Source: an uncultured virus (IMG/VR IMGVR_UViG_3300044637_002122)
Taxonomy: Duplodnaviria; Heunggongvirae; Uroviricota; Caudoviricetes
DNA length: 64,000 bases
IMG/VR virus record: IMGVR_UViG_3300044637_002122
Strand: one strand, 5' to 3'
In this document: positions 1 to 64,000 of the stretch, one piece after another
How positions within the stretch are numbered: the first letter of the stretch is position 1
Layout of the letters: each line of letters begins with the position of its first letter
Made by a program: the position numbers and the translations under genes
Notes under the pieces: model-generated
What the model was told of the DNA's origin: nothing
Seen by the model: only the letters and a program-made list of their open reading frames with translations
Database searches by the model: none

Positions 1-3000
1 CCGGAAGCGGTGACCTTGCTGCGCTTGAACCAGGCCCTGAACTCCGGCGTCTCGGTGCGCGGGTCGCGCTCGCGGCTCAGCCGCGCATCGCCTGCCCCCG
101 ACTTATCAACCACCACCTTGGCCGGGAACGACTTTTTCCCAATGTGCTGCAGGGCGTCAAAGCGATGGGCGCCTTCAAGGATGTAATGGTCCTCGCCATC
201 AAACACCACGATCAGCGGCGCTATCTCGCCAGACTCCTCAATGTCTGCTGCCAGCTTGCGGGTGCGTGCCGTCTGGGGGTCTGGGCCGCTAAAGAGGTCA
301 AACGGAACTTCGCGGATCCCTGGCAGGACTTCGTAGTTAGTCAGGGACGCTTCAATGCTCCCATAGTTCGGCACGCCGTCACGCACAACGAGGCCATCAA
401 CTTTGTCGCCGGCCATTGGCAGGGCGATGGCCCTCTCGCGGCTGAACAGCGGCATGCCGCCGGAGGCCTTGTCGCGCATCTCGTCGGTGATGAGGAAGGC
501 CGGCGCGATGACGGGGTCGCTGTCGGCGATCTTGACCATCTCCGCCTTTGCCTCTGCCCTTGTCGCGTGGCCGGAGGAGACCTGCTCTCCGGTGGCGCGC
601 CAGATGACGGCATAGCCGCCATTGCCGTCGTCGCCAACGCGGTAAGAGTCGAGGGGCGTCGCGTCGGCGCCCGGCAGCGTGACCTTGGTCATCCCCTCCC
701 CGCCCATCTTCTTCACCAGCGCACTGGCGGCCTGGGGGACGATCTTGTCGTAGAAGGCCTTCATGCCTTCGCCGCCGACTTTGAGGTCGAGGCCGCGGTA
801 CGTGGCCGTCCATCGCTTGCCACGCTCGGCAACGATCTTCTTGGCGATCTCCTTTCCGACGTAGTCCTCCAGGCGGCCCTCGGGCACGTCGTCGGCGATC
901 TTTTGGGAGACGCCGTCGATTCGGTTTCGAGCTGTCAGGGAATACTTGTCATCTGACCTTGACCAGACGAGCTCGTCGACCTGCTTGCTCAGGTCATACC
1001 GATCCGCGCTCTGCTCCCCATTCACAAACGCCACCGCGTCGTAGCCTTCTGTGGCGGCCATCGCGATGACGCGCTTCAGGGCGAGGTTGAGCCACTTGGT
1101 GGTGTCGTCGATGAACGGCATGCGCGGCACGCCACCGCTGTTGATCTTCTTCTCGCGGACGATGTACTCGCGCGCAGCCTGCTCGCTGGCGTGCCGCGAC
1201 TTCGGGATCTGGAAGACGTTGTCGGGGGTCTTGAGGTAGTAGAAGGTGTCGGGCAGCGGTCCGTCGGTCGGCTGCACGTCTTCGAGCTTGTAGCTGTCGA
1301 TGAAGCCTTTCTTGCGAACATCGGCGCCTGCGTCGGACTGGAGCTCTTCCACGAACAACGTGCGCCGGCCCTCGGCATCAACTCGATCGTTAAGGCGGAC
1401 GTGGGCGAGGACGTTCTTCTGGTCCCAGTGGCTACTCCTGTAGCTGGCAGGCTCCGTGAACTGCATCATGGCGAGCAGAGAGCGAACGCCTGCGCGGGCC
1501 TCCTCCTCTGTGTCGCCAACGCCTCGCAGCTCGCGGCCGCCGGGCGTCTTGTAGGTGGCCTCAAAGTCGTATACGCCGGTGTCCTTGCGGCGAACCACGA
1601 TGTCCTTCTCGTAGGGCGAAAGGTCGCGCTTCGGCTCCGGCAGCGTCAGCAGCACCTCCCTGTAGGCAGTGCCGCCGGGGAGGGTGTATTGGCTAAAGTC
1701 GCTGACGCCGATGCTTTTGCCAACCGGGGATGTCACCTCCTCCACCCGCACCCCACCCTCTGCCAGGTACGCGCCGATCTCCTCCTTCGAGACCTTCTCC
1801 TTGCCCTTGAGCCTGAGGAAGTCTTCGATGCCGGACCAGGTGATCTCGTCCTGCTTCACGCCGAGCTTGCTGGCGTTGGCCTTGAGCCACTGGGCCCACT
1901 GCGGGGCGGCCATGTTGTCCAGGCGCGCGGGGACGCCTTCGATGGCGCGGGCGAGTTGGCTGTAGTACCAGGGGCGCTCGGTGGAGCGGATGATCTGCGG
2001 CCCTTCGTCGGCGTCATACAGCTCGAACGCCGGCACCGACGAGAGGCCAGCCCTCTTTGCCGCCTCGACGCGGTGATTGCCGTCAAGGATGTTGCCCTCG
2101 GAGTCGATGAAAATAGGCGGAATCTTGCTGTCAAATGGGCTCTCGTTAAACATGGCGACGACAAGCTCATCGACCCTGCCCTCGTCGACATCATTGCTTG
2201 GCTCTAGTGTGCCGACGTCGACCATTTCGTAGTCGCGCGTAAGTCTCTGGCCAAAATCAACGCCGAAGCTGGTTCTGAATTGCTCGCGCGCGCGACGCAA
2301 TGTGCTGTCAAGGTAGGCGCCGCCGAAGTTGGCGTCGCGCTCGGCGGAGCGGCGGATGTCCCGCCCCGCGTCGCCTTGGCTCAGCCCATCATCCCCGCGC
2401 ACCGTCAGAAGCGCAGGGTCGTCGAAGACGTACGACATCGACCAGCCGCCACCCGGCACAGGGTCTGGGAACGCGACCGCGTCGTAGCCCGCCGCGAACA
2501 GCTCGTCCATCAGGGCGTCTTGGAATCGGCTGTTGGCCCCGTACAGCTCTCCGGTTGCGCCGGTCACCGTCTCAAGGAAGGTGTCGAAGTCCTCGTACCC
2601 GTAGTCCTCGCCGATGTCGGCGAACACGCGGCGCAGCGCCTTGGTCTCGCGCGGGCCGATGTCTTCCGGGCCGAGCCAAAGCATGTTCTTGGGCTTGGCC
2701 TCAACGCGCATCAGCTTGTCGCCGTACTTGCGCGCGGTCTCCTCTTGGTCTGTTAGGTAGATGTGCTTCGCGGTGCGTGCTTTGGTCTTGTCGAACTGCT
2801 TGATTTCGACGTCGCTGCCGTGGTACAGGCGGATGGGCTCGCCGCCTGCGAGCTTGCGCTCTACGCTGCGGCGGATGTCGGGGTCGTTGGGGTCGAAGGT
2901 GCCGCGGTTGCCGGTGGCGCTCTTGATCTGCTCTGGGCGGAAGGCGACGTACTGATCCTGCACGCCACCAGCATCGTAGTGATTTTTCAGAATCACCCCA

Positions 3001-3797
3001 TCGTGGCCGCCATCGCGTGCGCGCTTGATCGCTGCAACGCGCCCTAGCCGGTCGCCCTTAAAGTCCACGACAAGCGGGTTCTGTAGCGACAGGAAAACCG
3101 GCATCACGCTGCCAATCTCGGGAGCGTTGAAGTTTCCTTCCGGATCAACGCCAGCGTAGGCAGCAGCCACAGCGGGGTCTGGAGAAAAGAAGATGCCGCG
3201 CTCGCCAGAAGCCTTGTTCAAGCCGGTCTTGAACGCATCAAAGTCCGCATTGGTCCCGTGGTACACAACCAGCGGCCTACCATCGGCGCCCACCACCTTG
3301 CTGTCGCCAAACCAGCGCTTGAACTCAGGCGTCTCCGTGACGTCGCGCGCGCGGCTAGCTCGGGCGCCGCCGCGTTCGTCGATCACCGGCACCAGCTTGA
3401 TGCCAAGCTCCTTGGCGGCCACCGCCCGATGCCTGCCATCCTCTTTGCCATCGCTGCGGATGTGCAGAGGGTCGAGCTTGCGCCCCGACAGGATGTGCTG
3501 CTTCAGGTCTTCGATGTTGTCGCGAGATGCGCCGTCGATGTCCAGCGGGCGCACGCTGGCCAAGAACTCGTCGGGAGACATCATCCGCGGCTTGATGCCG
3601 GTTTCTTCGTAGCGCTCGCCGGCCGGCGCCAGTGGGTACTGCAAATCACGCTCGGCGCTCGACCGCGCATCATTCGCCGCCCCCCGCAGGTACTCCAGCC
3701 CACCCGCCACGAGCCAGGCCTTGAAGGCCGCTTGGCCGGTAAGGACGGTCTTCTTGCCATCGGGGGCGGTGAAGCTGTAGGTGCAGGTCTGTGCCAT
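1..3797 (-). CDS. Giant polyvalent virion/ejection protein 2 (>1265 aa, runs off left edge): ParB-like / ART / ART / ParB-like / large conserved polyvalent-type domain / ParB-like / ART(start)
   Basis: Absent from the ORF track because no stop occurs in the window. Manual translation from ATG at 3797 (MAQTCTYSF...) stays open to base 1. ParB/Srx-like motifs: DGRHRAVAA, LDGNHRVEAA, LEGAHRFDAL. ART-PolyVal-like motifs: TPEFKRWFGDSKVV..PLVVYHGT..GIFFS..QNP..FRPEQIKS and LYHGS..HIYLT..GYDAV. Confidence 0.88.
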   Translation of the reverse strand, partial: MAQTCTYSFTAPDGKKTVLTGQAAFKAWLVAGGLEYLRGAANDARSSAERDLQYPLAPAGERYEETGIKPRMMSPDEFLASVRPLDIDGASRDNIEDLKQHILSGRKLDPLHIRSDGKEDGRHRAVAAKELGIKLVPVIDERGGARASRARDVTETPEFKRWFGDSKVVGADGRPLVVYHGTNADFDAFKTGLNKASGERGIFFSPDPAVAAAYAGVDPEGNFNAPEIGSVMPVFLSLQNPLVVDFKGDRLGRVAAIKRARDGGHDGVILKNHYDAGGVQDQYVAFRPEQIKSATGNRGTFDPNDPDIRRSVERKLAGGEPIRLYHGSDVEIKQFDKTKARTAKHIYLTDQEETARKYGDKLMRVEAKPKNMLWLGPEDIGPRETKALRRVFADIGEDYGYEDFDTFLETVTGATGELYGANSRFQDALMDELFAAGYDAVAFPDPVPGGGWSMSYVFDDPALLTVRGDDGLSQGDAGRDIRRSAERDANFGGAYLDSTLRRAREQFRTSFGVDFGQRLTRDYEMVDVGTLEPSNDVDEGRVDELVVAMFNESPFDSKIPPIFIDSEGNILDGNHRVEAAKRAGLSSVPAFELYDADEGPQIIRSTERPWYYSQLARAIEGVPARLDNMAAPQWAQWLKANASKLGVKQDEITWSGIEDFLRLKGKEKVSKEEIGAYLAEGGVRVEEVTSPVGKSIGVSDFSQYTLPGGTAYREVLLTLPEPKRDLSPYEKDIVVRRKDTGVYDFEATYKTPGGRELRGVGDTEEEARAGVRSLLAMMQFTEPASYRSSHWDQKNVLAHVRLNDRVDAEGRRTLFVEELQSDAGADVRKKGFIDSYKLEDVQPTDGPLPDTFYYLKTPDNVFQIPKSRHASEQAAREYIVREKKINSGGVPRMPFIDDTTKWLNLALKRVIAMAATEGYDAVAFVNGEQSADRYDLSKQVDELVWSRSDDKYSLTARNRIDGVSQKIADDVPEGRLEDYVGKEIAKKIVAERGKRWTATYRGLDLKVGGEGMKAFYDKIVPQAASALVKKMGGEGMTKVTLPGADATPLDSYRVGDDGNGGYAVIWRATGEQVSSGHATRAEAKAEMVKIADSDPVIAPAFLITDEMRDKASGGMPLFSRERAIALPMAGDKVDGLVVRDGVPNYGSIEASLTNYEVLPGIREVPFDLFSGPDPQTARTRKLAADIEESGEIAPLIVVFDGEDHYILEGAHRFDALQHIGKKSFPAKVVVDKSGAGDARLSRERDPRTETPEFRAWFKRSKVTAS

Positions 3798-3800
3798 GGA

Positions 3801-6800
3801 TTAGTCGCAGTTGATGCCCAGAACTTGTGACGTCTCAAGCTCGTCGAGGATGTCCAAGAAGTCGCGCTCGATCTCTTGGATTTTGGCCGAAAGCGGGTGC
3901 GCCGCGGCGGCCGCCTTTGCGGACTTGCGGGCCCCGGGAGAGCTGCGCATGTCTTCGAAGATCTTCACCAGGTCGGCGGGCGGCGAAGGCGGCGCAGACG
4001 GGCCTTGAACCGCATCCTCGGCGCGGCCCTCGGTCCAGGTCCAATCGGGCATGAGACCGGTCTTCTGATCGGCGAAGACCGTGTCCGCGACCTTGGCCGT
4101 GCGGTTCTTTTCGCCGTGGGGGCCGTAGTTCAAGAACGAATTCTGGCCGCGGGTCTCGCTGGTGATGGCGCCCACCGCGGGGCCCGTGAAGAGCCGGACG
4201 TGGGCCTGCCAGGCGTTTTCTTCTCCGTCGGCGCGGAAGCCGGCGCCCTCCAGGCCGTGACCGAAGGCGTCATGAACTGCCCTGAACAAATCGTTGACCA
4301 GCACGCGCTTCTTCTGGCCGTCCGGCGAGCCGAAGCCCCACTCCAGGCCGGCGTCGGCCAGTAGCGGGTTGGCCGCAGGGTCGAAGTCGCTCGTGCCGAA
4401 GCCGGCCGCGGTCGGGAAGACGGCCATGCGCTGGTTGGCGCGCAGGTCGCGCATCGCGTTCCACGGGTTGCCGGCGTACGGGTCGGCTTCCGGGTCCATG
4501 AACCAGAACTTGTAGCCCGCGCCCACCAGGGCGTCGTACTGCGCGCGCGTCTGCTGGATGAGGTCTTGGTACGCAGCCTTGACCGCGGGGTCTTGCGGCG
4601 CGTGCGGCATCGCGTCGTAGGCCTCGGCGATGCGCTTGGCGCGCTCGGGGTCGACCTTGACGTACTCCGCCTGGCGACGGAGCTGGATGCCCCTGCTGGC
4701 GGCGTACCGCTCGGCTACTTCGACGAGTCGCGGGTCGGGGCCGGTTGCGCCTGCGATAGACGGCGCGCCCGCAAGCGGCGCAAGGCTTCGGCCCTCATCC
4801 CCTCGCTCTCCGTCTCGGGCTCGGCTGCGGCGCGCAGAGGCGCCGGCACGCCGGCCAGAATCTCCGCCGTCAGCCGCGGAATCCCCTGCGGGTACTCCAT
4901 CCGCAGCCAGGTCTCCATCGTCAGCGGCCGGTTCATCTTCAACATACGCGCCAGGGTCGCGTCCCGCCCAGCTAGGGGCTTCAATGCCTCCAGCAAGTTC
5001 GAGGACTTGTTTTCGGGCGTTTTCATAACTCAGGCGTCCTTTCTGGAATTGGGTCCACACGCCGTCGACTGCTTCGACGTTGCGCCGCTGGGCCTTGAAG
5101 GTGGGCACGAACAGGCCGCGCACAGCCTCCCAGGCGATCGACTGCATCTCACGCGGCAGGATGCCACGCTCTGCGGCTGCGCGGCGGTAGGCTTCCTCGT
5201 AGAGTGCGTACGTCCCTTCGAGGCCTGCGTGCGCGCTCTTCGGGCCGCCGAAGTTGTGCATCACCTCGATCGAATTGCCAGAAAGCGGTCGCAGCAGCGC
5301 GGCCGCCACAGCGTGCGTGTCGATCGTGACGTGCCCGTTCGGGCTGTTCGGCACGAGGATGTTGTTGTAGAAGTTGCGAACCTTGTGCTTGCGGCCAAGC
5401 TGCGCGCTGATGTTCTCAAACGACCCGTTGTCGAAGACAGAGACAGCCTTCGCGATGGTGCTGTTGCCGCCCCACGCGACGCGGCCGAGCGTGCCGTCCT
5501 TCGTGCGCGCCTCGGCCACGAAGTCACCCTCCGGCGAGACGATGTAGAACGAACTCGGGTTGTGAGCCTGGTCGTAGACGCGGAGCCACATCGCGCGCAG
5601 GTAGGCGTCATCAAGGTCCTGCAGCGTCTGGCCGCGGATCGCGTCGATGTCCTCCTGGTAGGCCTCTTTGCCGAAGATCCTGGCGGAGGTCTCGTCCATC
5701 TGCTTCGACCAGCGGAAGGCCTGCCGGTCGGTCATGATGTCCGCTACGCGGTTGGCCAGGCTCACATTCATGAACCAGTCCTTCTGCGGACTCAGCACGG
5801 CCAGGATGCCGGCAGCCTGCGCGTCGCTGATGCTGTACTTACGAGACCAGCGCTCGGCGATCGCCCTGGCGCCGTCGTACCACAGCTTGCTGCGGTTGCG
5901 CGTGTCGGCTGGCACCTGGTCGTGCAGCCACAGCAGGTTCTCGACCATCTGGCGAACCGTGCGCTCGAGCTTCTTCTCGGGCGCGTTGGCGGTCGCGGCG
6001 GCGCGGTAGTTCGGGTAGCCTTCGACCAGCTCCGACACGGCTGAGAGCCACTTGCTCTGGCCAAGGCCCGAGGCAAAGTCGCTGATCAGCAGGTCGCGTC
6101 GAGAGTCTTCTGGCGCGAAGTCCTTCGTCGGCTTGGCGTACGGCTCGCGCGTGCTGACTTCAAATCCGTGCACACGCTCACGCGGCTCGCGCGCAACGCT
6201 GCGCGTGATGTCCGGATCGGTGGCGTCGAAGGTGCCGCGGTTAAAGACGGACTTAATCTGCTCGGGGCGGAATGCGAGGTATGTGACTCGCCCCCCTCCC
6301 TCATTTGCGATCACTCCGTCGTACCCGAGCGGGCTCAGCTGCTCTTCAGTCGAAAGCCCTGGCCGGTCATTGTTGGCCTGAGCCATGATGGCCCTGCCCT
6401 CCGGCGTGTTCACGTCGAGAGGGTTTTGCAGCGCGAGGTAGACGGGGTAGACGGTGTCCCCTCGTCCGCCGCCGCCCTCCTCGGCAAATTGACTAGCCAG
6501 CCCTGGGGACTCAGAGAACCAGCCGGCCCCATCAACTCCCCGCCTGAAACTTCGGATGTTTGGAGAGCCGCTGCCGTGGTACACCGCCAGAGGCCGGCCC
6601 CGGCTGTCCGCCACCTTCGAGTTGCCGAACCAGCGCTTGAACTCGGGCGCCTCAGTTACGTCGCGAACAGCGCTGCGGCGGATGTCATCCTCATCGGCGC
6701 TGTACGTGCTGTCGTTGAAGTCGGCGCTCTTGACCTGGTTGGGCTCGAAAGCCACGAAGACGTCGGATGCCTCGTACCAGCCGCCGCCGCCACCGCCATC

Positions 6801-9800
6801 GTCCGTCACCTGGCGAATGATGGCGCCGTCGTTCTTGCTGCGACGAGCTTCGCGCACCACGCTGTCAGTGGTCTCGTAGTGATCCTGGGCCGGCTCGATG
6901 TTGCCGCCCTTGCTCATTACCAGAGAAAAGGCGTCGTCGCGGTCTTCGAAGTAGCCGCGGCCGTCGTCGGCGTAGAGCTGCTCGCCGTCGTCGTCGACGA
7001 CCATGTACTGGCCGTTGCGGCTGCCGTCCCAGTTGGCGCCCTCGAAGTCAGACTCTTGCGGGTTGCGGATGTTGATGAAGAGGGCGTAGATGCCAGCCAC
7101 CGGGTCGCGATACTCGCCGTCCTCCTCGATGTCGCCAGGGCCAATGTCGCGCGCGCGGCCGCGGTGCACGTATGTGCGCGCCACGCCTCGCTCGTCAGTC
7201 GTGAAGATGCCAAGGTCTCCGCGCTGGCTTCCGCCGGGCCGCGAGAACTCGCTGAAGCCGCCCTTGTCGGTGCCGTGGTAAACGACCAGCGGCTCGCCGT
7301 TGCGGCCGACGACCTTGGAGACCTCGCCCTTGTCGTCGGCCCAGACCCCGCCTCGGCGGCCGGCGAACTTCTCAAAGTCGCCAAACCACTTCTTGAAGCT
7401 CGGCGTACGAACGTGCAGCCACTGGCGTTCAGTCAAGCGCGTAGCGGTGCCGTCTGGCGCCTTGAGCCACTTGTCGGTGCCCTCGTACTGCTTGCGCACC
7501 GCGGCCACCTCTTCGGCCGGCGTCGACAGGCGCTCCTTGCTGAAGCGCAGGTCGGAGCCGATGCGCGCCATCTCGGCGTTGGCCTGTTCGCGGCTGTCGG
7601 CCGGGAAGCGCAGCATGCCCGCGCGCAGCGTGGCGCCAGGGATGTTGCCCACATCGATGAGGTCGATCTCCTTCGAGCTCGGAGCGGCCTTGATGGTCTC
7701 GGGCACACCGGTCGAGATCGGGCCGGCGATCTTCGGGTTCGCGATGGGCTTGGCCGGCATGCTCTTGGCCGCGTCGCCGATGACGACCGCGAAGCCCTGC
7801 CCGGTCTCGTGCTTCTTGACAAAGTAGCCCGCGTAGCCGGCATCGAGGATGCGGCTCTCGGTGCCGTTCAGGTCGCCGCTGTTCCAGAGCTTCTCGGCGT
7901 TGGCCTTGGCGTCGTAGAGCTTCGGCAGCTCGACCTCGTGCGCGTAGCCGCCGACGCCAGCCTCGGGGCGCACGCCATTGCCCTCGTCCACGTAGAAGTA
8001 GACGCGGGTCTTGAGGCGCGGGTCATCGCTCAGCGCCAGGCGCTCGGCCTCGAGGCCCTTCAGGCCGGTGCCGTAGTAGGCGCCGTTGATGGCGGTGAGC
8101 TGCTTCTTGCTGAAGTGGATGCCGCGCTCGGGGGACTTGGTGACCTCACTGTCGTCCACGGGCGTGACATGACTGCCATCCGGCACCACGACAGAGATAC
8201 TGCCGCTGTCTTCAGCGACATTGCTGTAGTAGTAGCCGCGACGAGCCGTTCCGCGCTTCTTGGCTGCGGACATGTACCCATTGGCCTTGAAGTCCTCATG
8301 CGGCTGGAACTTGAAATTCGACATCTCAGTGTTGAGTCTGAAAGGGCGAACACTGGGGCGAACGCTCATTGGCATTGGCGTGCCGTCGGCATACTTCAAC
8401 TCAACTTGCGGCAGGTAGTCTTCATCCGGGACCGGGTTGCCTCGCGAACCGGCGTTTAGGCCGGTGGTCAGGAAGTAGCCGCGCTCCTCTTGCAGGCGCT
8501 TGAGCGTCTTCTTTCCAGCCAGAAGGGTTGACCCATACTCTCGGGCGCCGTCCCACTCTCCGGTCGCTGGAACTCCAATTCGAGCCTCTAGCGCCTGCGT
8601 TGCGGCGAGCTTGGTTCCAAGGTGAAGGCCAGTTGAACCGCCCCTTAAGTCGCCGCTTGGAGACCCGTGCCAATAAATCGTTTTGTCGTCGGTCTTTCGG
8701 GCCGGACTCATGGACACGCCATTTACCGAGCGCAGCACCTCCGCCTGCATCCCGGCCTTCGACTTGCCGCTCTCCTTGAGGTAAGCCGCCAGGCCGTCGC
8801 GGTAGGCCGCCCTGATGGCATCCATGTCGCTGATGAAGCGGTCTGCGCGGAAGCGCGGGCCCTTCACTGCGGCCACGGCCATGTCGATCAGGCCCTGCAG
8901 CTGCGCGATCAGGCGGGCGATGGTGCCCTTGGCGTCCTTGCCGTTGTCGGCATAGATTTTTGCGAATACTTCGCGCCAGAAGGACTGATCGGCCATCAAG
9001 TTGCCGCCGAGGTCGGAGACCAGCTCCTCGAGCTCGCCGTCGCGCTCTTCGCTCAGCGCACCGTCGCCGCGGGCATCGGCCTCTTCGGCGCCGTAGTAGT
9101 CGCGGCGGAAGCCCTTGGGGTTCTTCACGCGCGTCTTCACGACAGCCGCGATGGCGTCCCAGGCCTGCGGGTTGGTCTGGCGCAGCGTGTGCAGGAACTC
9201 GTGCCCGAAGACGGACAGCGGGTTGATCGTCGACACCGTGTTCAGGTAGATGGTGTCGGGGTCGGCTGGCCTCACGAAGCCGTCGCCCGGGCGCTCGCCG
9301 TTGACGTCTTCGAAGAACTGCACGCGCTTGCCCATCGCCGCGCCGATGGCGCTGATGAGTGCTGCGGACTTGCGGCTGATGCGGCGGGCCTTGCCATCGC
9401 GCTCGGGCGATTCGGTCTCGGCGAGCTGCGACACGTCGGCCCGCTTGAACTCGACGTTCTTGCCGTCCATGCGGACGGTGAAGGTGGTGCCAGGCGCGCG
9501 GTCGGGATCGACGGAAAGTGCCGGCGTTACGCCGGCTTGATTAGCGCCTGACGCAACTCCATCCCCTTGTCCAGGCGCTTCCGCAGCGTATCGGGATGAA
9601 TCCCCACCTTGCGCGCCCACGCCTTGAGTGGAAGCGTCTCGCCGTCCAGAGTTAGGTTGCGCGGAGGCGCCCCCCGAGGCATCAAGCCGGGCTCGAGGGC
9701 TTCGCTCGCCGAAAGGCCCTGCTGCACCCTCTTGTAGATCCGACCGGCCGGAATTCCCAGCTCGCGAGCCCACTCCGCCAATGTCATCGTCTTGCCGCGG

Positions 9801-12800
9801 TGCGTCAGCGCGTGCACGAAGCCCGGCCTGTTCTGACTCTGCTCCATCCTGGTTGCCCAGCGTACGTTGCCCGGCTCGTACCCTTTGTCCCCCTTGATTC
9901 GATCCAGGGAGTGCGCCGGAGTCGGCCTCGGCCCCGCGTCCCGCAGAAACGCCGCGAAGCTCTCCGCCCACTCCTCGTTCATCTTGATCCCCTTCGCCCC
10001 GTACTCCCGGTACGCCTGGTCCTTGGGATCTGCGCAGCGACTTCTCGCCTTTCGCCAGTTGTTGTACCCCGGCGTCCGGGATATTCCGCGCTCGCGCATC
10101 AATTACTCCTGCTGGCTTCTTGGCTGCATCCGACCGAGCCCACGACTTGAACTCGTCGACAGACATCTGCGTCACATCGCCCCGGCGGCGCGGCCCGGAT
10201 CCGTCGGAGAAGTGCGCGTCGTAGATGCGGATGGCCTCGTCTCGACTTTGAGCGCCGACGACCGATTTGGTTTCATCGAACGTGCCGTCATCGTTGTATT
10301 GATCGATGACAAACACCGGGGCGCCGGCCGTCGGCGATGCGTGCAAGTAGATGTCCACGCCGTCGCCATCGGCGCCAAGGGTTCGGCGGATATAGCCGTA
10401 GTGGGCCTTCATGCGAACGGACCACTTCTTGCCGCCGCGGTCCGTGCCGCTTCGAACGCTGCCCTCGGGGTTCTCGATGGCGATGTCCAGTCCATCGAAC
10501 CGAAGCATGCCGAGTTTGTAGTTACCGGCCGCCTTCTGCGCCGGCGTCGGCTCCTTGCGGTCGTTCTGCGGGCTCGTGGCCGCGGCATGCGCGCGCGCGT
10601 CGACCATGGCCTTGACCGCGGCGCGCGCCAGGGCGGCATCGGCGCGGCCGCTCAGGCGGACCTCGTCGCCGGTTCGCGAATTGCGAATGAAGAACACGCC
10701 GTCGCGGCGCTCGACGGTCTCGTAGCCCTGGTCGGCCAGGGCGTCGAGCTGGCGGCGGCGCTTGCGGATGACTGCGGGTTCGGCTGGGCTGCCGGCTTCA
10801 CTGCGCGGCGCAGTTTCAGCAGGTGCTGAAGAGGCGCGCTCAGCTGACTTGGTGGCCGCAGACGGCTGCCGGCGCATGATGGCGGCACCATCGTCCCTGC
10901 CGACGGTGCGGAACCCGAGCGACTCGTAGAAGCGCTCAAGGCGCGCGTCATCAGAGAAGCCTGTGGCGTCGAACGCCATCAGCTCAACCGGCAGGCCGGC
11001 CTCGTCTGCACGCGCAAGCAGGGACTGCATGGCGCGCCGGAAGGCGCCGCGGCCGCGGCTCTCGGGGCGGACGGCCGCGTCGTTGATCGTCACCTTGTCG
11101 TCGAGCACGTTGTACTCGATGGTGGCGCCGTCTTGCTCAAGCGTGTTGGTCTCACCTTCGCGCCACGGCGCCCTCTCGGCTGACCGACGAGGCTCCCGCA
11201 TCTGCTGCAGCTGCAGCTTGTCGGTGGCGCTCAGGTTGGCCGGGTTGACCGCAGCGTCCTGCAGAACGCGCATCTGCTCGGCGGTCATGCGCGCCCGGGC
11301 GGCGTCGACCACGGCCTTCTGCTCGGCGGTGCGCAGCGCGGGGATGGTCTTCAGCGCGGCGATCACGTCGTCGGCCGGCGGCGCGCCGGCGGGCGCCTTG
11401 GGCTGCGCCTGGTCGCGCTTGGCGGCCGCGGCGGCGCGCTCTTCGGCCAGGCGCTTCATGCGGCTGTCGCTGCGGGCCTGCTGCTCGGCGGCGGCCTGGG
11501 CGGCGACGTCCTGCCGGCCCGGCACCACCGTCTCGCGCGGCCGGCGGCCCAGGGCGATGCCCGTGGCCTGCGTCAGGCGCTCGTCGGTGGACGGCGGCGG
11601 CGCCAGGCTCTCGTCGATGCGGTCGTAGGGCTTGCCCAGGCCGGCCTCGGCGAAGATCTGCGCCTCGGCCGGGCTGGCCACGCCGCCGCGCTCCTCGACG
11701 TTGCGCAGGGCGCGGTCGATCACGGCCTGGCGCGGTTCGTCCTGGCGTTTGCTGGCATCGACCTGGCCACCAAGGGCGGCGGCCTCGAGGCGCGCCTGCT
11801 CGGCCGGCGTTACAGCCTGAGGCCTGTTCTCGCCGCCGACAGCCTGTGCGCTGTTGGCCGGCCTGGCGCCGAGGCGCATCTCCAGGTTCGTCTTGCGCTG
11901 GGCGTTAATCTGGTCGCGCTCGAACTGGGTGCCGGCCTGCTGGGCGCGCGCCGTCAGGGCTGCGTCGCGATCCACGCCGGTGCGGAGCTGGCCGATGCCA
12001 GGGCGCGCGCCAGGCTGGCGCACATCGCCCTGCGTGGCGCCGGTGATCTCGTCGATGTTCGGCTCGACCGTGGGCGCCGGGTTCGCGCCGGCCCACTGCA
12101 GGCCGGTCTCGATGCGGGTCAGGGCCTGCTCGCGCGCGGTCGGCTGGGCGCTCTTGCTGGAGGCGACGGCCAGGTCCTTGAGCAGGTCCTTCGCGGTGTA
12201 GTCGGAGCCCTCGGCGCGCAGGGCGTCGAGCACGCCCGGGTTGAGGGCGGACTTGATGGCGGCGAGGCGCGGGGCGATCTCGTCGGGCTGGGCGCCCGGC
12301 GTGGCCTCGCGCGAAGCATTGAGCGCCTCGTACTCCTTGCGCTGCTCGGGCGTGAAGATGCCGCCCTGCTGGCCGATGGCCTCAAGCTCGGCTAGGCGGG
12401 CGGCTGGGTCGGGCGGGGCCACGGGCGCCACAGGCGGAGACGCCGCCGTGCCAGCGACGGCCGACTTCGACAGCGGGCTGTTGGGCTCCTGAGCCTTCTG
12501 GATGACGGGGGCCATCTCGGGCGACTGCAGCGCCCCGGCGACGGCGCCGACGCCAGCGCCGCCAACGAAGCCCATGGTCGCCGCTCCGGCAGCGCCCTTG
12601 GTCGAGTCGATCTCGGGGTTGTACTGCGCCGCGGCGCGCTGGCCCTCGATGACGGTGGCCGCCTCTTCGACGGCTTCGGTGCTGCCCTCGATGCCGCCGG
12701 TGGCGAGCGCGTTGCCGACGCGGGTGCGGCCGGCGCCAGGCAGGCCGGCCAGCAGGCGCTCGGCGCCGATGACGCCGGTGGCGGCGCCAAGGATCGCTGG

Positions 12801-13970
12801 CAGCACGCGCGCCTGGGCGGCCGCCTTCTGGGCGATGGCCTCCTTGATCTGGGCCGGATCGGTGATCCCCTGGCGGATCAGCTGCTGAGCATCGGGGCTC
12901 TGCAGAATGACGTCGTCCGGGGACTTCATGACCAGCTCGTAGGCTGTGCCGGCTGCGTCGCCGCCGCCCATGGTTGCGCCGGCCACCGCGCCGCCCGCCA
13001 GGCCAGCTCTTGCAGCCCCGCGCGCGCCGACACCAACCGCCTGCGCAAAGCTCGACGCGCCCTTGACGGCCGCGCCGGGCAGCACAAAGGAGCCGGCAAC
13101 CTGGGCCGCTGTCAGCGCCGGGTTGCGCGCCATGTAGCCGAGCATCGTGGTGACCTCGGCGCTGGCGTCCGGGGCGGCCTCCATGTCGGCAGCCAGGCGC
13201 TCCTTCTCGGCGCGCACGACGTCGCTCTGCTTCTCGACGCCGGACTGGATGAACTCTTCAACGGCCTGAGAGAACTGATTGCCGGGCGAGACGAAGCTGC
13301 CAACCGCGCCGGCGGCACCGGCCACAGCGTTGCCGAACTCGATGACCGTGTCGTTGATGGCCTCGAATACGCCGCGGCTTCGCGTGGGCGCCGGCGGCCG
13401 CGGATCGAGCATCTCGCTGCGCGGGCCGCCGAACCTGCTGGTCGGCTGCTGCGGCGGTGCTGCGGCAAGACTGCCGCCCATCGCGGTCGCGGCCATCCTG
13501 GCGGCCGCAACGCCCTTGTTGACGTAGTCCGGGTCTTCCGCGTAGCCGCCCTTCTTGAGCTCGGCGAAGTACCGGCCTGCGTCAGAGCCAGATCCGGCCG
13601 CCGTGCGGTAGCGCCTTGCGATCAGGCCCGCGAAGTCCTCCCCGAAGCTGTCCGGCGACTCGTAGGCCCGGTACGCGTCGCGCGACCCGGTCATGTTGTC
13701 GGTGGCCTGCGGGCCGGCGCCGGTGAAGTCCTTGATGTTGCCCAGGTTGTTCGTGCCCGGGATGACGCTGCGCCCCCAGCCCGTCTCAAGCCCCCACTGC
13801 CCCAGCAGCACCGCCGGCTCGACGCCGATCTTGCCGCCGACGCGCTGCGCCACGGGGCCGTACTGCTGCACGAATCCCTCGACGCCGCCGGCCTGGGAGG
13901 CGGGACGCGGTTGCGATGCACCAAGCTCTTTGGCGGACTCGGCGATCAGGCTCAGGATGGGATCTTGCAT
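3801..13970 (-). CDS. Giant polyvalent virion/ejection protein 1 (3389 aa): GH73/FlgJ-like glucosaminidase, Gly/Ala-rich membrane segment, GNAT, InPase, zincin metallopeptidase, 4 ART-like domains, HhH-glycosylase-like domain, HDxxGH domain
   Basis: N-terminal QWGLETGWG..NNLGNIK..GGYAEDPDY (GH73). RPESRGRG..RFYESLGF (GNAT). AGNYKLG..IAIENPEGSVRSG..HYGYIRRTLGADGDGVD (InPase). HEFLH at 9189-9203 with downstream EELVSD (zincin). WHGS, GIHFS, YHGT, YHGS (ART-like). WYDGA..AVLSPQKDW..KVRNFYNN..VTIDTH..MQSIAWE. NDLFRAVHDAFGH..GEENAW..ETRGQNS. Lies directly after the ejection-protein genes. Confidence 0.9.
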   Translation of the reverse strand: MQDPILSLIAESAKELGASQPRPASQAGGVEGFVQQYGPVAQRVGGKIGVEPAVLLGQWGLETGWGRSVIPGTNNLGNIKDFTGAGPQATDNMTGSRDAYRAYESPDSFGEDFAGLIARRYRTAAGSGSDAGRYFAELKKGGYAEDPDYVNKGVAAARMAATAMGGSLAAAPPQQPTSRFGGPRSEMLDPRPPAPTRSRGVFEAINDTVIEFGNAVAGAAGAVGSFVSPGNQFSQAVEEFIQSGVEKQSDVVRAEKERLAADMEAAPDASAEVTTMLGYMARNPALTAAQVAGSFVLPGAAVKGASSFAQAVGVGARGAARAGLAGGAVAGATMGGGDAAGTAYELVMKSPDDVILQSPDAQQLIRQGITDPAQIKEAIAQKAAAQARVLPAILGAATGVIGAERLLAGLPGAGRTRVGNALATGGIEGSTEAVEEAATVIEGQRAAAQYNPEIDSTKGAAGAATMGFVGGAGVGAVAGALQSPEMAPVIQKAQEPNSPLSKSAVAGTAASPPVAPVAPPDPAARLAELEAIGQQGGIFTPEQRKEYEALNASREATPGAQPDEIAPRLAAIKSALNPGVLDALRAEGSDYTAKDLLKDLAVASSKSAQPTAREQALTRIETGLQWAGANPAPTVEPNIDEITGATQGDVRQPGARPGIGQLRTGVDRDAALTARAQQAGTQFERDQINAQRKTNLEMRLGARPANSAQAVGGENRPQAVTPAEQARLEAAALGGQVDASKRQDEPRQAVIDRALRNVEERGGVASPAEAQIFAEAGLGKPYDRIDESLAPPPSTDERLTQATGIALGRRPRETVVPGRQDVAAQAAAEQQARSDSRMKRLAEERAAAAAKRDQAQPKAPAGAPPADDVIAALKTIPALRTAEQKAVVDAARARMTAEQMRVLQDAAVNPANLSATDKLQLQQMREPRRSAERAPWREGETNTLEQDGATIEYNVLDDKVTINDAAVRPESRGRGAFRRAMQSLLARADEAGLPVELMAFDATGFSDDARLERFYESLGFRTVGRDDGAAIMRRQPSAATKSAERASSAPAETAPRSEAGSPAEPAVIRKRRRQLDALADQGYETVERRDGVFFIRNSRTGDEVRLSGRADAALARAAVKAMVDARAHAAATSPQNDRKEPTPAQKAAGNYKLGMLRFDGLDIAIENPEGSVRSGTDRGGKKWSVRMKAHYGYIRRTLGADGDGVDIYLHASPTAGAPVFVIDQYNDDGTFDETKSVVGAQSRDEAIRIYDAHFSDGSGPRRRGDVTQMSVDEFKSWARSDAAKKPAGVIDARARNIPDAGVQQLAKGEKSLRRSQGPGVPGVRGEGDQDERGVGGELRGVSAGRGAEADSGALPGSNQGGQRVRAGQRTLGNQDGAESEQAGLRARADAPRQDDDIGGVGSRAGNSGRSDLQEGAAGPFGERSPRARLDASGGASAQPNSGRRDASTQGVGAQGGDSSRYAAEAPGQGDGVASGANQAGVTPALSVDPDRAPGTTFTVRMDGKNVEFKRADVSQLAETESPERDGKARRISRKSAALISAIGAAMGKRVQFFEDVNGERPGDGFVRPADPDTIYLNTVSTINPLSVFGHEFLHTLRQTNPQAWDAIAAVVKTRVKNPKGFRRDYYGAEEADARGDGALSEERDGELEELVSDLGGNLMADQSFWREVFAKIYADNGKDAKGTIARLIAQLQGLIDMAVAAVKGPRFRADRFISDMDAIRAAYRDGLAAYLKESGKSKAGMQAEVLRSVNGVSMSPARKTDDKTIYWHGSPSGDLRGGSTGLHLGTKLAATQALEARIGVPATGEWDGAREYGSTLLAGKKTLKRLQEERGYFLTTGLNAGSRGNPVPDEDYLPQVELKYADGTPMPMSVRPSVRPFRLNTEMSNFKFQPHEDFKANGYMSAAKKRGTARRGYYYSNVAEDSGSISVVVPDGSHVTPVDDSEVTKSPERGIHFSKKQLTAINGAYYGTGLKGLEAERLALSDDPRLKTRVYFYVDEGNGVRPEAGVGGYAHEVELPKLYDAKANAEKLWNSGDLNGTESRILDAGYAGYFVKKHETGQGFAVVIGDAAKSMPAKPIANPKIAGPISTGVPETIKAAPSSKEIDLIDVGNIPGATLRAGMLRFPADSREQANAEMARIGSDLRFSKERLSTPAEEVAAVRKQYEGTDKWLKAPDGTATRLTERQWLHVRTPSFKKWFGDFEKFAGRRGGVWADDKGEVSKVVGRNGEPLVVYHGTDKGGFSEFSRPGGSQRGDLGIFTTDERGVARTYVHRGRARDIGPGDIEEDGEYRDPVAGIYALFINIRNPQESDFEGANWDGSRNGQYMVVDDDGEQLYADDGRGYFEDRDDAFSLVMSKGGNIEPAQDHYETTDSVVREARRSKNDGAIIRQVTDDGGGGGGWYEASDVFVAFEPNQVKSADFNDSTYSADEDDIRRSAVRDVTEAPEFKRWFGNSKVADSRGRPLAVYHGSGSPNIRSFRRGVDGAGWFSESPGLASQFAEEGGGGRGDTVYPVYLALQNPLDVNTPEGRAIMAQANNDRPGLSTEEQLSPLGYDGVIANEGGGRVTYLAFRPEQIKSVFNRGTFDATDPDITRSVAREPRERVHGFEVSTREPYAKPTKDFAPEDSRRDLLISDFASGLGQSKWLSAVSELVEGYPNYRAAATANAPEKKLERTVRQMVENLLWLHDQVPADTRNRSKLWYDGARAIAERWSRKYSISDAQAAGILAVLSPQKDWFMNVSLANRVADIMTDRQAFRWSKQMDETSARIFGKEAYQEDIDAIRGQTLQDLDDAYLRAMWLRVYDQAHNPSSFYIVSPEGDFVAEARTKDGTLGRVAWGGNSTIAKAVSVFDNGSFENISAQLGRKHKVRNFYNNILVPNSPNGHVTIDTHAVAAALLRPLSGNSIEVMHNFGGPKSAHAGLEGTYALYEEAYRRAAAERGILPREMQSIAWEAVRGLFVPTFKAQRRNVEAVDGVWTQFQKGRLSYENARKQVLELAGGIEAPSWAGRDPGAYVEDEPAADDGDLAADGVPAGDSAADGGDSGRRAGASARRSRARDGERGDEGRSLAPLAGAPSIAGATGPDPRLVEVAERYAASRGIQLRRQAEYVKVDPERAKRIAEAYDAMPHAPQDPAVKAAYQDLIQQTRAQYDALVGAGYKFWFMDPEADPYAGNPWNAMRDLRANQRMAVFPTAAGFGTSDFDPAANPLLADAGLEWGFGSPDGQKKRVLVNDLFRAVHDAFGHGLEGAGFRADGEENAWQAHVRLFTGPAVGAITSETRGQNSFLNYGPHGEKNRTAKVADTVFADQKTGLMPDWTWTEGRAEDAVQGPSAPPSPPADLVKIFEDMRSSPGARKSAKAAAAAHPLSAKIQEIERDFLDILDELETSQVLGINCD
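4715..5026 (-). CDS. Small protein (103 aa) nested in the +1 frame of the giant ORF
   Basis: AAAGGA lies 10 nt upstream of the ATG. The sequence is protein-like and amphipathic (LARMLKMNRPLTMETWLRMEYPQGIPRLTAEILAGVPAPLR), while the host frame here reads as a D/G/A/R low-complexity linker. Confidence 0.55.
   Translation of the reverse strand: MKTPENKSSNLLEALKPLAGRDATLARMLKMNRPLTMETWLRMEYPQGIPRLTAEILAGVPAPLRAAAEPETESEGMRAEALRRLRARRLSQAQPAPTRDSSK
9527..10099 (-). CDS. HNH-type homing endonuclease with two C-terminal HTH-like repeats, nested in the +1 frame of the giant ORF
   Basis: AGGAG (10106-10110), 6 nt, then ATG at 10099. Motifs WRKARSRC..YGAKGI..EW..SFAAF..D.GPRP..SLDRI..GYEPGNVRWAT..Q..N are typical of phage HNH endonucleases; followed by repeated TLAEWARELGI / PLKAWARKVGI modules. 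Confidence 0.85.
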   Translation of the reverse strand: MRERGISRTPGYNNWRKARSRCADPKDQAYREYGAKGIKMNEEWAESFAAFLRDAGPRPTPAHSLDRIKGDKGYEPGNVRWATRMEQSQNRPGFVHALTHRGKTMTLAEWARELGIPAGRIYKRVQQGLSASEALEPGLMPRGAPPRNLTLDGETLPLKAWARKVGIHPDTLRKRLDKGMELRQALIKPA

Positions 13971-13976
13971 GTGCGG

Positions 13977-15587
13977 TCAGTAGCCTTGGTTCAGCATCTC
14001 GGCAGCGGTGTTGCCGAGTCCGGGTTCTACCTGCCAATCGAGGCCGAGGCCCCCTGGCGTCTTCTTTTCCCGCTTCGGCGGATTGACGAGACTTTTCGGG
14101 AGGTGTGACGAGAAGAGGCCACCGTAGGCCGCGACGCGGTCCTGCGTCATCTTGACCACCGCCTTGATCTCGTCCTCCGACGGCGCGCGGCCAAGCGCCT
14201 CGGTGAGGCTCTGCATGCCTTGCTGCGAGCGCTGGGCGGCCTCAATCTCGGACATGACGGCCTTGAGTTCCGCCGGCGAGCGCGCGGCGCGCAGGAACAG
14301 CTCTCGCTGCTCGACAGGGGCGGCAGACAGCTGGTCGCGCGCCACTTGCTCGAGCTCTTCCTTCTTCAGCCCGCCCGCGGCGCCAGGCTTGCCGACGCGC
14401 TCCACAATGAAGGACGAGCCCTCCATCTGCAGCTCGCGCACGATCTCTCCGGTGCGCGGGTTGAAGTTGAGGCGCAGGCGATCGGGCTGCGTGACAGCGA
14501 CGGCCGCCACCTCCGCAGCGCGAGTCGCGTCTAGCTGAGGCACGCCATCGGCGTTTCTCGACTGGTCGTAGAACTGCCGCGCCAGGCGGCGCAAGCGCGA
14601 GCTGTCGGCGGGCGTGGTCTGGTCCTTGAAGTTGGAGCTATCGACGATGAACTTGACCGCGTCGTCGATGTCCTTGTTCTGGTCGACCGGCTTTGCGCCC
14701 GCCCGCGCCGAGCCGCCCGCGCCGCCCGCACCACCAGCCGCCCGAACCTGCGCCGCCGTCGGGGTTGTGTTGCGACCGATCACCTTGCCGGTGAGCGGCT
14801 GGTAGTCGATCTCGCCGGGCCTCAGGGTCCGAGGCTTTGACAGCTCCTCCTCGATCTTGCGCTGCGACGCGGCCTTGGACTGCACCCAGGCGTCGAACGT
14901 CTGCGGGCTGAAATACTGCTCGGCACGCAGCAGCAGGTCGTCCTTGTTCTTCGCGTCGAGGGTCTGCTCTTGGCCCGTATCCTCGTTCCTGATGCGAACG
15001 CGCACGCCGCCGGATGAGGTGGGCTCGTAGCCCAGCACCTTGGCCGGCAGGGGGTCTGAGTTGTAGATGTCCTGCAGCGACTGAGCCAGCTCGGCGATCG
15101 ACATCGACTCTGCGCCGGCGCGAACCTGGCCGAAGCGTTGCGCGCTCTCAGCGAACTGGGCCTTGTCAGCGGCGTCGTACAGGGTCTGCGCAGTGTTGAG
15201 GTCTCCCTCCTTGCGGTAGATGTCTGCCCGCTGCTTGATCTGCAGCCACTTCGGTGCTTGGCGGGTCTGCATCACCGGCAGGGCCGCGGCGGACGGGGTG
15301 TCTTCGTCGTCGACCGTGATCTGCTTGACGGTCGCGTTTCTGGTGTCGACTTCGCGGGTGGTCGGGATGTTGCGCTCGGCCTCGCGAATGCGATCGAGGC
15401 GCGCCTGCTCGTCGACCTGGCGCTGGCGCTGCTGCAGGCCGAACGCGCGATCGACTCGAGCGTTTTCTCGCGCCTCGCGGAGGTAGGCCCGCTCCTCATC
15501 GATGTCGCGACGGCGGTTGTCGTCGTCGATTCCGCCGCGGATGGCCTGGTATGCGCCAGAAACTGCGCCGAGAAGTCCGAGTGACAT
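13977..15587 (-). CDS. Putative internal virion/ejection protein (536 aa)
   Basis: Lies between the small ejection protein and the giant protein; N-terminal GLLGAVSGAY followed by an R/E-rich coiled coil; no Cys. Confidence 0.6.
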   Translation of the reverse strand: MSLGLLGAVSGAYQAIRGGIDDDNRRRDIDEERAYLREARENARVDRAFGLQQRQRQVDEQARLDRIREAERNIPTTREVDTRNATVKQITVDDEDTPSAAALPVMQTRQAPKWLQIKQRADIYRKEGDLNTAQTLYDAADKAQFAESAQRFGQVRAGAESMSIAELAQSLQDIYNSDPLPAKVLGYEPTSSGGVRVRIRNEDTGQEQTLDAKNKDDLLLRAEQYFSPQTFDAWVQSKAASQRKIEEELSKPRTLRPGEIDYQPLTGKVIGRNTTPTAAQVRAAGGAGGAGGSARAGAKPVDQNKDIDDAVKFIVDSSNFKDQTTPADSSRLRRLARQFYDQSRNADGVPQLDATRAAEVAAVAVTQPDRLRLNFNPRTGEIVRELQMEGSSFIVERVGKPGAAGGLKKEELEQVARDQLSAAPVEQRELFLRAARSPAELKAVMSEIEAAQRSQQGMQSLTEALGRAPSEDEIKAVVKMTQDRVAAYGGLFSSHLPKSLVNPPKREKKTPGGLGLDWQVEPGLGNTAAEMLNQGY

Positions 15588-15596
15588 CTTGTCTCC

Positions 15597-16544
15597 TTAC
15601 CAGCCGCCAGTGGCGCCCGGACCGTAGGTGTTTGTCGTGTGCGGCTGCGTGGCTGCCGGCGAGAAGAGCCCGCCGAGCCCAGCCTTGATGCCACCCCACC
15701 CGCCGGCCTGATTCCACATGGAGCCGGTCATCTGCCCAAGGCCCTGGGCGACATTGCCCCACATGGCGGCCTCGCCAGCGCGCGCGTTGGCGAGCATGGT
15801 GCCGGAGCGGATAATGCCGCCGACGCGGGAGTCGTAGGCGTTGTTCATGAAGTTGGCGCCAGGCATGGTTGCCCGCGATGCGGCGTCAGACGCGCCCGAG
15901 GCGCCAGCGTTGGAGTTGTTGCTGCCGGCGAAGAACTGGGCCGAGGTGTTGGGCATGTTGCGCCCGAAGTTGGCAACACCAGACCGCAGAGCGATCGCCT
16001 TGTCTTCGGTGGCGGTCGCCGCACCAGTGGCCGCGCCGCTTGCGGCCGCAGCCTGGGCCAGGGTGTCCTTGGCCAGCTGCCCGGTGCCGCCGCTCGAGGA
16101 CAGGCCGTAGCGGCCCAGCGCGCGCGTACGCTGGCCGATGGCGTTGCTGAACTGCTGGTTCACGTTAGCCGCCGCCTCGCCGGACTTGCGGCGAACGTTG
16201 GCCTCAGAGTCGTACCCCATCGCGTCGGCGGCGACCCGCCGCTCTAACGGCAGGAAGGTGCTCCGGTACTCGTCGCGCTGCTCCTCAGCAAAGCGCTTCT
16301 GCTGTTGCGACGTGTCGAGGTAGTCCTCCGCCAGAAGCATCTGCAGCTCTTGGTTGGCCTTGTTGGACGGAGCGATGTCGTTCTCGTAGACCCACTTGTT
16401 CCAGTCGAACTGCTCGCGAGACAGTTCGTCAGAGCGGGCGGCGGCGTCAGCAGCTGCTGCGGTGGCGCCCTTCTGAGCCTTCGACGCCTTGTTAGCCGAG
16501 TAGACGGTGGCGCCCACAAGCGCGGCCCCAGTGATTGCAGCCAT
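15597..16544 (-). CDS. Putative small ejection/pilot protein (315 aa)
   Basis: Likely start MAAITGAALVGATVYSANKASKAQK with GAGGAGG SD and a TAATG overlap with the upstream stop; Ala/Gln/Gly-rich like podoviral ejection proteins. Confidence 0.65.
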   Translation of the reverse strand: MAAITGAALVGATVYSANKASKAQKGATAAAADAAARSDELSREQFDWNKWVYENDIAPSNKANQELQMLLAEDYLDTSQQQKRFAEEQRDEYRSTFLPLERRVAADAMGYDSEANVRRKSGEAAANVNQQFSNAIGQRTRALGRYGLSSSGGTGQLAKDTLAQAAAASGAATGAATATEDKAIALRSGVANFGRNMPNTSAQFFAGSNNSNAGASGASDAASRATMPGANFMNNAYDSRVGGIIRSGTMLANARAGEAAMWGNVAQGLGQMTGSMWNQAGGWGGIKAGLGGLFSPAATQPHTTNTYGPGATGGW

Positions 16545-16996
16545 TACATCCTCCTCAGGATCTTGGTGAATGCCTTCTCCGTGTGCCCGTAGCCGGCTCG
16601 CTCGTACAGCTTGTCGGCCTGGCTCGGAGAGGTGTCCAGCGATAGCATTTGGATGGCCGAGCATCCGGCCGCGGAGCACTCCTGCTCAAGGCGCTGCAGC
16701 AGCCGCCAGGCAGTCAGGCCGCCGCGAGACTCGGGTTCAACCCACCAGAAGACCTCGTGTGCACACAGCACGTCGTGGCAGAACATGAACGGCGCAACGA
16801 AGACGCCGACCATTCCGTCGGCAGAGCCGCCGCGCTCGGACAGCAGAACGACCCCGTCGTCGACCAGGCGCTGCACAAGATGGCGCGATGAGTCGCGGCA
16901 GAACGGGGCCCACTCGCGGTACTTCGTCGTCGCGTAGAACCTCTCGCCCATGTCGACGATGACGTCGATGTCGGCCTGGCCGGCGCGCCGGATCAA
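16544..16996 (-). CDS. GNAT-family acetyltransferase-like protein (positionally like T7 gp13)
   Basis: MIRRAGQADID..EVFWWVEPESRGG..LYERAGY. Confidence 0.8.
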   Translation of the reverse strand: MIRRAGQADIDVIVDMGERFYATTKYREWAPFCRDSSRHLVQRLVDDGVVLLSERGGSADGMVGVFVAPFMFCHDVLCAHEVFWWVEPESRGGLTAWRLLQRLEQECSAAGCSAIQMLSLDTSPSQADKLYERAGYGHTEKAFTKILRRM

Positions 16997-17616
16997 GGGC
17001 GCACCTTGGCGTTGAAGAACGCCACAGCCACCAGGCGGCCATCTTCCGGCGTGGAGCCGAAGGCCTCAAATGGCCACCGGCTGTGGAAGAGCCGGCTGTC
17101 GTAGATGGCGCATCGGTTGAAGGCCATCGGCGATAGGCTGCGCAGCTCCCAGGCGTCGGCGTTGACGAAGTCGGCCTGGAGGCGCGCCAGAAGGTCGTGC
17201 TGGCCCGAGTGGATGGCCTCGGCGCCTGTTTCGCGATGTCGCCAGAGCGCGGTGCCGCCGGGGCCGTTCGTCAGGCACAGGACAGCAGCCCAGTCGCCCC
17301 AGCCGATGTCGGCGTGGATGGATTGGTTCGGTGGCTCGCCGGCGTAGTTGAGGCGGTAGCCCTGGGCCAGGATCTCGACGCCGCCGAAGATGCGCTCAAG
17401 GCCCTCGCGCAGGCCTGGCACTTCCTTCAGGCAGACGCGCTTGTAGACCTGGCCGTCGGGGCCTTCCCAGTCGATGAACTCGGCGCCGATCGCGTCAAGC
17501 CGCGTCGCCACCGGGTCGATCAGGAAGTCATCCACCCAGAATGCGGTCGGCAAAGACGCAGCCGCCGATTGAGCGGACGCATCTATTCCCTGCGCGATTT
17601 TGTGAAAGTTGCTCAT
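16993..17616 (-). CDS. 2OG-Fe(II) oxygenase (DUF6445-like), 207 aa
   Basis: VDDF, IHAD (HxD), WAAVLCL..GGTALW, FNRCAIYDSRLFHS, RLV; ATG at 17616. Confidence 0.75.
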   Translation of the reverse strand: MSNFHKIAQGIDASAQSAAASLPTAFWVDDFLIDPVATRLDAIGAEFIDWEGPDGQVYKRVCLKEVPGLREGLERIFGGVEILAQGYRLNYAGEPPNQSIHADIGWGDWAAVLCLTNGPGGTALWRHRETGAEAIHSGQHDLLARLQADFVNADAWELRSLSPMAFNRCAIYDSRLFHSRWPFEAFGSTPEDGRLVAVAFFNAKVRP

Positions 17617-17639
17617 GGCGGGCCGGGTTGTGGCCGCCG

Positions 17640-17645
17640 ATTCTA
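17640..17645 (-). promoter_or_regulatory. Possible -10 box (TAGAAT) for the oxygenase/GNAT/ejection operon
   Basis: TAGAATCG in an intergenic gap; the same TAGAATCG occurs upstream of the holin (-10 at 55913-55918). No sigma70 -35 seen. Confidence 0.35.
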
Positions 17646-17696
17646 TGGACGGATCTGGCGCAGGGCTGCGGTATTCCAAGGACTCGGCGGGCCGCC

Positions 17697-18428
17697 TCAG
17701 GGCGCCGTGCGGATGGCCCGCACGAAGCGAGATCCGAGGTCCAGGTGGTGTGGCTTGGTCTTGAAGTCCCACCGTCCCGGGTGGTCGTGGTGGGTCTTGT
17801 GGAGCCACTCTCCGCAGGCCGGCAGCAGGAGCTCGAGCCACCAGATGTCACGGGGGGCCAGGTTCTTGTGGCTGGTGACCTGGTGCAGCGCCCCGATCAG
17901 GTGCACGCTGCCGAGCGGCATCAGGTACGCGAAGACGTAGAGGGTCGGCGAGATGGACAGGCAGCACGCCGTGACCGCAATCCAGATCCACAGGCCGTTG
18001 CGGTGCACGAATGCACACACCGGGTCGCCGCTCAGTCTGCGCAGGCCGCGCGTCACCAGCGGCGTGCGACGGTATCGCTTCCAGACCAGGTAGGTCCAGT
18101 CGGCGATGTGTGGGTCGCGATCGGTGTCCGAGAAGGCGTGGTGAGCGTTGTGCGCCGCGGCCCAGCCGTGCGGGCTGCCGTTGAGCAGCAGCACGCTGTA
18201 GAGCGCCATGAAGTTGTGCCAGAACGGGGTGGTCCGGAACGAGCCGTGCGCGAAGTAGCGGTGAAGGCCCACCGAAAGCATGAGCGACCCCAGCACATGC
18301 AGAGGCGGCCACAGCAGCAGCCACCACGGGCTGGCGGCCCCCGTTGCCACGAGCCAAAGCCCAAGCAAGATGCCGGCCAAGCCCGCCAAGTGCCCCGCCG
18401 ATATCATCCACAGAGGTTGCTTACCCAC
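17697..18428 (-). CDS. Membrane fatty-acid desaturase (delta9/DesC-like)
   Basis: His boxes HRYFAH, HNAHH..D.DPH and HKTHH, plus hydrophobic segments. Confidence 0.88.
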   Translation of the reverse strand: MGKQPLWMISAGHLAGLAGILLGLWLVATGAASPWWLLLWPPLHVLGSLMLSVGLHRYFAHGSFRTTPFWHNFMALYSVLLLNGSPHGWAAAHNAHHAFSDTDRDPHIADWTYLVWKRYRRTPLVTRGLRRLSGDPVCAFVHRNGLWIWIAVTACCLSISPTLYVFAYLMPLGSVHLIGALHQVTSHKNLAPRDIWWLELLLPACGEWLHKTHHDHPGRWDFKTKPHHLDLGSRFVRAIRTAP

Positions 18429-18951
18429 GATCGCCCTCGATCAAGAAGCCGTACACGTCGCCGCTGGCCTCAAGGGGGCCGCCGGGCGCCACGAACGGGC
18501 CGGGCTCGAAGTCGCCGAGCTTGCCCGCGCACAGAAGGACCCTCTGGCCGGCCTGGAGTTCAACCGACTCCGCGCTCGCGCAGCGCAGCGGCGTCGCAGC
18601 CGGCAGTGCGCCGCGGTTGGCGTGCCAGTTGAAGCACCAGAACTCAAGCCCGTCGGGGGCCGCGATCGTGGTGGTGCCGGCCGGGTGATCGGGTCGGTCG
18701 CCGGTGAACATGCCGGGCTCTCGGTCTGGAATCGCGCCGACAGTGTCATTGGTGACGACACCACGGCCTGCGGTGTAGATCGCCAGGTTCGGCGCGCGAT
18801 CGCGCGACACGGCCTGCGTCGAGACCACAATGAGCCGGCCGCCTGGCGGCAGGGTGTGCTTGTGCACGATCCAGCCGAAGGCGCGGACAGGCTCGACGCG
18901 CGGGGCATCGCCTGTCGAAAGGCCTCTCCACATGCGGCGCGGCACCGTCAT
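18421..18951 (-). CDS. Hypothetical protein (176 aa, possibly beta-rich/cupin-like)
   Basis: GGAGG SD before the ATG at 18951; coupled to both neighbours. Confidence 0.6.
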   Translation of the reverse strand: MTVPRRMWRGLSTGDAPRVEPVRAFGWIVHKHTLPPGGRLIVVSTQAVSRDRAPNLAIYTAGRGVVTNDTVGAIPDREPGMFTGDRPDHPAGTTTIAAPDGLEFWCFNWHANRGALPAATPLRCASAESVELQAGQRVLLCAGKLGDFEPGPFVAPGGPLEASGDVYGFLIEGDRG

Positions 18952-19265
18952 AGGCCCTCCACGCTGTAGATGATGGCCCGGCCGTTGGCTGGCGATGCTG
19001 GCGGCCCCGCAACCCAACCAGCCGGCGGGCGCTCCCCGACAAGGGAGATTGTCAGCATTTGTAGCGTGTCCGGGTGGTGCCATGTGGTGCCCCTCATGTC
19101 AACAACGCAGCTCCACGCATCGCCAGACCACACCGCCCACTCGCCAGTAGCGCAACTTGGCGGCGGCGACGAAACATGCAGGCTACTGCCCGCATAGTCC
19201 CCTGGACTGGTTGGCCTGATCGATGAAACCAGCGCGCCGTCTTCCTTATTGATAAACCAGAGCAT
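18948..19265 (-). CDS. Tail fibre assembly (Tfa-like) protein
   Basis: PPP..GEWAVWSGDAW..V.D.RG..W pattern; directly downstream of the tail fibre. Confidence 0.65.
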   Translation of the reverse strand: MLWFINKEDGALVSSIRPTSPGDYAGSSLHVSSPPPSCATGEWAVWSGDAWSCVVDMRGTTWHHPDTLQMLTISLVGERPPAGWVAGPPASPANGRAIIYSVEGL

Positions 19266-22114
19266 TAAGCCACCCTATCAAGAACCCAGCTCAGGCTGGT
19301 AATCTGGAACGAAGTGAATTGCGCCCAGTTGGCCGACGGCCTAAGTCGCAGCCGAACAACGATGAATATGGCGCAGCTAGTTCCGCCATACGGGTTGTTA
19401 GCCGGGTTGAACGGGACAACTGTGAACGGAATTGAAGAAGACGTGGACGCCTCAACCTGTACAGCCTCAAGGAACGCACCAGCACCAGACGGGCCGCCAA
19501 CTCTTGCGGCGGAGATATTCCCAACGCGGGCAGTAAAGCTCCTGTTTCGTATGTCAAGAAGATCAGCTCTAAATCCGGTGTCGAACTCCACCAGAGCCTC
19601 TTGCGGGAAATACTCAAGCGTTGTTCCGCCGCCCTTGCCGCCACCGCCAACGACCCTAGAGCCAATGAGCTCTGCTGCCCCAAACCAGGTTCCAGAGGTT
19701 TCTTCGTTGGTAAAGAAAGCCTTTCCGTTGGCGTAGATAATTGTGCTCGCGCCTGCACTTGTCGCCTGAATGAACGGCTCGTCTGCGGAGGCGTCAAGGT
19801 CAATAAATGCGGAGCTGGACGTGTTTTGAATCACGGCCGATCCAGCGGATCCACCGAGAGTTAAAACGCCGCCGGATATGTTGAGGCCTGGCGCCCGGAT
19901 GGCGCCGCCGGCGGCAACCTCGAAGAACTGGCCCGACGCCTCTCGCCCGAGGCGGATGCCCTGCGGCCCGACGAAGAACCCGCCGCCCGACGTGGGCCAA
20001 GACCAGTCGACCGGGGAGAACCCGCCGCCCGCGATGGCGCCGCGCGAGTACAGGCTGTTGATGGCGACATCGCCAGACTTGGAGATCGCCCAGCCCTGTG
20101 TGCCGAAGTTGGTGAAGAATCCCGGCGTCGGCCCGCCCGGCAGCGGGCCCGCAGGCGGCGTGAAGTTGGCGGTGTACCTGGCAACGCCCTGCGTCAGGCG
20201 GAAGGCGTCGATCGCCGCGGCGGGCGGCGGCAGGTCTGGGCGGCCCGGTATGCCCAGCACGCCAAAGGGCTGGGCATCCAGGTTGGCGGCCGACGGCGCG
20301 CTGCTGTCGACCATCACCCCGTCGCGGAACAAGCGCAGCGTGGTGCCGTCAGAGCACAGGGCGATGTGGTGGTTGACTCCGCTAGACAGGTTGGCCGTCA
20401 GCGGGGCGCCGAAGTTCGTGACAGACAGGCTCATGTCGAAGATGGCCATGTACTGCGACGCACTGCGCCCCATGAAGTAGCCGTTCGACTGCCCCGTGGT
20501 GCGCCTGATGCGGAACTCGATCGTGTAGACGCTGCGGTGGTTGAAGGTCGTGCTCGGCGCGTAGAGCAGCTGAGAGGATGAAGTGCTGATGATGCTGGCC
20601 GCGCCAGCCAAAGGCGATGCCGTCTCGAAAGAGATGCCCGTCGCCGTGATGGGGGCGTTGGCCAGTGACGACTGGTCTGCGGTGCTTGAAGCGTCGAAGT
20701 TCAGCAGCAGCCCGACAGAGCTGTAGTGCGGGTCTGCGCTCGGCGTCAGCGGCGTGTGAGCGCCGTTCCAGTTGGAAGACTGGATGATGTGGTCGATCTT
20801 GGCGCTGGTGACCTGCAAGTCTTCGATGTTCGCCCGCCTGGCGCGGACGGCGCCGCCGACAATCTCGAACGGGATCTCGATGCCAGACCCGTTGAAGATG
20901 CGGAAGTAGTCCACGTTGAACGTGGCGCCGTCGTCGTTGAGCGCGACCGCTGGCGAAGCCACGCTCAGGATGCCGGTTCGCTGGGTGGGCGCAAGCGGGT
21001 CGCCGTACTCATACGTCACGACGCCGCCGATGTAGAACTCAGATCCGGCAAACACGCCGGCCTCAAGATCCACCGCCGCGGCGTAGCCGGCGGTGAGCTT
21101 GGTTGCTGACAGGTTGTCGATCATCGCGTTGGTGATCGCGCCGTTCTGAATCGCCGCAGTGCCGACCGCAATCGCGTTGGCGGCGATCTTGGTCGCCGTG
21201 ATGGCGCCCGCCGCAATCTGCCCTGCGGCGATCGTGTTAGCTGCGATCTCGTTGGCAGTCACCGCGCCTGCGGCGATCTTCGATGTCGTGATTGAGCCGG
21301 CAACGAGCTTTGGTGTCGAGATCGAGTCGTCTGCGATCTGCGTAGTGGTAATCGTCCCGGCCAGGTCTGTGGCAGGAACGCTTGCGACGTAGGCGGAGCC
21401 ATTCCAACGATACAGCTTGCCGTCGCTTGAGAGAAATATGGTGCGGGTTGACAGCGCGGTCGGCAGCGCGCCGAGCACGATGCTGATGGGCTCGATCGAG
21501 CTGACAAACTTAGCAGCTGTCACGGAGCCCGCGGCCAGGTTCCCAGCCTCAATGATGAGTGGGCCAAGGTCGCTGTTGTTAATCACGCCAGTCGAGCCGA
21601 CAGTGCCGCTCACCGAGTTGTACGGGCCCGGAACGTCGGACTCGCTCCTGAACCTGATCCAGTAGTAGTAGGTTCGGCCCGTCCGCCCGACGGCGTCAGC
21701 GTAGAACCGCGTCGCGCTGGTGCCGATGAGGACGGCCGCGCCGATGCTGGTTGTTTCGGAGCGCCAGATCTCGGTGAAGGCGTGGTTGCCGTACGGCCAG
21801 GCGTCCCACTGCAGGATGATGCTGGTGAGGGTGTTTGTGACGGTCAGGCCGGTCGCGACAGGTGGCGAAGTCAGGTCCGGCGGCCCGCCTCCGGTTGCCG
21901 GGGCGCCGCCGATGCTGCCGATGCCGCCAGCGCTGTTGCGTGAGACCGAGATGATCCCGCTGTCAACCAGCGCGCGGAACGTGACGTTGGAGTCGAGCGG
22001 GTCGCCAGCGAGTCCCTCTCGAACATCGAATATGCCCTTGACTGCCTTTGCGAAGTCGAGCTGGTTGTTTGCCGTCGGCGCCGGCAGCGAAGGCACCTTC
22101 GTCTGGCGCGTCAC
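19265..22114 (-). CDS. Tail fibre / host-specificity protein (FN3-like, 10-aa I-A-A-G-A-I-T-A repeats, LamG-like domain)
   Basis: LQWD..TEIWRS..YYYWIRF (FN3-like); IAAGAVTANEIAANTIAAGQIAAGAITATKI repeats; TIEF..HHIAL..LRLFRDG..IDAFRLTQGVARYTANFTPP (LamG-like). Confidence 0.8.
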   Translation of the reverse strand: MTRQTKVPSLPAPTANNQLDFAKAVKGIFDVREGLAGDPLDSNVTFRALVDSGIISVSRNSAGGIGSIGGAPATGGGPPDLTSPPVATGLTVTNTLTSIILQWDAWPYGNHAFTEIWRSETTSIGAAVLIGTSATRFYADAVGRTGRTYYYWIRFRSESDVPGPYNSVSGTVGSTGVINNSDLGPLIIEAGNLAAGSVTAAKFVSSIEPISIVLGALPTALSTRTIFLSSDGKLYRWNGSAYVASVPATDLAGTITTTQIADDSISTPKLVAGSITTSKIAAGAVTANEIAANTIAAGQIAAGAITATKIAANAIAVGTAAIQNGAITNAMIDNLSATKLTAGYAAAVDLEAGVFAGSEFYIGGVVTYEYGDPLAPTQRTGILSVASPAVALNDDGATFNVDYFRIFNGSGIEIPFEIVGGAVRARRANIEDLQVTSAKIDHIIQSSNWNGAHTPLTPSADPHYSSVGLLLNFDASSTADQSSLANAPITATGISFETASPLAGAASIISTSSSQLLYAPSTTFNHRSVYTIEFRIRRTTGQSNGYFMGRSASQYMAIFDMSLSVTNFGAPLTANLSSGVNHHIALCSDGTTLRLFRDGVMVDSSAPSAANLDAQPFGVLGIPGRPDLPPPAAAIDAFRLTQGVARYTANFTPPAGPLPGGPTPGFFTNFGTQGWAISKSGDVAINSLYSRGAIAGGGFSPVDWSWPTSGGGFFVGPQGIRLGREASGQFFEVAAGGAIRAPGLNISGGVLTLGGSAGSAVIQNTSSSAFIDLDASADEPFIQATSAGASTIIYANGKAFFTNEETSGTWFGAAELIGSRVVGGGGKGGGTTLEYFPQEALVEFDTGFRADLLDIRNRSFTARVGNISAARVGGPSGAGAFLEAVQVEASTSSSIPFTVVPFNPANNPYGGTSCAIFIVVRLRLRPSANWAQFTSFQITSLSWVLDRVA

Positions 22115-23736
22115 AGCGCCTCCTTCAGCTCCGACATGGATGTCGCGAGCACGATCCGCGTCATCTTGGCGGAGCCCTCAAGCTCGAAGCTCCACTCGGT
22201 CGCCTCGAAACCTGCTGGGAGGCGCTGCGCGAACCTCGAGGCAACGCTAGCCGTGTGCACCATGGCACCGTCCGCGAAGACGCGCAGGGTCACTGGGTAG
22301 GACGCTGCATCCACAGCGAAGCAGGCCATGTTGGCGGGCGAAGCCAGTCGGTAGATGCCGCTGCGCCAGACGCCAGACAGAGCGCTCCCGCGGTCGTACC
22401 TGACGATGTTGCCGCCCTGCGCCATGTAGAGGTTCCCAGTCCTGGGGTCCGCGTACATCGCGGTGATCGCGGTGGCTTCGTTGATGTTGCTGACGGTGAA
22501 CACCGCCCCGCCGCCCTCGAAGTCGAAGATCAGCATGCCGCGCTGGCCGCCGCTGGTGGTGTACAGGCAGTGGTATCGGCCTTCGATGACGGCGCCAACC
22601 ATCGAAGACGGGTCGTACGCATGCCACTGCGCTTGGCTGATGAGCCGCTTGGTGGCGACCTCGGCGCCGCCGGCGCCTACCGACACCAAGCCCTCTGACG
22701 ATGCGTACAGACAGCCGTCCCCGGTGTCGACGATGCTCTCTCGCGACAGGCAGGCCAGCGGGCGCTCAAGCCGCTCTGGCGTCATCGCCCCGGGGTCTGC
22801 CCCGGTGAAGATGTAAGGGTGCCCGTTGGTGAGGAGCGCCGCCCCCTGACGGAAGACGCCGATCCCGACGATCGTGTCCTCGATGGCCGTGGAGTGGGCC
22901 CAGGCGTGAGGCAGATTCGGCTCTGTCGTGTAGACGGTGTTGCCGACGAACCCGATGGCGCCCCCGTTTGCGAGCATCTTCAGGCCGCGCAGGCCGGCCG
23001 GCGGGGGCTGCCAATCTTCTGTGGCCAGCACCTCGCCGAGCGATGCCTGGGCGACGGTGTCGACGTAGCTCGTGGTCGCCACCGGGATCTCCGTCACGAA
23101 CTGGAACTGCGCGCTCGATCCGACGGCCGACGTGCGGTAGATGCGCTTGAGCGTGATGCTGTACGCGCCAGACGGGCCGGTCTGCATCGATGAGACGGTG
23201 ACGGCCAAATCTGGGTTGAGCGTCTGCGGCGGCGAGGGCGGCGAGGGCGGGCCCTCCTCTCCGAAGGCCGAGACGTAGGTGTAGACGTAGGAGCGAGTCT
23301 CGGCACTCGGCTCACTGCTGGCCGCGCCAAAGATGGACGGTGCGGCCGTCGGCGCCGGAACACCGAGCGTGTAGCTTGCGCCAGGGTACGCGCCGGTGCC
23401 GGACAGCAGCAGCGTGCTGGGGGCGTACTTCGGTGTCGCGCCGTCGGTCCAGTAGGTCCGCCCCCACGAGTCCGACGGGATCGGCGATCGGATGACGTCC
23501 GTCTGGTTTGCAAACTCGAGCCACCACTCGCTCTCGTTCGTGCTGTTGCCGAAGCGCCAGATCGTCTTGGGCGCCGTGACGTTGAGCGAGCGCAGAACGG
23601 TCGACCCGCGCAGGGGCTGAACCGCGCCGCTGATGAGGCGCACGTTCTGGGCCAGCACGGACTCCGACGGATCAAGCAGATGGGGCTCCACGATGGGCCT
23701 CATGCCGCCGAAAGCCTTGACGACAATCGCAGGCAT
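22111..23736 (-). CDS. Tail nozzle / stabilization-type structural protein (541 aa)
   Basis: FGGMRP..P.LL, RSYVYTYVSAFGEEGPPS, RIYRT, PNLPHAW, LYASSEGLV; position in the tail module. Confidence 0.7.
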   Translation of the reverse strand: MPAIVVKAFGGMRPIVEPHLLDPSESVLAQNVRLISGAVQPLRGSTVLRSLNVTAPKTIWRFGNSTNESEWWLEFANQTDVIRSPIPSDSWGRTYWTDGATPKYAPSTLLLSGTGAYPGASYTLGVPAPTAAPSIFGAASSEPSAETRSYVYTYVSAFGEEGPPSPPSPPQTLNPDLAVTVSSMQTGPSGAYSITLKRIYRTSAVGSSAQFQFVTEIPVATTSYVDTVAQASLGEVLATEDWQPPPAGLRGLKMLANGGAIGFVGNTVYTTEPNLPHAWAHSTAIEDTIVGIGVFRQGAALLTNGHPYIFTGADPGAMTPERLERPLACLSRESIVDTGDGCLYASSEGLVSVGAGGAEVATKRLISQAQWHAYDPSSMVGAVIEGRYHCLYTTSGGQRGMLIFDFEGGGAVFTVSNINEATAITAMYADPRTGNLYMAQGGNIVRYDRGSALSGVWRSGIYRLASPANMACFAVDAASYPVTLRVFADGAMVHTASVASRFAQRLPAGFEATEWSFELEGSAKMTRIVLATSMSELKEAL

Positions 23737-23737
23737 G

Positions 23738-24388
23738 TCAGCCCCCGAATCGCTGAGGCCTGGCCTTGATGGAGCCCGCCGCGTTGGCGTGTAGCGCCTT
23801 GATGCGGGCGTCGATGATGCCGGACTGAAACCCGCTGGCGTGCACGCCGGCCAGCTGAAGGTTAGTCCACTTCCTGTCCGGCATGGACATGAGCTTGGAC
23901 TTGGCGCCCTCGACGATCGTCAGGAAGTGCTCGCGACCAAACTCATCGGGAAATGAGGTGGCGTCCATGGTTGGGCGCCACGTACCGTACACGACAATCT
24001 CAGCGCCTGGCTTAAGCCTTGCTGGGCGAGGGTAGACGGTCACCTGTTCGGCAGAACCCCAGGTGCTGTAGTAAGTCGGCTCGCTGGACTCCGCGGTGCG
24101 CCAGTCTTGGAGCATGTCCGAGAGCGCCTGCGGGCTTGGCGCATGGCGAAGCTCACGGCCACCAGGCCCGAAGACAGAGGAGATGGACTCTACTGCCATC
24201 CCGGAGTCGACAGAGATGAAGTATGTCGACTTGCCTTCAACGAGGCGGATCCGAGGGGCCGCATCAAAGATCGACTGGCTGGACATTGCCAGCTCAGCAG
24301 CGGCATCTACAACGGCCTGGTCGACCATCGCCTCTGGGCAGCCAGCCACGTATGGAAGGATGCGCGAGTAGAGTTCCGAGGGCCTCAC
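23738..24388 (-). CDS. Head-tail adaptor / tail tubular-like protein
   Basis: ILPYVAGCP..AVVDAA..; IVEGAKSKLMSMPDRKWTN; position. Confidence 0.65.
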   Translation of the reverse strand: MRPSELYSRILPYVAGCPEAMVDQAVVDAAAELAMSSQSIFDAAPRIRLVEGKSTYFISVDSGMAVESISSVFGPGGRELRHAPSPQALSDMLQDWRTAESSEPTYYSTWGSAEQVTVYPRPARLKPGAEIVVYGTWRPTMDATSFPDEFGREHFLTIVEGAKSKLMSMPDRKWTNLQLAGVHASGFQSGIIDARIKALHANAAGSIKARPQRFGG

Positions 24389-25176
24389 TGAGCCGCCCTC
24401 TTAGGCACGTTTGGATTGAACGGCAGGGACTGCAGGTTCGGGTTTGCGCCAGTGAGGGCTGCGGCCTGGGCATTCACGCTCCCGACGAACATGGAGGTAT
24501 AGCTCTGAGCCATCTGCGGATTCGCGGCCCACTCGGCGTCCTTCATGAAGGCGCGCGCCATGATGTAGGTCAGCAGATCGTCGACGTACTTGTCGTCGAT
24601 CGAGATGGTGACGTTGCTCGTGCCGTCCCAGGCGTACGTTCCCTCTGCCGCGTGGGGGGTGAGCACCGGGTCGGCCAGCATCGACTGCTCGATCCACCAG
24701 TTGGTTGCGGCCGGCACTGCGGGCCACACGTAGTAGAACTTCGGGAAGCGCGGGTCGAAAACCACGCCTCGCACGCCGGTGTAGGTTCCGGTCGGTGGCG
24801 TGTGCCAGTCGGGGGTCGTGGTGTCCAGCACCTCGCGGTCGATCACGCGGATGGGTGCGCCGGGGGTCAGCCCGTTGGCGCCCATGTTGCGGATGGCGGC
24901 CTGGAAGTAGGTGCCGTTGACATCTGCCGGCGACAGGCCGTCGCCAGGGATGATGCCGGCCGCCAGGATGCGCTCGATCGACTGCCGGCTGCCGCTGGCG
25001 AGCCGGACGGAGTCCACCCGGGCCGAGCTCGACGGGATGTACTTCGCGACGGCCCGCTGGCCATCGTTGCAGGCGTCCACCAGCTCGCGCTGCTTCCAGC
25101 GAGTGAACTGCGGGCTCAGGTCATTGAGCTGCGCAGAGGCCCGGTAGAAGAGCTCTCGGACAAGGGTGGCGCCCAT
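24385..25176 (-). CDS. Adaptor protein (DUF6682-like)
   Basis: QLND..RW..ELV..NDGQ, L.SG.RQ, LD..PDWH, FYYVWP, YIMARAFMKDAE. Confidence 0.7.
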   Translation of the reverse strand: MGATLVRELFYRASAQLNDLSPQFTRWKQRELVDACNDGQRAVAKYIPSSSARVDSVRLASGSRQSIERILAAGIIPGDGLSPADVNGTYFQAAIRNMGANGLTPGAPIRVIDREVLDTTTPDWHTPPTGTYTGVRGVVFDPRFPKFYYVWPAVPAATNWWIEQSMLADPVLTPHAAEGTYAWDGTSNVTISIDDKYVDDLLTYIMARAFMKDAEWAANPQMAQSYTSMFVGSVNAQAAALTGANPNLQSLPFNPNVPKRAAQ

Positions 25177-25187
25177 TCAGGACTCCC

Positions 25188-25556
25188 TCAGGCGTCAAGC
25201 TTGTCGCGGCCGTGCACCGAGATGTTGTGCCGCGGAATCTCGCGACGCACTTCGGCCCCGGCCTTGTCGGTGCTGACGATGCTGGTGATCGCGTTCTCGA
25301 GGATCATCAGGACCTCGAGCGGAACGTCCTGCGGCGTGCCGCGCGGGATCTGGTACATGAAGCCGTTCAGGCCCACGACCACCGCGTCCTCGCCGCCGAT
25401 GCCCTCGGACTGGTGGATGGTGATCGAGGCCCGCTTGCCGGACAGGGCGACGTCGTGGCCGTTGGACTTGACCTTGGCGGCGACCTTGGCGGCGGCCTGC
25501 GGCTGGACCGGCGCGCGCGGCGCCTCGAGGGTCGAGACTTGGGAGTTGGCAGACAT
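25188..25556 (-). CDS. Conserved virion-module hypothetical protein
   Basis: GAGGA SD before MSANSQ; VVVGLNG..YQIPRG..VP.EV..ILENA. Confidence 0.65.
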   Translation of the reverse strand: MSANSQVSTLEAPRAPVQPQAAAKVAAKVKSNGHDVALSGKRASITIHQSEGIGGEDAVVVGLNGFMYQIPRGTPQDVPLEVLMILENAITSIVSTDKAGAEVRREIPRHNISVHGRDKLDA

Positions 25557-25595
25557 TGTTGGGTTCCTCACAGAAGATCCACTTGCGTGGAGGGT

Positions 25596-25621
25596 GGCGA
25601 GGCGACCTAAGCCGCCTCGCC
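25596..25621. other. Strong intergenic hairpin (mRNA stabiliser or partial terminator) after the head genes
   Basis: Minus strand GGCGAGGCGGC-TTAG-GTCGCCTCGCC, followed by TCCAC-GCAA-GTGGA; no U-tract. Confidence 0.5.
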
Positions 25622-25638
25622 TTCGCCGTCATGCCCGA

Positions 25639-26184
25639 TCAGGGCTTGACGGACGGGATCAGGCCGATGTCGAAGAACGTGTGCGTGATGCCGGCCGCGT
25701 TCAGCAGGGTCGTGCCCGGCGTGAACGTGGCGGAGGTCGTCACCGTCCTGATAAGACCCAGCGGCGCGAAGCCGTCTGGCAGGTTCGGGATCGAGCCGTC
25801 ACCCACGAAGCTGGTGCCAGCCTGGGTCAGGGCGCCGACACCGGCGGTGGGCGACGGGACCAGGTTCTGGCCAGCGAACGTGCCCTGCACGACCGCGATC
25901 GCGCCGGCCGCGTTGACGCCCAGGACCGTGTAGATGGTCTGACCCACCGGCACCGCGTAGACGGCGCTGTTGGCGCTGCCGAAGATGTCGTGCGTCGGGG
26001 CAATGGACTGCGCCGACAAAGCCGCACGGCTGCGGGTGATGCCGTCGATCTGGGAGACGATGGCGCCGGTGGTTGCCACAGTGGCGGTCGCGCCGCCGGT
26101 GGCGGCCAGGACGTGGGCGCTGGTCGTGGTGGCGGCCAGGACCCGGCGAACCGGGCCAGAGAAGATGTCGTCGAGGCGAGACAT
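25639..26184 (-). CDS. Putative capsid decoration protein (181 aa)
   Basis: GAAAGGA SD before MSRLDD; Ala/Thr/Gly-rich; immediately after the MCP gene. Confidence 0.6.
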   Translation of the reverse strand: MSRLDDIFSGPVRRVLAATTTSAHVLAATGGATATVATTGAIVSQIDGITRSRAALSAQSIAPTHDIFGSANSAVYAVPVGQTIYTVLGVNAAGAIAVVQGTFAGQNLVPSPTAGVGALTQAGTSFVGDGSIPNLPDGFAPLGLIRTVTTSATFTPGTTLLNAAGITHTFFDIGLIPSVKP

Positions 26185-26243
26185 TTGAGGATTCCTTTCA
26201 GAGGTGTGTTGCGAGACGGGGAGGCTGCCCTCCCCCATCGTCA

Positions 26244-27227
26244 TCAGGCAGTGGCAGCCACTTCGCCGCGAACCATGAACGCATCGTTCAGGATCACGCA
26301 GGTCTGATAGGCCTTCCAGCTGACGTGGCCGCGCTGGGCCAGCGGGTCGCTGTCGCTGGGCTTGGGGTTCACGACCATCGGCGTCAGGGCGTACATGCCC
26401 TTCAGCGCGATCGTCGCGTACGCATGCGCGCCCAGGAACAGCACGGGGTAGACGTCAGCGTTCGAGCCGCCGCTCGACAGCATCGTGCCCACCGCGCCGC
26501 CGGCATTGATGAACGGCTCGAAGATCGTGGACGACAAGTAGCGCACGTCCTCGACCTTGCCCAGCTCGTTCTCCCACGGCGTCATCGAGCCGTAGCGCTC
26601 GGACGGGGTGAAGCCGCTCAGTCCGCGCACGTCGGCCTCGCAGTCCGGGTGGATCAGCGCGACGTAGCCGGGGGCCACGTTCTCGGTGCCCCAGTTCGGG
26701 GTCGAGCGCACGATCGAGGTGATGAAGCGCGCGTTCTGGCGCTTCAGGGCGCGGACGGCCCGGCGCTGCAGGGTGATCGAGATGGCGGTGTTCACCGCGC
26801 CACGGCTCGCTCCGTTGGCGAAGATCACGTTGGTGCCAGCGCGCAGCACGCCGTAGCGCATCTTCTCGATCATCTGCGCAGCCTGCTCGCCCAGCAGCGA
26901 GACTGCCTCTTGCAGCGTCTGGTCCTCGTGCGTGTCGAGGATGACGTCGCTGATCGTGGTCAGGCCGCCGTACTGCTGCAGGGTGGCCTGTACGTCGGTG
27001 ACGTTCATCTGCTGGCTGGCCGGCGTCACGCCTTCGCTCAGCGTCACGGGGTTGTTCGGCAGCGCGTTGTAGCGGCGGAACCGCATGATGCGGGTGCTGT
27101 TGCTCGGCAGAGGCTTGGCCTGACCGAACTTCTCGAGTACCAGGAACGGGAGGCCGCGCTTGAGCAGCTCTTTTTCGGCGTACGCAGCCGTGCGGGGCGA
27201 AATGTCGCCGTAGAGAGTCGATGCCAT
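26244..27227 (-). CDS. Major capsid protein, N4-gp56 family
   Basis: YGDISPRTA, LEKFGQAKPLP, FRRY, LSEGVTP, LQQYG, HPD.EADVR, ELGKVEDVRY, DVYPVL, SDPLAQRG..WK; AAAGGA SD. Confidence 0.93.
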   Translation of the reverse strand: MASTLYGDISPRTAAYAEKELLKRGLPFLVLEKFGQAKPLPSNSTRIMRFRRYNALPNNPVTLSEGVTPASQQMNVTDVQATLQQYGGLTTISDVILDTHEDQTLQEAVSLLGEQAAQMIEKMRYGVLRAGTNVIFANGASRGAVNTAISITLQRRAVRALKRQNARFITSIVRSTPNWGTENVAPGYVALIHPDCEADVRGLSGFTPSERYGSMTPWENELGKVEDVRYLSSTIFEPFINAGGAVGTMLSSGGSNADVYPVLFLGAHAYATIALKGMYALTPMVVNPKPSDSDPLAQRGHVSWKAYQTCVILNDAFMVRGEVAATA

Positions 27228-27495
27228 GTTGATGTCCTTTCAAAGTTGGCATGCACCAGTCCGGCATGGGCGCCGGACACCTTGGAAGGAGCGGACTCGG
27301 GGTCAGCAACAGGCTCTCGTGAACGTGCTCGGGGCGCTTGGCGTATCCCGCGTCCAGCCGCATGCGACTTGCGTCATGCTCCAGAAAGTGCTCGGTGGGC
27401 TATATCCGGCGCACCGCGCAACGCCGGCCCTGGCATTCGTATCCCTGCGCTCGGGTTGCAGGGCTGTGAGGGCAGAATTTGCCTCGCAGGCTTTC
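27228..27495 (-). ncRNA. Candidate structured leader RNA upstream of the major capsid gene
   Basis: 268-nt non-coding gap containing at least five hairpins, one with a GCAA tetraloop. Confidence 0.45.
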
Positions 27496-27963
27496 TCAGA
27501 TCGTGCAGCCGGCGTGACGCCGTCGCTTCTCGCTCAGGTACGCCGCATAAGCAAGCTCAGCGGTGTCGAAATAGCCGATGTGATGCCTCTTCTTGTCGTA
27601 CGTGATTTGCGCCCTGAACTTGTTGCGCGACTTGTGGAGAGAAACACCAAGCAGACCGGCGGACTTGTTGTTCGACTGCGCCTTCTTTGCGTTCTGTTGG
27701 TTCGTCGAGCGATCGACGTCCCTTAGATTGCAGATCCGGTTGTCCGCCTTGTTGCCGTTGATGTGGTCAATCTCGCCTTCTGGCCACTTGCCGTACATCA
27801 GTCTCCAAGCCAGACGGTGCGCCGAGTAGACGCGGCCACCAACCTTGACTCGAACCCTGCCCTCCGGATCGATCCAGGTGCTCTGTTGACCGAACGGGCC
27901 GGAGATGAATCCGGTATCCTGGTCGTACACCAAGTCCTCTAGCCGGATGGCGACTGTTGCCAT
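27496..27963 (-). CDS. Free-standing HNH endonuclease with AP2-like DNA-binding domain
   Basis: AHRLAW..GKWPEGEIDHINGNKADNRICNLR..NQQN; GLLGVSLHK..FRAQI..HIGYFDTAELAYAAY; TGATG coupling to the scaffold gene. Confidence 0.92.
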   Translation of the reverse strand: MATVAIRLEDLVYDQDTGFISGPFGQQSTWIDPEGRVRVKVGGRVYSAHRLAWRLMYGKWPEGEIDHINGNKADNRICNLRDVDRSTNQQNAKKAQSNNKSAGLLGVSLHKSRNKFRAQITYDKKRHHIGYFDTAELAYAAYLSEKRRRHAGCTI

Positions 27964-28919
27964 CAGAACGCCTCCCACGCACCCTCGAAGTCGTCCTTCG
28001 GGGCCGCGGGCTTTTCTGGCAGGCGCACGCCACCAGAGCGCACGCCTTCCATGCTTTGCAGGTCCTCGTCGACGGCGGCGCCAGTGTCCTCTTGCGAGGG
28101 CTGGGCGGCCGCGGCGGGGGCCTGCTTCTTGCCGGCCGTCTCCTTGAAGACGTCCAGCAGATCGATCACCTCCTCGGCCGTGCCGCCCTGGGCGACGTTC
28201 TGCGCATCGGCGCGAACGTCATCGGGCAGGCCATCCAGGAAGGCCTTGAAGTCGGGCGACTGCGCGACGTCGCGGAAGTCGGGGTGACGCGCGGCGATCG
28301 CGGTGAAGTGGGCCCGCTCCGCCGTGCTGTTGAACTTCGTGTCCAGCTCGTCAGCTTTCTTGGCGACGGGCTCGACCTCCTCTTTGGCGAAGGCCTTGGC
28401 CAACACCTTGATCATGCCGATGAACTCGTTGCCGAAGTCCTCGGACAACTGGGCCATCGCCTGCTCCGGAGTCATCTCTCCGGACTCCACGGCCTCCGCG
28501 GCCGCGTTGGCGGCCTGGGCCAGATCCTCGGACCCGCCGACGGCCGCAGCTCCGGCGACGCCCTCGAGCATCTCCGACGCCTCCTCGGCGTCCTGCCCGG
28601 CTGCCGGCTTCGCGGCCTTGCCGCTGATCTCGGCCTCTCGAGCCCTCAGTCGCCCCTCCCAGGAGCGCAGCTTCTGGGCTTGCTGCTCGAGCGCCTCGGG
28701 TGAGAGCTCGGGGCCGGCCGCCGGTGCTGCGGCAGCAGGCGCGACAGCGGCCTCCTCGCCGGCCGGCTGAGCGACCTCGCCGTCTCCAAGCTCGCCACCA
28801 TCCGCGGCGTCGGCGGCGCCGGCGGCATCGCCCGCTCCGGCGCCAAGGCCCGGGGCGTCCTCGCCCTCGTTGAAGGCGGCGGCGAACTCGGGGTCGATCT
28901 CTTCGATTTCGGGATCCAT
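27963..28919 (-). CDS. Capsid scaffolding protein (318 aa)
   Basis: Acidic and Ala-rich; HF.AI..RHPDF..SPDF..FL; C-terminal DDFEGAWEAF; between portal and MCP; GAGAGGA SD. Confidence 0.75.
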   Translation of the reverse strand: MDPEIEEIDPEFAAAFNEGEDAPGLGAGAGDAAGAADAADGGELGDGEVAQPAGEEAAVAPAAAAPAAGPELSPEALEQQAQKLRSWEGRLRAREAEISGKAAKPAAGQDAEEASEMLEGVAGAAAVGGSEDLAQAANAAAEAVESGEMTPEQAMAQLSEDFGNEFIGMIKVLAKAFAKEEVEPVAKKADELDTKFNSTAERAHFTAIAARHPDFRDVAQSPDFKAFLDGLPDDVRADAQNVAQGGTAEEVIDLLDVFKETAGKKQAPAAAAQPSQEDTGAAVDEDLQSMEGVRSGGVRLPEKPAAPKDDFEGAWEAF

Positions 28920-28948
28920 GCTTCCTCTCGCGCCGAATGCCGGCCCCC

Positions 28949-29188
28949 TCACAGTAGAGGAACGCTCCCCGGAAGTCCGAAGATGGCTTCCTTCAGGCTC
29001 TTGGCCTGCCTCAGCGCACCCTGCACCTTGTGAAGGTCCTCGGCCGCAACATCGGCGAGTCGCTCCTTATAGGAGAGCTCGATGAGTTCCAGCAACCCGA
29101 GAACGTGGAGAAGCGCGTCGCCTTCGCGGTACTCGCGCACCGCAGCGACCTTGGCCACCATCTGCTCGTGAATGCTCATTTGCCTCAT
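28949..29188 (-). CDS. Small hypothetical protein between portal and scaffold
   Basis: Coupled ORF with a helical pattern ending in QGALRQ. Confidence 0.6.
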   Translation of the reverse strand: MRQMSIHEQMVAKVAAVREYREGDALLHVLGLLELIELSYKERLADVAAEDLHKVQGALRQAKSLKEAIFGLPGSVPLL

Positions 29189-31674
29189 CCATCAATCCTT
29201 TGAGTCTCGATCCCTTCGTTCAGGCCGACCATGCCGGTAGCCGGCTGCGGGGCGGCGTCCGGGGGATCTGCGCTCGGCGCGCCGGTGTCCGCGTTGCCCG
29301 GAGACGCGGGGTCCGTGTTGCCGCGCGGCTCGACGGCGAAGGACTGGCCGCTGCCGAGCACCTGGTGCGTGCCGGGCTCCTCCTGAACCGGCGGCGTGTT
29401 GAGCTGCGCCATGCTCGGTTCTGGCGTGGCGTCCTGCCACCCGCTCGACCGAAGGATCTCGTCGCCCGCGGGAGCGATGACCGGGTTGCTGGTGGCCACG
29501 CCGCCGGCTTGAAGTCCGGCGTAGGCCGCGGACACCTTGGTCTCGACGGTCTGAGCGCGGATCAGCGCCACCGACTCCAGACTCTTCTTGGTCTCGGCCA
29601 TGATGCGCTGCGACTCGGCCATCGTCTTCTCCAGTGTCGCGGCCATGGTCTGCATCTGCAGCATCAGCGTCTGCTGCTGGAGCTGCGCCTGCATCATGGC
29701 CTGCGGACTGTTGCGTTCGGCCTCGAACTCCTCCTGCGTCTTGACGCAGTCGACCAGCTCGTTCGCTTCTGCGCGCAGCTTGTTGAGCTGGCCGCGCTTG
29801 ATCCACGGGTCGTCGAGCGGGTTGGCTGTGAGCTGAGCGAACTCATTGAGCTGGCGCGCCCTAACCTCCTTGGCAACCAGGCTGGCGCTGCCGGTGGCCT
29901 CGATGTCGTAGTCGCCCTTGATGGAGTCGTCCTTGTTGAACTTCATGTTCCAGTGGTACATGCCGGTCACAAAGGAGATCGTGACGCCCTCGTCGTAGTT
30001 GGTGACCAGGTCCTTTGTCACGATGTTGACGGCGCCCATCATCATCGACAGGCCTGAGCTCGTGCCAGCAGCCCCGGAGGTCACGTTCTCGCCACTCATG
30101 TAGCGCGGGATTGCGGTCGTCTCGTCGGCGTTGTTCTCGAACATCTGCGCCATGCGCGCAAGCTCGCCGGTGTTTGACGACAGGTTGATCTCTCGGATGG
30201 CGGGCGCGCCCGGGTTGGTGTTGTTACGCGGCCAGATCTTCCACGGAGTGATCTCGTCGATGTTCTGATTCGTGGACAGGAGGTGCGGGCTGACCTCGAG
30301 CTGCGGGCCGCTGGTGATGGCCGCGTTGTCGATCATGATCCGGGTCGATGCGTTGAGCATCTCCTGGTCGTCGCGCATGATGCTCGCCAGGCCCTCTGGG
30401 AAGATCGTCGACTCGTCCTTGTCGAAGTAGTAGATGTGGTACGGCCAGGTCGTGCCGTCGAGGGCCTGCAGAGCGACCTTGATGATCGTTCCGTTGGGCA
30501 GCATCCAGATGTTCGAGAAGAACGATTCGTGGATCCTGTCCTGCGGCACGTTCACGCCGGCGGCGGAAAGATCCTCTCCGTTCATCCAGCCCCACCGCTC
30601 CAGTACCTCATAGGTGCCTCCGGCGTCGCCCTGGGTGCTGTTGCGATCTCCGATCGTGCGCAGCTCGTTGTCCCAGTAGCGCGGCTGCGCGTGACCCTTG
30701 GGGTTGGCCTGTATCCAGTCGACGATGTGCTGGCGCCACTTCTCGAAGCTCTTGCGCGTGGCCAGGTCGCTCATCTCCTGGCGCGTCATGGTGTGGCGCT
30801 CGTAGACGAAGCGGCAGGCGCGCAGCTCGGTGGCGCTCATGTCCGGGTAGAAGCGCCACACCGGGACGTGATCCAGGAACGGCAGGTAATACTCGCTGGA
30901 CTGCGGTGTCCACTTGCCATCGGCCATCGAAAAGCGAGTCTTGATCCTCTTCTCGACAAGAGGCCCCTTCATGATGCCGATGCCGTACAGGTGGCCACTG
31001 TGGATCGTCTTCAGCGCGATCGGCTTGTATCGAGCCTCGACCAGCTGATCGGCGATCACGTCGCTCATTCGCTTGGCCGACTCCTTGGCCATGGCCTTGG
31101 CCGCCTCTTCGATCACCTCGCGAGGCGGAGGGGTTCTCGAGAGCTGCTCGATCTGCGCCGCAACCTGCTCCCGCGCCTGGGAGGTCGCCTGCTCCTGCGG
31201 CATGCCGGATTCCACGGCCTGCTGCACCATCTGCTCGGCCTGCTGCATCAGCTCCTGCTGGCGCTGCTGCAGAAGCTGCTGCGTGATCTTGGCGACCGCC
31301 TCCGGCGAAATGGTCGGCTTCGGTGTCTCCTTGATGGCCCAGTTCTTGGTGATGCCGGTCGGGAACAGCAGGTCCGCCACGCGGGCGTCGATCGTCTTGA
31401 TCTTGACGCGCGTCTTGCGCACGAATGCCCGCGACCGCGCCTTGCCGATCTTGGCCTCCACATCGGGGTCGTACTGGCCGCGGTACTGACGCAGGTCGCG
31501 CAGCCAGCGCTGCTCGGTCAGCTGCCGGTCAGACTCGGCGCGCTTGAACTCCTCGAGCAGGGTCGCACCAAGAGACTGGAGAAGCTGGCTTTGGTTAGAC
31601 GGTGGCGGCGCTTCTTCAAACGCAGCCTCTGCTGCGATGATGTAGATCTCCTGATCGCTCTGCTGACCCATCAT
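29185..31674 (-). CDS. Portal protein
   Basis: EQRWLRDLRQYRGQYD, SRAFVRKTRVK, LYGIGIMKGP, FYPDMSAT, YEVLERWG, MIDNAAITSGPQ, TSSGLSMMM, IKGDYDIEATG. Confidence 0.88.
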   Translation of the reverse strand: MMGQQSDQEIYIIAAEAAFEEAPPPSNQSQLLQSLGATLLEEFKRAESDRQLTEQRWLRDLRQYRGQYDPDVEAKIGKARSRAFVRKTRVKIKTIDARVADLLFPTGITKNWAIKETPKPTISPEAVAKITQQLLQQRQQELMQQAEQMVQQAVESGMPQEQATSQAREQVAAQIEQLSRTPPPREVIEEAAKAMAKESAKRMSDVIADQLVEARYKPIALKTIHSGHLYGIGIMKGPLVEKRIKTRFSMADGKWTPQSSEYYLPFLDHVPVWRFYPDMSATELRACRFVYERHTMTRQEMSDLATRKSFEKWRQHIVDWIQANPKGHAQPRYWDNELRTIGDRNSTQGDAGGTYEVLERWGWMNGEDLSAAGVNVPQDRIHESFFSNIWMLPNGTIIKVALQALDGTTWPYHIYYFDKDESTIFPEGLASIMRDDQEMLNASTRIMIDNAAITSGPQLEVSPHLLSTNQNIDEITPWKIWPRNNTNPGAPAIREINLSSNTGELARMAQMFENNADETTAIPRYMSGENVTSGAAGTSSGLSMMMGAVNIVTKDLVTNYDEGVTISFVTGMYHWNMKFNKDDSIKGDYDIEATGSASLVAKEVRARQLNEFAQLTANPLDDPWIKRGQLNKLRAEANELVDCVKTQEEFEAERNSPQAMMQAQLQQQTLMLQMQTMAATLEKTMAESQRIMAETKKSLESVALIRAQTVETKVSAAYAGLQAGGVATSNPVIAPAGDEILRSSGWQDATPEPSMAQLNTPPVQEEPGTHQVLGSGQSFAVEPRGNTDPASPGNADTGAPSADPPDAAPQPATGMVGLNEGIETQRIDG

Positions 31675-31958
31675 TGCTCCTGGATCTCGACGTATAGGTC
31701 GATCTCGCGGATCACCGGATTCGTGGCGCTGGTGGTGACGAGGATCACGATGTTGTACTCGTTGTCAGGCGTGCCGCCAGACACGGTGACCCTGAGGCGC
31801 AGGCCAACCGTCTCGAGCGTTGCCGAGATGCCGGGCGGCACGATGATCGAAGCCGAGGCGAGCGTGTCATCCCGCGTCGAGAACCACTCGGACAGGTCGA
31901 AGATGTAGTCGCGCGCCTCGCGCGTTTGCTTGCGGGATCTCTTGGTCGCGAGAGTCAT
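31671..31958 (-). CDS. Small Ig-like fibre/adaptor protein
   Basis: DYIFDLSEW..DTL.SA..VSGGT..Y.I..TTS pattern. Confidence 0.55.
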   Translation of the reverse strand: MTLATKRSRKQTREARDYIFDLSEWFSTRDDTLASASIIVPPGISATLETVGLRLRVTVSGGTPDNEYNIVILVTTSATNPVIREIDLYVEIQEQ

Positions 31959-31967
31959 GTTTCTTCC

Positions 31968-32375
31968 TCAGGCCTTGCTGGGCACGTACACGATGTCGTC
32001 CCACGGCGCCGGCGTGACGTCTGGGACCGCTGCCCCAGCGACAGGAGGAGCGGTCCCGATGACCACATCGAGGGGAATGTCGAAGACCCCCGCGAACATG
32101 GAGACAAGGATGTTGTCCTCGTACAGCCTATAAGTCGTGGACACCGAAGCCGTCGCCTCAAGTGATCCGTCTTCGTAGACGACGCCGGGGAAGGATGCGG
32201 GGCTGCTGAGCAGCATCCTGTAGCGGCTCCCAGCAACCAGGCCGTCGTTGAACATCGCACCGGGCCCATTGGGCCCAGAGCCTGTGGCGGCCAAGATCTC
32301 GGAGCCGAGTAGACCAACGAAAGGCGTCCCAAAGATCGGGCGCCCTCCAGCGGTCTCGTTCATGTTGCGCCACAT
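31968..32375 (-). CDS. Hypothetical virion protein
   Basis: Coupled ORF in the structural block. Confidence 0.55.
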   Translation of the reverse strand: MWRNMNETAGGRPIFGTPFVGLLGSEILAATGSGPNGPGAMFNDGLVAGSRYRMLLSSPASFPGVVYEDGSLEATASVSTTYRLYEDNILVSMFAGVFDIPLDVVIGTAPPVAGAAVPDVTPAPWDDIVYVPSKA

Positions 32376-32377
32376 GA

Positions 32378-34360
32378 TCAGGCCGCCGTCACCACGTTGT
32401 GCCAGCGGCCGGTTCCGCCAGAGTTGCGCAAGTTAACCTGCCAAGTTCCTGACGACGGGAACGTGTTGATCAAGCCGGAGCCGCCGGCCCCAAGCGTCAC
32501 CGTGCCGTTGATCACTGTCGTGCCCGATCCGGTGTTTCCAGCGATTGCCGTGAACGAGAGCACCTCGCCGGCGGCCATCGCTGGGCTGCCGGTGTTGAGC
32601 GAGAACGGCCCAACTGTCGCACTGAAGCCGGATGACGGGGCGGCCGCGATGCTGAACGACACGCTGTTGCTGTTCGCCGTGTTTGAGCCGGTGTCTGTGG
32701 CTCGGAACGTGGCGGAGTAGTTGCCGGAGGCGGTCGGGGTGCCACTGACAACTCCGGTGCTGGAGTTGATGGAAAGGCCAGGCGGAAGGCTGCCGGATAC
32801 CACGCTGTAGGCAAACGGCGCAAGGCTGCCCGAGAAGAAGCTGGACAGGCTGGATCCGCTCCAAGCAAACGCGCTTCCGACCGTCCCGCTCTGAGCGCCA
32901 ACAGTCCCACTGAAGGAGACTGGGGACGATGAGGACGACACCGTGATGCCGAACAGGTTGCTGTCCGCAGTAAGCGATCCGACGTCTGTCCTCCTGACTC
33001 GCAGGTTGGAGCTGGTCCCTACAGTAGTCGGCGCTCCACTGATAACGCCTGCCGAGCTGACCGTTACTCCAGCGGGCCATGTACCGACGGCGCTGTACGT
33101 GCCAGAGTCTCCGGAGTCAGGGTCAGAGAACCGGCTGACGACACTGATCGGAGTCATCGAGGAGTTGACCACAAGCGTAGGAACGCTGATGTCAGGCCCA
33201 ACAAACGACGGCGCCTCGTTGACGTTGTTGATGTTGAGAGTGACCGCCTGAGTAGCAGAGTCTCGAAGCACGTTGAAGCTATACGAGGCCTTTGTCTCGC
33301 GGTCGAAGTTGCCCGACGCGAGCGTGACGACGCCGCCGGACGAGATCGCCAGCGCGGGCGCATCGGTGCCGGTCAGGCTCCAGGCCGTGCCGCCGGTGGC
33401 CGACCAGGTGCCGGCGTTGTTCTGGTTCTCGTTGACAGCGTGGGTGATGCTCGCCGCGCCGGCTGCGCCAGAGGGGCCGGTGATGACAGGGCCAGAGGCC
33501 TCCTCGAACTCAGTTGCCCCGATGTCCGGCGCCGCTCCCTGCGGGATGCTCAGGCCGAACAGGTCAACCGTGACGCCGCTGATGGTCGTGCCTGTGTTGC
33601 CGAGCTTGGTGCTGCCAGAAGCGCGTCTATAGTCCTCGGTGCCACTCCCGGTGTTCACGAAGTCGCCAGAGGCCAGGCCCGTCTGACCGCTCGTGCCCAG
33701 CGCCGTGCCGTTGCTCGTGGCGTTGTGCGTGGTGCCACCGAGTGGCGTGCCGTCCAAGTCGGTGGTGAAGCCGAAGAATGCGCAGCCTGCCGCGCCAAGG
33801 CCCGAGAAGTTCGACCTTGCTGCACTGACCGCGCCATTGGCTACCAAGGTGCAGCGCTCCAGCATCAGAGAGCCGTTGCCATCCGCGAGAAACGTGCCGC
33901 CAGTCTTGCCAACAAGCAGCGACGACACAACCTTGCTGCCCGAGCCGGAGTCATTGACCAGCAGGTTGTTGCTCGCGCCCTGATCGAGGATTGAGCGTCG
34001 AATTTGTGCGCCGCCACCCACTTGGAAAAGCTGCCCGTCGCCGTTGCCACGGGTCAGTTGCAAGCCCTCGATGATGGCTCGATTGGTCTGCAGGATCAGC
34101 GAGCAGTAGTCGCGCAGGTAGATGGTGGCGCGCGTGCCGTAGATCGGCCACAGCCGGCCAGTGATGGCGCGCCCGCTGGAGGGTCGAATCACCGCGCGGA
34201 AGCCGCTGCCGCCGGGGTTGAGGGTCAGCGACCCCGAACCGATGTTGAGCGCTGCAAGATCGATCTCTGCAATCTCGTCTTCAGTCCAGACGGTCTGGGC
34301 ATTGCGCGCGGTGATCCAGGCGGCAAGGCCCGCTTCGGTAGTGATGGTGGTGACGGCCAT
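32378..34360 (-). CDS. Structural/adhesin protein with beta-helix-like N-region, cadherin-like and putative-Ig domains
   Basis: PDIGATEF; VNEN..FDRETKASYS..NINNVNEAPSF (cadherin-like); GSLPPGLSINSSTGVVSGTPT (putative Ig). Confidence 0.72.
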   Translation of the reverse strand: MAVTTITTEAGLAAWITARNAQTVWTEDEIAEIDLAALNIGSGSLTLNPGGSGFRAVIRPSSGRAITGRLWPIYGTRATIYLRDYCSLILQTNRAIIEGLQLTRGNGDGQLFQVGGGAQIRRSILDQGASNNLLVNDSGSGSKVVSSLLVGKTGGTFLADGNGSLMLERCTLVANGAVSAARSNFSGLGAAGCAFFGFTTDLDGTPLGGTTHNATSNGTALGTSGQTGLASGDFVNTGSGTEDYRRASGSTKLGNTGTTISGVTVDLFGLSIPQGAAPDIGATEFEEASGPVITGPSGAAGAASITHAVNENQNNAGTWSATGGTAWSLTGTDAPALAISSGGVVTLASGNFDRETKASYSFNVLRDSATQAVTLNINNVNEAPSFVGPDISVPTLVVNSSMTPISVVSRFSDPDSGDSGTYSAVGTWPAGVTVSSAGVISGAPTTVGTSSNLRVRRTDVGSLTADSNLFGITVSSSSSPVSFSGTVGAQSGTVGSAFAWSGSSLSSFFSGSLAPFAYSVVSGSLPPGLSINSSTGVVSGTPTASGNYSATFRATDTGSNTANSNSVSFSIAAAPSSGFSATVGPFSLNTGSPAMAAGEVLSFTAIAGNTGSGTTVINGTVTLGAGGSGLINTFPSSGTWQVNLRNSGGTGRWHNVVTAA

Positions 34361-34367
34361 GTGGTCC

Positions 34368-37300
34368 TCAGAACTTGTAGAGCTTCGCGCCGACGAAGCA
34401 GTGGTCCCACACCAGCACCGCGTTCAGAGCCTCAATCCAGTGAGTGCGACCCTGTGCAAGTCGCTCTTGAATCGGGCTCGCGTTGGCAAAACTCAGCGGG
34501 GATAGAGTCCACGGTGTCGTGGTCGGGTCAAGTTGCAGCGCTTGCATGCCGCCCACGTTGTTGCGCGTCCAGACCCAGTACCGATTCAGCGGCGGCACGT
34601 AGACCATCGAGTACGCGTCGTAGAAGGCGTCGGCCGGCTGGAAGTTGGCCCGCGTCAGGCCGCCACCGAGCTGCACGTCGGTGCCAGTTGCGGTGACGCC
34701 CGTGTCCAGGTTGTGAACCCAGTAGCGCCCTGCCCGTCCGCCGGTTGCGGCGGGGGCGTTGAAAGACACCACCGTGCGACCCTGCCGCACCACAGCCGCG
34801 TCATTGAAGTTAAGGCCGTAGACGCCGCTCCAGCCCGCCCACGTCTGTGTGTTCCAGTTGTAGGCGTAGGCGCCCTGACCCGCCGACCCGGAGGCGCTGC
34901 ACAGCACCCGGTTCGTAGCCTCATCCCAGATCGCCAGAGACTGCTCGGCGGCGTGAATTTCAATGACGCCAGTGGCGTTCGGCGCGGCGCCCCCAGTGCT
35001 GCGAATCTGATCGTTGACCAGGCGCTTGAGGACCCACTGTCCCGTGGCGATGTCGTACCGCCACAGGCGCCGTGCGTGCATGAACACCGACCCTTGAGCG
35101 CCAACGGTCGGCACGTACACCAAGCCCTGATAGCTGTGCCGCGCCGTGGGCTTGCCGTCGGTGGGGATCTCGTCGTACATCGGCCCGTTCAGGGCTGGCA
35201 CCAGAACGCCAGTCGTCAGCCCCGCCGCGTTGTTTGCGTTGAAGTTGGCCGCCGCCGTGGCGGTGCTCTGAGGGTGGTTGGTGCTGCTCCCGTTGGTGAG
35301 GTAGGCCGTGCTCATGGTTGAGCGCGGGCTAGGCGGGCATTCGATGGCCCACTGCATCCGGTAGAAGTCGAACCGGTACAGCCCATTGTTGTAGCCGTCA
35401 GAGTGGCCGCCGCCGAGGAACCACAGTCGCGCGTTCGCCTGGTCAATCGTGAAGCCAGACCACGACTGCATCAGGTTGGACGAGTTCGAGAAGCCCCAGA
35501 GTTGCTGCAGGCTCCACCCGGCGGAAACGGCCTGGACGGCGGCCGTGAGCTGCGTGTCGATGCGCGAGCCACCCACCTCGATCCATCGGCCCGTGGGCAC
35601 GGTGTTCCAGGACGCCAGATTGACGCGCCCTTGAGCATCGCGGCCTGGCGTCCAGACATCGCCCACCAGGGTGCCGAGTTCGGAGCCCGCACCCCATGTT
35701 TCTGTTGACCTGGCGCGCACGGCCCAAGTCGGGTCGCCCGCGTCTTGTGCTGCGACACCGCTGGCGAAGTTCGGAGCGCTCACGACGCGCTGGTAGCCGG
35801 CCGCGGCGCCAGGGATCCCAAACTCCGCGCAGTACGACAGCGCGGGCATCAGGTTGTGCCAGTAGCTGCCGACGCTACCAATGCCGCCGAACAGCAGCGA
35901 GCCGTCGCCAAGCTCTTTGGTCGGCGGGGCGCTGCATCCGGGCTGCTGGCTCCACAGCGCGGTGAACGACGACTCGGCGCCAGAGGGCTCGGCCCACGTC
36001 CAGCGCCACATGTCACCTGGCGTTGCGGGCCACGGGCCGCTGCCGTCGTTCCAGTTGGCGTTGTCCTGCGCCGCGGTGCCGAAGGCGAACGCGCCAGCGT
36101 AGCGGTAAGGGTAGCCGGCTGCGCTGAAGTCGTCGGTGGTCCGCGTGGCGACAGACTTGCCGAGAAACTCGAACCAGCCCGCGAGCTTGGCGGCCTCGGC
36201 GATGCCGTCGCCTGTCAGGTGACGGGCGTAGCCCACCGCCGCCGTGACGAAGTCCTGCATCCACGATGCCGCGGCTAGGGGCGGCGTCGTGCCCGGCGTG
36301 TAGCCGTCCGTCAAGCCCGGCAGGATCGAGTTCATCCAGCCAAACGGGTGACTGGACTGGGCCACGTAGCGCGAGTGGTTGAACGCGGCGGTGTTCGACA
36401 GTTGCCGCTCGAACTCGGCTTGCAGCGGGTCATCGTCGGGGCTGATGGCCGCGGCTTGCGCGATGGCGCGCAGTGCCCAGGCGACTCCCCGCACCTGAAG
36501 GTACGAGAAGGTCTGAAGCACGCCGTCGCCGTTCTGGCGGAATGACGTGCTGGCGTGCATCATCGCCAACGAAGCGTTGAACTGCGCCGTCTCGATGTGG
36601 CACCAGCGGCCCGAGATCAAGGCGGACACAAACCCCATTGACGGGAGGTGCGACACTTTCCAAGTGGGCGGCACTGAGCCGGTCTGCGTGGCGCTCTGAG
36701 ACGCACCCGATCCGGTGTCACCGATGCCCGCGCTGCTGTTGCCGATGATCCGCGTCGCGTGGTCCAGCAAGCGCGGCGGGCTCAGGGTGTTTTCGTCGCG
36801 GTAGTAGACGCCATAGCGGCCAGCGCGGTAGGCGTGCTGCTGGGCCACGCGGTATGCCTTGCGGCTGCCGTTGGTGTAGACCATGGCGTCCCAGCGAGGC
36901 AGCAGGCCGATGGACAGGTGGTATCCACCAGCCCCCATGCCGTTGGGGTACAGACCCTGCTCGTGCGGGCTGGTGATGCTCTCGGACCACGAGGTGATCG
37001 CGCTGTCAGGGCTCGTCGCGGAATAGTTCGGGACCAGCTTGGTGGCCTCGATGTACGCGGCGCTGTGCCGGATGAACACGTCCGGGTCAGTCGCCAGCCA
37101 GTGCGCGAGCTTCGTGCCCGTCAGCAGGTACAGGCGCTGACGGCCGCAGAAGTCCAACGTGATGCTCTCGCGCTGCGTGCCGCCCAGATCGAAGGTCCAC
37201 GTCTCGTTGCGGCTGGTCGCGCCGGCCACCATGACGTAGCCGTTCTCCAACCAGGGCAGCACCTCCACAGCCCCGCCTGCCCACAGCCGTACCTCGACGT

Positions 37301-38138
37301 AGGCGTGCAGCGTGGCGTCGATGGTCTTGCGGTAGACCCAGGACGACATTAGCGGGCCGGTGACGACCGTGCGGAACGGGCTGACCCAGTCCGCACCGGT
37401 GAACGTGGCAGACCCGCTCACGCTGCCGGCGATTACGGCCGTCATGGCGGGCAAGTTGGCCGTGGTCAGGGCCGCGCCGGCCGGGGCGATGCCGGTGGTG
37501 AGGTTGACCGTCGCGTCGACGTTGGCGGTAAGCGCCGTGGAGCCGGCCAAGACGGCGAACTTGGCCGAGTTGTCTGGCCAGGTGGTCAACACAATGCACT
37601 GCACCCCGGCAAGCGAGGTGCCAGATGGCAGATCGCCCTGTCGGAATGCGTGGCCGCAGGCCCACGGGTGCGTCCCGGTGGTCGTGGCATTGAGCGCCAG
37701 GGCGGTGATCGTCGTGCCGGCCGCTGGCGGCGGAGGCGGAGGCGGCGGCGGCGGCGTTGGCGCCGCGCTCACCACGATGTCCACGGCGTTGGACTGCACC
37801 AGGCTGCCGCTGATGGTGGCAGAGGCCTGCAGCCTCAGAGTTCCGACGGCAGCCGCTGTGGCGTAGGCCAGCTTCGTCAGCTCGCCGGGGGCGGGCGTGA
37901 CGGGCACGGGGTCGATGGTCGCGGCCGGGCCGCTTACGCGCGCCACGGTCACCGATGCGGGTGCGGTGATGTTGGCTGCAGTGACAGTCAGCGCCTCGGC
38001 AACCCCCACGGTGGCCGCTCCGTCTGAGCTCAGAGTGAGGCTTGGGGCCGGAGGAGGCGGAGGCGCCGATGGCGCAGCCCGGCCGGCGTAGATCGGCCCT
38101 GATGCGGCCGAGTAGAGGTCTGACTGTGGCGTGGCCAT
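34368..38138 (-). CDS. Large (1256 aa) putative glycan-binding/degrading fibre protein with poly-Pro linkers and a C-terminal beta-propeller
   Basis: Poly-Pro linkers; GHAFRQGDLP..WPDNSAKFAVL (PcRGLX/YetA-like N-domain, from recall); helical core with RGVAWALR and WMQDF; GGGHSDG..PTARHSYQGL (propeller-like). Confidence 0.6.
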   Translation of the reverse strand: MATPQSDLYSAASGPIYAGRAAPSAPPPPPAPSLTLSSDGAATVGVAEALTVTAANITAPASVTVARVSGPAATIDPVPVTPAPGELTKLAYATAAAVGTLRLQASATISGSLVQSNAVDIVVSAAPTPPPPPPPPPPAAGTTITALALNATTTGTHPWACGHAFRQGDLPSGTSLAGVQCIVLTTWPDNSAKFAVLAGSTALTANVDATVNLTTGIAPAGAALTTANLPAMTAVIAGSVSGSATFTGADWVSPFRTVVTGPLMSSWVYRKTIDATLHAYVEVRLWAGGAVEVLPWLENGYVMVAGATSRNETWTFDLGGTQRESITLDFCGRQRLYLLTGTKLAHWLATDPDVFIRHSAAYIEATKLVPNYSATSPDSAITSWSESITSPHEQGLYPNGMGAGGYHLSIGLLPRWDAMVYTNGSRKAYRVAQQHAYRAGRYGVYYRDENTLSPPRLLDHATRIIGNSSAGIGDTGSGASQSATQTGSVPPTWKVSHLPSMGFVSALISGRWCHIETAQFNASLAMMHASTSFRQNGDGVLQTFSYLQVRGVAWALRAIAQAAAISPDDDPLQAEFERQLSNTAAFNHSRYVAQSSHPFGWMNSILPGLTDGYTPGTTPPLAAASWMQDFVTAAVGYARHLTGDGIAEAAKLAGWFEFLGKSVATRTTDDFSAAGYPYRYAGAFAFGTAAQDNANWNDGSGPWPATPGDMWRWTWAEPSGAESSFTALWSQQPGCSAPPTKELGDGSLLFGGIGSVGSYWHNLMPALSYCAEFGIPGAAAGYQRVVSAPNFASGVAAQDAGDPTWAVRARSTETWGAGSELGTLVGDVWTPGRDAQGRVNLASWNTVPTGRWIEVGGSRIDTQLTAAVQAVSAGWSLQQLWGFSNSSNLMQSWSGFTIDQANARLWFLGGGHSDGYNNGLYRFDFYRMQWAIECPPSPRSTMSTAYLTNGSSTNHPQSTATAAANFNANNAAGLTTGVLVPALNGPMYDEIPTDGKPTARHSYQGLVYVPTVGAQGSVFMHARRLWRYDIATGQWVLKRLVNDQIRSTGGAAPNATGVIEIHAAEQSLAIWDEATNRVLCSASGSAGQGAYAYNWNTQTWAGWSGVYGLNFNDAAVVRQGRTVVSFNAPAATGGRAGRYWVHNLDTGVTATGTDVQLGGGLTRANFQPADAFYDAYSMVYVPPLNRYWVWTRNNVGGMQALQLDPTTTPWTLSPLSFANASPIQERLAQGRTHWIEALNAVLVWDHCFVGAKLYKF

Positions 38139-38189
38139 CGGCGGCGTTTATAGCTTCAACGTCATTGGATTTGGAGCGCGTTCACGGAA

Positions 38190-38723
38190 TCAATGGCGCC
38201 CCATCAGCGTGCCCGGGTAGACCATCATCCTCACGGAGGACGACGAGTCTGAAACAATGAAGCCCTCCATCGACCACGCACCACCAAAGCTCATTGCGGT
38301 CGCGTTGCGCAGGCTCCAAGAGCCCGCCCTGGAAGCGGACTGCGCATTGCGCAGCGACCAGGCTCCTGCCACGCCACCGGCCGCGGCGTTTCGAAGGCTC
38401 CACGCTCCGGCGATGGCACCCGAGGCGGGGCTCCTGATGGACCAGGAGCTGGAGAACGACCTGGACTCAGAGTTTCGCAGTGACCATGCGCCATTAAAGC
38501 TCCGAGACGCCGAGTTGCGCACCGACCATCCGCCAGAAAGGCTCGCCAAGTCGCCGCCGCCGACACTCCAGGCTGACCCAAAGGTGGATGCGGACTCGTT
38601 GCGAACCGTCCACTCGGAGGCCAGAGACCCGGATGTGCGGTTGCGGACAGACCAAGACCCAGACAGAAGACCGGCGGCGCCGCTCGGGGGCGCCGCATCT
38701 GCGGCGAAGAGCAGCAGCAGCAT
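38190..38723 (-). CDS. Protein with ten tandem 14-aa W-S-[VLI]-R-N repeats
   Basis: Trp recurs every 14 residues (WSVRN, WTVRN, WSVGG, WSVRN, WSLRN, WSIRS, WSLRN x3, WSMEG). Confidence 0.7.
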   Translation of the reverse strand: MLLLLFAADAAPPSGAAGLLSGSWSVRNRTSGSLASEWTVRNESASTFGSAWSVGGGDLASLSGGWSVRNSASRSFNGAWSLRNSESRSFSSSWSIRSPASGAIAGAWSLRNAAAGGVAGAWSLRNAQSASRAGSWSLRNATAMSFGGAWSMEGFIVSDSSSSVRMMVYPGTLMGRH

Positions 38724-38743
38724 GGGCGGCGCGGGCTAGTTGG

Positions 38744-38905
38744 TCAGAGCGCGCGCAGCAGGTTGAGCGTGGCGCGCGTCTCGGCGTCTTGCGTGTCGAT
38801 GGCGGCGACTTGCTGCAGATCGCCCAGCGCCTCGGCCGAGGCGCGCAGTTGCGACAGCCTGGTGAGCTGCCGCTCGCACATGAGGATGAGGTCGTTGATG
38901 CTCAT
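38744..38905 (-). CDS. Small coiled-coil protein (53 aa)
   Basis: Manual translation MSINDLILMCERQLTRLSQLRASAEALGDLQQVAAIDTQDAETRATLNLLRAL; fills the intergenic gap. Confidence 0.65.
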   Translation of the reverse strand: MSINDLILMCERQLTRLSQLRASAEALGDLQQVAAIDTQDAETRATLNLLRAL

Positions 38906-38906
38906 G

Positions 38907-40343
38907 TCACACCACCATCTGCCGCAGCATCACCGTGCTGGTGTTGAGTCCAATGTAGATGTAGTCGATCTCGGTCGCCCCGTCCTTGTAGGTCGCGTCG
39001 AATGCGGTGTCACCCAACACCGCCGCACCTTGCGTGTACGTCATGGTGCTCCAGGGCTGCATGGCGAACTCGGCAAAGTCGAAAGCGAACCAGCGGCCGG
39101 TGGCCTCTTTTTGAATGTAGAGGCGATCTTTACAGTAGGCGTACTTCGTGCCCGCGGCGAAGGTTTCCGCGGCCGGCGAGTAGCTCACGGCCTCCCAGGT
39201 GTTCAGGGCGATGTCGTAGCGGTCGAGTAAGGCACCCGCAGCGCCGCGGAACGAATAGAGGTAGCGCCCGTTGCGAATCGCGCTTTCGTTGTTCCAGTCG
39301 GCGTCCGTAACGCTGTGAATCCAGTGGCCCGACATGCCCGCGCCAGGAGCGCCGCCACGCGCTGCCGTGGGCGCCAGCGTTGTCCATGTGTTGCTGGAGA
39401 TGCTGTACCGGTACATCGTGACCGCGTTGCTCCCCAAGTAATACAGAAAATCGTCGTTGCCCTCGATGCTGTACTGGCTGGTCGCGTCGGGCGTCGTCGT
39501 CCAGGCTGCGCTGACGGTCAGCGTGGTGCCGGTGTTGGATGCGACTGTCCTGATCTGGCCTTGCCCCGTGCCCGCAGTGATGCGGACCTGGGAATTGGCC
39601 CACTGGTTCGTGGTCCAGGTCTTCGCGCTGTTCGACAGCGTCGTGCCGGTGGCAGACGTGGCGGTGCCGGTGGCGAAGCCCTTGAACCCGCCGTCGATCC
39701 AAGCCGGTGTGCCGCACATCTTGCCGTCTGTGCCCAAGCTGGCGGGCAGGCCGGTGTGAGCCAGCGTCGCCCAGGTGTTGGTGGCGAAGCAGTATTTCCG
39801 GAAGCTGCCCGCCGCCAACGTGCCCGCGCCGACCACGAAGAACACCGGGGTCTTGAGCCGGTACTGGCTGGTGTTGTCGAAGGCCACCGCCTCGGCGCCC
39901 TCGAACGTGATGACCGCGTTCGGCCCGATGGTGTTGGATGCGATGGTCTTGAGCCGGCCGGCGTTGGTGCCGCCCACGAACAGCACCGAGTAGCCGCGCA
40001 GATCGCGGGCCAGGGTCTGGTTAGTGGTGATTCCGTTGACCGTGCCGGCCGTGGCCGTCAGGCTCGATGCGCCGACGGTGGCGCCGGTGCTGAAGCTGGC
40101 GGCCGTGCCCGTGGCACCCGCGCCGAACGTGCCGGCCAGGGCCGGCGATGGCACCTGAATGAAGCCGTCTTCCAGCGGGCTGTACAAAAACGCGGAGGTG
40201 TTGCTCTGCACCAGCAGTTGCTGCTGACGGTAGTGCCTGCTGGACACGACGCAGTGCGCCGCCGCAGTCGCGGCGGGCAGCGGGGCGCAGAACTCCCAGC
40301 GCTTGAGATCGAGGATCTTGCGGTTGCCGTTGGTGGTAGGCAT
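38907..40343 (-). CDS. Kelch-like beta-propeller structural protein
   Basis: Repeated Y..ATNTW / YSISSNTWTTLAP / YDIALNTW blades; two inserted Thr/Gly-rich modules (GTNAGRLKTIASNT, GTGQGQIRTVASNT). Confidence 0.7.
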   Translation of the reverse strand: MPTTNGNRKILDLKRWEFCAPLPAATAAAHCVVSSRHYRQQQLLVQSNTSAFLYSPLEDGFIQVPSPALAGTFGAGATGTAASFSTGATVGASSLTATAGTVNGITTNQTLARDLRGYSVLFVGGTNAGRLKTIASNTIGPNAVITFEGAEAVAFDNTSQYRLKTPVFFVVGAGTLAAGSFRKYCFATNTWATLAHTGLPASLGTDGKMCGTPAWIDGGFKGFATGTATSATGTTLSNSAKTWTTNQWANSQVRITAGTGQGQIRTVASNTGTTLTVSAAWTTTPDATSQYSIEGNDDFLYYLGSNAVTMYRYSISSNTWTTLAPTAARGGAPGAGMSGHWIHSVTDADWNNESAIRNGRYLYSFRGAAGALLDRYDIALNTWEAVSYSPAAETFAAGTKYAYCKDRLYIQKEATGRWFAFDFAEFAMQPWSTMTYTQGAAVLGDTAFDATYKDGATEIDYIYIGLNTSTVMLRQMVV

Positions 40344-40344
40344 G

Positions 40345-40821
40345 TCAGGTCACCGAGATGTTGCGGCGCGCGGAGTCGGCGCCCAGTCGCATCAGCGACG
40401 GGATTTGCTCAGTGGCCGAAAAGCCACCGACCTGCGTTTGGTTCGTGAGCGTGGCCACCGTCGTGACCGTACTGACGGTCGTGACCGTGCCCACGGTGGT
40501 GATCGTCGCCAGCGTGAGGCCGGCGGTGATGCTGTCCAAGGCCACACGCATGCGGGCCGCTGTGTCGGGCTGCATCTGGCCCACGGTGCGGGTGAGGGCC
40601 TGCACGGCCAGGCGCATGGCCTCCAGCGCCTCGATCGCCTCGCCGTAGACGGTGACGGGAAGCCCGTTGGATTGGCCGACGTTGGTGGCGGTCTGGGCGT
40701 CGTCGGGGCCGTCGAGCGTCACCAGGCCGACGGCCTGCACATGAGCAAGCTCGCCGCTCCACGACACCTCTCGCGTCGCCGCTTTGACGGCTGACGGTGG
40801 CAGGGCTACGTTGTCGGGCAC
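40345..40821 (-). CDS. Hypothetical fibre-like protein
   Basis: TITTVGTVTTVSTVTTVATLT repeats; coupled to its neighbour. Confidence 0.6.
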   Translation of the reverse strand: MPDNVALPPSAVKAATREVSWSGELAHVQAVGLVTLDGPDDAQTATNVGQSNGLPVTVYGEAIEALEAMRLAVQALTRTVGQMQPDTAARMRVALDSITAGLTLATITTVGTVTTVSTVTTVATLTNQTQVGGFSATEQIPSLMRLGADSARRNISVT

Positions 40822-40831
40822 GGCGTTCTCC

Positions 40832-41338
40832 TCAGTTGATGAAGTCTGCCGCGAAGCCCAGCGACCAAGTGTCGTTGGCGATGGCCGGAGCGGATGCGGT
40901 CACGGTGCGGCGCAGCCAGACGGCCTTGTGCTGGCCGGCCGGGATGTCGCCCAAGGCCAAGCCGGCGCCCTGCGTTGATGGCTCTGAGAACGTCACGCCC
41001 GTAGGAGCCGTCGTCTCACTGGCGATCGTTTGCTCGGTGCCGTTCACGGCTGCTGTGCCAACTCCGACGGCCAGCGTAGTCGATGTGTTCGGCGTGTTGC
41101 CCGCCACCCATACGACTGCGCTCAGCATGGTCGAAGATGCGTTGCCGTTGTGCAGGTAGATGCACCTGTACTCGACGCTTCCGGCCGCGGCCTCGCCGCT
41201 TGACACCTGGTCGAACAGCGAGTCGACGGCTGCCGAAGCTGCGTTGGAGCTCTTGGCGCCGCCGAGCGAGGCGTTGCCGCTGGAGTTTGCTGCGCCCCCG
41301 GAAAGACGCGCCACGAAGTCTGCAGCAATCAGTGGCAT
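40832..41338 (-). CDS. Hypothetical beta-rich virion protein
   Basis: RLSGGAAN..SLGG..LFD.VS..EYRCIY..VWLRRTV; GGAG SD. Confidence 0.65.
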   Translation of the reverse strand: MPLIAADFVARLSGGAANSSGNASLGGAKSSNAASAAVDSLFDQVSSGEAAAGSVEYRCIYLHNGNASSTMLSAVVWVAGNTPNTSTTLAVGVGTAAVNGTEQTIASETTAPTGVTFSEPSTQGAGLALGDIPAGQHKAVWLRRTVTASAPAIANDTWSLGFAADFIN

Positions 41339-41341
41339 GTG

Positions 41342-41941
41342 TTACTCCAGAGAGGCCGCTGCGGCCTTGAGCTTGCTGAGCCGAGCCTCGTAGTCGGCGC
41401 GGGCCGCCAGCGCGGCGGCGCTGTTTTCTGCGGCATCGTTGGTGGCCTTGCGAAGCTCCTCCGCTTTGTCGCTGAGCTCGGCCATGATCTTGTCGACTGC
41501 GGCTGCTGCGGCGTCGCGCTGGCGCTGCGTCTCCGCGATCTGCTCGGCGGCGATGCGCTCTCGCTCAGCTGCGGCGGCCTCGGCCGCTTCGGAGCGCATG
41601 GAGGCGTTCTTGATGGCGCCCTCATGGTCTCGCGCCAGCTCGCGCCTCATGCTCTCGATGCCGGCCTCGCGCTCGTCAAGCATTGCCACTCGAGCCGCGA
41701 GCTCGTTGCCGGCCGACAGGGCCTCGTCCCGGGCGCTCTTGGCCTCATCTTGGGCGAGCTTCGCCTCCTCTTTCGCGGCCCTGGCGGCATCGATCTCGGC
41801 AGTCGCCTCATCGCGCGCGGCTCGCAACTCCATCAGGGCCGCCTTCATGGCGTCTGTGTCCTTGGCGAGCGAGAGAATGGAAACGAGGTCGATCGCCTGA
41901 GCGAGTGACGCCGCCACGGGAGCGCTCATCATGTGATTCAT
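41342..41941 (-). CDS. Coiled-coil protein
   Basis: Ala/Glu/Arg heptad-rich; GGAG SD. Confidence 0.65.
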   Translation of the reverse strand: MNHMMSAPVAASLAQAIDLVSILSLAKDTDAMKAALMELRAARDEATAEIDAARAAKEEAKLAQDEAKSARDEALSAGNELAARVAMLDEREAGIESMRRELARDHEGAIKNASMRSEAAEAAAAERERIAAEQIAETQRQRDAAAAAVDKIMAELSDKAEELRKATNDAAENSAAALAARADYEARLSKLKAAAASLE

Positions 41942-41951
41942 GTTCGCTCCG

Positions 41952-42251
41952 TCAGGTGGAAGAGATCACTGCGATCTTGGTGCCAGGCCGCACGCCGAAG
42001 AATTCGGTGCCGCCGGCCTGCAGCCTTTGGCTTCCGGATGTGGCGGTCGGGTTGGCGCCAAAGGCGATGCGACACGTCGCGTCCGTGTGGATCCTCACGA
42101 AGCGAGTGACGTCACCAACTGCCGCCGACTGCGCGCTTGCTCCAGTGATCTGAACCTGCTGCACCAGCCTCGAAGGCTCCAGGCCGGTCGGAATGACGTT
42201 CCCAGACGAGTCACTCGCCAGAGAGGTGTATTCTGTGATGTCGAGTGGCAT
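41952..42251 (-). CDS. Hypothetical small beta-sandwich protein
   Basis: LDITEY..SAQSAA..TRFVRIHTD..C.IAFG.NPTAT..EFFGV. Confidence 0.65.
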   Translation of the reverse strand: MPLDITEYTSLASDSSGNVIPTGLEPSRLVQQVQITGASAQSAAVGDVTRFVRIHTDATCRIAFGANPTATSGSQRLQAGGTEFFGVRPGTKIAVISST

Positions 42252-42260
42252 TCTTCTTCC

Positions 42261-42632
42261 TCACGAGTTGTAGGCGGACTCGTACTCCTCCGCCTCCTTG
42301 AGGCCGCGCCCCGCGACGGCCTCTCGAGCCGCTAGGGCGGCGCTGGTCAGCGGGGGCTCGCCGGTCTCCTCGCGGAAGCCCTTCTCGAACTCGCGCTCGC
42401 GCTTGCGGCGCTCCTCTTCGCGCTTGCGCATGAGCTCCTGGAACTGGCGATCCTGGCGCTTCTTCTTCGCGGGGTCGACAGGCAGAGGGCGGGTGAACAT
42501 CAGCTGGCCGCTGTCCTTCTCACCCTGCGGCACGAGGCCGCCGACCGGAGGCCCCTCGAGGCCGGCCTCCTTCTCGCGACGCATCATCGTCAGCTTCGGG
42601 TTGCGGATCTCGGCGGGGTCGATCTTGGGCAT
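42261..42632 (-). CDS. Hypothetical protein
   Basis: ORF tiling in the operon; charged. Confidence 0.55.
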   Translation of the reverse strand: MPKIDPAEIRNPKLTMMRREKEAGLEGPPVGGLVPQGEKDSGQLMFTRPLPVDPAKKKRQDRQFQELMRKREEERRKREREFEKGFREETGEPPLTSAALAAREAVAGRGLKEAEEYESAYNS

Positions 42633-42637
42633 GATGG

Positions 42638-43261
42638 TCAGGCCAGGCTCTGCCAGGCGTTCTTGTAGGCGGCCATGTCGGCGGCCGCGGGGTTGGCCGG
42701 CTGGGCCACGATCGGGCTGTCTGCCATCGTGCCGGGCTGCGCACTGGTGATCGGCTTCGTTGTCACCGGCATGGCGCTCTTGACGCCCGACGGCTGGGCC
42801 GGAATCGGCGCCGAGACAGCTCCGCCGAACATGCGCGCCAGCGCGGCGGACGGGCCATCAGCAGGCGGCCGCGCGCCAGACGCGACAGGCCTGGCCGCCG
42901 TCACTGAGCCGAATGCGTCGCCGCCGGCCATCTGGCCTCCGCCAGGCGGCTGGACGGCAGGCGCGGCGGCGGCAGGAGCCCTCGGGCGCCCGAAGCGGAC
43001 CCTGAGGGCGGCCATCCGCTCCTCTTGCCACGGAGCGGCGCGCTTGGGGGCCGGCATCTCGGGCGCCGCCGGCGCGGCCGCGGCAGGCTGGCCGCCGGTC
43101 TGACGCTCAGCAACCAGGCCGTGATCCATCGCGAACTGGCGCGCCAGCGGGTCGACCTTCATGACCTTCTGGGCGATGGGATCCTTGCCGACCACCTTCT
43201 GGATGGCCGACATGCCAGGCAGGCCGCTGACGGCCTTTCGCAGCCGACGCCGCAGGCTCAC
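42638..43261 (-). CDS. Hypothetical Pro/Ala-rich protein
   Basis: ORF tiling in the operon. Confidence 0.55.
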   Translation of the reverse strand: MSLRRRLRKAVSGLPGMSAIQKVVGKDPIAQKVMKVDPLARQFAMDHGLVAERQTGGQPAAAAPAAPEMPAPKRAAPWQEERMAALRVRFGRPRAPAAAAPAVQPPGGGQMAGGDAFGSVTAARPVASGARPPADGPSAALARMFGGAVSAPIPAQPSGVKSAMPVTTKPITSAQPGTMADSPIVAQPANPAAADMAAYKNAWQSLA

Positions 43262-43262
43262 C

Positions 43263-43433
43263 TCAGCCCCCGAGCTTCTTCAGCTTGGCAGCTTCTTTGG
43301 ACTGGCAGCCGTTGGCCTTGCAGTAGCCCGGCGAGGGGCACTTTGCGCAGGCCTCGAACTTCTTCGGGCTCTCGCTCCAGGCCTTCTGGTACGAGGCGTC
43401 CTGCGACTTCATCTGCTTGGTGCTGGACGGCAT
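43263..43433 (-). CDS. Small Cys4 (possible Zn-binding) protein, 56 aa
   Basis: Manual translation MPSSTKQMKSQDASYQKAWSESPKKFEACAKCPSPGYCKANGCQSKEAAKLKKLGG; GGAG upstream. Confidence 0.55.
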   Translation of the reverse strand: MPSSTKQMKSQDASYQKAWSESPKKFEACAKCPSPGYCKANGCQSKEAAKLKKLGG

Positions 43434-43434
43434 G

Positions 43435-43596
43435 TCAGGCTCCGAAGTTGCTGTCGGATCCGGCGTCGTCTTGCTTGTCGCCGCTCTTGCTCTTCCACAG
43501 GAAGGCTCCCACGGCGACCACAGCCACCAGGGCCAGGACGACGAAGAATGCGGGGCCCGCGTCGATGAACGGGAAGGTGTAGTCGGCTTCGCCCAT
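43435..43596 (-). CDS. Small single-pass membrane protein (53 aa)
   Basis: GGAG, 6 nt, ATG; FFVVLALVAVVAVGAFLWK. Confidence 0.55.
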   Translation of the reverse strand: MGEADYTFPFIDAGPAFFVVLALVAVVAVGAFLWKSKSGDKQDDAGSDSNFGA

Positions 43597-43697
43597 GTGG
43601 CACTCCGGTTGTGGCGCCTTGGCGCCGGGTCGTAATAGCTTGTAGCGCGCGACCATAGCCAACCGGGCGGCCCAGGGCTACCCGTGAACGCGGAAGC

Positions 43698-44879
43698 CTA
43701 AGCCTGCAGCATCTCCGGGACGACGGTGATCTTGCTGACCTGCCCCCACTGCTTGTGGTACGTGAGGCTAGAGACCTGGCGCTCCGCAATCCAGCCGCCC
43801 CGTGCCGCGTACGCATCGCGCGCCGCCAGCGTGGGGTGCTGAATCACGGTCATCCCGCTGTGCTCCTTCTCCTCGACGTGATGGCGGTGGCCCGTGTGGC
43901 AGTAGCGCTTTGCCGTCAAGCCCCACATCTGCGAGAACTGAGACGCGAACAGCAGCGGCAGCTGGTCGTTCTTCTTGAGGTGGCCGTGGTGGAAGGCAAG
44001 CATCGTCTCTCCGTGCTGCACGGCGTAGTACGGCAGCGGCGAGTCGATCACGGTCACGCGAGGCTCGTTCTCGTACAGGGCCGCGAAGAGGGTGCGCAGC
44101 CATACGCTGCTCGCGATGTCGTGGTTTCCCTCGGCCATCAGCACAATCACGCGATCGTGCTTCGCCAGGGCTACGGCAATCACTCGGCGCAGGATCCGCA
44201 CCGCCACCTTCACGACCTTCTCGAAACGGCTGTCGGCGTCCAGGATGTGGCCGCTGGTCGGGGTGATCGGCTGCATGCCGTCCTGGTGCAGGAGGTCGCC
44301 GAGCTGGTTGACGATCGCCACGCCGCTGGCCGGAGACCCGGCCACCATGTGCTCGAAGCATCCGGTCAGCACGCGCTCAGCGATGTCCAGATCCCAGTCG
44401 TGCCCGGTCTCCTTGCCCCAGGCCAGCATGCCAACGTGGCTGTCTGTCAACGTGTACAGCGTCAGCAGCTCCTCTCGCCGCGGCTCGACGGGAGCCGGCG
44501 CCGGCGCCTCGCGCGGCACGCCGGAGGCCAGATCCTCGGCGATGGCGCGCACGATGCGCTCCACCTCGCCGCGCCTGACGTCCGCCTTCACCCACTGTCC
44601 GCGCACCTTGCCGTCGGCGTCGTAGTAGGTCGACACACCCTTGGCGATGTGCGTCGGCGGCACCGGCTTGGTCCAGTCGTGCCCGGGCGAGTAGCCGGCC
44701 AAGGCCGCTCGAGCCTTGAGGCGGGCGATCGAGTGCCTGGCCGCCGTCGGCTCCATCCCGAGGGCCTTGCACGCCTTGCGCATGCTGCCCTCGCGCTCGA
44801 CGGCCTCGGCGATCTCGAGCTGACGGGGCGTCGCGAACTGCAAGAGGCCTGGGTCTATGGTGTCAACTGCCTTGGGCAC
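43698..44879 (-). CDS. Calcineurin-like metallophosphoesterase with N-terminal HTH
   Basis: TDSHVG, LGDLLH, EGNHD, FHHGH, HTGHRHH. Confidence 0.85.
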   Translation of the reverse strand: MPKAVDTIDPGLLQFATPRQLEIAEAVEREGSMRKACKALGMEPTAARHSIARLKARAALAGYSPGHDWTKPVPPTHIAKGVSTYYDADGKVRGQWVKADVRRGEVERIVRAIAEDLASGVPREAPAPAPVEPRREELLTLYTLTDSHVGMLAWGKETGHDWDLDIAERVLTGCFEHMVAGSPASGVAIVNQLGDLLHQDGMQPITPTSGHILDADSRFEKVVKVAVRILRRVIAVALAKHDRVIVLMAEGNHDIASSVWLRTLFAALYENEPRVTVIDSPLPYYAVQHGETMLAFHHGHLKKNDQLPLLFASQFSQMWGLTAKRYCHTGHRHHVEEKEHSGMTVIQHPTLAARDAYAARGGWIAERQVSSLTYHKQWGQVSKITVVPEMLQA

Positions 44880-45303
44880 TGGTGCCTTTCTGGAGCCTGT
44901 AGGTCCTCGTCTTGCCGTGTGTTCCGGCGTCGATCTCCCTGGCGATGGCCACCGCCTCCGCGGGGCTCTTCCCGGCGGCCATGGCGGCCCTTGCTGCCAT
45001 GCCTCCGCTGCCGATGGCGTAGCGCCGCGGCACCTCGATCCACCCGTCGACCGGCGTCCAGCTGAAGAGGCTCTTGTCCCCCATGGCCAGGACCTGCACG
45101 TTCTCGACGGGGGGCTTGTCGCCCTTCATCCCCCTCGTCATCCACCACCGCACCAGCATGATCTCGTCGAGGTCGCCCGCGAAGCCGCAGAGCCGACCCT
45201 TGATGCGCCACACCTTCCTGATCGGCGCCTTCTCGATGCCGTCGCTCCAGCACGAGTCGCTGCACATGATCCCGAGGGAGGCGTCGGCGGCGATCGTGGT
45301 CAT
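44863..45303 (-). CDS. HslV/proteasome-beta-like Ntn hydrolase (146 aa)
   Basis: Starts MTTIA (N-terminal Thr nucleophile); SD..K..GFAG; YAIGSG; AV.IA..ID..T.G. Confidence 0.75.
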   Translation of the reverse strand: MTTIAADASLGIMCSDSCWSDGIEKAPIRKVWRIKGRLCGFAGDLDEIMLVRWWMTRGMKGDKPPVENVQVLAMGDKSLFSWTPVDGWIEVPRRYAIGSGGMAARAAMAAGKSPAEAVAIAREIDAGTHGKTRTYRLQKGTSAQGS

Positions 45304-45875
45304 AGGCGGAAGCGGTGCGCGTACCAGACGTTGTTGAGTTGCTTGACCAGCCAGCCGATCGTGTACGCAAGGGCTTCCTCTTGCACGTTGCCGGCCACCG
45401 GATCGATCTGCTTCAGGCGCATGTAGGCCATGCCGGCATGCACCATCTCGTGTGACCCGAGCTCGCTGGGCTTCTGCATCCAATCACGCTCGTTCAAGAA
45501 GACGACGCCGATTGTGGCGCCGCCGAAGCGCACGAACCGACGATCTCCGTGAACGCGGCTTTTGGGTCCGATCGTGCTGACGCGGTTGACGAAGAAGCCT
45601 TGCGTACTCCAGTCGTGGCTGGAGCCCGTCACCAGGAAGCCGTCGCGCAGCATGCGGGCCCTGGTGCGCGAGACGAAGACCTCAATGCGGTCGTTGGGGT
45701 GGCCGCCGTGCTCTGTGTCCCAGCCGCCAGGGTAGAGCGTATAGCGCCGGCCGCGGGGCGATCTAGCCGGGATGCCGCGCCTCAGCGTGCCGAGCGGACG
45801 CGGCAGCTTGTGCAGCGGCTCAAAGCCTTGGCGCTTGCGCCGCTTCTTTGCGTCCTTGGACTGGTGGCGCCTCAT
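45300..45875 (-). CDS. Hypothetical protein with HExxH (zincin-like) motif
   Basis: SHEMVHAG..EEALAY; ATGA coupling to Rz. Confidence 0.55.
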   Translation of the reverse strand: MRRHQSKDAKKRRKRQGFEPLHKLPRPLGTLRRGIPARSPRGRRYTLYPGGWDTEHGGHPNDRIEVFVSRTRARMLRDGFLVTGSSHDWSTQGFFVNRVSTIGPKSRVHGDRRFVRFGGATIGVVFLNERDWMQKPSELGSHEMVHAGMAYMRLKQIDPVAGNVQEEALAYTIGWLVKQLNNVWYAHRFRL

Positions 45876-46182
45876 TGGGTTGGCCAAGCGTCGAGCAGCT
45901 TTCGGACGTCGGAAGCGTGACGCTCAGCCGCTCCTGCAGCCTCTGCCGCAGCTCGCAGTACCTCTGCCAGTACGTCCCCGATGGCGGCGGCGGCGTCACC
46001 ACCGGAGGCCGCGGAATCTCCAGCTGGCGCTGCGGGGCAACTGAGACGCTCGGCGAGCTGGTCGCGCAGGCTGACAGCATCAGCGCGCTCACCAGCGACA
46101 GCAGCGCGCAGACGGCGCTCGTTCTGCGCGGCAGCAGCGCGCTCCTTTTCGACAGCCTCGGAGAGGCGGGCTTGCATGGCAT
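45820..46182 (-). CDS. Rz1: o-spanin (Rz1-like lipoprotein) overlapping Rz in a shifted frame
   Basis: Hydrophobic signal and lipobox LSAC followed by a Pro-rich segment; start codon uncertain (46182 or 46188). Confidence 0.72.
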   Translation of the reverse strand: MPCKPASPRLSKRSALLPRRTSAVCALLSLVSALMLSACATSSPSVSVAPQRQLEIPRPPVVTPPPPSGTYWQRYCELRQRLQERLSVTLPTSESCSTLGQPNEAPPVQGRKEAAQAPRL

Positions 46183-46399
46183 CTTCACGCTCCTTCAGTT
46201 TGGTGTCAGCGACTGCCTGGGCGACCTTGACGTTGTCGACGAGCGACCCATGGGCCGCCTTCCACATGGCAGCGTCGGCAACCGCGGCATCAAGACGAGA
46301 GCTTGCCCACCAGTGCGACAGCGCGAGAGCGCCGCAGCAAGCGAGCAAGGCGACGATGATCCAGTCGCGCAGGCCGAGGGCCTTGAGCAGGCCGATCAC
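45872..46399 (-). CDS. Rz: i-spanin (Rz-like)
   Basis: N-terminal TM segment, coiled coil, C-terminal LLDAWP; overlapping lipoprotein gene. Confidence 0.75.
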   Translation of the reverse strand: MIGLLKALGLRDWIIVALLACCGALALSHWWASSRLDAAVADAAMWKAAHGSLVDNVKVAQAVADTKLKEREDAMQARLSEAVEKERAAAAQNERRLRAAVAGERADAVSLRDQLAERLSCPAAPAGDSAASGGDAAAAIGDVLAEVLRAAAEAAGAAERHASDVRKLLDAWPTQ

Positions 46400-46704
46400 C
46401 GCGCGATGCCCATTTTCCCAAGCACCAGGCGCTCCATGCGCGATGCGAGCATGACGGCCTCCCGTGGCTCGAGCTTCTCTCGGGTGGGCGCAAGATCGCC
46501 CGAGTAGAGCTCAAGCGACTCGGCGTAGGTCATCGGCTTGTAGCGCTCCAGGCTGAGCCGCTGCAGTTGCATGATCCCGTCGGCGACGTTGAGCATGTAC
46601 CCCCGCTGGTTGTCTCCGGTGGCCTTGGCGAAGACGTGCAGAACGGCCTCCTGCGAGACGAGGCCCTCGGCGTACTTGGGCTGCTGTGGCGATGGTTCAG
46701 ACAT
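46396..46704 (-). CDS. Hypothetical protein
   Basis: GGAG SD; coupled to Rz. Confidence 0.55.
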   Translation of the reverse strand: MSEPSPQQPKYAEGLVSQEAVLHVFAKATGDNQRGYMLNVADGIMQLQRLSLERYKPMTYAESLELYSGDLAPTREKLEPREAVMLASRMERLVLGKMGIAR

Positions 46705-46757
46705 GCGATCTCCAGGTGGTTGGCCAGGTCGGATTCATCTGCGCGCCGAGAGTTCCA

Positions 46758-49094
46758 TCAGTAGCCAGCCTTCGAGGCCGCCTCGTAGTTCTTGCCGCCG
46801 CCGCCGCTCATGTGCTTCGGCAGAACGAACTCGGTGAACGTGAGCGCCAGAGCGTCGCCGCCGTCAGGGCTGCGGATGCCGCGCTTCTCGAGCTTCTCCT
46901 TCGGCTCGAGCAGCTTGCGGCCGTTGCTGGACGTGTCGGGCTGCGGCGCGCAGATGTCGGCGATGAACGCCGGGTTGTTGACGATGCGGACAGGCTGTTC
47001 CTCGAACCAGTCCTTCATGCGCCACCACATCTCGGCCTTCTTGTTGGCGTAGATCTCGCTGTCGCTGGCGGCCTGGCCGAACATCACACCCACCACGGGG
47101 ACGTTCAGCTCCTGGAGGCGGTCGACGATGCCGGTGCCGATGCCGCCCTTGTCGACGAACATCGCGTCAGGGTGGAACTCGCGGTAGTAGTCGGCCAGCT
47201 TGCCGGCGACCTGCATGGAGTTCAGCTTCTCGTGGTACTCCACGCGGAACACGACACGGCCGCGGCGGAAGACGATGCAGGTACGGTCCTTGGTGCCCGC
47301 ACCATCGCTCGCGGGGTCGCAGCCGATGATCAGTGCGCCGGACTCGTCGTAGTAGTCGCTGGCAGAGGCGGCGTGGACGTAGTGCGGGTTGACCAGCGGG
47401 TTCTGGGTGCCGCTCTGGAAACCCTCAGAAGCTGTAAGGGGGTACTCCTGCTTGAACAGCCAAGCAAAACCTTCGCCATAGCTGGCGATCTTGTTCGCGC
47501 GCCACTGCATCTGCTCCAGATCAAGGCCGTACAGCTTCTGGATCTGCTCATCTTCCTCTGTGAGCTCAAGGTCCTTGCGCACCTTGGCGCGATACTCCGG
47601 CTGCCAGTACCACGGCACGAAGATGGCTTGGTAGCTAGTCTTGCCGGCCTCGGCGTCCTGCCACAGCTTGTGGAAGTAGTTGCCCAGGCCGTTGGCTGTG
47701 CTCTCGAGGATGACCTCGGTGCCATGGATGTCGGCGATGGTGTTGCCCAGGCCCGCCATGTGCGCCTCGGCGTTCTGCCAGAAGGCGGCCTCCGAGCCGT
47801 GCAGCAGCTGAGCGGTGTTGGAGCGGCCCACGTCCTTCGTTCCAGCTGTCGCCAACTTGTACCCGCCATCGAGCTTGTCGAAGATCAGCTCCTTGGCGTT
47901 GGTCGCGCCGGTGCTGACCGGCATTGGGTTGTGGTCGTGGTAGCGACGCACCATCGTGTATAGGTTGTCGGTCGCCTTCTGCTCGTGGGCAACGATGAAT
48001 GCGCTCTGGCCGCGGACGGTGGTGGTGCGGTGGTAGTAGCGCGAGCTGATGTAGGTCGAGTTGTGGGAGACCAAGCCATCGACGATGAAGGTCTTCGACG
48101 AGGTCTGCAGGTCCACCACATCGATCTCGCCCACCGGCTCGATGGAGATGATCTCGTCCCATGACTCCTGCTTACCGCCCCCGTCGACCGCACGATTGCC
48201 GCCGATCTTGCGGCCCTCAAGGTCGCTGGCATCGAACTGCACGCGCGAAGTGCGGCAGCGGTTCATGACGTAAGCGACGTCTGCGATTCGGCCAACCTCA
48301 AGCTGATGGACAGGCTTGGCGCCAAGCTTTGAACTCGTGCCGCAGCGACGATCGACCGTCTCCGAGTAGCGCACCCCGAGCGCATCCAGCCAGCCTCGCA
48401 TCCGCATCAGCACAGGCCCCTCGACCTGGCTGACGGTGAGCGCCACTTTGGACTCGCCGCGCGACGAGCGATGACCCTCGCCATCGATGATCCCAGCGAA
48501 CCACCCGTCTTCGTAGTCCAGCAGCGTCGGCGGCGCGCGGAACGCGGACCTGATCTTGTCCCCCGGCTTGGCCCAATCGATGTCGCGCCAGATCGTCATG
48601 ACGCCGCCGCGCTGCTTGAAAAGCATGCGATGGTCGCCAGTGGCCACCAGATCGCGTCCAGAGGCCAAGCGCACCCGGAACGCCTGCTTCCTGAAGCGAG
48701 CCACGTACTCAACGGTCGCGATCCTGAAGCGTCGGCAGGTCTTGCGATCCAGCTTCGTCAAGCCAGAGTCGCCGACGTTCTCGTCGACGGCCACTAGGCG
48801 ATCTCCGACGCGCACGCTGTCGAGAGTGCGCCAAGAAAGGTCCTCCATGAGCACCTTATGGTGGCCCGCCAAGCAACAACCCTGCTGCCGACCTTTGAGC
48901 GTAATCGCTCGCACGTAACCGATTTCGGCCCTCTGGCGCTCAAGCGCTTCGTGGATGAAGCGCTGGGCTCGGTTCCATATGAATGGGACCAGCGCCCCGC
49001 TCTTGTCCTTGACCTTCAGGCAGTGCGCGCAGAAGACCTCCAGATTGTCCCGCAGCAGCTGCAGCCCGACGAGTCGATGGTCCTTCTCGCTCAT
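46758..49094 (-). CDS. terL: Terminase large subunit, intein-containing
   Basis: PF.WN.AQ, LKGRQQGC|STY (Walker A), LLHGSEAAFW (Walker B), ESTANG, FVPWY, FKQEYP, IGCDPA, SPDGGDALALTF. Confidence 0.93.
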   Translation of the reverse strand: MSEKDHRLVGLQLLRDNLEVFCAHCLKVKDKSGALVPFIWNRAQRFIHEALERQRAEIGYVRAITLKGRQQGCCLAGHHKVLMEDLSWRTLDSVRVGDRLVAVDENVGDSGLTKLDRKTCRRFRIATVEYVARFRKQAFRVRLASGRDLVATGDHRMLFKQRGGVMTIWRDIDWAKPGDKIRSAFRAPPTLLDYEDGWFAGIIDGEGHRSSRGESKVALTVSQVEGPVLMRMRGWLDALGVRYSETVDRRCGTSSKLGAKPVHQLEVGRIADVAYVMNRCRTSRVQFDASDLEGRKIGGNRAVDGGGKQESWDEIISIEPVGEIDVVDLQTSSKTFIVDGLVSHNSTYISSRYYHRTTTVRGQSAFIVAHEQKATDNLYTMVRRYHDHNPMPVSTGATNAKELIFDKLDGGYKLATAGTKDVGRSNTAQLLHGSEAAFWQNAEAHMAGLGNTIADIHGTEVILESTANGLGNYFHKLWQDAEAGKTSYQAIFVPWYWQPEYRAKVRKDLELTEEDEQIQKLYGLDLEQMQWRANKIASYGEGFAWLFKQEYPLTASEGFQSGTQNPLVNPHYVHAASASDYYDESGALIIGCDPASDGAGTKDRTCIVFRRGRVVFRVEYHEKLNSMQVAGKLADYYREFHPDAMFVDKGGIGTGIVDRLQELNVPVVGVMFGQAASDSEIYANKKAEMWWRMKDWFEEQPVRIVNNPAFIADICAPQPDTSSNGRKLLEPKEKLEKRGIRSPDGGDALALTFTEFVLPKHMSGGGGKNYEAASKAGY
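48060..48875 (-). mobile_element. Intein (272 aa) with one LAGLIDADG motif, inserted in the TerL Walker A motif
   Basis: Starts CLAGHHKVLM; block B ATGDHR; WFAGIIDGEG; ends VVDLQT..FIVDGLVSHN followed by Ser. Confidence 0.92.
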
Positions 49095-49282
49095 CGCCCG
49101 CGCTTCGCCTTCTCGATCGCAGCCGCGGCATCTCGCTTCATGCGCGCGTCGGCGTTCGCTCGCAGCTGGCGCATGACGTCGTCGACGAGGGACTTGCGCG
49201 CGGCCTCTCGGCGCTGGTGCTCAGCCCAGGCCTCGATGGCGGCCTGGACGGCTGGGTGTCGGCGTTTGATGCTGGTGCTCAT
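49091..49282 (-). CDS. Hypothetical protein
   Basis: ATGA coupling to terL. Confidence 0.55.
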   Translation of the reverse strand: MSTSIKRRHPAVQAAIEAWAEHQRREAARKSLVDDVMRQLRANADARMKRDAAAAIEKAKRGR

Positions 49283-49318
49283 GCGACCTTCGATGGTCGC
49301 AGGCGCAGCGCGTTCCAG

Positions 49319-49672
49319 TCACTCCGAGAACGCGGAAGCCAGGTCCCACACACTGGCGACGCCGCGCACCGGCTTGCGGCGCTGGCGGTACGCGCGGCAC
49401 GCCTCGGCGTTGGTGCCGGCGCGCGGGCGCTTCTTGCACGGCAGGCTTGAGGCCTCGTACACGGGGGCGAGGACCTGCGGCGCCGATGTGGGCACCCAGT
49501 CGCAGATGCGGACCTTCTTGATCTTGTACCGCGATCGCAGGCGCCCAAGAGCCCCGGCGACGTGGCGCTGCTCGTGCAGCGGGAAAAAGGCCTTCACCTC
49601 GATGGAGGTCATCGGACCGATGGACTGCAGGACGTCGAGCACGTCCTGGTGGCGCAGGGCTGGCTTCTTCAT
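49319..49672 (-). CDS. Hypothetical, possible winged-HTH protein (117 aa)
   Basis: GGAGG SD before MKKPALRHQDVLDVLQSIGPMT. Confidence 0.55.
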   Translation of the reverse strand: MKKPALRHQDVLDVLQSIGPMTSIEVKAFFPLHEQRHVAGALGRLRSRYKIKKVRICDWVPTSAPQVLAPVYEASSLPCKKRPRAGTNAEACRAYRQRRKPVRGVASVWDLASAFSE

Positions 49673-49968
49673 GGCTTCTTGGCCTCCTTGCGGATCTGGC
49701 GCACGCGCGCCTCGGTGACGTTGAGATGGTGGGCCAGCGCAGTCGACTTCCAGCCCGGGCGCGCGAGCACCTCCTTGCGAAGCGTTGCGGCCTTGATGCG
49801 AGCATCCTCGCCGCGGCGCCAGGTCGCGAGCAGCTCCTCGACACGCCGCATGCCGATGGCCTTGACCACGCTCGAAGGCAGCTCGTAGGTGCTGACCTTG
49901 CGGTCGCCGTCGCTGTAGGTGCGGCGCTTGATGCCAGAGCGCAGCCTGCGAGTCTCGAGCACGCGCAT
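49669..49968 (-). CDS. Hypothetical protein with C-terminal HTH (99 aa)
   Basis: GGAGG SD; STALAHHLNVTEARVRQIR. Confidence 0.6.
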   Translation of the reverse strand: MRVLETRRLRSGIKRRTYSDGDRKVSTYELPSSVVKAIGMRRVEELLATWRRGEDARIKAATLRKEVLARPGWKSTALAHHLNVTEARVRQIRKEAKKP

Positions 49969-50951
49969 CAGTACCTCCCGCGCGCCGGACGAACCGACAC
50001 CCTGGTCTCGTAGTGGCCCGCCCGAGGCGGCTGCAGGTTGACCTGCTCCACGGTGAGCACCAGGCCGCACTCCTTGGCGCTGGCCACCAGGTCCTCGAGG
50101 GCGCGGCGGAAGAAGTCCGCGGCGTCTGGAGCGGCCCCTTGCGGCGCCCCATCTGGCTGCGGGGCGGCGATTCCGTGTGCGCGCTCGATGGCGCGGGCGA
50201 ACGCCATGCGCGTTGCTTCGCCGCGAGGTTGGCGCATGTCAGCACGGTCGAATGCGTCCTGAATCTGCCTCTCCGTCAGCGGCGCCCGTGATGCGGACGC
50301 GAGGGCGGCCTGCAACCGCTGAATCTCGGCGTGCGCGGCCATGAGTCCATCGGCAGCCGCTCGCAGGCCAGCGATGGCTTCTTTCAGCGCCAGTTCCCGC
50401 GGCGCGGACGAGAGGGTGGCGCGGCCATTCCACGCCGACCACAGAAGCTCGTTCAGGCTGCGCTGAAGCGGCATCAGCATGTCTTCGTGTTGGCCTTCGC
50501 AGTGTCCGCTGTCGCGCAGCCAGCGGTCAAACGCCGCCCGCTCGTCAGCCAGCCCCTGCGCCGGCTGCTCGGCCTGCGCAGCGTCTTGCAGCTTCCCGGG
50601 GATAACCCCGTCATTTTGCCCGGTTATCGCACCCTCTCCGTGCGCTTCCGCCACCGGCCCCAATTCAGCGGGCTCGTAGGTCGCCATGAAGATGTCCGGC
50701 TTGCAGGGGTAGTGCTCCACCTTTATGCCGGTGATGATCCAGTCGCCAAGGCTCACCTCCATGCGGCCTTCAAGCGTCTCGATGTAGAAGTCCGCGCGCC
50801 AAACCTTGCGGTCTTTCTGGTGCCAGCTTGCCGCGCCACGCTTGACGCCAGCAGGACACTCCGCGCCATCCAAAACAATGGCGTCGCGCAAGGCTTCCGT
50901 GAGCTGCACGGCCTCAATCACGACGGGCTTCTTTCGATACTTGGTTTGCAT
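49968..50951 (-). CDS. Mosaic phage protein with N-terminal YRKKPVVIEA (PGDYG-like) domain
   Basis: AAGGAG SD; KYRKKPVVIEAVQ..IETLEG.M..GDWII..YPCKPDIF..TYE. Confidence 0.7.
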   Translation of the reverse strand: MQTKYRKKPVVIEAVQLTEALRDAIVLDGAECPAGVKRGAASWHQKDRKVWRADFYIETLEGRMEVSLGDWIITGIKVEHYPCKPDIFMATYEPAELGPVAEAHGEGAITGQNDGVIPGKLQDAAQAEQPAQGLADERAAFDRWLRDSGHCEGQHEDMLMPLQRSLNELLWSAWNGRATLSSAPRELALKEAIAGLRAAADGLMAAHAEIQRLQAALASASRAPLTERQIQDAFDRADMRQPRGEATRMAFARAIERAHGIAAPQPDGAPQGAAPDAADFFRRALEDLVASAKECGLVLTVEQVNLQPPRAGHYETRVSVRPARGRY

Positions 50952-50984
50952 CTCTGCTCCTTGGTTTGTGCGCCACCAGGCGCT

Positions 50985-51041
50985 GCATAACCCCTCGCAC
51001 AAGCCGGCGCCTAACGGCGCGGCTTTCCTCGAACGTTAGGC
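50985..51041 (-). mobile_element. Solitary attC-like palindrome (57 bp)
   Basis: Minus strand GCCTAAC...AAGCCGCGCC-GTTA-GGCGCCGGCTT...GTTATGC; RYYYAAC / GTT ends; imperfect inner stem with a one-base bulge. Confidence 0.45.
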
Positions 51042-51085
51042 CCGCCACGCTTGCATTGCAGCGGCCACGCAGACTTCGGCGATGA

Positions 51086-51394
51086 TCACGCTGGGTTCCT
51101 CTTGTCCAGTCCGCAAGCACGCAGCGCGCGGTACAGCAGGTCGTACACGCCGCGCCGCGTGCGGTGGTGGCCCTCGACGTACGCCGCGATGGCGTCATCG
51201 TCCTCGCCCTCGAGGAGGCCCTTCTTCCAAGCCGCACGCAGAGCACCAGGGAACGGCGCCGTCTTCGTGAGCACGACGCGGTAGTTGCCACGCTCAGGCG
51301 CTCCAGTGCCGTCGTTGGCGATCTCGACGATGCCGAGCGTTCGCTTGCGCGACTCGTCGCCGCGGGGGATGAGATCGATGGTGCAGCGGAGCAC
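51086..51394 (-). CDS. Hypothetical conserved phage protein
   Basis: GAGG SD and GTG; MLRCTIDLIPRGDE..LG..EIANDGTG..GNY. Confidence 0.65.
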   Translation of the reverse strand: MLRCTIDLIPRGDESRKRTLGIVEIANDGTGAPERGNYRVVLTKTAPFPGALRAAWKKGLLEGEDDDAIAAYVEGHHRTRRGVYDLLYRALRACGLDKRNPA

Positions 51395-51401
51395 GGCCGC
51401 C

Positions 51402-51692
51402 TCACATGAACTGGTGAACGACCCAGCCCCCCATCAGCGCGATGAGCGGCCGAAGCAGGAAATTCAGCAGCGACTTGCCGCCATCCTCGCCGTCCGCGGA
51501 CTTGAGGCCGTACTGGTAGGTCAGGTAGCTCGCGATCATCGACACGCCGATGGCGGCCGGGATGCTGAGCGGCGGGAGGCCGAAGGTCGGAACGGCGAAC
51601 CATCCCCAGAGGATGGAGAGCACGAAGCCGCTCCAGACGGCGGCGATCGAGATGATCGCCACGAGCATGATGAAGGAGATGAGAAATGCCAT
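51402..51692 (-). CDS. Small multi-pass membrane protein
   Basis: AAGGAG SD; LSILWGWFAVPTFGLP.LSIP.AIG. Confidence 0.7.
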   Translation of the reverse strand: MAFLISFIMLVAIISIAAVWSGFVLSILWGWFAVPTFGLPPLSIPAAIGVSMIASYLTYQYGLKSADGEDGGKSLLNFLLRPLIALMGGWVVHQFM

Positions 51693-51753
51693 GTGGGCTC
51701 CTTGTTGATGGAGCCCATCTGATCGCTGGCGCGTCAGGAAGTTCCGCGCGGCG

Positions 51754-52008
51754 CTACCCGATCCGATGCCCGTCTGCGGCCAGCCTCTCGGCGACGATCC
51801 TGCGGTGGACCCACTCGAGCACGCGCACCGGGCTGACGCTGTGGTTGCGCGAGCCGTTGGTGCCGACGCTGAGCAGCTCGCCAGTCGGGAAGCCGGGCGG
51901 CTTGGCCCCGCGGTTCCACGATACCGTGATGCGCTCCTGGCCTTCGAGGATCGCGCGCGCGCAATGAAAAACCAGGGCCTGGGTCTTGGGATCTTGCGCG
52001 AGGCTCAT
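51754..52008 (-). CDS. Hypothetical protein
   Basis: GAGG SD, ATGA coupling; PPGFPTGELLS. Confidence 0.55.
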   Translation of the reverse strand: MSLAQDPKTQALVFHCARAILEGQERITVSWNRGAKPPGFPTGELLSVGTNGSRNHSVSPVRVLEWVHRRIVAERLAADGHRIG

Positions 52009-52316
52009 GCCGCCTCGACAGCGTCGCGATCGAGCAGGCCCCTGAGCCGCAAGGCAAGCCCCCACCTCGTGCGCGCCCCAACCTTCCGCGCGATCGAGTC
52101 CAGTACCAGCGCCACCTCGCCGGCACCGGCCAGGCCCACGGCAGCGGCGATCTCGGCTGCCGTGCGGTCCTCGAGCACCAGCGCAGCCACCCCGGACTCG
52201 CGCGGCGTCAGCGAGCGGTCAGGCGGCCGCGGGGGCTCGACCACGCCCGGGCGCCACATGCCGGGGCGCGGGCGCAGATTGCCCTCGGGGAAGGCCTGGA
52301 CAGGGTCCCACCTCAT
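52005..52316 (-). CDS. LuxR-type HTH protein (degenerate)
   Basis: LTPRE..VAALV..RTAAEIAAAVGL..I.RKVGARTR. Confidence 0.6.
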   Translation of the reverse strand: MRWDPVQAFPEGNLRPRPGMWRPGVVEPPRPPDRSLTPRESGVAALVLEDRTAAEIAAAVGLAGAGEVALVLDSIARKVGARTRWGLALRLRGLLDRDAVEAA

Positions 52317-52930
52317 GACTGCGCCGCCTGGCGGCCAAGGGCTTCGAGCATGTCTTCGTACACCGAGCTCTTCTTGTCGTCCTTGTCCAGGTCGAAGGCC
52401 TCGCGCTCGCCCTTGCGGACGCGCTCGTCGATGTCGGCCAACTTCTTCAGGTCCTCGACAAGCTGCGGCCGCTCCATCGCCCGGCGCATGGCATCGTTCG
52501 CCCGGTCAACGCCGCGCTCGTCGGGGTTGCGCACCATGAGCACGATCTCCTCGATCGCGGTCATGCTCGAGACGACGCCCTCCATCTGGGCCAGCAGATC
52601 GGCGTGGATCTTCTTCAGGCGCCTGAGGCCCTGGCGGTGCTCGAGGACCACGTCGGCGGCGGCTTGGGCGGCGACTTTGATCTCGGTCGGATTTGGCGTG
52701 GAATTCGGATCACACCGCCCGGAAGCCGCCTGTATAAGCAGCGAATTGGTTGTCTGCTCAACCTCTTGTCGCTTGTCCTGCACCCAGCCGTACTTCTTGG
52801 CCCTCTTGCCGATTCCAGACGGATCGACGCCGTATTCCGCGCCGAGCTGCAGGTTTGACTTCTGCCCTATGCGGTAGTGGCGCTCGATGGCGACCCAGTC
52901 GATCGCGTCGTCTTGCTTACGCCTGGCCAT
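52313..52930 (-). CDS. terS: Terminase small subunit
   Basis: DW.AIERHYR.G..S...G.EYGV....I.KRAKKYGW N-terminal HTH; C-terminal EREAFDLD. Confidence 0.72.
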   Translation of the reverse strand: MARRKQDDAIDWVAIERHYRIGQKSNLQLGAEYGVDPSGIGKRAKKYGWVQDKRQEVEQTTNSLLIQAASGRCDPNSTPNPTEIKVAAQAAADVVLEHRQGLRRLKKIHADLLAQMEGVVSSMTAIEEIVLMVRNPDERGVDRANDAMRRAMERPQLVEDLKKLADIDERVRKGEREAFDLDKDDKKSSVYEDMLEALGRQAAQS

Positions 52931-52962
52931 GGTTCGTGCTCTCTTCGCTCATCCGCCCAAGC

Positions 52963-53475
52963 CTACCAGCGGCAGCGCTTGCGGCCACCCGAGTCGGCGG
53001 AGATCTTGCGGATCTCGGCGCCCACGTCGCGCGGCTGGAGTTGGAACTTGCCCAGGAAGTCCGACCGGCTCGATGGCATGCGCTCGAGCATCTCGCGGTA
53101 CTCGAGGTCCATGTCGCGGCGCATCTTCGCGATGTCGGCATCCGTGAGCGGAGTCTCTATGAACCGGACGCGGTCGTCGACAGGGCCGATCTCCCCGCGG
53201 ATGATCTGAGAGGCGTCGGGCGGCGTGGCAACGTACCGGCGCAGTCGCGGCCCATCGGGAAGCTCGCGCGCAAGATCGGCCTGCCAGTCGGGGTGGACAG
53301 TGGCCACGAAGCCTCCGTTAGGTCCGCGCATGGCGAACCGTAGCGGCGCGACTCCAGCCCAGAAGGGATCAAGCGCCCGCACCGGCACCACCCTCATCAG
53401 GCTATCAGCCCTGGCGATGGCTGGGGCGGCGCTGGCGGCCAGGATGCCAGCGAGTAAGCTGCGGCGGGCGATCAT
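52963..53475 (-). CDS. Twin-arginine-signal protein containing a major-capsid-like fragment
   Basis: ARRSLLAGILAASAAPAIARA; GFVATVHPDWQADL..GEIGPVDDRVRFIETP aligns by eye with MCP GYVALIHPDCEADV..NELGKVEDVRYLSST. Confidence 0.62.
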   Translation of the reverse strand: MIARRSLLAGILAASAAPAIARADSLMRVVPVRALDPFWAGVAPLRFAMRGPNGGFVATVHPDWQADLARELPDGPRLRRYVATPPDASQIIRGEIGPVDDRVRFIETPLTDADIAKMRRDMDLEYREMLERMPSSRSDFLGKFQLQPRDVGAEIRKISADSGGRKRCRW

Positions 53476-53699
53476 CGGATCTCCGGAACCAGGTCGGGCG
53501 GAATCACGCCCTGCTCGCCCCTGGCTCTGCCGTTGCGCCGATAGAGCATCACCACGCGGAACTCACCCGGCAGCGCGCCGGTGGCGGCCACCTCGTCGCG
53601 CAGGGTGTCGCACCGCGCCGAGAGGCGACGCACCTGCAGGAGCGGATCGGTCATGCGATCGACGTCGGCCCAGAGCCGGCTCAGGAAGCCCTCAGCCAT
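53472..53699 (-). CDS. Hypothetical protein
   Basis: GGAGG SD; coupled. Confidence 0.5.
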   Translation of the reverse strand: MAEGFLSRLWADVDRMTDPLLQVRRLSARCDTLRDEVAATGALPGEFRVVMLYRRNGRARGEQGVIPPDLVPEIR

Positions 53700-54126
53700 G
53701 GCCGACCTCCTCCCTCAGCGCCGGCGCCCCATCCGGCCCGGGCTGCGGGCTGATGCCCCAGGCCTCGAGCCGCTGGCGCAGCACCAGGGCGTAGCGCTCC
53801 ATGTGGGTGGCCTGCTGCAGGAGCAGGTCGCGCTGGTCGGCGGCCTCGAACTGGGGGCTGGCCAGGAAGCCGCGCAGGGCCTCGAGCCGGGCCTCGAGCA
53901 CCAGGTGCTCGGCGTAGGCGCGGCGCTGGTGTGGCAGCAGGAAGTCGGCCGGGCCGCGGTAGGCGTTGTGGAAGCCATCGGGCAGCAGCGCGCGGGCGCG
54001 GGCCATGGCCTTGCCCACCGCAGCTCCGCCGGCGGCCGCCACATGGGTCGCGGTGATCAGCTGGTCCAGGGCCTCCTGGGTGGCGCGCAGGGCGGACAGT
54101 AGTGCGTCCAACGGGGGCTCACGCAT
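53692..54126 (-). CDS. Hypothetical protein with C-terminal crAss001_48-like helical domain
   Basis: PHQRR..E...L..RL..L..FL....F....Q..LL..Q...M..Y..VL..RL. Confidence 0.6.
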   Translation of the reverse strand: MREPPLDALLSALRATQEALDQLITATHVAAAGGAAVGKAMARARALLPDGFHNAYRGPADFLLPHQRRAYAEHLVLEARLEALRGFLASPQFEAADQRDLLLQQATHMERYALVLRQRLEAWGISPQPGPDGAPALREEVGHG

Positions 54127-54442
54127 GCTCGAGCTCCCGCGTCTCGGTGGACTCGGTGTCGACCGACGGGCCGGCGATGGCGACCAGATCAGCCGGCCGC
54201 CAGGGCAGCTCCCGGAAGCGGCGGAAGATCATTTGCCCGAATGGCTGCTCACACTGAGCACCGAAGAGGCCTGACGCCTCCACGACCCACCCCGGTTCAC
54301 GCGACCACGCGAACACGGGCGGCGATCCCTCCGACGGGAAGGCCTCGCGGACATCGGACCACCTCTTGATGACGCCCGTGCGGCCGGCGTTCAGGGAGCC
54401 GGGCCTCACCACCATCACCATCACGCCAGGAGCCAGCTTCAC
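54119..54442 (-). CDS. Hypothetical (SH3/KOW-like) protein
   Basis: GAGGAGG SD and GTG; LAPGVMVMVV..NAGRTGVI. Confidence 0.5.
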   Translation of the reverse strand: MKLAPGVMVMVVRPGSLNAGRTGVIKRWSDVREAFPSEGSPPVFAWSREPGWVVEASGLFGAQCEQPFGQMIFRRFRELPWRPADLVAIAGPSVDTESTETRELEHA

Positions 54443-54630
54443 AGCGCGGCCTCCTCGACGAGGCGGACCAGGCGGCCGCGGTGCTGGGCAGCGTAGGCCT
54501 CGGCCTTGCCGCGGTCGACGAAGAGCGCCGGCGGCGCGCCGATGCACTTCACACCCCAGGCCTCGAGGGACGGCAGATCCCTCAGGGCGGTGTTGCGCAC
54601 GACGTCGGCGAGGGTGATCTCTGCTGGCAA
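54439..54630 (-). CDS. Hypothetical protein (63 aa, TTG start)
   Basis: GGAG, 7 nt, TTG; LFVDRGKAEAYAAQHRG.LV.L. Confidence 0.5.
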   Translation of the reverse strand: MPAEITLADVVRNTALRDLPSLEAWGVKCIGAPPALFVDRGKAEAYAAQHRGRLVRLVEEAAL

Positions 54631-54731
54631 GGGTCGGCTCCGTTCTTGATCAGGAGCCGATCTGAGCGGCTGTACGCACCAAAGTTCCGTGGCCACGCAA
54701 GAATTTTTGTTCTTGATGGGCTCTTGATGGA

Positions 54732-55217
54732 TCAGGCCTCGCTCGTCGAGCGAGACGCGGCGGCGATCGGTGGCGGCTCGACGAACGGCAGGATCAGCCC
54801 GGGCGGCCAGCGGCAAGTGATCGGCGGCCGGGCGGCCGAGAACTCGCGCTCGTTGACCTCGTCGGCCTGGTTGCCGCCATAGATCACCAGCCCGCCAGAC
54901 GCGGTGCGTCCGGTCACGATGCCGACGTGGCCGCCACCCTTGCGCTCGAAGACCGCGATCGCGCCGAAGACAGGGCCCGGCAGCTGCTGCCCCCAGTCGC
55001 CCCAGGCCTTGGCCCGCCACCAAGCGCGCGGCAACGGGAAGCCAGCCTCCTTGGCCCACTTCGCCATCGCGCCGCCGCACCAGGGCTGGCCAACGAGCCA
55101 CGATTGTCCAAGGTCGGCGAGCATGGCGCGGATCCAGGGGCTGTCGTTGGGACCCAGCGTCTCGCGCTGGCCGATGTCGCGGCGCGCGGCCACGACCCAC
55201 GGAAGGGTGGCGCTCAT
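54732..55217 (-). CDS. NlpC/P60 (TIGR02594-like) cell-wall peptidase, putative endolysin
   Basis: PW...AR..IG..E..GPN, PWCG, A..W..WG, GAIAVF.R.GGGHVG.V, GGNQ; AAGGAG SD. Confidence 0.88.
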   Translation of the reverse strand: MSATLPWVVAARRDIGQRETLGPNDSPWIRAMLADLGQSWLVGQPWCGGAMAKWAKEAGFPLPRAWWRAKAWGDWGQQLPGPVFGAIAVFERKGGGHVGIVTGRTASGGLVIYGGNQADEVNEREFSAARPPITCRWPPGLILPFVEPPPIAAASRSTSEA

Positions 55218-55252
55218 GAGGTCTCCTTGCCGGGAGCGGCGCAGTCCAGCGG

Positions 55253-55606
55253 TCACTGCCGGCGCTCGATGACGGGGGGCTCGACGACGTCGCGGCGCGG
55301 CACCACGTTGGCCGTCACGGCGGCGCCGATCACGGCGGCCACAACCCACCCCAGGGTCCGCTGGACCCAGTCGCTGGACTGCTTGTGGATCGGGGCCTGG
55401 GCCTCCAGGGCGGCGATCCGGAGCGTCAGTCGATCGATCAGCTCGACGGCCCTCTCGTGAGCGTCCTTGCTGTTGGCCTGGCGCTCCTCGAGAACGGCCA
55501 GCCTCGTGTAGGCGGCAGCCAGCTGAGCCAGCGATCCCTTCATCTCCCCGACGTCGCTTTGCAGCGCGCGGATCTCCGCCTTGGTGGCTGGCGACTCGTC
55601 GCTCAT
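55253..55606 (-). CDS. Holin/antiholin-like protein (coiled coil plus C-terminal TM)
   Basis: RLAVLEERQ..RIAALE..P; WVVAAVIGAAV; adjacent to the endolysin. Confidence 0.6.
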   Translation of the reverse strand: MSDESPATKAEIRALQSDVGEMKGSLAQLAAAYTRLAVLEERQANSKDAHERAVELIDRLTLRIAALEAQAPIHKQSSDWVQRTLGWVVAAVIGAAVTANVVPRRDVVEPPVIERRQ

Positions 55607-55860
55607 GCGTCTCGCTCCTCGTCATGCAGCGAGCGCTGCTTGTAAGCCCTGGCGCCGATCGTGGCGGCGGTCCACGCGAGGTTGACCTGGGCGCAAAACG
55701 CGGCCGCGGCCGGCGCGCCATCGCCCACGATCCCAAAGTGCGAGAGCAGCAGGGCCTGCTGATCCGCCGGCGTGGTCAGGTAGGCCGTGCACACGGCGCC
55801 GAGCGCAGCCTGCAGCCACACGCTCCACATGCGGATCAATCGCCGCGGTGACTCAAACAC
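55603..55860 (-). CDS. Holin-like membrane protein
   Basis: RRLIRMWSVWL..; two hydrophobic segments ending ARAYKQ; GAGGAG SD. Confidence 0.6.
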   Translation of the reverse strand: MFESPRRLIRMWSVWLQAALGAVCTAYLTTPADQQALLLSHFGIVGDGAPAAAAFCAQVNLAWTAATIGARAYKQRSLHDEERDA

Positions 55861-55912
55861 GATCGCGCTCCTCTTTGACGACCAACACAGCGTTGGCCAG
55901 CCTGCGCGCGCG

Positions 55913-55918
55913 ATTCTA
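55913..55918 (-). promoter_or_regulatory. Possible -10 box (TAGAAT) of the late operon
   Basis: In the divergent intergenic region upstream of the holin. Confidence 0.35.
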
Positions 55919-55977
55919 GTGCTCGCTCACTGGGCCGGGCATGGAACTCCGCGTTTTCGGTGGCGGCAGAGCGATGT

Positions 55978-56021
55978 TGGGGTAAACACCTATGCCAATC
56001 TTTCGTTGTCCGCCCAACAAT
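55978..56021 (+). promoter_or_regulatory. Early promoter/operator motif, copy 1
   Basis: TGGGGTAAACACCTA-N11-CGTTG-N8-ACAAT. Confidence 0.65.
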
Positions 56022-56061
56022 AGCGTCAACGCAGCAAGGAGTTCCGGCTCTGAACTGCGGT

Positions 56062-56130
56062 GCCCCCGTAGCAGATTGGCATTGCGCCGGCTGGAAACCG
56101 GAGAAGGCGGATCGTTCCCGCCCGGGGGTT
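56062..56130 (+). ncRNA. tRNA-like RNA (GGA in the anticodon position; non-canonical)
   Basis: Cloverleaf: acceptor GCCCCCG/CGGGGGT; D-arm GCAG-ATTGGCA-TTGC; CCGG-CTGGAAA-CCGG; T-arm GGCGG-ATCGTTC-CCGCC. Confidence 0.7.
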
Positions 56131-56142
56131 TCAGTGACCAGC

Positions 56143-56162
56143 GGCCTGCCCCGCGGCAGGCC
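56143..56162 (+). promoter_or_regulatory. Leader hairpin, copy 1, upstream of an SD
   Basis: GGCCTGCC-CCGC-GGCAGGCC, then TCACCCAACAGGAGA. Confidence 0.5.
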
Positions 56163-56187
56163 AGTGTTCACCCAACAGGAGACCGCC

Positions 56188-56394
56188 ATGACCCCGAAAG
56201 ACATGACCTGGCTGGAGCGCCACGAGCGCGACCGGCGCTGGTCGCAGAGCGTGAACTTCGGCTCGCCGATGTCCATCTGGACCACGACGATGCTCGAGGT
56301 GCGCCGCGACATGGGCCAGCCCAGCAGCCCGGCAGACGTCCTGGCGCAGGAGGCCGAGGTCCGGCGCCGCGACGCGGCCAAGCGCGCGGCGTGA
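56188..56394 (+). CDS. Hypothetical early protein (68 aa)
   Basis: CAGGAG SD before MTPKDMTW. Confidence 0.65.
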   Translation: MTPKDMTWLERHERDRRWSQSVNFGSPMSIWTTTMLEVRRDMGQPSSPADVLAQEAEVRRRDAAKRAA

Positions 56395-56407
56395 GGCTGG
56401 AACAGCC

Positions 56408-56632
56408 ATGAGCAAGCCCATCCCGGTCTACGACTGCCCGGCGCGCCAGAGCACCCACACGCTCTCGCGCGCCGCGGCGGCCGCCTTCCTGCGCCACCAG
56501 CGCCGCAAGCGCGTCGTCATCCGCTGCCGCGACGGCCACACGTACTGCGCCCCCGCCACCCATTGGAACAACTGGCGCATCACCACCCGCCCGACGCAGC
56601 GCGACCTCGATCGCGCCAGCAGCTGGCGATGA
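56408..56632 (+). CDS. Hypothetical early protein
   Basis: ORF tiling. Confidence 0.55.
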   Translation: MSKPIPVYDCPARQSTHTLSRAAAAAFLRHQRRKRVVIRCRDGHTYCAPATHWNNWRITTRPTQRDLDRASSWR

Positions 56633-56754
56633 GCAACCGGCCGCCCGCCAACTGGCCCTTCCCCAGGTACGACAAGAAAGGCCGAATCATCAGGCCACTT
56701 CGCCAGCGCAAGCCGGCACCCACCTACCCGCCGGGCGAGCCGGCACCATTCTAG
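56629..56754 (+). CDS. Hypothetical peptide (41 aa, WPFP motif)
   Basis: ATGA coupling; MSNRPPANWPFPRYDKKG. Confidence 0.5.
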   Translation: MSNRPPANWPFPRYDKKGRIIRPLRQRKPAPTYPPGEPAPF

Positions 56755-56763
56755 GAGATCGAG

Positions 56764-56991
56764 ATGACGACCAAAGGAAGCTACGAGGCCGTCTTCGGCC
56801 ACCTGGGCATGACGCCCGACGAGGTCGGCAACAGGATGATCGCCTTGCGGGACGCCCTGTCGGCCCTGCTGCAGCACGAGGGTGAGCGGGTGCTCGACGG
56901 CATCGGGATCGAGCACGACTCTCCCGCCCTGGAGCAGGCGAAGAAGACAGCCGCAGATCTACTGGAGGGCTCCGACTCGGTCCGGGCTTAG
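56764..56991 (+). CDS. Hypothetical early protein
   Basis: AGGAG SD. Confidence 0.6.
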   Translation: MTTKGSYEAVFGHLGMTPDEVGNRMIALRDALSALLQHEGERVLDGIGIEHDSPALEQAKKTAADLLEGSDSVRA

Positions 56992-57031
56992 GGTAAACGC
57001 CCATTCCGTTCGCTGTTGCGTCGCCCACAAT
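56989..57031 (+). promoter_or_regulatory. Early promoter/operator motif, copy 2
   Basis: TAGGGTAAACGCCCA-N10-TGTTG-N8-ACAAT. Confidence 0.7.
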
Positions 57032-57063
57032 TCGCTACATCGTCAAACAACAAGGAGATCGTC

Positions 57064-57579
57064 GTGTCCCAGTACATCCCCACCCACTACACCGGCACCT
57101 TCAGCGGCGGGCGCTGCGTCGAGACCTCTGTGCAGCCCGGCACCTACCAGGGCCACCACGCCGACGGCAGCAGCATCCAGAAGCACAGCGCCGGCGGAGC
57201 CTACCCCTACGTGCTGCAGCTGCGCGACAAGCCGGCCGGCGGCTACTGGTGGGAGATGACCGGCCCCGGCATCGAGGGCGCGCTGCGGTTCGGCTCCGGC
57301 GACGAGTGGGACGCCGCGGCCCGCCGCATCCTGGCGGTGCGCAGCAACGCCGACGCCTGGGCCTTCGAGCTCGAGCAGCTGTGCGTCGTCGCGGGCCACC
57401 GCCAGCTGGCGATGCACCTGGCCGCGCACGCCTGGCCCGGCCCCGCCAAGTGGGACGACATGAGCTCCGCGCAGCGCGTCTCCGCCCTGCTCTGGCTGGG
57501 CAAGGCCAGGGGCACGCTGCGCCTGCCGCCCGGCACGCAGCAGCCCGTCTTCGCGCGGATGGCCTCGGTCGCGGTATAG
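57064..57579 (+). CDS. Hypothetical early protein
   Basis: AAGGAG, 6 nt, GTG (MSQYIPTHY). Confidence 0.65.
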   Translation: MSQYIPTHYTGTFSGGRCVETSVQPGTYQGHHADGSSIQKHSAGGAYPYVLQLRDKPAGGYWWEMTGPGIEGALRFGSGDEWDAAARRILAVRSNADAWAFELEQLCVVAGHRQLAMHLAAHAWPGPAKWDDMSSAQRVSALLWLGKARGTLRLPPGTQQPVFARMASVAV

Positions 57580-57619
57580 GGCAAACACCTATACCTTTCA
57601 ATGTTGCATGGGCAACAAT
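57577..57619 (+). promoter_or_regulatory. Early promoter/operator motif, copy 3
   Basis: TAGGGCAAACACCTA-N10-TGTTG-N8-ACAAT. Confidence 0.7.
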
Positions 57620-57659
57620 TCGTTCACTGCACAGGTTGTGCGGGCAACAAGGATTCAGC

Positions 57660-57887
57660 ATGTACTTCTCCTCCGACTTCCGTCCCGCGCGCGGCGTGGC
57701 GATCATGCTGCTGCGGCAGCTGGCCGACCAGGCCGGCCACCGCGAGCGCCAGGTGCTCGAGCAGCCCGACGTCGAGTGCCGCCGCTGGCCGGACTCGGTG
57801 GACTGCATGGAGTTCCGGGCGCCGACGACCGGCGCGACGATCGTGGTCCGGCGCCCTTACGCCGACAACCGCCGCATCGTCGGGTGA
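57660..57887 (+). CDS. Hypothetical early protein
   Basis: AAGGA SD before MYFSSDF. Confidence 0.6.
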   Translation: MYFSSDFRPARGVAIMLLRQLADQAGHRERQVLEQPDVECRRWPDSVDCMEFRAPTTGATIVVRRPYADNRRIVG

Positions 57888-57891
57888 CGTC

Positions 57892-58071
57892 ATGAGCAGC
57901 CCCCAGCGCTACAAGATCATCAAGCACGAAGAGCGCGGGCCTCGTGGAGGCATTCGCCTGGTCGGCTACGCGCTGCTCGACACCTCGACCAACATCGTGG
58001 TGCGCCGCCGCCCGCGTCGAGGCGAACTGATTCACGAGCGAGACCGAATGAACGCAACGCCCCGCGACTAA
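57892..58071 (+). CDS. Hypothetical early protein
   Basis: MSSPQRYKIIKH; ORF tiling. Confidence 0.5.
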   Translation: MSSPQRYKIIKHEERGPRGGIRLVGYALLDTSTNIVVRRRPRRGELIHERDRMNATPRD

Positions 58072-58094
58072 CCCCTCTCCGCTGCGATGGCAGC

Positions 58095-58114
58095 GGCTTG
58101 CCCCGAGGCAAGCC
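58095..58114 (+). promoter_or_regulatory. Leader hairpin, copy 2, upstream of an SD
   Basis: GGCTTGCC-CCGA-GGCAAGCC, then TCACCCACCAGGAGA. Confidence 0.5.
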
Positions 58115-58138
58115 CTTGTCACCCACCAGGAGAGCCCC

Positions 58139-58516
58139 ATGCGCATCATCCTCAACGTCGGCCTGAAGGTCGGCCGCACCAACGACACCATCACCATCAA
58201 CGACGTCATCGGCGCGTTCCGCAAGGTCTTCGGCCACGCGCCCGTACTGGGCTTCTGGGTCCGCAACTCCGACACCGAGCCGACCGCAGTGCTGAGCTTT
58301 GAGTACCGCGGCCTGGATAGCGTGCACGGCCTGATCCGCCAGCTGGCCCAGGCCACGCAACAGGAGGTCATCCCGGCCTACAAGCCCGAGCGCATGAAGG
58401 GCGCGATGCTCGGCGCCACGATCGACCTCGACGGCGCCTGGGGCGACTTCAACCCCGCCCTCTTCATCATGCCCGACGGCTCGCGCCTGGGCGCCGCGCT
58501 GCCGGCTGCAGCCTGA
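58139..58516 (+). CDS. Hypothetical early protein
   Basis: CAGGAG SD; ILNVGL..SDTEPT.V..Q..I....WGDFNP..F..PDG. Confidence 0.7.
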   Translation: MRIILNVGLKVGRTNDTITINDVIGAFRKVFGHAPVLGFWVRNSDTEPTAVLSFEYRGLDSVHGLIRQLAQATQQEVIPAYKPERMKGAMLGATIDLDGAWGDFNPALFIMPDGSRLGAALPAAA

Positions 58517-58529
58517 CCTGGAGACCACG

Positions 58530-58808
58530 ATGAGCAAGCACTGCCCCATGTGCGCCGGCCCCGGCGCCCTCCTCGGCTCTCTCGGCCGCACGAAGCACTT
58601 CCGCTGCGTCGACTGCGGCTGGACCTTCTCGCGCACGCCCAAGGCCCGCGCGCGCCGCCCGGTGGCAGCGGCCCTGGCCGCCGTCGCGATCGCGCTGACC
58701 GGCTGCGGCGGCAGCACCAGCGACGAGCTCGACTGCCGCCCCGACATCATGGGCCCGCCGGCGCCGAGTGTCGCTCACCTCCCCACCTGCGAGAACCCCA
58801 ATGGCTGA
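58530..58808 (+). CDS. Small Zn-ribbon protein with an internal lipobox-like segment
   Basis: CPMC..LLGSLGR..HFRCVDCG; AALAAVAIALTGC. Confidence 0.6.
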   Translation: MSKHCPMCAGPGALLGSLGRTKHFRCVDCGWTFSRTPKARARRPVAAALAAVAIALTGCGGSTSDELDCRPDIMGPPAPSVAHLPTCENPNG

Positions 58809-58821
58809 TCAACATCCCGCC

Positions 58822-59205
58822 ATGAGCCTGGCTAACGAGCTGGTCTCCATCGCCCGCGCGCGGGGCCTGCGCGCCTCTGCGCACGTCGGCATGAGCGCCG
58901 AGATGCCGCCGCGGCCAGCCCCTGCCACAACCCTGCAGCCGGAGACGGTCAACGGCCGCCTGGTCCGCCACCCGCACGCGCTGATCCTGCTGAAGCGCCG
59001 GAGGGCCGGCGACTTGCCGGATGCCGTGCGCGCCGAGCACATCGCGGCCGCACACCGCTCGAAGCACTGGCTGTCCACCGTGCGGCCCTTCGACGAGCTC
59101 GCCAACGACGGCGTCCCCGGGCCCGGCGAGGTGTACGCGCACAAGTACGAGGCCGAGAAGAGCCGCGTCGACGACCTCCTGGCCGTTCTGCTGGGGGACG
59201 TTTGA
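58822..59205 (+). CDS. Hypothetical early protein
   Basis: ORF tiling; the start could instead be 58801. Confidence 0.55.
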   Translation: MSLANELVSIARARGLRASAHVGMSAEMPPRPAPATTLQPETVNGRLVRHPHALILLKRRRAGDLPDAVRAEHIAAAHRSKHWLSTVRPFDELANDGVPGPGEVYAHKYEAEKSRVDDLLAVLLGDV

Positions 59206-59513
59206 TGAGTGCTGACAGCTTCATCGCCCCGGGCGCCCGCGTCTGGCTGCTGGACCGCGTGCGCGTTCGATCGGGCTACGGGCCGCAGCTGGTGACGGTG
59301 GCGGACGTCCACCGGCCCAACGACCAGGTGCTGAACTTCCGCACCCAGGGCACGCGCGGGTGGTACACGCAGACCGACGCCTTCGCCACAGAGAACGAGG
59401 CCAAGCTGGCCTGGTTCGACCGCGCCGACGCCGAGTACCAGCGCGAGCTCTCGCGCTTCAACACGATCTCGCGCCGGCTGCTGGCGTATCAAGCGAACAG
59501 GAGCACCTTATGA
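59205..59513 (+). CDS. Hypothetical early protein
   Basis: TGATG coupling. Confidence 0.6.
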   Translation: MSADSFIAPGARVWLLDRVRVRSGYGPQLVTVADVHRPNDQVLNFRTQGTRGWYTQTDAFATENEAKLAWFDRADAEYQRELSRFNTISRRLLAYQANRSTL

Positions 59514-59803
59514 ACGACGCAAAACACGCAGCAGGCCCGTGGGAGGCAAGCTACGACGGCCACGGCGGCATCTACATCGGCGACGCCGAGGGTCGCCAGG
59601 TTGGCTTCATCTCGCGCCACCCGGAGCAAGACCGCAACGCCGCGCTCGTACAGGCCGCGCCCGACCTGCTGGACGCGCTGCTAGCCACCTACGAAGCACT
59701 CGGCATTAGCTACCCGCTGCACAGCAGCGACATGGACAAGCGCGGGGCAGTGCTGGCGAAGGCCTGCGCCGCCATCGCCAAGGCCACCAAGGAGCTTTCA
59801 TGA
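59510..59803 (+). CDS. Conserved phage hypothetical (H..GPW / NA.L..AAPDLL.AL type)
   Basis: CAGGAG SD; HAAGPW..NAALVQAAPDLLDAL..AAIAKAT. Confidence 0.7.
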   Translation: MNDAKHAAGPWEASYDGHGGIYIGDAEGRQVGFISRHPEQDRNAALVQAAPDLLDALLATYEALGISYPLHSSDMDKRGAVLAKACAAIAKATKELS

Positions 59804-60990
59804 AAGTCATCAATAGCCAAGGCAAGAAGCCCATATTCGCTTGGACTGAAGGCGTGCCCGTCGAGGACGAGGCGATGCGCCAGCTCGACAACATCGCCGG
59901 GCTGCCCTTCATCTTTCGCCACGTTGCGGTGATGCCCGACGTCCACTTCGGCATCGGAGCCACCGTGGGCAGCGTCATCGCAACGAAGGGCGCCATCGTG
60001 CCCGCCGCGGTGGGCGTGGACATCGGGTGCGGCATGAACGCCATCCGACTGAGTCTGAAGGCCAGCGACCTCCCGGAAAGCCTGAAGGAGATCCGCCACC
60101 AGATCGAGCGCGACGTGCCGGTGGGCTTCAATGTTCACAAGCGCGAGCAGGTTATCGACCAGAACCTGAAGAGCATGCCGAACTTCGCGGGCATGGTGTT
60201 CGACGACGTCCTTCTCCTTGAGCACCTGGGCTACGCCGGGAAAGCGCCGGCGCAGCTTGGCACACTGGGTGGTGGCAACCACTTCATCGAGCTGTGCCTG
60301 GACGAGAACCAGGACGTCTGGGCGATGCTGCACAGCGGCTCGCGCGGGATTGGCAACGCCATCGGGCGGCACTTCATCGAGCTTGCCAAGCGCGACATGG
60401 AGCGCTACTACATCAACCTGCCCGACCAGGATCTGGCGTACCTGCCCGAGGGCTCGGAGAACTTCAAGGCTTACTGCCGCATGGTCTCGTGGGCCCAGCG
60501 CTACGCAGCGGCCAACCGCATGGTCATGATGGATCTCGTCCTGGCCGCTCTTCGCAGGCATCTGCCCGCCTTCGAGGTGACGCAGGAGGCCATCAACTGC
60601 CACCACAACTACATCTCGCACGAGAACCACTTCGGCGAGAACGTGTGGGTCACGCGCAAGGGTGCCGTGAGTGCTCGCCAGGACCAGCTGGGAATCATCC
60701 CCGGCTCGATGGGGGCCAAGAGCTACATCGTGCGCGGCAAGGGCAGCCCGGACTCGTTCTGCTCGTGCTCGCACGGTGCCGGCCGGGTGATGTCGCGCAA
60801 TAAGGCCAAGGGCATGTTCACTCGTCTGCAGCACGAGGAGGCCACCCGCGGCGTCGAGTGCCGCAAGGACGAGGGCGTGCTCGATGAGACCCCGGCCGCC
60901 TACAAGGACATCGACGCCGTCATGGAGGCGCAGCAGGATCTGGTCGAGGTGGTTCACACCTTGAAGCAGGTTCTCTGCGTGAAGGGTTGA
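59800..60990 (+). CDS. rtcB: RNA-splicing/repair ligase RtcB
   Basis: MPDVH.G.GATVG, VGVDIGCGM, LGTLGGGNHFIE, LHSGSRG, HHNY, RKGA, IPGSMG, SCSHGAGR, DETP.AYK, VKG. Confidence 0.96.
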   Translation: MKVINSQGKKPIFAWTEGVPVEDEAMRQLDNIAGLPFIFRHVAVMPDVHFGIGATVGSVIATKGAIVPAAVGVDIGCGMNAIRLSLKASDLPESLKEIRHQIERDVPVGFNVHKREQVIDQNLKSMPNFAGMVFDDVLLLEHLGYAGKAPAQLGTLGGGNHFIELCLDENQDVWAMLHSGSRGIGNAIGRHFIELAKRDMERYYINLPDQDLAYLPEGSENFKAYCRMVSWAQRYAAANRMVMMDLVLAALRRHLPAFEVTQEAINCHHNYISHENHFGENVWVTRKGAVSARQDQLGIIPGSMGAKSYIVRGKGSPDSFCSCSHGAGRVMSRNKAKGMFTRLQHEEATRGVECRKDEGVLDETPAAYKDIDAVMEAQQDLVEVVHTLKQVLCVKG

Positions 60991-61004
60991 GTGTGGTCGG
61001 CGCC

Positions 61005-61208
61005 ATGAACATCCCCCTCGCCCTCTCCATCCTCTTCGCCTGCGGCGGCGCCTCGATGGTGATCATCGCCCTCTACCACTGGTCCCTGCCCGAGCAGATG
61101 CAGAAGACCTGGCGCGACCTCGAGCAGATCGACCTGGCGTCCATCTGGACAATGCTGTTCGGCCTCGTGCTACTGGCCATCTCGCTCGCCTTCGGCGTGC
61201 ACGCTTAG
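61005..61208 (+). CDS. Small two-TM membrane protein
   Basis: Two hydrophobic segments; the start could instead be 60987. Confidence 0.55.
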   Translation: MNIPLALSILFACGGASMVIIALYHWSLPEQMQKTWRDLEQIDLASIWTMLFGLVLLAISLAFGVHA

Positions 61209-61249
61209 GGTAAACACCTACACAACTGCCTGTTGCCCTGTTGCACAAT
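61206..61249 (+). promoter_or_regulatory. Early promoter/operator motif, copy 4
   Basis: TAGGGTAAACACCTA-N10-TGTTG-N9-ACAAT. Confidence 0.7.
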
Positions 61250-61282
61250 CTGTTCCGCCGTCAACGCAAACAGGAGTTTCAA

Positions 61283-61624
61283 GTGTCCACGCCCCGCCTG
61301 TACCAAGCCCTGCAGTTCAGCAAGCCGAACGCTCAGGGCCGCATCGATCACTGCTCCATCCACCTGGCGGCCAACGACCGCGAAGAGGCCATCCGAATCC
61401 TCCGCGAGGAAGGCTTCGTCAGCGACAACGTCGAGGTCTACCTGCTGGCCGACTGGGCCATCGACAAGGGCCCGCGCACCCGCATCGGTCAGAGCAGCCT
61501 GAACGGCGCGCACACCAGCGAGCCGACCACCATCGAGCAGCACGCCAACTGGGTCCGCGTGATGACCCGATCGCACCGCGACGACGGCGAAGTCACGCCG
61601 CCCACCTGGGTTCGCGCTCGCTGA
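61283..61624 (+). CDS. Hypothetical early protein
   Basis: CAGGAG, 6 nt, GTG. Confidence 0.6.
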   Translation: MSTPRLYQALQFSKPNAQGRIDHCSIHLAANDREEAIRILREEGFVSDNVEVYLLADWAIDKGPRTRIGQSSLNGAHTSEPTTIEQHANWVRVMTRSHRDDGEVTPPTWVRAR

Positions 61625-61633
61625 GGCCTCGCC

Positions 61634-62122
61634 ATGAACTACTTCCTCCTCAACGGCGACCTCGAGGTCATCGCGACCTCGAGCAAGTTCCCTGGCAACG
61701 ACTCTATCCCCGCGCGCAAGCCGGCCGACGGCGTCTACCGCGGCCGCGACACGGTGTGGTTGATGAGTGCTGGCTGGACCGACCGCAACGACTGGGAGAC
61801 CCTGGCCGACGCCGAGCGCATCGCCGCCAGCGCCACCAAGGCCACCGGCAAGACCTGGCTGGCCTGCGACCGCGGCGAGCACACCAGCCCGCGCTACGAC
61901 GTCATCGAGGCGCCGGTCGTTGGCCAAGAGGTCAGCCACGGCTTCAACGGCGACGCCTACCCGCTGGGCAAGATCACCAAGATCAGCCCTGACTTCAAGA
62001 CCGTGATGGTGCTCAGCAAGATGGGCGTCCGCCATCGGTTCACGCGGCGAGGCGCCGGCTGGATCAACAAGGGCTGGTCGCTGCTGCCTGGCAGCCAGTA
62101 CCGGCAGAACCCGGAGTTCTGA
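61634..62122 (+). CDS. Hypothetical early protein
   Basis: GAGG SD; D.G..TSPRYDVIEAP.VG.EVS..FNGD.YP.G.I..IS; ends NPEF. Confidence 0.7.
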   Translation: MNYFLLNGDLEVIATSSKFPGNDSIPARKPADGVYRGRDTVWLMSAGWTDRNDWETLADAERIAASATKATGKTWLACDRGEHTSPRYDVIEAPVVGQEVSHGFNGDAYPLGKITKISPDFKTVMVLSKMGVRHRFTRRGAGWINKGWSLLPGSQYRQNPEF

Positions 62123-62361
62123 TGATCTACGTCACCATCGAGACCCTCAAGGGCGGCCGGAAAGTGATCCGCCGCTCATGGGGCGGGACCAAGGCCTTCG
62201 CGACACACGCGGCCGCCAACCGCAACACCAACATTTTCTTGGCTGCCGGCTGGAAGGCTGAGACCAAGTCCTTCGTCGACATCCCCGCCGCAGAGGCCTT
62301 CGTGGCCGCGCACAACGCCACCCTCGTCACGGCGCGAGCGCGCGCCAAGGAGTACGCATGA
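62122..62361 (+). CDS. Hypothetical early protein
   Basis: GGAG SD, TGATG coupling. Confidence 0.6.
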   Translation: MIYVTIETLKGGRKVIRRSWGGTKAFATHAAANRNTNIFLAAGWKAETKSFVDIPAAEAFVAAHNATLVTARARAKEYA

Positions 62362-62735
62362 AGACCATCATCACGGCCCTGCTCGTCTCGGCCATCAGCA
62401 ACCCGGTCATAAAGACCGAGGGAGGGGCCACCTTCGAAATCCTGGCCGACACGTCGGTGACTCGCGTCAACGATCTCGGAGCGACGCAGACGTCCTCGAT
62501 CGTCGTCTTCACTCCAGCCGGCGGAAAGCCGACCGCAAAGGTCGCTGGAGTCCTCGGCTGCGGCAGCGGCAGCGGCGTGATCGTGCTGTTCGACCTGGCC
62601 CACAACGTCGAGAGCGGGCCTCACAGCTGGCGCGCCGGCGGCCCCAGGGTGTTCGACGGCGTGGCCGAGGCTGCATGCTCCTCTGCCGCCCTCAATGCCA
62701 ACAGGCTCCTGCGCGGCCGCGGAGGCATGGTGTGA
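62358..62735 (+). CDS. Hypothetical protein, possibly exported
   Basis: AAGGAG SD; MKTIITALLVSAIS signal-like start. Confidence 0.6.
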   Translation: MKTIITALLVSAISNPVIKTEGGATFEILADTSVTRVNDLGATQTSSIVVFTPAGGKPTAKVAGVLGCGSGSGVIVLFDLAHNVESGPHSWRAGGPRVFDGVAEAACSSAALNANRLLRGRGGMV

Positions 62736-63133
62736 CTCGCAGGCGCTCCAGCAACGACGGATGCCTGAGCCCGCAGCGCAGCATCCTCGGCATCAGTCCA
62801 GGGCTGCGGCGCAGCCTGTTGGCCAGCTTGCCGCCGACACCAAGGCCTGAGAAGACCCCCAAGAAGCCGGACGGTCGTCGCGGCGCCCCGCGCATCAAGG
62901 AGCCGGACGAGGTGGTGCTGGAGGTGCGCCGCCTATGGGAGCAGGGCGGCCTGTCTCTGATGCAGATCAAGATCCACCTCTCCGCGCTTGGCGTGGAGAT
63001 CGACCGAGAGCGGATCCGCAATCTGTGCAACTACACTACGCGCTCGCACCTGGTCCCGCAGGCTGGTGCGTCGGCCTACTTCCCAACCCAGCAGGAGAAC
63101 CCATGCACGACCTCAACACCATCAACCGGCTGA
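62732..63133 (+). CDS. Hypothetical protein with HTH-like segment
   Basis: GGAGG SD and GTG; PDEVVLEVRRLWEQGGLS..I. Confidence 0.5.
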   Translation: MTRRRSSNDGCLSPQRSILGISPGLRRSLLASLPPTPRPEKTPKKPDGRRGAPRIKEPDEVVLEVRRLWEQGGLSLMQIKIHLSALGVEIDRERIRNLCNYTTRSHLVPQAGASAYFPTQQENPCTTSTPSTG

Positions 63134-63327
63134 ACAGAGAGCACTGGGCGGCCAACGCCGCAGCAGCCGCCAAGGCCGCCGGCCAGCACTTCATCGCCAA
63201 GTACGACGGGCTTCACCTCGTCGACGGCGAGGCGGTCGCCGGCGCCGAAGCGGCTGCCGCGCGCCGAGACGACCTGGCCAAGGCGGCGATGATCGGCGAG
63301 ACCTTCAAGGTGATCGCGCCGCACTGA
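63103..63327 (+). CDS. Hypothetical early protein
   Basis: CAGGAG SD before MHDLNTINRLN. Confidence 0.6.
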   Translation: MHDLNTINRLNREHWAANAAAAAKAAGQHFIAKYDGLHLVDGEAVAGAEAAAARRDDLAKAAMIGETFKVIAPH

Positions 63328-63820
63328 ACGCGGCGATCCGCTCGAGCGCCCACCTGGCCGCCTCTCGGTCTCTCGACCTGGCCAGGATGTCGGCGGCGAG
63401 AGCCTCCAGCGCGGCGACCTGCCGCCCGAAAGCCGCCTCATGGGCGGCTTCTTTCTGCGCGGCCGATGCGGAGCCGGAGTCGAGCCACGCATGGCACGAC
63501 CAGCACGCCCAGACGGCGCCGACGGCGTCGCTGGCCTTCAGGGCCCCGCCCTTGCCGTGGATGGACCTGTTGCTGTGCGCCAGGACCGTCGTGGCCGGAT
63601 CGGCGCAGCAGACGCCCGGCAGGGCCATCATGCATGGCCGGCCGCGGGCCAGGTCGCGGTACGCCTGGCTGCGGTCCACGCCGGCCTTGGGCACCGGCCG
63701 AGGCGGCGTGATGAGTGCTGCCGACGCCTGCGCCGGCGCGCGCGGCCGCGGCGTGTAGTCGATCTGCTTGGCCTCGCGGCGCGGCGGGGCCTTGGGCTTG
63801 AGGCCAGAGCGCCTCAGCAT
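63305..63820 (-). CDS. DUF1364/YbcO-like putative nuclease (nin-region type)
   Basis: ARGRPC..LPGVC..DP.TTVLAH.N..GKG..LK.SD..WAC..CH.WLD. Confidence 0.8.
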   Translation of the reverse strand: MLRRSGLKPKAPPRREAKQIDYTPRPRAPAQASAALITPPRPVPKAGVDRSQAYRDLARGRPCMMALPGVCCADPATTVLAHSNRSIHGKGGALKASDAVGAVWACWSCHAWLDSGSASAAQKEAAHEAAFGRQVAALEALAADILARSRDREAARWALERIAAFSAARSP

Positions 63821-64000
63821 CTCAATCCGAGGTAGTTTTGGATGGCTTCCGCGGCCCTCGTCCAGTCGTCAAACCACTCTGCGCGATGACCGGCAAGCCG
63901 CATCGCCTCAAGCCAAGCCCGCTGCTTGGCGCTGGGCTTCTCTCCTGGGGCCTTCATTTCTAGCCAGAATGATCCGAAGCCTTGGCGGCGAAGCGGCAGC
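63814..64000 (-). CDS. VRR-NUC nuclease, C-terminal part (runs off right edge)
   Basis: Manual translation ..GFGSFWLEMKAPGEKPSAKQRAWLEAMRLAGHRAEWFDDWTRAAEAIQNYLGLRC. Confidence 0.75.
   Translation of the reverse strand, partial: LPLRRQGFGSFWLEMKAPGEKPSAKQRAWLEAMRLAGHRAEWFDDWTRAAEAIQNYLGLRC

Follow-up and report, generated by a model that had tools for sequence, protein, structure and literature searches.

A recurrent S-x-x-R tag at the module junctions of a split phage ejection protein, and its possible recognition by an embedded zincin

Introduction

In T7, a short-tailed phage, the large ejection protein is gp16. According to the available parts of their descriptions, gp47 of phi24B (10.64898/2026.04.10.717836) and gp20-24 of SU10 (PMC9509320) share the virion-module position of the locus described here, and large ejection proteins of short-tailed phages carry, as here, an N-terminal peptidoglycan hydrolase and a C-terminal LPD38 region. 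The phi24B protein was detected in virions by mass spectrometry and contains a peptidase domain (10.64898/2026.04.10.717836). Also closely related are the polyvalent proteins, for which the available portion of Iyer et al. (2017; PMC5512222) describes ART-PolyVal, InPase, GNAT, ParB-like and LPD38 domains within one giant phage protein together with an embedded HExxH peptidase, all as in the present locus. Delivery with the DNA and autoproteolytic release of domains by the embedded zincin-like peptidase have been proposed for them (Iyer et al., 2017; PMC5512222), as they are here. That portion of the text yielded no junction motif ('linker' occurs 0 times, 'junction' in 2 places), and the available parts of the phi24B gp47 and SU10 gp20-24 descriptions report neither processing nor a junction tag (10.64898/2026.04.10.717836; PMC9509320). 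MARTX toxins are alike in outline: their delivery ends are conserved, exchangeable effectors form a central array, and a protease processes the inter-effector regions in cis, as far as the available part of PMC6315884 goes.

Here we describe two giant genes in a stretch of 64,000 nucleotides (the window) from an uncultured virus of the Caudoviricetes (IMGVR_UViG_3300044637_002122), in which a short tag recurs at the junctions between modules.

Results

Architecture of the two genes

Both giant genes are located in the virion gene module and show the hallmarks of ejection proteins, which agrees with the view of the first-pass annotation that their products are injected. They are the two halves of a split virion ejection protein of a short-tailed phage. 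Gene 1 contains the Pfam families Glucosaminidase, GNAT, InPase, ART-PolyVal (twice) and DUF7178, and its hydrolase is FlgJ-like in NCBIfam at a score below the cut-off. The start of gene 1 has also been called a lysozyme; a long N-terminal region, the InPase and the zincin-like domain follow it. Beyond the window start, gene 2 goes on with an ART and one final tag and closes with the C-terminal LPD38 region (Pfam, residues 1999-2188); an identical full-length copy is present on the virus record G001. The region between the N-terminal part of gene 1 and LPD38 is an array of some 16 exchangeable modules, comprising ARTs, ParB-like domains, a GNAT, DUF7178 and domains without an assigned family, and each boundary between them bears the tag. 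Pfam detected no kinase domain in either product. The features are as follows, in window coordinates.

3801-13970 (-): gene 1, 3389 aa, from ORF and translation; holds nine modules besides the N-terminal half of the ejection protein
13509..13856 (-): Glucosaminidase (peptidoglycan hydrolase) domain, gene 1 residues 39-154; Pfam 4.4e-16
11172..11183 (-): tag RRSAER, upstream flank of the GNAT cassette; Ser codon is the rare TCA, as in the other GNAT flank
10851..11168 (-): GNAT cassette, residues 935-1040; Pfam Acetyltransf_1 at 950-1020
10836..10847 (-): tag TKSAER, in frame, downstream flank of the GNAT cassette
10137..10541 (-): InPase domain, residues 1144-1278; Pfam 3.3e-46
8712..9533 (-): zincin-like domain, residues 1480-1753; HEFLH at 9189-9203, ExxxD at 9012-9026
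8697..8708 (-): tag VSMSPAR, adjoining the zincin-like domain; ancestral copy EVLRS 7 residues upstream
8136..8696 (-): module, residues 1759-1945; no Pfam match; hhalign <1% to ART; Atlas lead 0.90-0.91
8124..8135 (-): tag VTKSPER; 76 alignment starts within 15 residues
7542..8123 (-): 'GIHFSK' module, kept in 63 homologue segments; hhalign 6-12% to ART; Atlas 0.89
7530..7541 (-): tag DLRFSKER; Ser and Arg+3 in 50/50 aligned homologues
6675..7529 (-): ART-PolyVal module a; Pfam 3.7e-18
6663..6674 (-): tag DIRRSAVR; Ser 45/49, Arg+3 48/49, Arg-2 50/50, Asp-4 50/50
6201..6662 (-): ART-PolyVal module b; Pfam, residues 2455-2577
6189..6200 (-): tag DITRSVAR; 97 alignment ends within 15 residues
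4827..6188 (-): DUF7178 module; Pfam 1.5e-28
4815..4826 (-): tag ARRSRAR, absent from the first-pass list; family consensus RRSxxR before the C-terminal domain
3804..4814 (-): gene 1 C-terminal domain (phrog_3170) and tail of roughly 45 aa ending INCD
3-3797 (-): gene 2, first 1265 of 2299 aa in the window; runs past the window start
3660..3797 (-): gene 2 leader, 46 aa, with a conserved Cys, then the first tag; falls into leader classes
3648..3659 (-): tag ARSSAER; post-leader tag also in homologues, e.g. GQIRKSADR
3345..3356 (-): tag ARASRAR, ParB-like 1 / ART c junction; 59 + 185 alignment starts nearby
2856..2867 (-): tag DIRRSVER, ART c / ART d junction
2337..2348 (-): tag DIRRSAER, ART d / ParB-like 2 junction
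1974..1985 (-): tag QIIRSTER, preceding the large conserved domain
444..1973 (-): large conserved domain, about 510 aa; no Pfam match; the tag precedes it 63 times in homologues
432..443 (-): tag PLFSRER, after the large domain; homologues end likewise, GxPLFSRxR
66..77 (-): tag ARLSRER, ParB-like 3 / last ART junction

The C-terminal domain of gene 1 is widespread in phages (tblastn matches in many phage records), and the class of its tail co-varies with the leader class of gene 2 in 15/15 presumed pairs. Of the seven modules that had been called ART-like, five have Pfam support, among them ART d (4.2e-9; hhalign 96.7% to ART c), while those at 8136-8696 and 7542-8123 do not, their hhalign values to ART (<1% and 6-12%) and Atlas leads (0.89-0.91) being weak. 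ParB-like 3 matches ParB_N in Pfam with 29.7 bits.

The junction tag

The 14 motif copies of the first-pass annotation are all in frame where it had placed them, as is the HEFLH at 9189-9203. For S-x-[EAV]-R there are 20 matches (12 in gene 1, 8 in gene 2) where shuffles give 6.4 (Poisson p = 1.2e-5), and for S-x-E-R there are 13, with 1.74 expected (p = 4e-8). Six matches had been missed (SRAR, SWAR, SPER, SEER, SVVR and SGER). SWAR (10134-10145) is located at the end of the InPase, and SRAR (4815-4826) is the junction between DUF7178 and the C-terminal domain, so that the last segment of gene 1, formerly thought to hold two domains, also follows the rule of one module per interval. The other four are interior (SPER 9399, SEER 9042, SVVR 6852, SGER 3198), in line with the earlier caution that the motif also occurs away from boundaries. 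When boundaries were defined by the end-points of BLAST alignments to 119 homologues, with zones covering 15.7% of residues, 12 of the 20 matches fell into these zones (p = 8e-6), as did 10 of the 14 sites noted earlier (p = 5e-6). The four noted sites outside them, at residue 930 of gene 1 and residues 47, 484 and 1241 of gene 2, separate modules named by Pfam or PHROGs and are covered by few homologues.

Among homologues the tag has the longer consensus D-[IV]-[RKT]-[KRF]-S-x-x-R, the conserved positions being D at -4, I/V at -3, R/K/T at -2, K/R/F at -1, S at 0 and R at +3. At +2, the residues A, E and D are about equally common; this position is free, and the E/A/V once given for the third place of the motif is not its conserved part. 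The stringent tag has 641 matches in 233 homologous giant proteins, of which only 47 (7%) fall inside modules, whose interiors account for 47.1% of the residues. In 112 gene-2-like proteins there are 251 matches against 4 in shuffles. At least 9 module types flank the tag, and it follows modules as unrelated as ART, zincin, ParB, DUF7178, the leader and the large domain. An ART precedes 310 of the 641 tags, about half, so that the signal is in part carried along with this module. Alignments of two orthologous junctions (the tags at 7530 and 6663; 50 sequences of 33-62% identity) show that positions +1, +2 and +4 vary while Ser and Arg+3 stay invariant or nearly so. The five residues from the Ser onward have a hydrophobic share of 6%, against a background of 27.6%. 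With the first half of the tag, the upstream module comes to its natural C-terminus; a short hydrophilic linker then begins with S-x-x-R.

It is the protein, not the DNA, that is under selection, as the first-pass annotation had suggested. The 15 junction copies use four Ser codons (AGC 9, AGT 1, TCA 2, TCC 3), and their mean DNA identity of 0.492 equals that of synonymous resampling (0.480 +/- 0.013). The GNAT site is a cassette hot spot, where relatives have no insert, a GNAT, or two other inserts. The GNAT is absent from this site in P0005 and P0013, and relatives without an insert have a single tag. P0001, P0004 and P0006 each carry another insert with tag-like sequence on both sides, the upstream flank of P0004 (ARNSG) being without the Arg. 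The earlier picture of the motif as a standard plug for cassettes is borne out by these exchanges. Taken together, we regard it as practically certain that the tag is real, sits at junctions, is selected at the protein level, persists in hundreds of relatives and borders exchangeable cassettes.

The zincin-like domain

The zincin-like domain gave no match in Pfam, PHROG or PDB. Its HExxH is present in 95/95 aligned homologue segments, the downstream E in 94/101 and the D in 95/102. Relative to the zincin, 333 tags lie downstream and 11 upstream, and in several clades a tag follows it directly; at the position of VSMSPAR, homologues carry AE[IV]LKSxxR. When representatives were chosen on their zincin alone (n=106), [RKT][FYKRLH]S..R gave 233 matches where 53.8 were expected, while other Ser-Arg spacings are not enriched (43 vs 55.8, 60 vs 52.6, 56 vs 55.8).

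In six relatives (P0031, P0032, P0045, P0063, P0072 and P0074) S-x-R replaces the tag (26 vs 5.1 expected). The zincin sequence of four of these differs and reads TIAHEFKH, and that of P0072 reads TIGHELAH; P0074 yielded no HExxH. No enrichment of the Arg is seen in ART-rich proteins that lack these zincins. P0128 counts against zincin cleavage, as its zincin is like that of the window (VFGHELTH), yet it has the S-R spacing. Perhaps three or four lineages underlie the link between zincin type and Arg spacing, and shared descent confounds it. Also counting against zincin cleavage, the giant proteins of the phages MW202722 and Octadecabacter BD1 have no tag, despite HExxH domains, ART, DUF7178 and the same C-terminal domain.

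Discussion

We posit that the tag marks where the array is cut into separate anti-host effectors. The array protein would be packed in the phage head and ejected, and the polyprotein would then be processed at the tags after delivery, with the cut probably falling between the residue at -1 and the Ser. The zincin, which immediately precedes the array, may cut gene 1 in cis and gene 2 in trans; we propose this role for it tentatively, as a possibility that we consider somewhat doubtful. Indirect evidence for it comes from the placement of the tags downstream of the conserved zincin-like domain, from the Ser-Arg spacing that varies between groups with different zincins, and from the ends of stand-alone ARTs. 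Among short stand-alone ARTs with the tail (n=95), the commonest end is exactly at -1 (20 proteins), and gene 2 and its relatives start with a leader of 45-60 aa followed by a tag. In the head module of the window, no prohead protease was detected. The DIRFS half is an old ART-PolyVal tail, seen in 55/139 ART ends of the 'other' class, that is, in proteins without this zincin, and we count its presence there against cleavage. The same applies to N4 vRNAP, ArdC and TraC1, which all bear a peptidase and, in the available text of PMC5512222, are delivered uncut; the peptidase of polyvalent proteins may, according to the same text, instead attack host proteins. Of the interpretation offered in the first-pass annotation, the junction, conservation, cassette-flank and virion parts stand, and cleavage by the zincin is the part that we hold tentatively.

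Alternatively, though we think it rather unlikely, the tag may be an uncut connector, in which the first half ends the upstream fold and S-x-x-R is a kept spacer that separates modules, keeps the chain soluble or lets basic residues contact the packed DNA, and which recurs since cassettes travel together with their ends. Such a role would fit the stand-alone ARTs that end in the DIxx part, a tail older than this clade, the basic residues at -2, -1 and +3, the frequent position after an ART, and the delivery of related peptidase-bearing proteins as whole chains (PMC5512222, available part). However, it leaves unexplained the invariant Ser and exactly spaced Arg amid freely varying neighbours, the recurrence of one tag behind nine unrelated module types (the zincin, the 46-aa leader and ParB among them), and the single enriched spacing per group.

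The evidence for a site is the same if another protease cuts it, either a host enzyme encountered once the protein is ejected or a phage protease whose gene lies outside the window, with the zincin acting as an anti-host effector. Proteases that cut at basic residues exist, and in many copies they would find a suitable dibasic R-[KR] just ahead of the Ser. The window does not span the whole genome, whose size we estimate at roughly 80 kb from G001 (37.7 kb at 45% completeness) and from homologue-bearing contigs of 78-86 kb, and an effector role of the peptidase is allowed by the available text of PMC5512222. The strong bias of tags to the downstream side of the zincin and the change of Arg spacing between groups with different zincins nevertheless make this quite unlikely, and no protease family was found among the window ORFs, the portal-to-capsid stretch included.

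Ser and Arg are typical acceptor residues, and their invariance here, with half of the tags following an ART, would also suit a modification site, for example for auto-ADP-ribosylation of the Arg by adjoining ARTs or phosphorylation of the Ser. Polyvalent proteins can contain kinases (PMC5512222, available part), but Pfam detected no kinase domain in either protein here and, besides ARTs, the modules ahead of a tag include the zincin, ParB, DUF7178, the large domain and the leader, so that we regard modification as very improbable. That the copies are DNA recombination sites, or arise by chance in a protein rich in Arg and Ala, has next to no probability and is refuted as a general account by the codon, enrichment and orthologous-junction data: the pattern is short, 4/20 matches lie inside domains and the rare TCA is common to both GNAT flanks, but DNA identity among copies is the synonymous expectation with four Ser codons, both enrichments over expectation are strong, six-frame scan hits of 14 or more were confined to the two giant genes, in frame, and the tag is kept in relatives at 33-62% identity.

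Processing at the tags, as we propose it, resembles several known systems in part. In head-protein processing, gp21 of T4 cuts after L/I-x-E and gp175 of phiKZ-like phages after S/A/G-x-E; these sites are short and linear, and packaged proteins are trimmed and leader peptides removed there. They require Glu at P1 and an assemblin-like prohead protease, whereas in the present tag +2 is free (A, E or D) and the head module has no detected prohead protease. The MARTX protease prefers to cut after Leu. MARTX toxins further differ in that their protease is a cysteine protease domain switched on by InsP6 and their target cell is eukaryotic (PMC6315884, available part); there is no sequence relation, and the array is therefore not a MARTX member. 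Compared with the polyvalent proteins of PMC5512222, the present array has a defined junction tag with group-specific Arg spacing and sits in the middle of a split ejection protein. Compared with phi24B gp47 and SU10 gp20-24, the present protein is spread over two genes and its effector array is far larger.

A conserved tag at the module junctions

The two adjoining giant genes, which the first-pass annotation had read as an effector polyprotein, carry a recurring short sequence where their modules meet. The genes and two additional matches to this sequence are as follows:

3-3797, minus strand: gene 2, 1265 aa inside the window, then runs off the edge
3801-13970, minus strand: gene 1, 3389 aa
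4815-4826, minus strand: SRAR, a true junction missed in the first pass
10134-10145, minus strand: SWAR, at the end of the InPase domain

All 14 copies of S-x-[E/A/V]-R originally listed are present and in frame. The motif was observed 20 times against 6.4 in shuffles (Poisson p = 1.2e-5) and its S-x-E-R form 13 times against 1.74 (Poisson p = 4e-8), and on this enrichment chance matches were dropped as an explanation. Six of the matches were absent from the original list, four of them interior, and the SRAR junction divides the last segment of gene 1, which had been taken to hold two domains. Boundaries were also mapped independently of the motif, from where BLAST alignments to 119 homologues with shuffled modules begin and end. 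In the resulting zones, covering 15.7% of residues, lie 12 of the 20 matches (p = 8e-6), and 10 of the 14 copies noted at first.

The repetition was proposed to be conserved at the protein level, and this is borne out by the DNA identity of 15 copies (0.492), which matches that of synonymous resampling (0.480 +/- 0.013). A DNA recombination site was dropped for this reason. Four Ser codons representing both codon families are used, and when the window was scanned in all six frames, in-frame high-scoring copies turned up solely in genes 1 and 2.

An iterated weight matrix built on 121 proteins gave the consensus D(-4) [IV](-3) [RKT](-2) [KRF](-1) S(0) x x R(+3), hereafter the tag, with positions counted from the Ser. 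The supposedly conserved E/A/V place (+2) did not hold, with A, E or D occurring there about equally often. The matrix was trained on a part of this family, with the module map and shuffles as controls, and its counts are therefore a measure of consistency and not an independent discovery. The window has 15 tags and the remainder of gene 2 one more, so that a conserved site is present in every inter-effector region. Homologues carry it as well, with 641 stringent matches in 233 proteins, 93% of them outside module interiors; the interiors hold only 47 of the 641 although they make up 47.1% of residues, and the tag is flanked by at least nine module types. The gene-2-like proteins (n = 112) contain 251 matches, compared with 4 in shuffles.

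In an alignment of 50 sequences (33-62% identity), two junctions were cleanly aligned and usable, the three others being non-orthologous and uninformative. At these two, the Ser is kept in 50/50 and 45/49 sequences and the Arg at +3 in 50/50 and 48/49, while neighbouring residues vary. Hydrophobic residues account for 6% of the five positions from the Ser onward, versus 27.6% overall. We are close to certain that the tag is real, conserved and specific to junctions.

Origin of the tag and exchange of cassettes

ART-PolyVal domains end in a tail (GxFDxxNPDI-x-x) that makes up the first half of the tag. This tail is present in 95 of 120 short ART proteins retrieved, and 20 of the 95 end exactly at -1, just short of where the Ser would come, which is the commonest end. 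Several stand-alone ARTs (among proteins P0236-P0355) run past -1 into a Ser and then a shared ...RERAR end, for example after DIRFS or ICMS; this end is a second C-terminal motif. The S-x-x-R spacing at ART ends is group-specific.

S-x-x-R at ART ends, by protein group
Window-type zincin proteins: 103/144
Gene-2-like proteins: 142/293
Other ART-rich giants: 5/139

Seven modules of the pair had been called ART-like. Five of them match ART-PolyVal (PF18760), while those at 8136-8696 and 7542-8123 have no Pfam match and reach only <1% and 6-12%, respectively, in hhalign comparison with ART; Atlas alone returned 0.89-0.91. ART identity of these two modules is thus unsupported.

The site of the GNAT domain is variable among relatives. 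A single tag without insert is found there in the homologous proteins P0005 and P0013, whereas the window protein has the GNAT between RRSAER and TKSAER, P0004 another insert of ~110 aa between ARNSG and NKSAER, and P0006 a third between ARRSTPR and ARRSTVR. Both GNAT flanks in the window use the rare Ser codon TCA (12 of the 279 Ser codons of both genes). The variable inserts and the common codon support the earlier picture of the motif as a standard flank for adding cassettes.

A candidate split ejection protein

The gene 1 stop is separated from the gene 2 ATG by only three bases. The full gene 2 product, 2299 aa long, was read from an identical copy on the related IMG/VR virus record G001. 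Localized Pfam domains of the pair are as follows:

Gene 1 residues 39-154: Glucosaminidase
Gene 1 residues 950-1020: GNAT
Gene 1 residues 1144-1278: InPase
Full-length gene 2 residues 1999-2188 (read from G001): LPD38

Pfam further assigned two ART-PolyVal domains and DUF7178 to gene 1, and three ART-PolyVal stretches and ParB_N to full-length gene 2. According to this set, several unrelated catalytic and DNA-binding domains share each polypeptide, as in polyvalent proteins. The pair lies on the minus strand downstream of virion genes of the same strand (portal, a 329-aa ORF, HNH endonuclease, major head protein, SU10-type adaptor, internal virion protein and tail fibre), a mobile-element setting that fits delivery with DNA.

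The outer ends are those of LPD38-type ejection proteins, with a peptidoglycan hydrolase at the N-terminus of gene 1 and LPD38 at the C-terminus of gene 2. Single-gene fused forms of the pair are known among relatives, for example P0040, and the related phages MW202722 and Octadecabacter BD1 have a single giant gene in the position of gp16 in the T7 gene order. From the domains, the virion-gene neighbourhood, the gp16-like place in relatives and the fused forms, we infer that the pair is a split ejection protein, whose N-terminal half bears the lysozyme and whose C-terminal half has LPD38; an array of ~16 modules is apparently inserted between the two. Virion presence and release on infection have been shown for relatives, namely phi24B gp47 (10.64898/2026.04.10.717836) and SU10 gp20-24 (PMC9509320).

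The facing ends of the two proteins each carry a conserved Cys:

3660-3797: gene 2 leader, 46 aa
3801-3935: gene 1 C-terminal tail

Tails ending INC[DE] pair with leaders of the form M..xCxYxF...GGLEYLR, and tails ending L[IL]xCL[KQR]K with leaders ..NCLQIV, ..GCMSVV or ..ACMKVV. The classes match in 15 of 15 pairs, whose members are presumed to share a contig since the longest contigs recorded for them are of equal length, and fused single-gene relatives have neither tail nor leader element. Tail and leader look like a putative docking pair joining both halves.

G001 is otherwise 99.99-100% identical to the window and lacks ~58 bases at window 10079-10130, where the low-complexity stretch after InPase begins. 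Gene 1 of G001 is split by this gap, possibly a deletion or an assembly artefact, which leaves two ORFs (1461 and 2094 aa). The InPase-to-zincin stretch (window 9534-10100, ~190 aa) is rich in G, R, S, D, Q and A, and no homologue alignment begins or ends inside it.

A conserved module of ~510 aa (window 444-1973) begins with a motif like PWYYSQLARAIE and belongs to no family. Likewise without family, the gene 1 C-terminal domain (window 3804-4814) occurs in many phages, including ~200 Mycobacterium phage records, where its annotation varies between lysin, RelA/SpoT and glycosylase. Pfam and PHROGs returned nothing useful for the uncharacterised modules, nor did PDB sequence searches with ART plus junction, the gene 1 C-terminal domain and the large domain, and Megablast against phage records gave no match. 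Elsewhere in the window, the following were recorded:

27496-27978, minus strand: HNH endonuclease (phrog_99, 2.2e-52), within the head module, flanked by the major head protein gene and the 329-aa ORF that follows the portal
32378-34360, minus strand: 660-aa ORF adjoining the portal gene, no PHROG match, in Pfam only Ig-like (He_PIG) repeats
34368-38138, minus strand: 1256-aa ORF adjoining the portal gene, no PHROG or Pfam match
46758-49094, minus strand: 778-aa ORF, weak Intein_splicing match at residues 128-345 (6.4e-5, 23 bits, cut-off 35.8)

The 778-aa ORF also has a weak helicase PHROG match and may be an intein-bearing replication gene.

The resident zincin and the spacing of the Arg

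A zincin-like domain at gene 1 residues 1480-1753, just upstream of the array, places a putative protease within the same polypeptide. The H, E and H of its HEFLH (9189-9203) are kept in 95/95 aligned homologue segments. About 55 residues downstream of HExxH follows an ExxxD (E in 94/101 and D in 95/102 aligned segments), whose Glu, by the thermolysin-type pattern, is the putative third zinc ligand. Residues 1490-1760 matched nothing in Pfam or PHROG (E <= 1 and E <= 0.01), and a PDB sequence search with the zincin found no relative. When genome contigs were searched for hosts, the zincin alone gave no match and the alignment one weak match in Streptomyces; the names that homologues bear suggest Burkholderiales hosts, Polynucleobacter and Polaromonas among them. 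Tags are concentrated downstream of the zincin (333 versus 11 upstream), and one directly follows it, including in a clade whose copy is NARFSDAR.

A search of 1.84 billion proteins gave 567 zincin hits, and 106 representatives were picked by the zincin alone. In these, [RKT][FYKRLH]S..R occurs 233 times versus 53.8 expected, with no enrichment of S-R, S-x-R or S-x-x-x-R. Six giant relatives (P0031, P0032, P0045, P0063, P0072 and P0074) are instead enriched in S-x-R (26 vs 5.1), with S-x-x-R at 5 vs 4.75. The zincin sequence is TIAHEFKH in four of the six and TIGHELAH in P0072, and in P0074 no HExxH was found. P0128 has S-R (7 vs 0.73) despite a window-like zincin, and ART-rich proteins without these zincins have no enriched Arg. 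At the level of sequence, this is what co-evolution of protease and site would look like; the pattern comprises few lineages, is confounded by descent and has P0128 as an exception.

A universal link between zincin and tag was rejected. Tag matches number zero in the phages MW202722, Octadecabacter BD1, Pag-Yong1 and cr271, one in DC33 and two in Dfl-JY45, and the giants of MW202722 and BD1 lack the tag although they have HExxH domains and share several modules with the window pair.

Proposed processing and delivery

Among the readings considered, the one we rank first, and hold tentatively, is that the tag marks processing sites, with the resident zincin as the best protease candidate. An uncut connector is rather unlikely. 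Cutting of the tag by another protease appears improbable, and a modification site more improbable still. A prohead-protease site of the T4/phiKZ type was dropped because +2 is not Glu-specific and the stretch from portal to capsid gene holds no protease.

Building on zincin cleavage, we posit a wider scheme, itself rather doubtful as a whole, in which any cassette with the tag on its flanks would be packaged, injected and then released by the resident zincin. The Arg would stand at +1, +2 or +3 from the Ser according to group, this grammar co-evolving with the protease, so that cassettes could be exchanged freely inside a group while the cut signal stays private to it. Until delivery, the split halves would stay joined through their matched ends, each with its Cys.

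On the current view, polyvalent proteins are the earliest weapons that phages and plasmids introduce into a cell. How chains of ten or more enzymes are activated has been a matter of hypothesis since 2017, and a defined tag makes this hypothesis experimentally approachable. The tag also provides a sequence rule for splitting giant metagenomic proteins into modules, exposing uncharacterised ones such as the 'GIHFSK' module, the ~510-aa domain and the gene 1 C-terminal domain. Should it act as a private code for cleavage, the ease with which arrays gain and lose cassettes would be explained, and phage engineering could use it as a natural scaffold for multi-protein delivery.

Comparison with known systems

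Autoproteolytic release by such peptidases has already been proposed, and relatives delivered uncut are also listed, in PMC5512222. A junction motif for polyvalent proteins was not found in the literature searched; the supplementary alignments of that paper might show the tail. What this analysis adds is a defined tag, a spacing that differs by group, and a hot spot for cassettes. The kind of protein is known: the window pair fits the polyvalent proteins with an embedded peptidase (Iyer et al., 2017), and in working outline it resembles the MARTX toxins (PMC6315884).

Follow-up and report, generated by a model that had tools for sequence, protein, structure and literature searches.

The window, by which we refer to the whole 64,000-nucleotide stretch from an uncultured virus (IMG/VR IMGVR_UViG_3300044637_002122) analysed here, contains a complete nuclease-like gene nested within the gene for a giant polyvalent virion protein, on the same strand and one base out of frame (Table 1). 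We consider it likely, with a probability of about 0.75 for the explanation as a whole, that a PHROG 3377 nuclease gene was inserted out of frame, that ribosomes on the host gene read through it as a linker, and that the nuclease is made by internal initiation. The initial annotation had described a complete 190-aa gene, with AGGAG six nucleotides before its ATG, lying wholly inside a 3389-aa ORF on the same strand, and all of these coordinates were recovered, on the minus strand. The nested ORF begins with an ATG at 10099, ends with a TAA at 9529-9527, and could be extended 5' to a TTG at 10102; its offset to the giant gene is +1, as (13970-10099) mod 3 = 1.

Table 1. Coordinates of the giant gene, the nested gene, and associated features, counted from the first letter of the window.
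Feature	Coordinates	Strand	Match or basis
Host gene, 3389-codon polyvalent (DarB-like) virion protein gene	3801..13970	-	Pfam, PHROG
InPase domain, residues 1144-1278	10137..10541	-	PF18823, E 3.3e-46
58 nt missing from near-identical IMG/VR record G001	10075..10132	-	
Shine-Dalgarno-like AGGAG, followed by TAATTG (6 nt) and the nested ATG	10106..10110	-	
Nested nuclease-like gene, 190 codons + TAA, +1 frame of host	9527..10099	-	PHROG 3377
Shadow linker (host residues 1291-1482), encoded by the host frame across the nested gene	9525..10100	-	
ATG of host M1501, start of the separately called 1889-aa C-terminal part in G001	9468..9470	-	
HEFLH (HExxH) motif, residue 1590, in the domain that follows the insert	9189..9203	-	sequence

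The nested gene is real. The PHROG 3377 profile, named "HNH endonuclease," matches residues 2-189 of its product (profile positions 5-188 of 196, E 6.8e-53), tblastn relatives are present in 1062 phage records, the AF2 model has a mean pLDDT of 91.1, and BFVD returns 102 matches at E<=0.001, the named ones being mostly "HNH endonuclease." Further, the coding GC signature switches to the nested frame exactly within the insert: GC at the three host codon positions is 0.83, 0.63, and 0.52 there, compared with 0.67, 0.51, and 0.81 upstream and 0.66, 0.45, and 0.89 downstream, and GC3 in the nested frame is 0.82. The modelled protein consists of an N-terminal core (approximately residues 1-95) and two strand-strand-helix-helix repeats (97-134 and 148-185), which look helix-turn-helix-like and may bind DNA.

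What kind of nuclease this might be is less sharply defined. The closest solved structure is PacI, a weak match (VIA Z 5.7, rmsd 5.2, 95 residues aligned), and the I-TevI DNA-binding domain (Z 3.5) and I-HmuI (Z 3.0) are further weak matches; Foldseek against the PDB at E<=0.001, a PDB sequence search, and NCBIfam gave none. The initial assignment to the HNH type agrees with the name of PHROG 3377 and with the weak fold match, but no Pfam HNH model matches the protein, and an alignment of 51 family sequences, in which R67 and N78 are invariant and N90 occurs in 49, has no invariant histidine (H63 is found in only 30). The HNH label, taken from the PHROG name and the fold match, is thus a weak one, and we prefer to describe the gene as homing-endonuclease-like, probably of the free-standing type, with a putative nuclease activity.

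The host protein combines many unrelated effector domains, family-specific ones included, in one polypeptide (Pfam, PHROG), as in polyvalent proteins. Pfam recognizes Glucosaminidase (residues 39-154), GNAT (950-1020), InPase (1144-1278), ART-PolyVal (2455-2577), and DUF7178 domains, and the whole 3389-aa protein has a DarB-like PHROG match. Its upstream neighbours on the same strand encode virion structural, tail fibre, and internal virion proteins, and the giant protein may enter the virion and reach the cell together with the DNA, a role that would fit this gene block. The nested gene starts directly past the InPase domain, as had been noted initially: FKSWARSDAAKKPAGV begins at residue 1274, the Pfam match ends at 1278, and the insertion point lies directly after a conserved motif, ...W(A)KS(R)AAKKP, that ends InPase in relatives as well. 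The region beyond the insert, initially called a zincin, does carry an HEFLH motif but has no Pfam match, and it may be a zincin-type peptidase.

Judged from its relatives, the nested gene is an insertion relative to alleles that lack it. The comparison with related phages that the initial annotation proposed reveals such alleles, as InPase is joined directly to the next domain in 52 of the 54 relatives with both flanks (in P0008, InPase ends at 1186 and the next domain begins at 1187; the P0005 junction reads ...AMAVEPDRAPGTTFTVR), and an HMM of the shadow peptide detects the insert in only 2 of 102 relatives. In the phylogenetic tree, the window and P0006 are sister carriers and the carrier P0019 sits among relatives without the insert; the well-supported branches force at least two changes, with at least two gains needed at the InPase junction. 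Identity between P0019 and the insert-free P0023 is 93% on one side of the junction and 97.8% on the other; a 20-aa linker is replaced by the insert in P0019, and 7 differences fall within the 25 residues that precede the junction. That two such similar sequences differ in the presence of the insert points to recent mobility of the nuclease family and, together with independent gains at the same site, would be in keeping with homing by cleavage of insert-free alleles. Members of the same family lie at +1 within an uninterrupted host frame in Ralstonia phages Gamede and GP4 and in IMG/VR contigs L044 and L212, the L044 copy being located in a DNA polymerase A intein (PF14890, E 2.6e-14), and eight further polyvalent proteins contain the family's shadow peptides.

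The host frame has no stop over the 573 nt of the nested gene, and its reading there is the low-complexity linker initially described: G/A/R/D/Q/S/P/E make up 83% of the residues and W/F/Y/I/L/V/C/M only 11.5%, compared with 27-28% in the flanking domains, and Pfam gives no match even at E<=5. The probability of finding no stop by chance in the window spans 0.0025 to 0.10 depending on the null model. It is 0.0025 under synonymous-codon shuffling (4.5 stops expected), 0.025 under a codon-context null from the phage's own genes (3.5 stops expected), and about 0.10 under the loosest null, stretches of real genes, as 826 of 8299 191-codon stretches (10%) in the genes of the window are open in the same shifted frame. 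The corresponding values are 0.0046 for Gamede, 0.023 for GP4, 0.00125 for L044 (49% GC), and 0.026 for L212. At sites where a host-frame stop could arise, none of 49 nuclease codons ends in T, compared with 18 of 141 at other sites (Fisher p 0.0034). Among homologues not nested in a giant ORF, that frame is open over the match in 1 of 76 loci, which looks like chance, in 2 of 83 in a second sample, and, by chance, in 1 of 21 GC-rich (>=0.60) ones. The initial proposal that GC-rich third positions leave few stops in the shifted frame therefore accounts for the 10% background but not fully for the window, where 3.5-4.5 stops are expected and none is seen; as the same holds for L044 at 49% GC, stops have been avoided or purged. 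The absence of host-frame stops is non-random.

We propose that the short linker behind the InPase domain received a homing-endonuclease-like gene, on the same strand and one base out of frame, and that this gene would stay in, with ribosomes on the giant gene translating across it in the frame at -1 to the nuclease and thereby adding approximately 192 low-complexity, probably disordered residues between two domains. Low amounts of the nuclease would be produced independently, by ribosomes initiating internally at the AGGAG-ATG on the giant mRNA. The stretch was found in no RNA run. No promoter-like site was found upstream of the nested gene, so its expression would depend on initiation within a translated ORF; the AGGAG overlaps host codons P-A-G-V, and KKPAG is present also in relatives without the insert. 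Both frames are thus predicted to be translated. At an offset of +1, each possible host-frame stop requires T at a third codon position of the nuclease, and host stops can be avoided by synonymous choice with the nuclease protein unchanged. This would account for the offset of +1 shared by all five nested loci read as DNA (the window, Gamede, GP4, L044, and L212).

A near-identical IMG/VR record, G001, lacks 58 nt that contain the AGGAG and the start of the nuclease gene (the ATG and the first 8 codons plus 1 nt). As a result, nuclease residue 10 follows host codon ~1285 in frame, and the giant gene is divided in two. However, Logan contigs from two other studies span the 58-nt site (X3, 9891-10500; X6, 9883-10196) with 0 and 1 differences, which indicates that the full form is no assembly quirk; these contigs carry the unbroken form. 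That the split form was also assembled implies that continuity of the giant gene may not be essential. It is exactly the form expected if two genes, the second called from M1501, flanked a free-standing endonuclease gene in the manner of mobE and the open host frame were a chance by-product of high GC, and both the 10% chance of an open frame in stretches of equal length from this phage and the commonness of long spurious ORFs in the window would suit that interpretation. We regard it as improbable, given that the N-terminal part, meeting no stop, must run on by default, that the composition-specific nulls give 0.0025-0.025, that the host frame is open also in Gamede, GP4, L044, L212, P0006, P0019, and P0105-P0109 (the P-numbered ones each called as a single protein), that the sequence upstream of M1501 contains no Shine-Dalgarno, and that the contigs from two other studies are unbroken.

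The G001 deletion also yields, in frame, exactly the InPase-nuclease fusion that a programmed +1 shift near the junction would produce, in which case the nuclease would be a facultative domain of the virion protein. Such recoding seems very improbable, since a Shine-Dalgarno and ATG of their own are present not only in the window but also in the nested copies of Gamede (AAGGAG-AAA-ATG) and L212, and the shadow of the start codon, "DAR," is kept in P0006 and P0019.

The same layout would be seen if the nuclease were a decayed or domesticated passenger, no longer active as a homing enzyme here, with the segment kept either because imprecise deletion breaks the giant gene or because the linker or the DNA-binding protein gained a host function. 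Three of four SNPs inside the nuclease in two other runs (X5 and X6; a very small sample) are non-synonymous in the nuclease frame and synonymous in that of the host, and with the loss of the Shine-Dalgarno and start in G001 they suggest that the nuclease may be decaying in the lineage of the window. The P0006 shadow, shorter by approximately 42 residues at its C-terminal end, the Gamede and GP4 copies, which lack the second helix-turn-helix repeat, and the poor conservation of H63 would also be in keeping with a passenger. On the other hand, the ORF in the window is intact, full-length relative to the PHROG profile, preceded by a Shine-Dalgarno, and confidently folded in the model. In the nuclease frame, Gamede and GP4 differ over the first 430 nt by 9 synonymous and 6 non-synonymous substitutions, compared with 2 and 13 in the host frame, which implies purifying selection in the nuclease frame, and the P0019/P0023 pair speaks for recent mobility of the family. 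We therefore consider an inactive passenger unlikely, though with a modest chance of being correct.

Consistent with the initial annotation, neither an intron nor an intein was recognized. A group I intron with an endonuclease ORF was rejected, as Rfam at E<=10 over 8500-11200 gives four matches and no intron family, and the insert, judged from alleles without it, is essentially the Shine-Dalgarno plus the ORF, with hardly any sequence outside the latter. An intein was likewise rejected, with no Intein_splicing or Hint match from Pfam in either the giant protein or the shadow peptide. Toleration of the insertion as a low-complexity linker, with neither intron nor intein, is thus supported by the sequence. 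It would be quite improbable, in our judgement, that the segment is instead removed by an unrecognised intron, an intein-like mechanism, or proteolysis by the HExxH domain. Although the L044 nuclease lies inside a genuine intein, whose splicing would remove the shadow, RNA or protein splicing is opposed by the Rfam and Pfam results and by the minimal insert, and the open frame would be needless. As for proteolytic trimming, Iyer et al. (J Bacteriol 2017, PMC5512222) propose that metallopeptidase domains within polyvalent proteins cleave these into units, and the HEFLH motif lies ~110 residues downstream of the insert, but its domain has no Pfam match; trimming of the linker would also be compatible with the explanation that we favour.

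The arrangement had initially been put forward as a new, third route besides introns and inteins. It has already been published: hidden out-of-frame HNH genes in actinophage DNA methylase genes, namely the Pacc40 gp60 insertion and the ShiLan domain, are reported (Arsenault, Gosselin, Gogarten, Genes, February 2025, PMC11855218). By that account, the window and those cases share a same-strand nuclease-like ORF in another frame of a stop-free host CDS, no detectable intron or intein, an in-frame reading without a known fold, and a patchy distribution among related host genes. The nuclease also shares homology with the Pacc40 gp60 internal ORF (44% identity over residues 12-88, E 3.7e-16), and is 41% identical (E 5.7e-31) to Tiff81 gene 70, located just upstream of the Tiff81 helicase gene and presumably the draft "gp75" of PMC11855218. 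With nesting, an open host frame, no splicing element, a disjunct distribution, and Pacc40 homology, the window is a further example of a hidden out-of-frame insertion, in a new kind of host gene. The host here is a polyvalent virion protein invaded at an inter-domain linker rather than a methylase (the word "polyvalent" has 0 occurrences in the available text of PMC11855218), the offset is +1 rather than +2 as in Pacc40, the start signal is a canonical AGGAG-ATG whereas for the cases described there no RBS was found and leaderless GTG initiation was proposed, and the insert is carried by freshwater and Ralstonia phages of high GC, not by actinophages.

Homing endonucleases read in a frame other than that of the intein around them have also been described (Gosselin, Arsenault, Gogarten, bioRxiv 10.1101/2025.01.02.630785), the out-of-frame case there being an endonuclease VII-like enzyme in frame 3. 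As portrayed there, a free-standing gene likewise invades an insertion-tolerant coding stretch and is read in another frame, and L044 is of this type; unlike in those inteins, no splicing domain surrounds the nuclease of the window, and the shadow peptide would stay unless cut out. The giant protein itself resembles the polyvalent proteins of phages described in PMC5512222, with InPase, ART-PolyVal, and lysozyme-type domains and a virion gene block; unlike the domains listed there, the nested gene is not a domain of the polyvalent protein, and the word "homing" has 0 occurrences in that text.

Tentatively, and with considerable doubt, the PHROG 3377/Pacc40-gp60-type family might be regarded as specialists in riding a second reading frame. 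They would then invade polyvalent linkers (at least three junction kinds), intein loops, and methylases, almost always at +1, the sole offset where silent nuclease changes could purge host-frame stops. Their shadow would be disposable because polyvalent proteins may be cut into units anyway, and the 58-nt deletion in G001 would represent domain capture in one step, whereby a nested selfish gene turns into a nuclease domain fused to a virion-delivered protein.

Reportedly, mobE, as described by Gibb and Edgell in 2007, is a free-standing homing endonuclease gene that splits nrdA of phage Aeh1 in two ORFs. Similarly, the window has an HNH-type gene with its own translation signals that would have invaded a coding gene with neither intron nor intein. 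Unlike in mobE/nrdA, the host frame of the giant gene runs on through the insert, and only the G001 variant resembles the split form.

The product of the giant host ORF carries Glucosaminidase, GNAT, InPase, ART-PolyVal, and DUF7178 domains (Pfam) and matches DarB-like and other giant families in a PHROG search; by the usage in the available text of Iyer et al. (2017; PMC5512222), it counts as a polyvalent protein. Virion structural, tail-fibre, and internal-virion-protein genes precede the host gene and share its strand. A second giant ORF, with ParB-like and polyvalent-type PHROG matches, begins 3 nt past the host gene stop and runs past the window edge.

Nested inside the host gene on the same strand is a nuclease-like ORF with AGGAG and a 6-nt spacer ahead of its ATG, and the host frame is free of stops across the whole of it, all of which agrees with the initial annotation. 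The nested gene is present as a single copy within the window, and its product is a full-length match to PHROG 3377 “HNH endonuclease” (E 6.8e-53). Read in the host frame, the GC content at the three codon positions is 0.67, 0.51, and 0.81 before the insert and 0.66, 0.45, and 0.89 after it, while inside the insert it is 0.83, 0.63, and 0.52, so the coding signature switches to the nested frame exactly there. A promoter scan of 9300-10700 returned 0 sites, and blastn of the region against phages returned only short matches (5-8%). The strand opposite the giant gene carries very long spurious ORFs, the largest reaching 763 codons (4566-8459 on the plus strand, and elsewhere); such long opposite-strand ORFs are typical of GC-rich composition and call for caution in any ORF-based reading.

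Coordinates of host, nested, and neighbouring ORFs in the window and at related loci
Feature	Location	Strand	Length, frame offset, or start context
Host giant ORF (window)	3801-13970	minus	3389 codons
Nested ORF (window)	ATG 10099 to TAA 9529-9527	minus	190 codons, offset +1 vs host
Second giant ORF (window)	3-3797	minus	>1265 codons
Nested gene in Ralstonia phages Gamede and GP4	L001 8965-9519 and L003 8965-9519		184 codons, AAGGAG-AAA-ATG
DNA polymerase A host gene, L044 (IMG/VR contig, 49% GC)	4191-7364		
Nested gene, L044	5968-6423		offset +1
Hidden ORF in Pacc40 gp60 (L211)	12082-12306		offset +2

The HNH label of the nested protein is weakly founded. We found no Pfam sequence match, no PDB chain at E<=1 in a sequence search, only sub-threshold helix-turn-helix matches in NCBIfam, and no PDB entry at E<=0.001 in a Foldseek search with the predicted structure. 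In an AlphaFold2 model built on 51 homologues (mean pLDDT 91.1), two strand-strand-helix-helix repeats come after an N-terminal core; I-TevI (Z 3.5) and I-HmuI (Z 3.0) have DNA-binding domains that these repeats resemble. In VIA-align the model aligns best with PacI, an HNH restriction enzyme (Z 5.7, rmsd 5.2 over 95 aligned residues), and the majority of the model's 102 matches in BFVD are labelled HNH endonuclease. Within the family, R67 and N78 are invariant, while only 30 of the 51 sequences have H63.

To place the insert among alleles of the host gene, we compared 102 giant proteins, found by searching with the domain downstream of the insert. The insert is absent from 52 of the 54 relatives that hold both flanking domains, where InPase is joined to the next domain either by a short linker or by an unrelated small domain (in P0008, one of these relatives, residue 1186 is the last of InPase and 1187 the first of the next domain); the proposal that the nested gene is an insertion with empty alleles is thereby borne out. 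A profile of the shadow peptide, the low-complexity linker that results when the nuclease gene is read in the host frame, matches only two of the 102 (P0006 and P0019). The insert spans host residues about 1290-1483, i.e., the nested ORF together with its SD, and the codons of the native host sequence KKPAG supply part of AGGAG. Many relatives (P0010-P0023, P0038-P0042, and others) hold a conserved module of ~60 residues (…GQFATLEEAKAYLSQQRRANG…GLPLQ…DGSFGIA(I)KG…) in the linker between InPase and the next domain, and some hold a further module of ~80 residues there. These modules make the junction a general insertion hotspot. A tblastn search of the downstream domain against phages gave no match. 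The initial annotation had also excluded an intron or intein, and in keeping with this, no intron family was among the Rfam matches under permissive filters (4 matches, E 0.11-3.9), no Hint or intein domain was detected by Pfam in the giant protein, and the shadow peptide had no Pfam match at all.

How the host frame stays open was initially explained by GC-rich third positions, which accounts for only part of the observation. A host-frame stop requires a T at the third position of a nuclease codon followed by AA, AG, or GA. Among 191-codon stretches of the phage's real genes read in the same shifted frame, 826 of 8299 (10%) are open, with 2.95 stops expected, so GC content does contribute. 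Yet 4.5 stops are expected from synonymous-codon shuffles (P of 0 stops, 0.0025) and 3.5 from the codon-context use of the phage's own genes (P = 0.025), against the 0 seen. Codons ending in T are found at 0 of 49 risk sites vs. 18 of 141 elsewhere (Fisher p 0.0034), and among homologues outside giant ORFs 1 of 76 loci has the corresponding frame open, as do 2 of 83 in a second sample. A degenerate motif scan of viral contigs, used as a null only, gave 83 matches in 80 loci, none of them lying within a giant ORF. GC content alone thus does not account for the open host frame. In the other alternative frame there are 6 stops, and no shuffle left that frame open, which makes +1 the workable offset.

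Ralstonia phages Gamede and GP4 carry a member of the same nuclease family (47% identity) at offset +1 within their DarB-like genes, between flanking domains unlike those in the window; their RefSeq/GenBank records annotate the DarB-like CDS only, and the nested gene is missing. Among the best 80 IMG/VR loci of the family, nesting in a giant open frame was found in four, namely GP4, Gamede, L044, and G001, a near-identical relative of the window. Three further loci (L021, L071, and L081) gave an apparent fusion or nesting, and were attributed to chance, as their long frames translate to GC-rich junk. In L044 the host gene contains a true intein (Pfam Intein_splicing, E 2.6e-14), and the nested nuclease lies within the intein loop (shuffle P = 0.00125). 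The central loop of this intein is only the shadow of the nuclease gene, a gene that starts from an AAAGGGG-ATG of its own. A shadow-peptide search of 1.84 billion representative proteins returned seven matches, which are necessarily open-frame and so demonstrate recurrence, not selection. Five of them (P0006, P0105, P0106, P0108, and P0109) have polyvalent-specific domains, and P0107 and P0110 have no Pfam match. The insert follows InPase in P0006, P0019, and P0106, immediately precedes ART-PolyVal in P0109, and lies elsewhere in P0105, P0107, and P0108. In the DNA encoding P0107 (L212), the +1 nuclease gene is intact and its ATG is preceded by AAAGG (shuffle P 0.026). A search of viral and metagenome contigs did not find the DNA of P0109.

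Between Gamede and GP4, 23 of the 555 positions of the nested gene differ. In the first 430 nt the changes are 9 synonymous and 6 non-synonymous in the nuclease frame, vs. 2 and 13 in the host frame; past residue about 143 (the last ~40 codons) the pattern is reversed, which suggests that the tail of this ORF is host sequence. In a tree of the flanking domains (61 rows) from a quick maximum-likelihood search, the window and P0006 are sisters (SH-aLRT 100), while P0019 lies deep within a different clade of insert-free relatives, beside P0023, and well-supported branches force at least two changes. Identity between P0019 and P0023 is 93% ahead of the junction and 97.8% past it, and a native 20-residue linker in P0023 is replaced by the insert in P0019. 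By manual count, the two differ at 7 of the 25 residues immediately upstream, which at the protein level looks like a co-conversion tract.

G001 (IMG/VR, 37.7 kb) is 100% identical to the window over 3.5 kb except that it lacks 10075-10132; its junction (about 2960-2975 of its locus) shows 2-nt microhomology. Through this 58-nt deletion the nested gene loses its SD, its ATG, and 8 codons plus 1 nt, and the host frame is fused to the nuclease frame (…KSWARS-PGYNNW…). As a result, the N-terminal part would terminate at the nuclease stop, turning the nested gene into a C-terminal fusion and splitting the giant gene; the C-terminal part was called separately from M1501 (P0003). In two other studies, Logan contigs span the site undeleted and differ from the window by 0 and 1 positions, so the window form is real, and the deletion was seen in none of the Logan contigs compared with the window. 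No RNA run was listed as containing the stretch. In one run (X4) the contigs end on either side of the site, leaving 10078-10150 uncovered, which may be a coincidence or an assembly bubble. In two others (X5 and X6), three of four SNPs in the nested gene alter the nuclease and are silent for the host, a number too small to weigh, and a pattern compatible with possible decay of the nuclease.

Taken together, the window element is real, and there is good support for reading it as a read-through, frame-riding endonuclease-like gene; the nested gene is presumably expressed, with the host reading through it and its product acting as a nuclease. Nested genes of this type escape gene callers, as in the Gamede and GP4 records, and “disordered linkers” of ~190 residues in giant phage proteins may be the shadows of hidden genes. 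Such inserts could also flag insertion-tolerant boundaries between domains.

The initial annotation presented this as a new third route besides introns and inteins, but it was already published in 2025 (Arsenault, Gosselin, and Gogarten, Genes 2025;16:178; PMC11855218). In its available text, that paper presents the ShiLan domain and the Pacc40 gp60 insertion as HNH-like ORFs lying out of frame within actinophage methylase genes, whose host frames are open and in which no intron or intein was found; its authors saw no RBS, proposed leaderless GTG initiation, and considered the HNH assignment of the Pacc40 type less certain. The nested protein matches the interior of Pacc40 gp60 (44% identity, E 3.7e-16) as well as Tiff81 gene 70, directly upstream of a helicase gene (41% identity, E 5.7e-31), and therefore belongs to the same nuclease family. 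The hidden ORF of Pacc40 is offset differently from that in the window, so the +1 rule seen in five loci (the window, Gamede, GP4, L044, and L212) does not hold throughout the family. L044 represents a further kind of intein with a separate-frame endonuclease, a class described in the accessible part of a preprint by the same authors (10.1101/2025.01.02.630785). “Polyvalent” occurs 0 times in the available text of PMC11855218, polyvalent proteins are likewise absent from that of the preprint, and “homing” occurs 0 times in Iyer et al. (PMC5512222); no such element in a polyvalent protein was found in the largely non-subscription literature searched. The window thus holds a known type of element in a new host gene family. 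Persistence of a selfish gene without RNA or protein splicing, the host reading through it, has been known only since 2025, and now extends from actinophage methylases to the giant polyvalent virion proteins of GC-rich freshwater and Ralstonia phages, with a canonical SD in the window where the authors of the 2025 paper saw no RBS. Relative to the available text of that paper, the present analysis adds a quantitative test of the stop-free frame with its stop-avoidance statistics, a codon-position reason for the +1 offset, a natural fusion/split variant, and independent gains at the same site, including the near-identical pair with and without the insert (P0019 and P0023).

Follow-up and report, generated by a model that had tools for sequence, protein, structure and literature searches.

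In several described systems a tRNA and an mRNA are made as one transcript and are cut apart by RNase P. Examples are the tRNA-tufB operon of E. coli, the tRNA region of phage T4 and the "tRNA punctuation" of mitochondria. An intact stack of acceptor stem and T arm is a determinant for RNase P. Bacterial seryl-tRNA synthetase (SerRS) requires a long variable arm, which is its main identity element. The current view of phage tRNAs is that they serve as weapons against host defenses that cut tRNAs. In three papers, they are proposed to escape or to replace host tRNAs that have been cut by defense nucleases (PMC10264068, PMC11555353, PMC12409363). There are also tRNA-like genes outside translation. 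In one report, tRNA-Other of Bacillus cereus is a chromosomal, non-translating pseudo-tRNA with a demonstrated phenotype (PMC3399842).

Here we describe a tRNA-like element in an uncultured virus of the Caudoviricetes (IMG/VR record IMGVR_UViG_3300044637_002122). The whole stretch analyzed, 64,000 nucleotides, is called the window, and all positions are counted from its first letter. The reading that we prefer, and to which we give about an even chance, is that the element is a miniaturized, probably non-decoding tRNA-derived RNA that is excised from an early leader.

The early region

The phage in the window has a G+C content of 63-72%. Up to approximately 55860 the minus strand encodes virion and lysis functions and the small terminase, and a block of small early genes then follows on the plus strand. 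A 3389-aa ORF was considered as the virion RNA polymerase of an N4-like phage and rejected; its matches are to families of giant internal-virion proteins, of DarB-like proteins and of lysozymes.

A 16-nt motif, TWRGGGYAAACRCCYA, occurs in four copies at 55977, 56988, 57576 and 61205, all on the plus strand. Chance would give 0.13 copies per window, and four or more copies were seen in 0/100 shuffles. Every copy has a similar leader and ribosome binding site (RBS) behind it. Copy 1, TTGGGGTAAACACCTA (55977..55992, plus strand), is a candidate early promoter or operator; a search of 55500-57200 found no sigma-70-type promoter and no intrinsic terminator. The leader of copy 1 includes the 9-mer UGCCAAUCU (55993..56001, plus strand), which is perfectly complementary to the D arm of the element (56073-56081). 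It also contains an RBS-like AAGGAG (56036..56041, plus strand) that is orphaned, with no usable start codon behind it. Behind motif copies 2 and 4, and in a close relative of the phage (L085), a gene comes directly after the equivalent RBS.

Behind copy 1 the order is AAGGAG, the element, a hairpin, the RBS AGGAGA and ORF1. The hairpin, GGCCTGCC-CCGC-GGCAGGCC (56143..56162, plus strand), is the first half of an intergenic unit of hairpin plus RBS that is repeated in the phage and also found in L085. Its second copy, at 58095-58114, carries a compensating C>T/G>A change. AGGAGA (56177..56182, plus strand) stands in the same context, CCAACAGGAGACCGCCATG, in L085, and it is the good RBS behind the element. 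It belongs to ORF1 (56188..56394, plus strand), which encodes 68 aa and comes first among the early genes after the element; a family search with it returned 0 families. Two ORFs that are open across the element, 55960-56394 and 55992-56411, were rejected as real genes because a variant population (X6, described below) lacks 220 nt, a length not divisible by three, between the RBS and the next start. The same early region encodes the RNA 3'-phosphate ligase RtcB (59800..60990, plus strand), 3.7 kb downstream of the element. Its product matches phrog_1075 "tRNA splicing ligase" (E 4.4e-148) and is 65% identical to the RtcB of Bordetella phage PHB04. Apart from rtcB, the scanned ORFs included no RNA-repair gene, and neither an integrase nor a CCA-adding enzyme was among them.

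Structure of the element

Positions 56062-56133 read GCCCCCG-UA-GCAG-AUUGGCA-UUGC-G-CCGG-CUGGAAA-CCGG-AGAA-GGCGG-AUCGUUC-CCGCC-CGGGGGU-U-UCA. The tRNA-derived cloverleaf occupies 69 nt (56062..56130, plus strand), and UCA at 56131-56133 comes next. As drawn by ARAGORN, a 7-bp acceptor stem, with a G1.U72 wobble among its pairs, is followed by U8-A9 and by a 4-bp D stem with one G.U pair, whose loop, AUUGGCA, contains GG. The anticodon loop is CUGGAAA, with U33 and A37 present and GGA as the anticodon (56093-56095, plus strand). The T arm (56106-56122, plus strand; 17 nt, GGCGG-AUCGUUC-CCGCC) has a stem of 5 bp. We compared this drawing with the alignment to R1, our own covariance model, which was built from 44 distinct class-I phage tRNAs and searched with filters off. 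In both, all four stems are fully paired, and the acceptor, D and T stems and the conserved positions are those of a canonical cloverleaf. U8, A14, G18, G19, A21, U33, A37, G53-C61, U55, C56 and G57 are all kept. The acceptor and T stems form a stack of 12 bp; position -1 is U and position +1 is G.

The departures from a canonical tRNA are as clear. The T-loop, AUCGUUC, has A54/U58 and not U54/A58. The anticodon stem, CCGG/CCGG, consists of four Watson-Crick pairs and a G.A opposition. ARAGORN finds no nucleotide 26 and the R1 alignment deletes the 31-39 pair, and a canonical 5-bp anticodon stem with nucleotide 26 is absent. The variable region is 3-4 nt, without a long arm, in both ARAGORN and R1. 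The discriminator is U, followed by UCA, and CCA is not encoded. Positions 15 and 48 carry the letters U and A, which may pair.

A preliminary description of the locus, made without database searches, had listed a 69-nt cloverleaf with this acceptor, U8-A9, GG, U33, A37, T stem and C56, and the ARAGORN drawing agrees. The departures that it named (the AUCGUUC loop, the 4-bp anticodon stem, GGA without a long arm, and TCA in place of CCA) are likewise all present. It had also read positions 54/58 and 15/48 as two reciprocal swaps that speak for a maintained L-shaped fold and not for decay, and had inferred a non-decoding tRNA mimic; these claims are taken up below.

Similarity to tRNAs compared with chance

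ARAGORN reports exactly one tRNA-type gene in the 64-kb window, which is the element, called as tRNA-Ser(gga) at 56062-56130 with a score of 113.1. It remains the sole such call when the same phage's extra 3.6 kb are included. None of 300 dinucleotide shuffles of the window (19.2 Mb) reached this score; the shuffles gave 8 calls, each 82-94 nt long, with scores of 100.2-108.3. Fetched phage loci amounting to 1.14 Mb gave 78 ARAGORN calls with scores of 102.2-125.5, and the element falls inside this range. R1 scored the element at 34.8 bits (E ~9e-8, a rough value) and the second-best site on the two strands of the window at 14.6 bits. As a control for the T-arm hairpin, we scored 100 of at least 120 bacterial and archaeal loci that have the identical T-arm 17-mer. 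The maximum was 10.5 bits, and no tRNA was found among those 100 loci.

Other measures are less favorable. With R1, every one of the 44 training tRNAs (47-86 bits) outscores the element; the AUCGUUC loop occurs in 0/44 of these tRNAs. A search of the window against Rfam gave no match at the gathering threshold. When 86 nt around the element were searched, the tRNA family RF00005 was absent from the output even at E<=10, and the best member of its clan was tRNA-Sec at 12.8 bits (E 2.6), where the gathering score is 47. The fold energy of the element's 72 nt is ordinary (z = -0.64), with 45/200 shuffles at least as stable. The cloverleaf lies 1.1 kcal/mol above the minimum fold of these 72 nt, in which the D and anticodon arms have low pairing probabilities of 0.08-0.26.

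The element is clearly tRNA-derived and more than a chance fold, since ARAGORN against the shuffles and R1 against the rest of the window both say so. It is just as clearly substandard as a tRNA, given the silence of Rfam, an R1 score under all training tRNAs and an ordinary fold energy. Scores of the element as a tRNA had been named as a check in the preliminary description: ARAGORN calls it a tRNA-Ser at 113.1, RF00005 is silent and R1 places it under every training tRNA. As the long arm, one layer of the anticodon stem and CCA are missing and Rfam is silent, the element is unlikely to be an ordinary tRNA-Ser. On the same grounds, the earlier view of a tRNA-shaped, probably non-decoding RNA stands. 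For annotation, this means that the tRNA-Ser label from ARAGORN is probably wrong with respect to function and that Rfam misses the element altogether.

The T arm and the A54/U58 class

The element's 17-nt T arm is present at 16 loci on viral contigs, 3/16 of which are tRNAs, all within tRNA clusters. These are a tRNA-Val(UAC) (L116; R1 68.3 bits), a tRNA-Asp(GUC) (L114; R1 64.3 bits) and a tRNA-Pro(CGG) (L124; R1 22 bits, ARAGORN 112.7). A tRNA-Ala(GGC) on a metagenome contig (L094) also has the identical T arm and passes RF00005 with 32.4 bits.

A wider search of viral loci used a common D-arm word together with GGAUCGUUCC. At least 120 viral loci match, and all those listed are ARAGORN tRNAs with the AUCGUUC T-loop. 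They collapse to at least 72 distinct sequences. The 72 listed distinct tRNAs are mostly Ile(GAU) (55), followed by CAU (5), Asp (4) and Ile(UAU) (2), with single cases of His, Val(UAC), Lys, Asn, Val(GAC) and Thr. A CCA end is encoded in 67/72. At least 13 different T stems occur among the listed tRNAs, each of them fully paired through compensating changes. With at least 120 viral tRNA loci and 13 paired T stems, the A54/U58 loop is, on comparative grounds, a maintained natural variant of viral tRNAs and not a peculiarity of the element. The element has the T arm of this class: its T stem of 5 bp is fully paired and ends in G53-C61, which closes the AUCGUUC loop. The otherwise canonical body and the encoded CCA that characterize the class are not found in it. 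The class keeps A14-G15 in the D-loop.

These findings divide the earlier claim that two swaps argue for a maintained fold. For 54/58, the number of viral tRNA loci and the variety of their T stems support it. For 15/48, the letters U and A are there, but the swap itself lacks comparative support, since members of the A54/U58 class have A14-G15, and the element's U15 is also found in the D arms of viral tRNA-Ser. The 54/58 swap also loses its value as a sign of a special mimic, because it is inherited from a viral lineage of apparently working, CCA-ended tRNAs.

The A54/U58 pattern was found in 0/401 cellular genomes of one phylum, a weak negative, as a control with the same D-arm word and the canonical T-loop detected merely 3/41 of those genomes. 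A BLAST search of the variant tRNA-Ile against named phages returned only ordinary tRNA-Ile genes, at ~80-86% identity. We found no paper in a literature search that combined A54, U58, T-loop and tRNA, and a search for the letter string of the loop gave, among the matches listed, only unrelated primer-type ones. The recurrence of A54/U58 with compensating stems in many viral tRNAs shows that the standard U54-A58 pair is not obligatory. These tRNAs provide a concrete class for asking what reads the T-loop in infected cells, and the breadth of the class raises the interest of the element.

The D arm, the anticodon arm and ancestry

For ancestry we searched with the element's own D arm and CCGG/CCGG stem, so that only the isotype of the matches is independent of the query. 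Two viral loci match, and both are class-II tRNA-Ser genes, Ser(UGA) (L159) and Ser(CGA) (L160). Like them, the element has the D arm GCAGAUUGGC...UGC, the CCGG/CCGG stem of 4 bp topped by a mismatch, the "CCGGA" that follows the stem, and a serine anticodon. The serine anticodon GGA and the Ser-type D and anticodon arms thus go together in the element, with 2/2 matches being Ser. The U15 of the element is likewise common to these viral tRNA-Ser D arms. The differences are a loss of parts. The viral tRNA-Ser genes carry a stem-loop arm in the variable region, and the element does not have the long variable arm of a bacterial-type class-II tRNA-Ser. Two bases are missing from its D-loop and one from position 26/27, and it does not share their T arm.

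The short stem with a mismatch is shared with viral tRNA-Ser, and the T-loop is shared with apparently working tRNAs. These two apparent defects are therefore traits of a lineage, and they are not proof that the element has no function. A viral tRNA-Cys(GCA) is about equally close, with 53 identical positions in crude global alignments, and the ancestor may have been Ser-like or Cys-like.

We did not find a diverged homologue of the whole element. A pattern of the anticodon and T arms had 0 matches in viral contigs. A 20-mer of the T arm matched 22 metagenome contigs, none of which shares the upstream part, and a 21-mer from the 5' half had 0 matches in genome contigs. A homologue search led by ORF1 gave just two weak loci, with a tRNA call in neither, and the window has no nucleotide match in the phage collection. 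As no diverged copy was found in viral, metagenome and genome contigs or in the phage collection, there is no covariation for the element's own stems, which the preliminary description had proposed as a check.

Relatives and variant populations

A second record of the same phage (G001) covers only positions 1-34145 of the window. The relative L085/G006 matches the window at 95% identity up to 56033, and the match resumes at 56403. In the slot of the element it has a 92-aa ORF right behind the leader RBS, together with a different small ORF, and ARAGORN made no tRNA call there. The element was also considered as a remnant of the relative's gene A and rejected; a short-word BLAST finds just the shared RBS stretch. 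L085/G006 also has no rtcB: window positions 59360-62122 are replaced by 5.4 kb of other genes between colinear flanks. This co-absence of element and rtcB is one comparison (G006) in a mosaic region in which at least four other cassettes differ too. In a set of 80 phage rtcB loci, 20 have ordinary tRNAs within ~7 kb and 60 do not, and rtcB therefore needs no tRNA-type partner.

Variant populations were represented by contigs of four metagenome runs, X3-X6. Runs X3 and X4 have 0 differences from the window across the element. In run X6, a first contig covers 55975-56135 with a single difference at 56046 and 0 differences in 56062-56135. A second contig of this run covers 56111-56184 with 0 differences and then joins 56405. 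It skips 56185-56404 including ORF1, so that the hairpin unit is joined straight to gene 2, which itself differs at 21/229 positions. In run X5, a contig covers 55898-56182 with 7 differences, 5 of them located at 55942-56046, and its copy of the element is only partly resolved. This stretch is followed in the contig by 192 inserted nt and by 56133-56182 for a second time, i.e., a duplicated hairpin unit. X5 and X6 thus carry the element with different downstream cassettes. In at least two variant backgrounds the element and the hairpin unit occur together, and in another background a gene stands in place of the element.

Proposed origin and processing

The preferred reading would explain these observations as follows. 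The element is a genuine tRNA-derived gene and would be a shrunken descendant of viral tRNAs. Its T arm belongs to the viral A54/U58 class, and its D arm, anticodon stem and GGA resemble viral class-II tRNA-Ser, relative to which it lacks the long variable arm and is short of two bases in the D-loop and of a layer in the anticodon stem. It fills the slot of a first gene in the early operon, after motif copy 1 and the orphan RBS and before the unit of hairpin and RBS, and it would form the 5' portion of the first early RNA. From the substrate rules of the enzymes, host RNase P and the 3' tRNA-processing nuclease would be expected to cut the element out, because the 12-bp acceptor/T stack is intact and the bases at -1 and +1 are U and G. 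The products would be a tRNA-shaped RNA of ~69 nt and an ORF1 mRNA starting near the hairpin at 56143-56162. The released RNA would probably not be charged by SerRS, and it most likely does not decode, because the long variable arm is absent and the anticodon arm is one layer short.

The leader may interfere with this. The 9-nt complementarity between the leader UGCCAAUCU and the D arm was reached by 25/2000 shuffles of the element. In a model fold of 55993-56187, the presumed leader transcript, the 9-bp helix of leader and D arm has p ~0.96 and the acceptor stem p 0.03, with the cloverleaf 2.9 kcal/mol less favorable than the helix. For a transcript that starts at the motif, the helix could hinder or regulate processing.

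Alternative explanations

That the closest relative does without the element counts against our main reading, and it is one of the points in favor of a decaying pseudogene, i.e., a Ser-like or Cys-like viral tRNA with deletions that serves as neutral filler of the leader and has no role of its own. The three shrinkage deletions compared with viral tRNA-Ser genes, the absence of an Rfam report and the isolation of the element as the sole tRNA-type call in the window and the extra 3.6 kb would also fit such decay. Random decay would, however, be expected to hit the four stems and the approximately 11 conserved tertiary positions, which are intact. In addition, the element persists without a listed change where its flanks differ (its copy in X5 being partly resolved), and early regions of phages are compact. 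We regard a pseudogene as a real possibility, at about one chance in a few.

The element could also be an unusually built but functional tRNA that decodes UCC/UCU after charging by some synthetase, which in our view is unlikely. Three points favor it: phage tRNA calls span the ARAGORN score of the element, viral tRNAs with a CCA end and 64-68 bits have the A54/U58 loop too, and the anticodon stem of 4 bp with a mismatch is common to full-size viral tRNA-Ser. Against decoding stand the missing SerRS identity element, the loss of nucleotide 26 or of one stem pair, the low R1 score relative to the training tRNAs, the silence of RF00005 and the CCA that is not encoded.

The preliminary description had also suggested a decoy for anticodon nucleases and a substrate or partner of RtcB. 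The Ser-type anticodon loop would then be bait for a host anticodon nuclease, and the element would work with RtcB as a sink, a ligation substrate or a partner. Heading the early operon, the element would be produced at the very start of infection; rtcB belongs to that early region too, and the relative G006 has neither. Phage tRNAs are reported to counter tRNA-cleaving defenses (PMC10264068, PMC11555353, PMC12409363). The joint absence is nevertheless a single case in a region where several cassettes differ, and most phage rtcB loci (60/80) have no nearby tRNA and so need no such partner. We consider this doubtful, and rather improbable overall. A broader version, which we judge equally improbable, would make A54/U58 a phage-enriched lineage that escapes host T-loop enzymes, i.e., one under selection against host enzymes that recognize, modify or cut the canonical T-loop. 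The element would then be a non-decoding, early, tRNA-Ser-like bait or sink for nucleases, and RtcB would repair the real tRNAs.

In many temperate phages attP includes part of a host tRNA gene, and the element could in principle be the remnant of an attachment site kept for integration. We think this very improbable, as the cloverleaf is complete and non-canonical and not merely a 3' part, no integrase is among the scanned ORFs, the 21-mer of the 5' half is in no genome contig and 0/100 genomic loci with the T-arm 17-mer are tRNAs. A chance cloverleaf in G+C-rich intergenic DNA, to which the ordinary fold energy and the noise-level score of the best Rfam clan member would point, is strongly disfavored and the least probable of all, since 0/300 shuffles reach the ARAGORN score, R1 leaves a gap of 20 bits to the next best place and gives the controls at most 10.5 bits, genuine viral tRNAs carry an identical T arm, and tRNA-Ser genes have a matching D arm and anticodon stem.

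Comparison with known systems

Like other phage-encoded tRNAs, the element is a tRNA-shaped phage gene, located among early genes with predicted early expression, in a phage that has rtcB. Unlike them, it fails the Rfam tRNA model and has a serine anticodon without a long arm, a shortened anticodon arm and no CCA, and it is a single gene and not part of a cluster. If it is non-decoding, first in an early operon and accompanied by rtcB, it would extend the picture of phage tRNAs from spare tRNAs to decoys or processing modules.

With the A54/U58 viral tRNAs, mostly Ile(GAU) among those listed, the element shares an identical T-loop, in which G53-C61, U55, C56 and G57 are kept. Those tRNAs are otherwise canonical, with 64-68 bits in R1, 5-bp anticodon stems and variable loops of 5 nt, whereas the element scores 34.8 bits and has no 5-bp anticodon stem, no 5-nt variable loop and no CCA.

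As in the tRNA-tufB operon, phage T4 and mitochondria, the element lies directly upstream of an mRNA in what would be one transcription unit. Processing is predicted in the present case, as is a competing helix of leader and D arm, and in these points it differs from those systems. Like tRNA-Other of Bacillus cereus, the element is a tRNA-like gene predicted to have no part in translation. In contrast to tRNA-Other, which is chromosomal and has a phenotype, the element is phage-borne, and the likeness is one of predicted role. The element thus belongs among the phage tRNA-type genes, which are known as a kind, and it is this stripped-down build that is new.

Early motif and leader of the element

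The 16-nt early motif occurs four times on the plus strand of the window (55977-55992, 56988-57003, 57576-57591 and 61205-61220), where chance alone would give 0.13 copies. Behind every copy lie an inverted repeat of the TGTTGC...GCAACA type and a ribosome-binding site (RBS), which makes the copies candidates for early promoters or operators. It is kept in G006, the relative that carries neither the element nor rtcB, in three copies (loci L085 and L161). A word resembling it is also present in L028, an unrelated rtcB contig.

The leader behind the first motif copy opens with a word (55993-56001) that is perfectly complementary over 9 nt to the D arm of the tRNA-derived element (56073-56081). 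In a shuffle control, 25 of 2000 sequences reached a complement of such length. This pairing is predicted, from modeling of the leader transcript, to win over the cloverleaf. The same leader word is also found in L085, a locus without the element. Just upstream, at 55780-55975, the contigs of metagenome runs X4, X5 and X6 end or leave the stretch uncovered, and the X3 contig is continuous across it. This pattern could reflect local variability or the proximity of a physical end of the genome.

A repeated intergenic hairpin

An intergenic unit, consisting of a G+C-rich hairpin, the sequence (t)cacccaNcaggaga and a start codon, is repeated at 56143-56187 and 58095-58138 of the window and at 2785-2827 of L085. 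In one copy the stem differs by a compensating C>T/G>A pair of substitutions. Because the gain and loss of cassettes in runs X5 and X6 falls exactly at this unit, a role in recombination or RNA processing is possible.

Other genes

Two giant ORFs on the minus strand (3801-13970, 3389 aa; 3-3797, more than 1265 aa) have matches to lysozyme, DarB-like, ParB-like and internal-virion families, and probably encode ejected virion proteins. A 778-aa protein (46758-49094, minus strand) weakly resembles helicases and also matches an intein-splicing domain, the latter below threshold (E = 6.4e-5, 23.2 bits vs. a cut-off of 35.8). The small early protein at 58530-58808 (plus strand) weakly matches the restriction-alleviation protein Lar, again below threshold (E = 1.9e-4). 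Elsewhere, in genome record G003, which has 29 tRNA matches, an RtcB-like match lies in two pieces within a single 869-aa open frame (contig positions 69064-71379, minus strand), as would fit an intein-containing rtcB.

A class of viral tRNAs with an A54/U58 T-loop

The T-loop AUCGUUC (A54/U58) defines a widespread class of viral tRNAs, found at no fewer than 120 IMG/VR loci (L282-L401) as well as in L094, L114, L116 and L124, tRNAs whose T arm is identical to that of the element. Our literature searches found no paper on this class. Among the matches listed, there are 72 distinct sequences, most commonly tRNA-Ile(GAU), and 67 of the 72 have a CCA end; the T stems occur in 13 fully compensating versions, and the G+C content of the flanks ranges from 9% to 63%.
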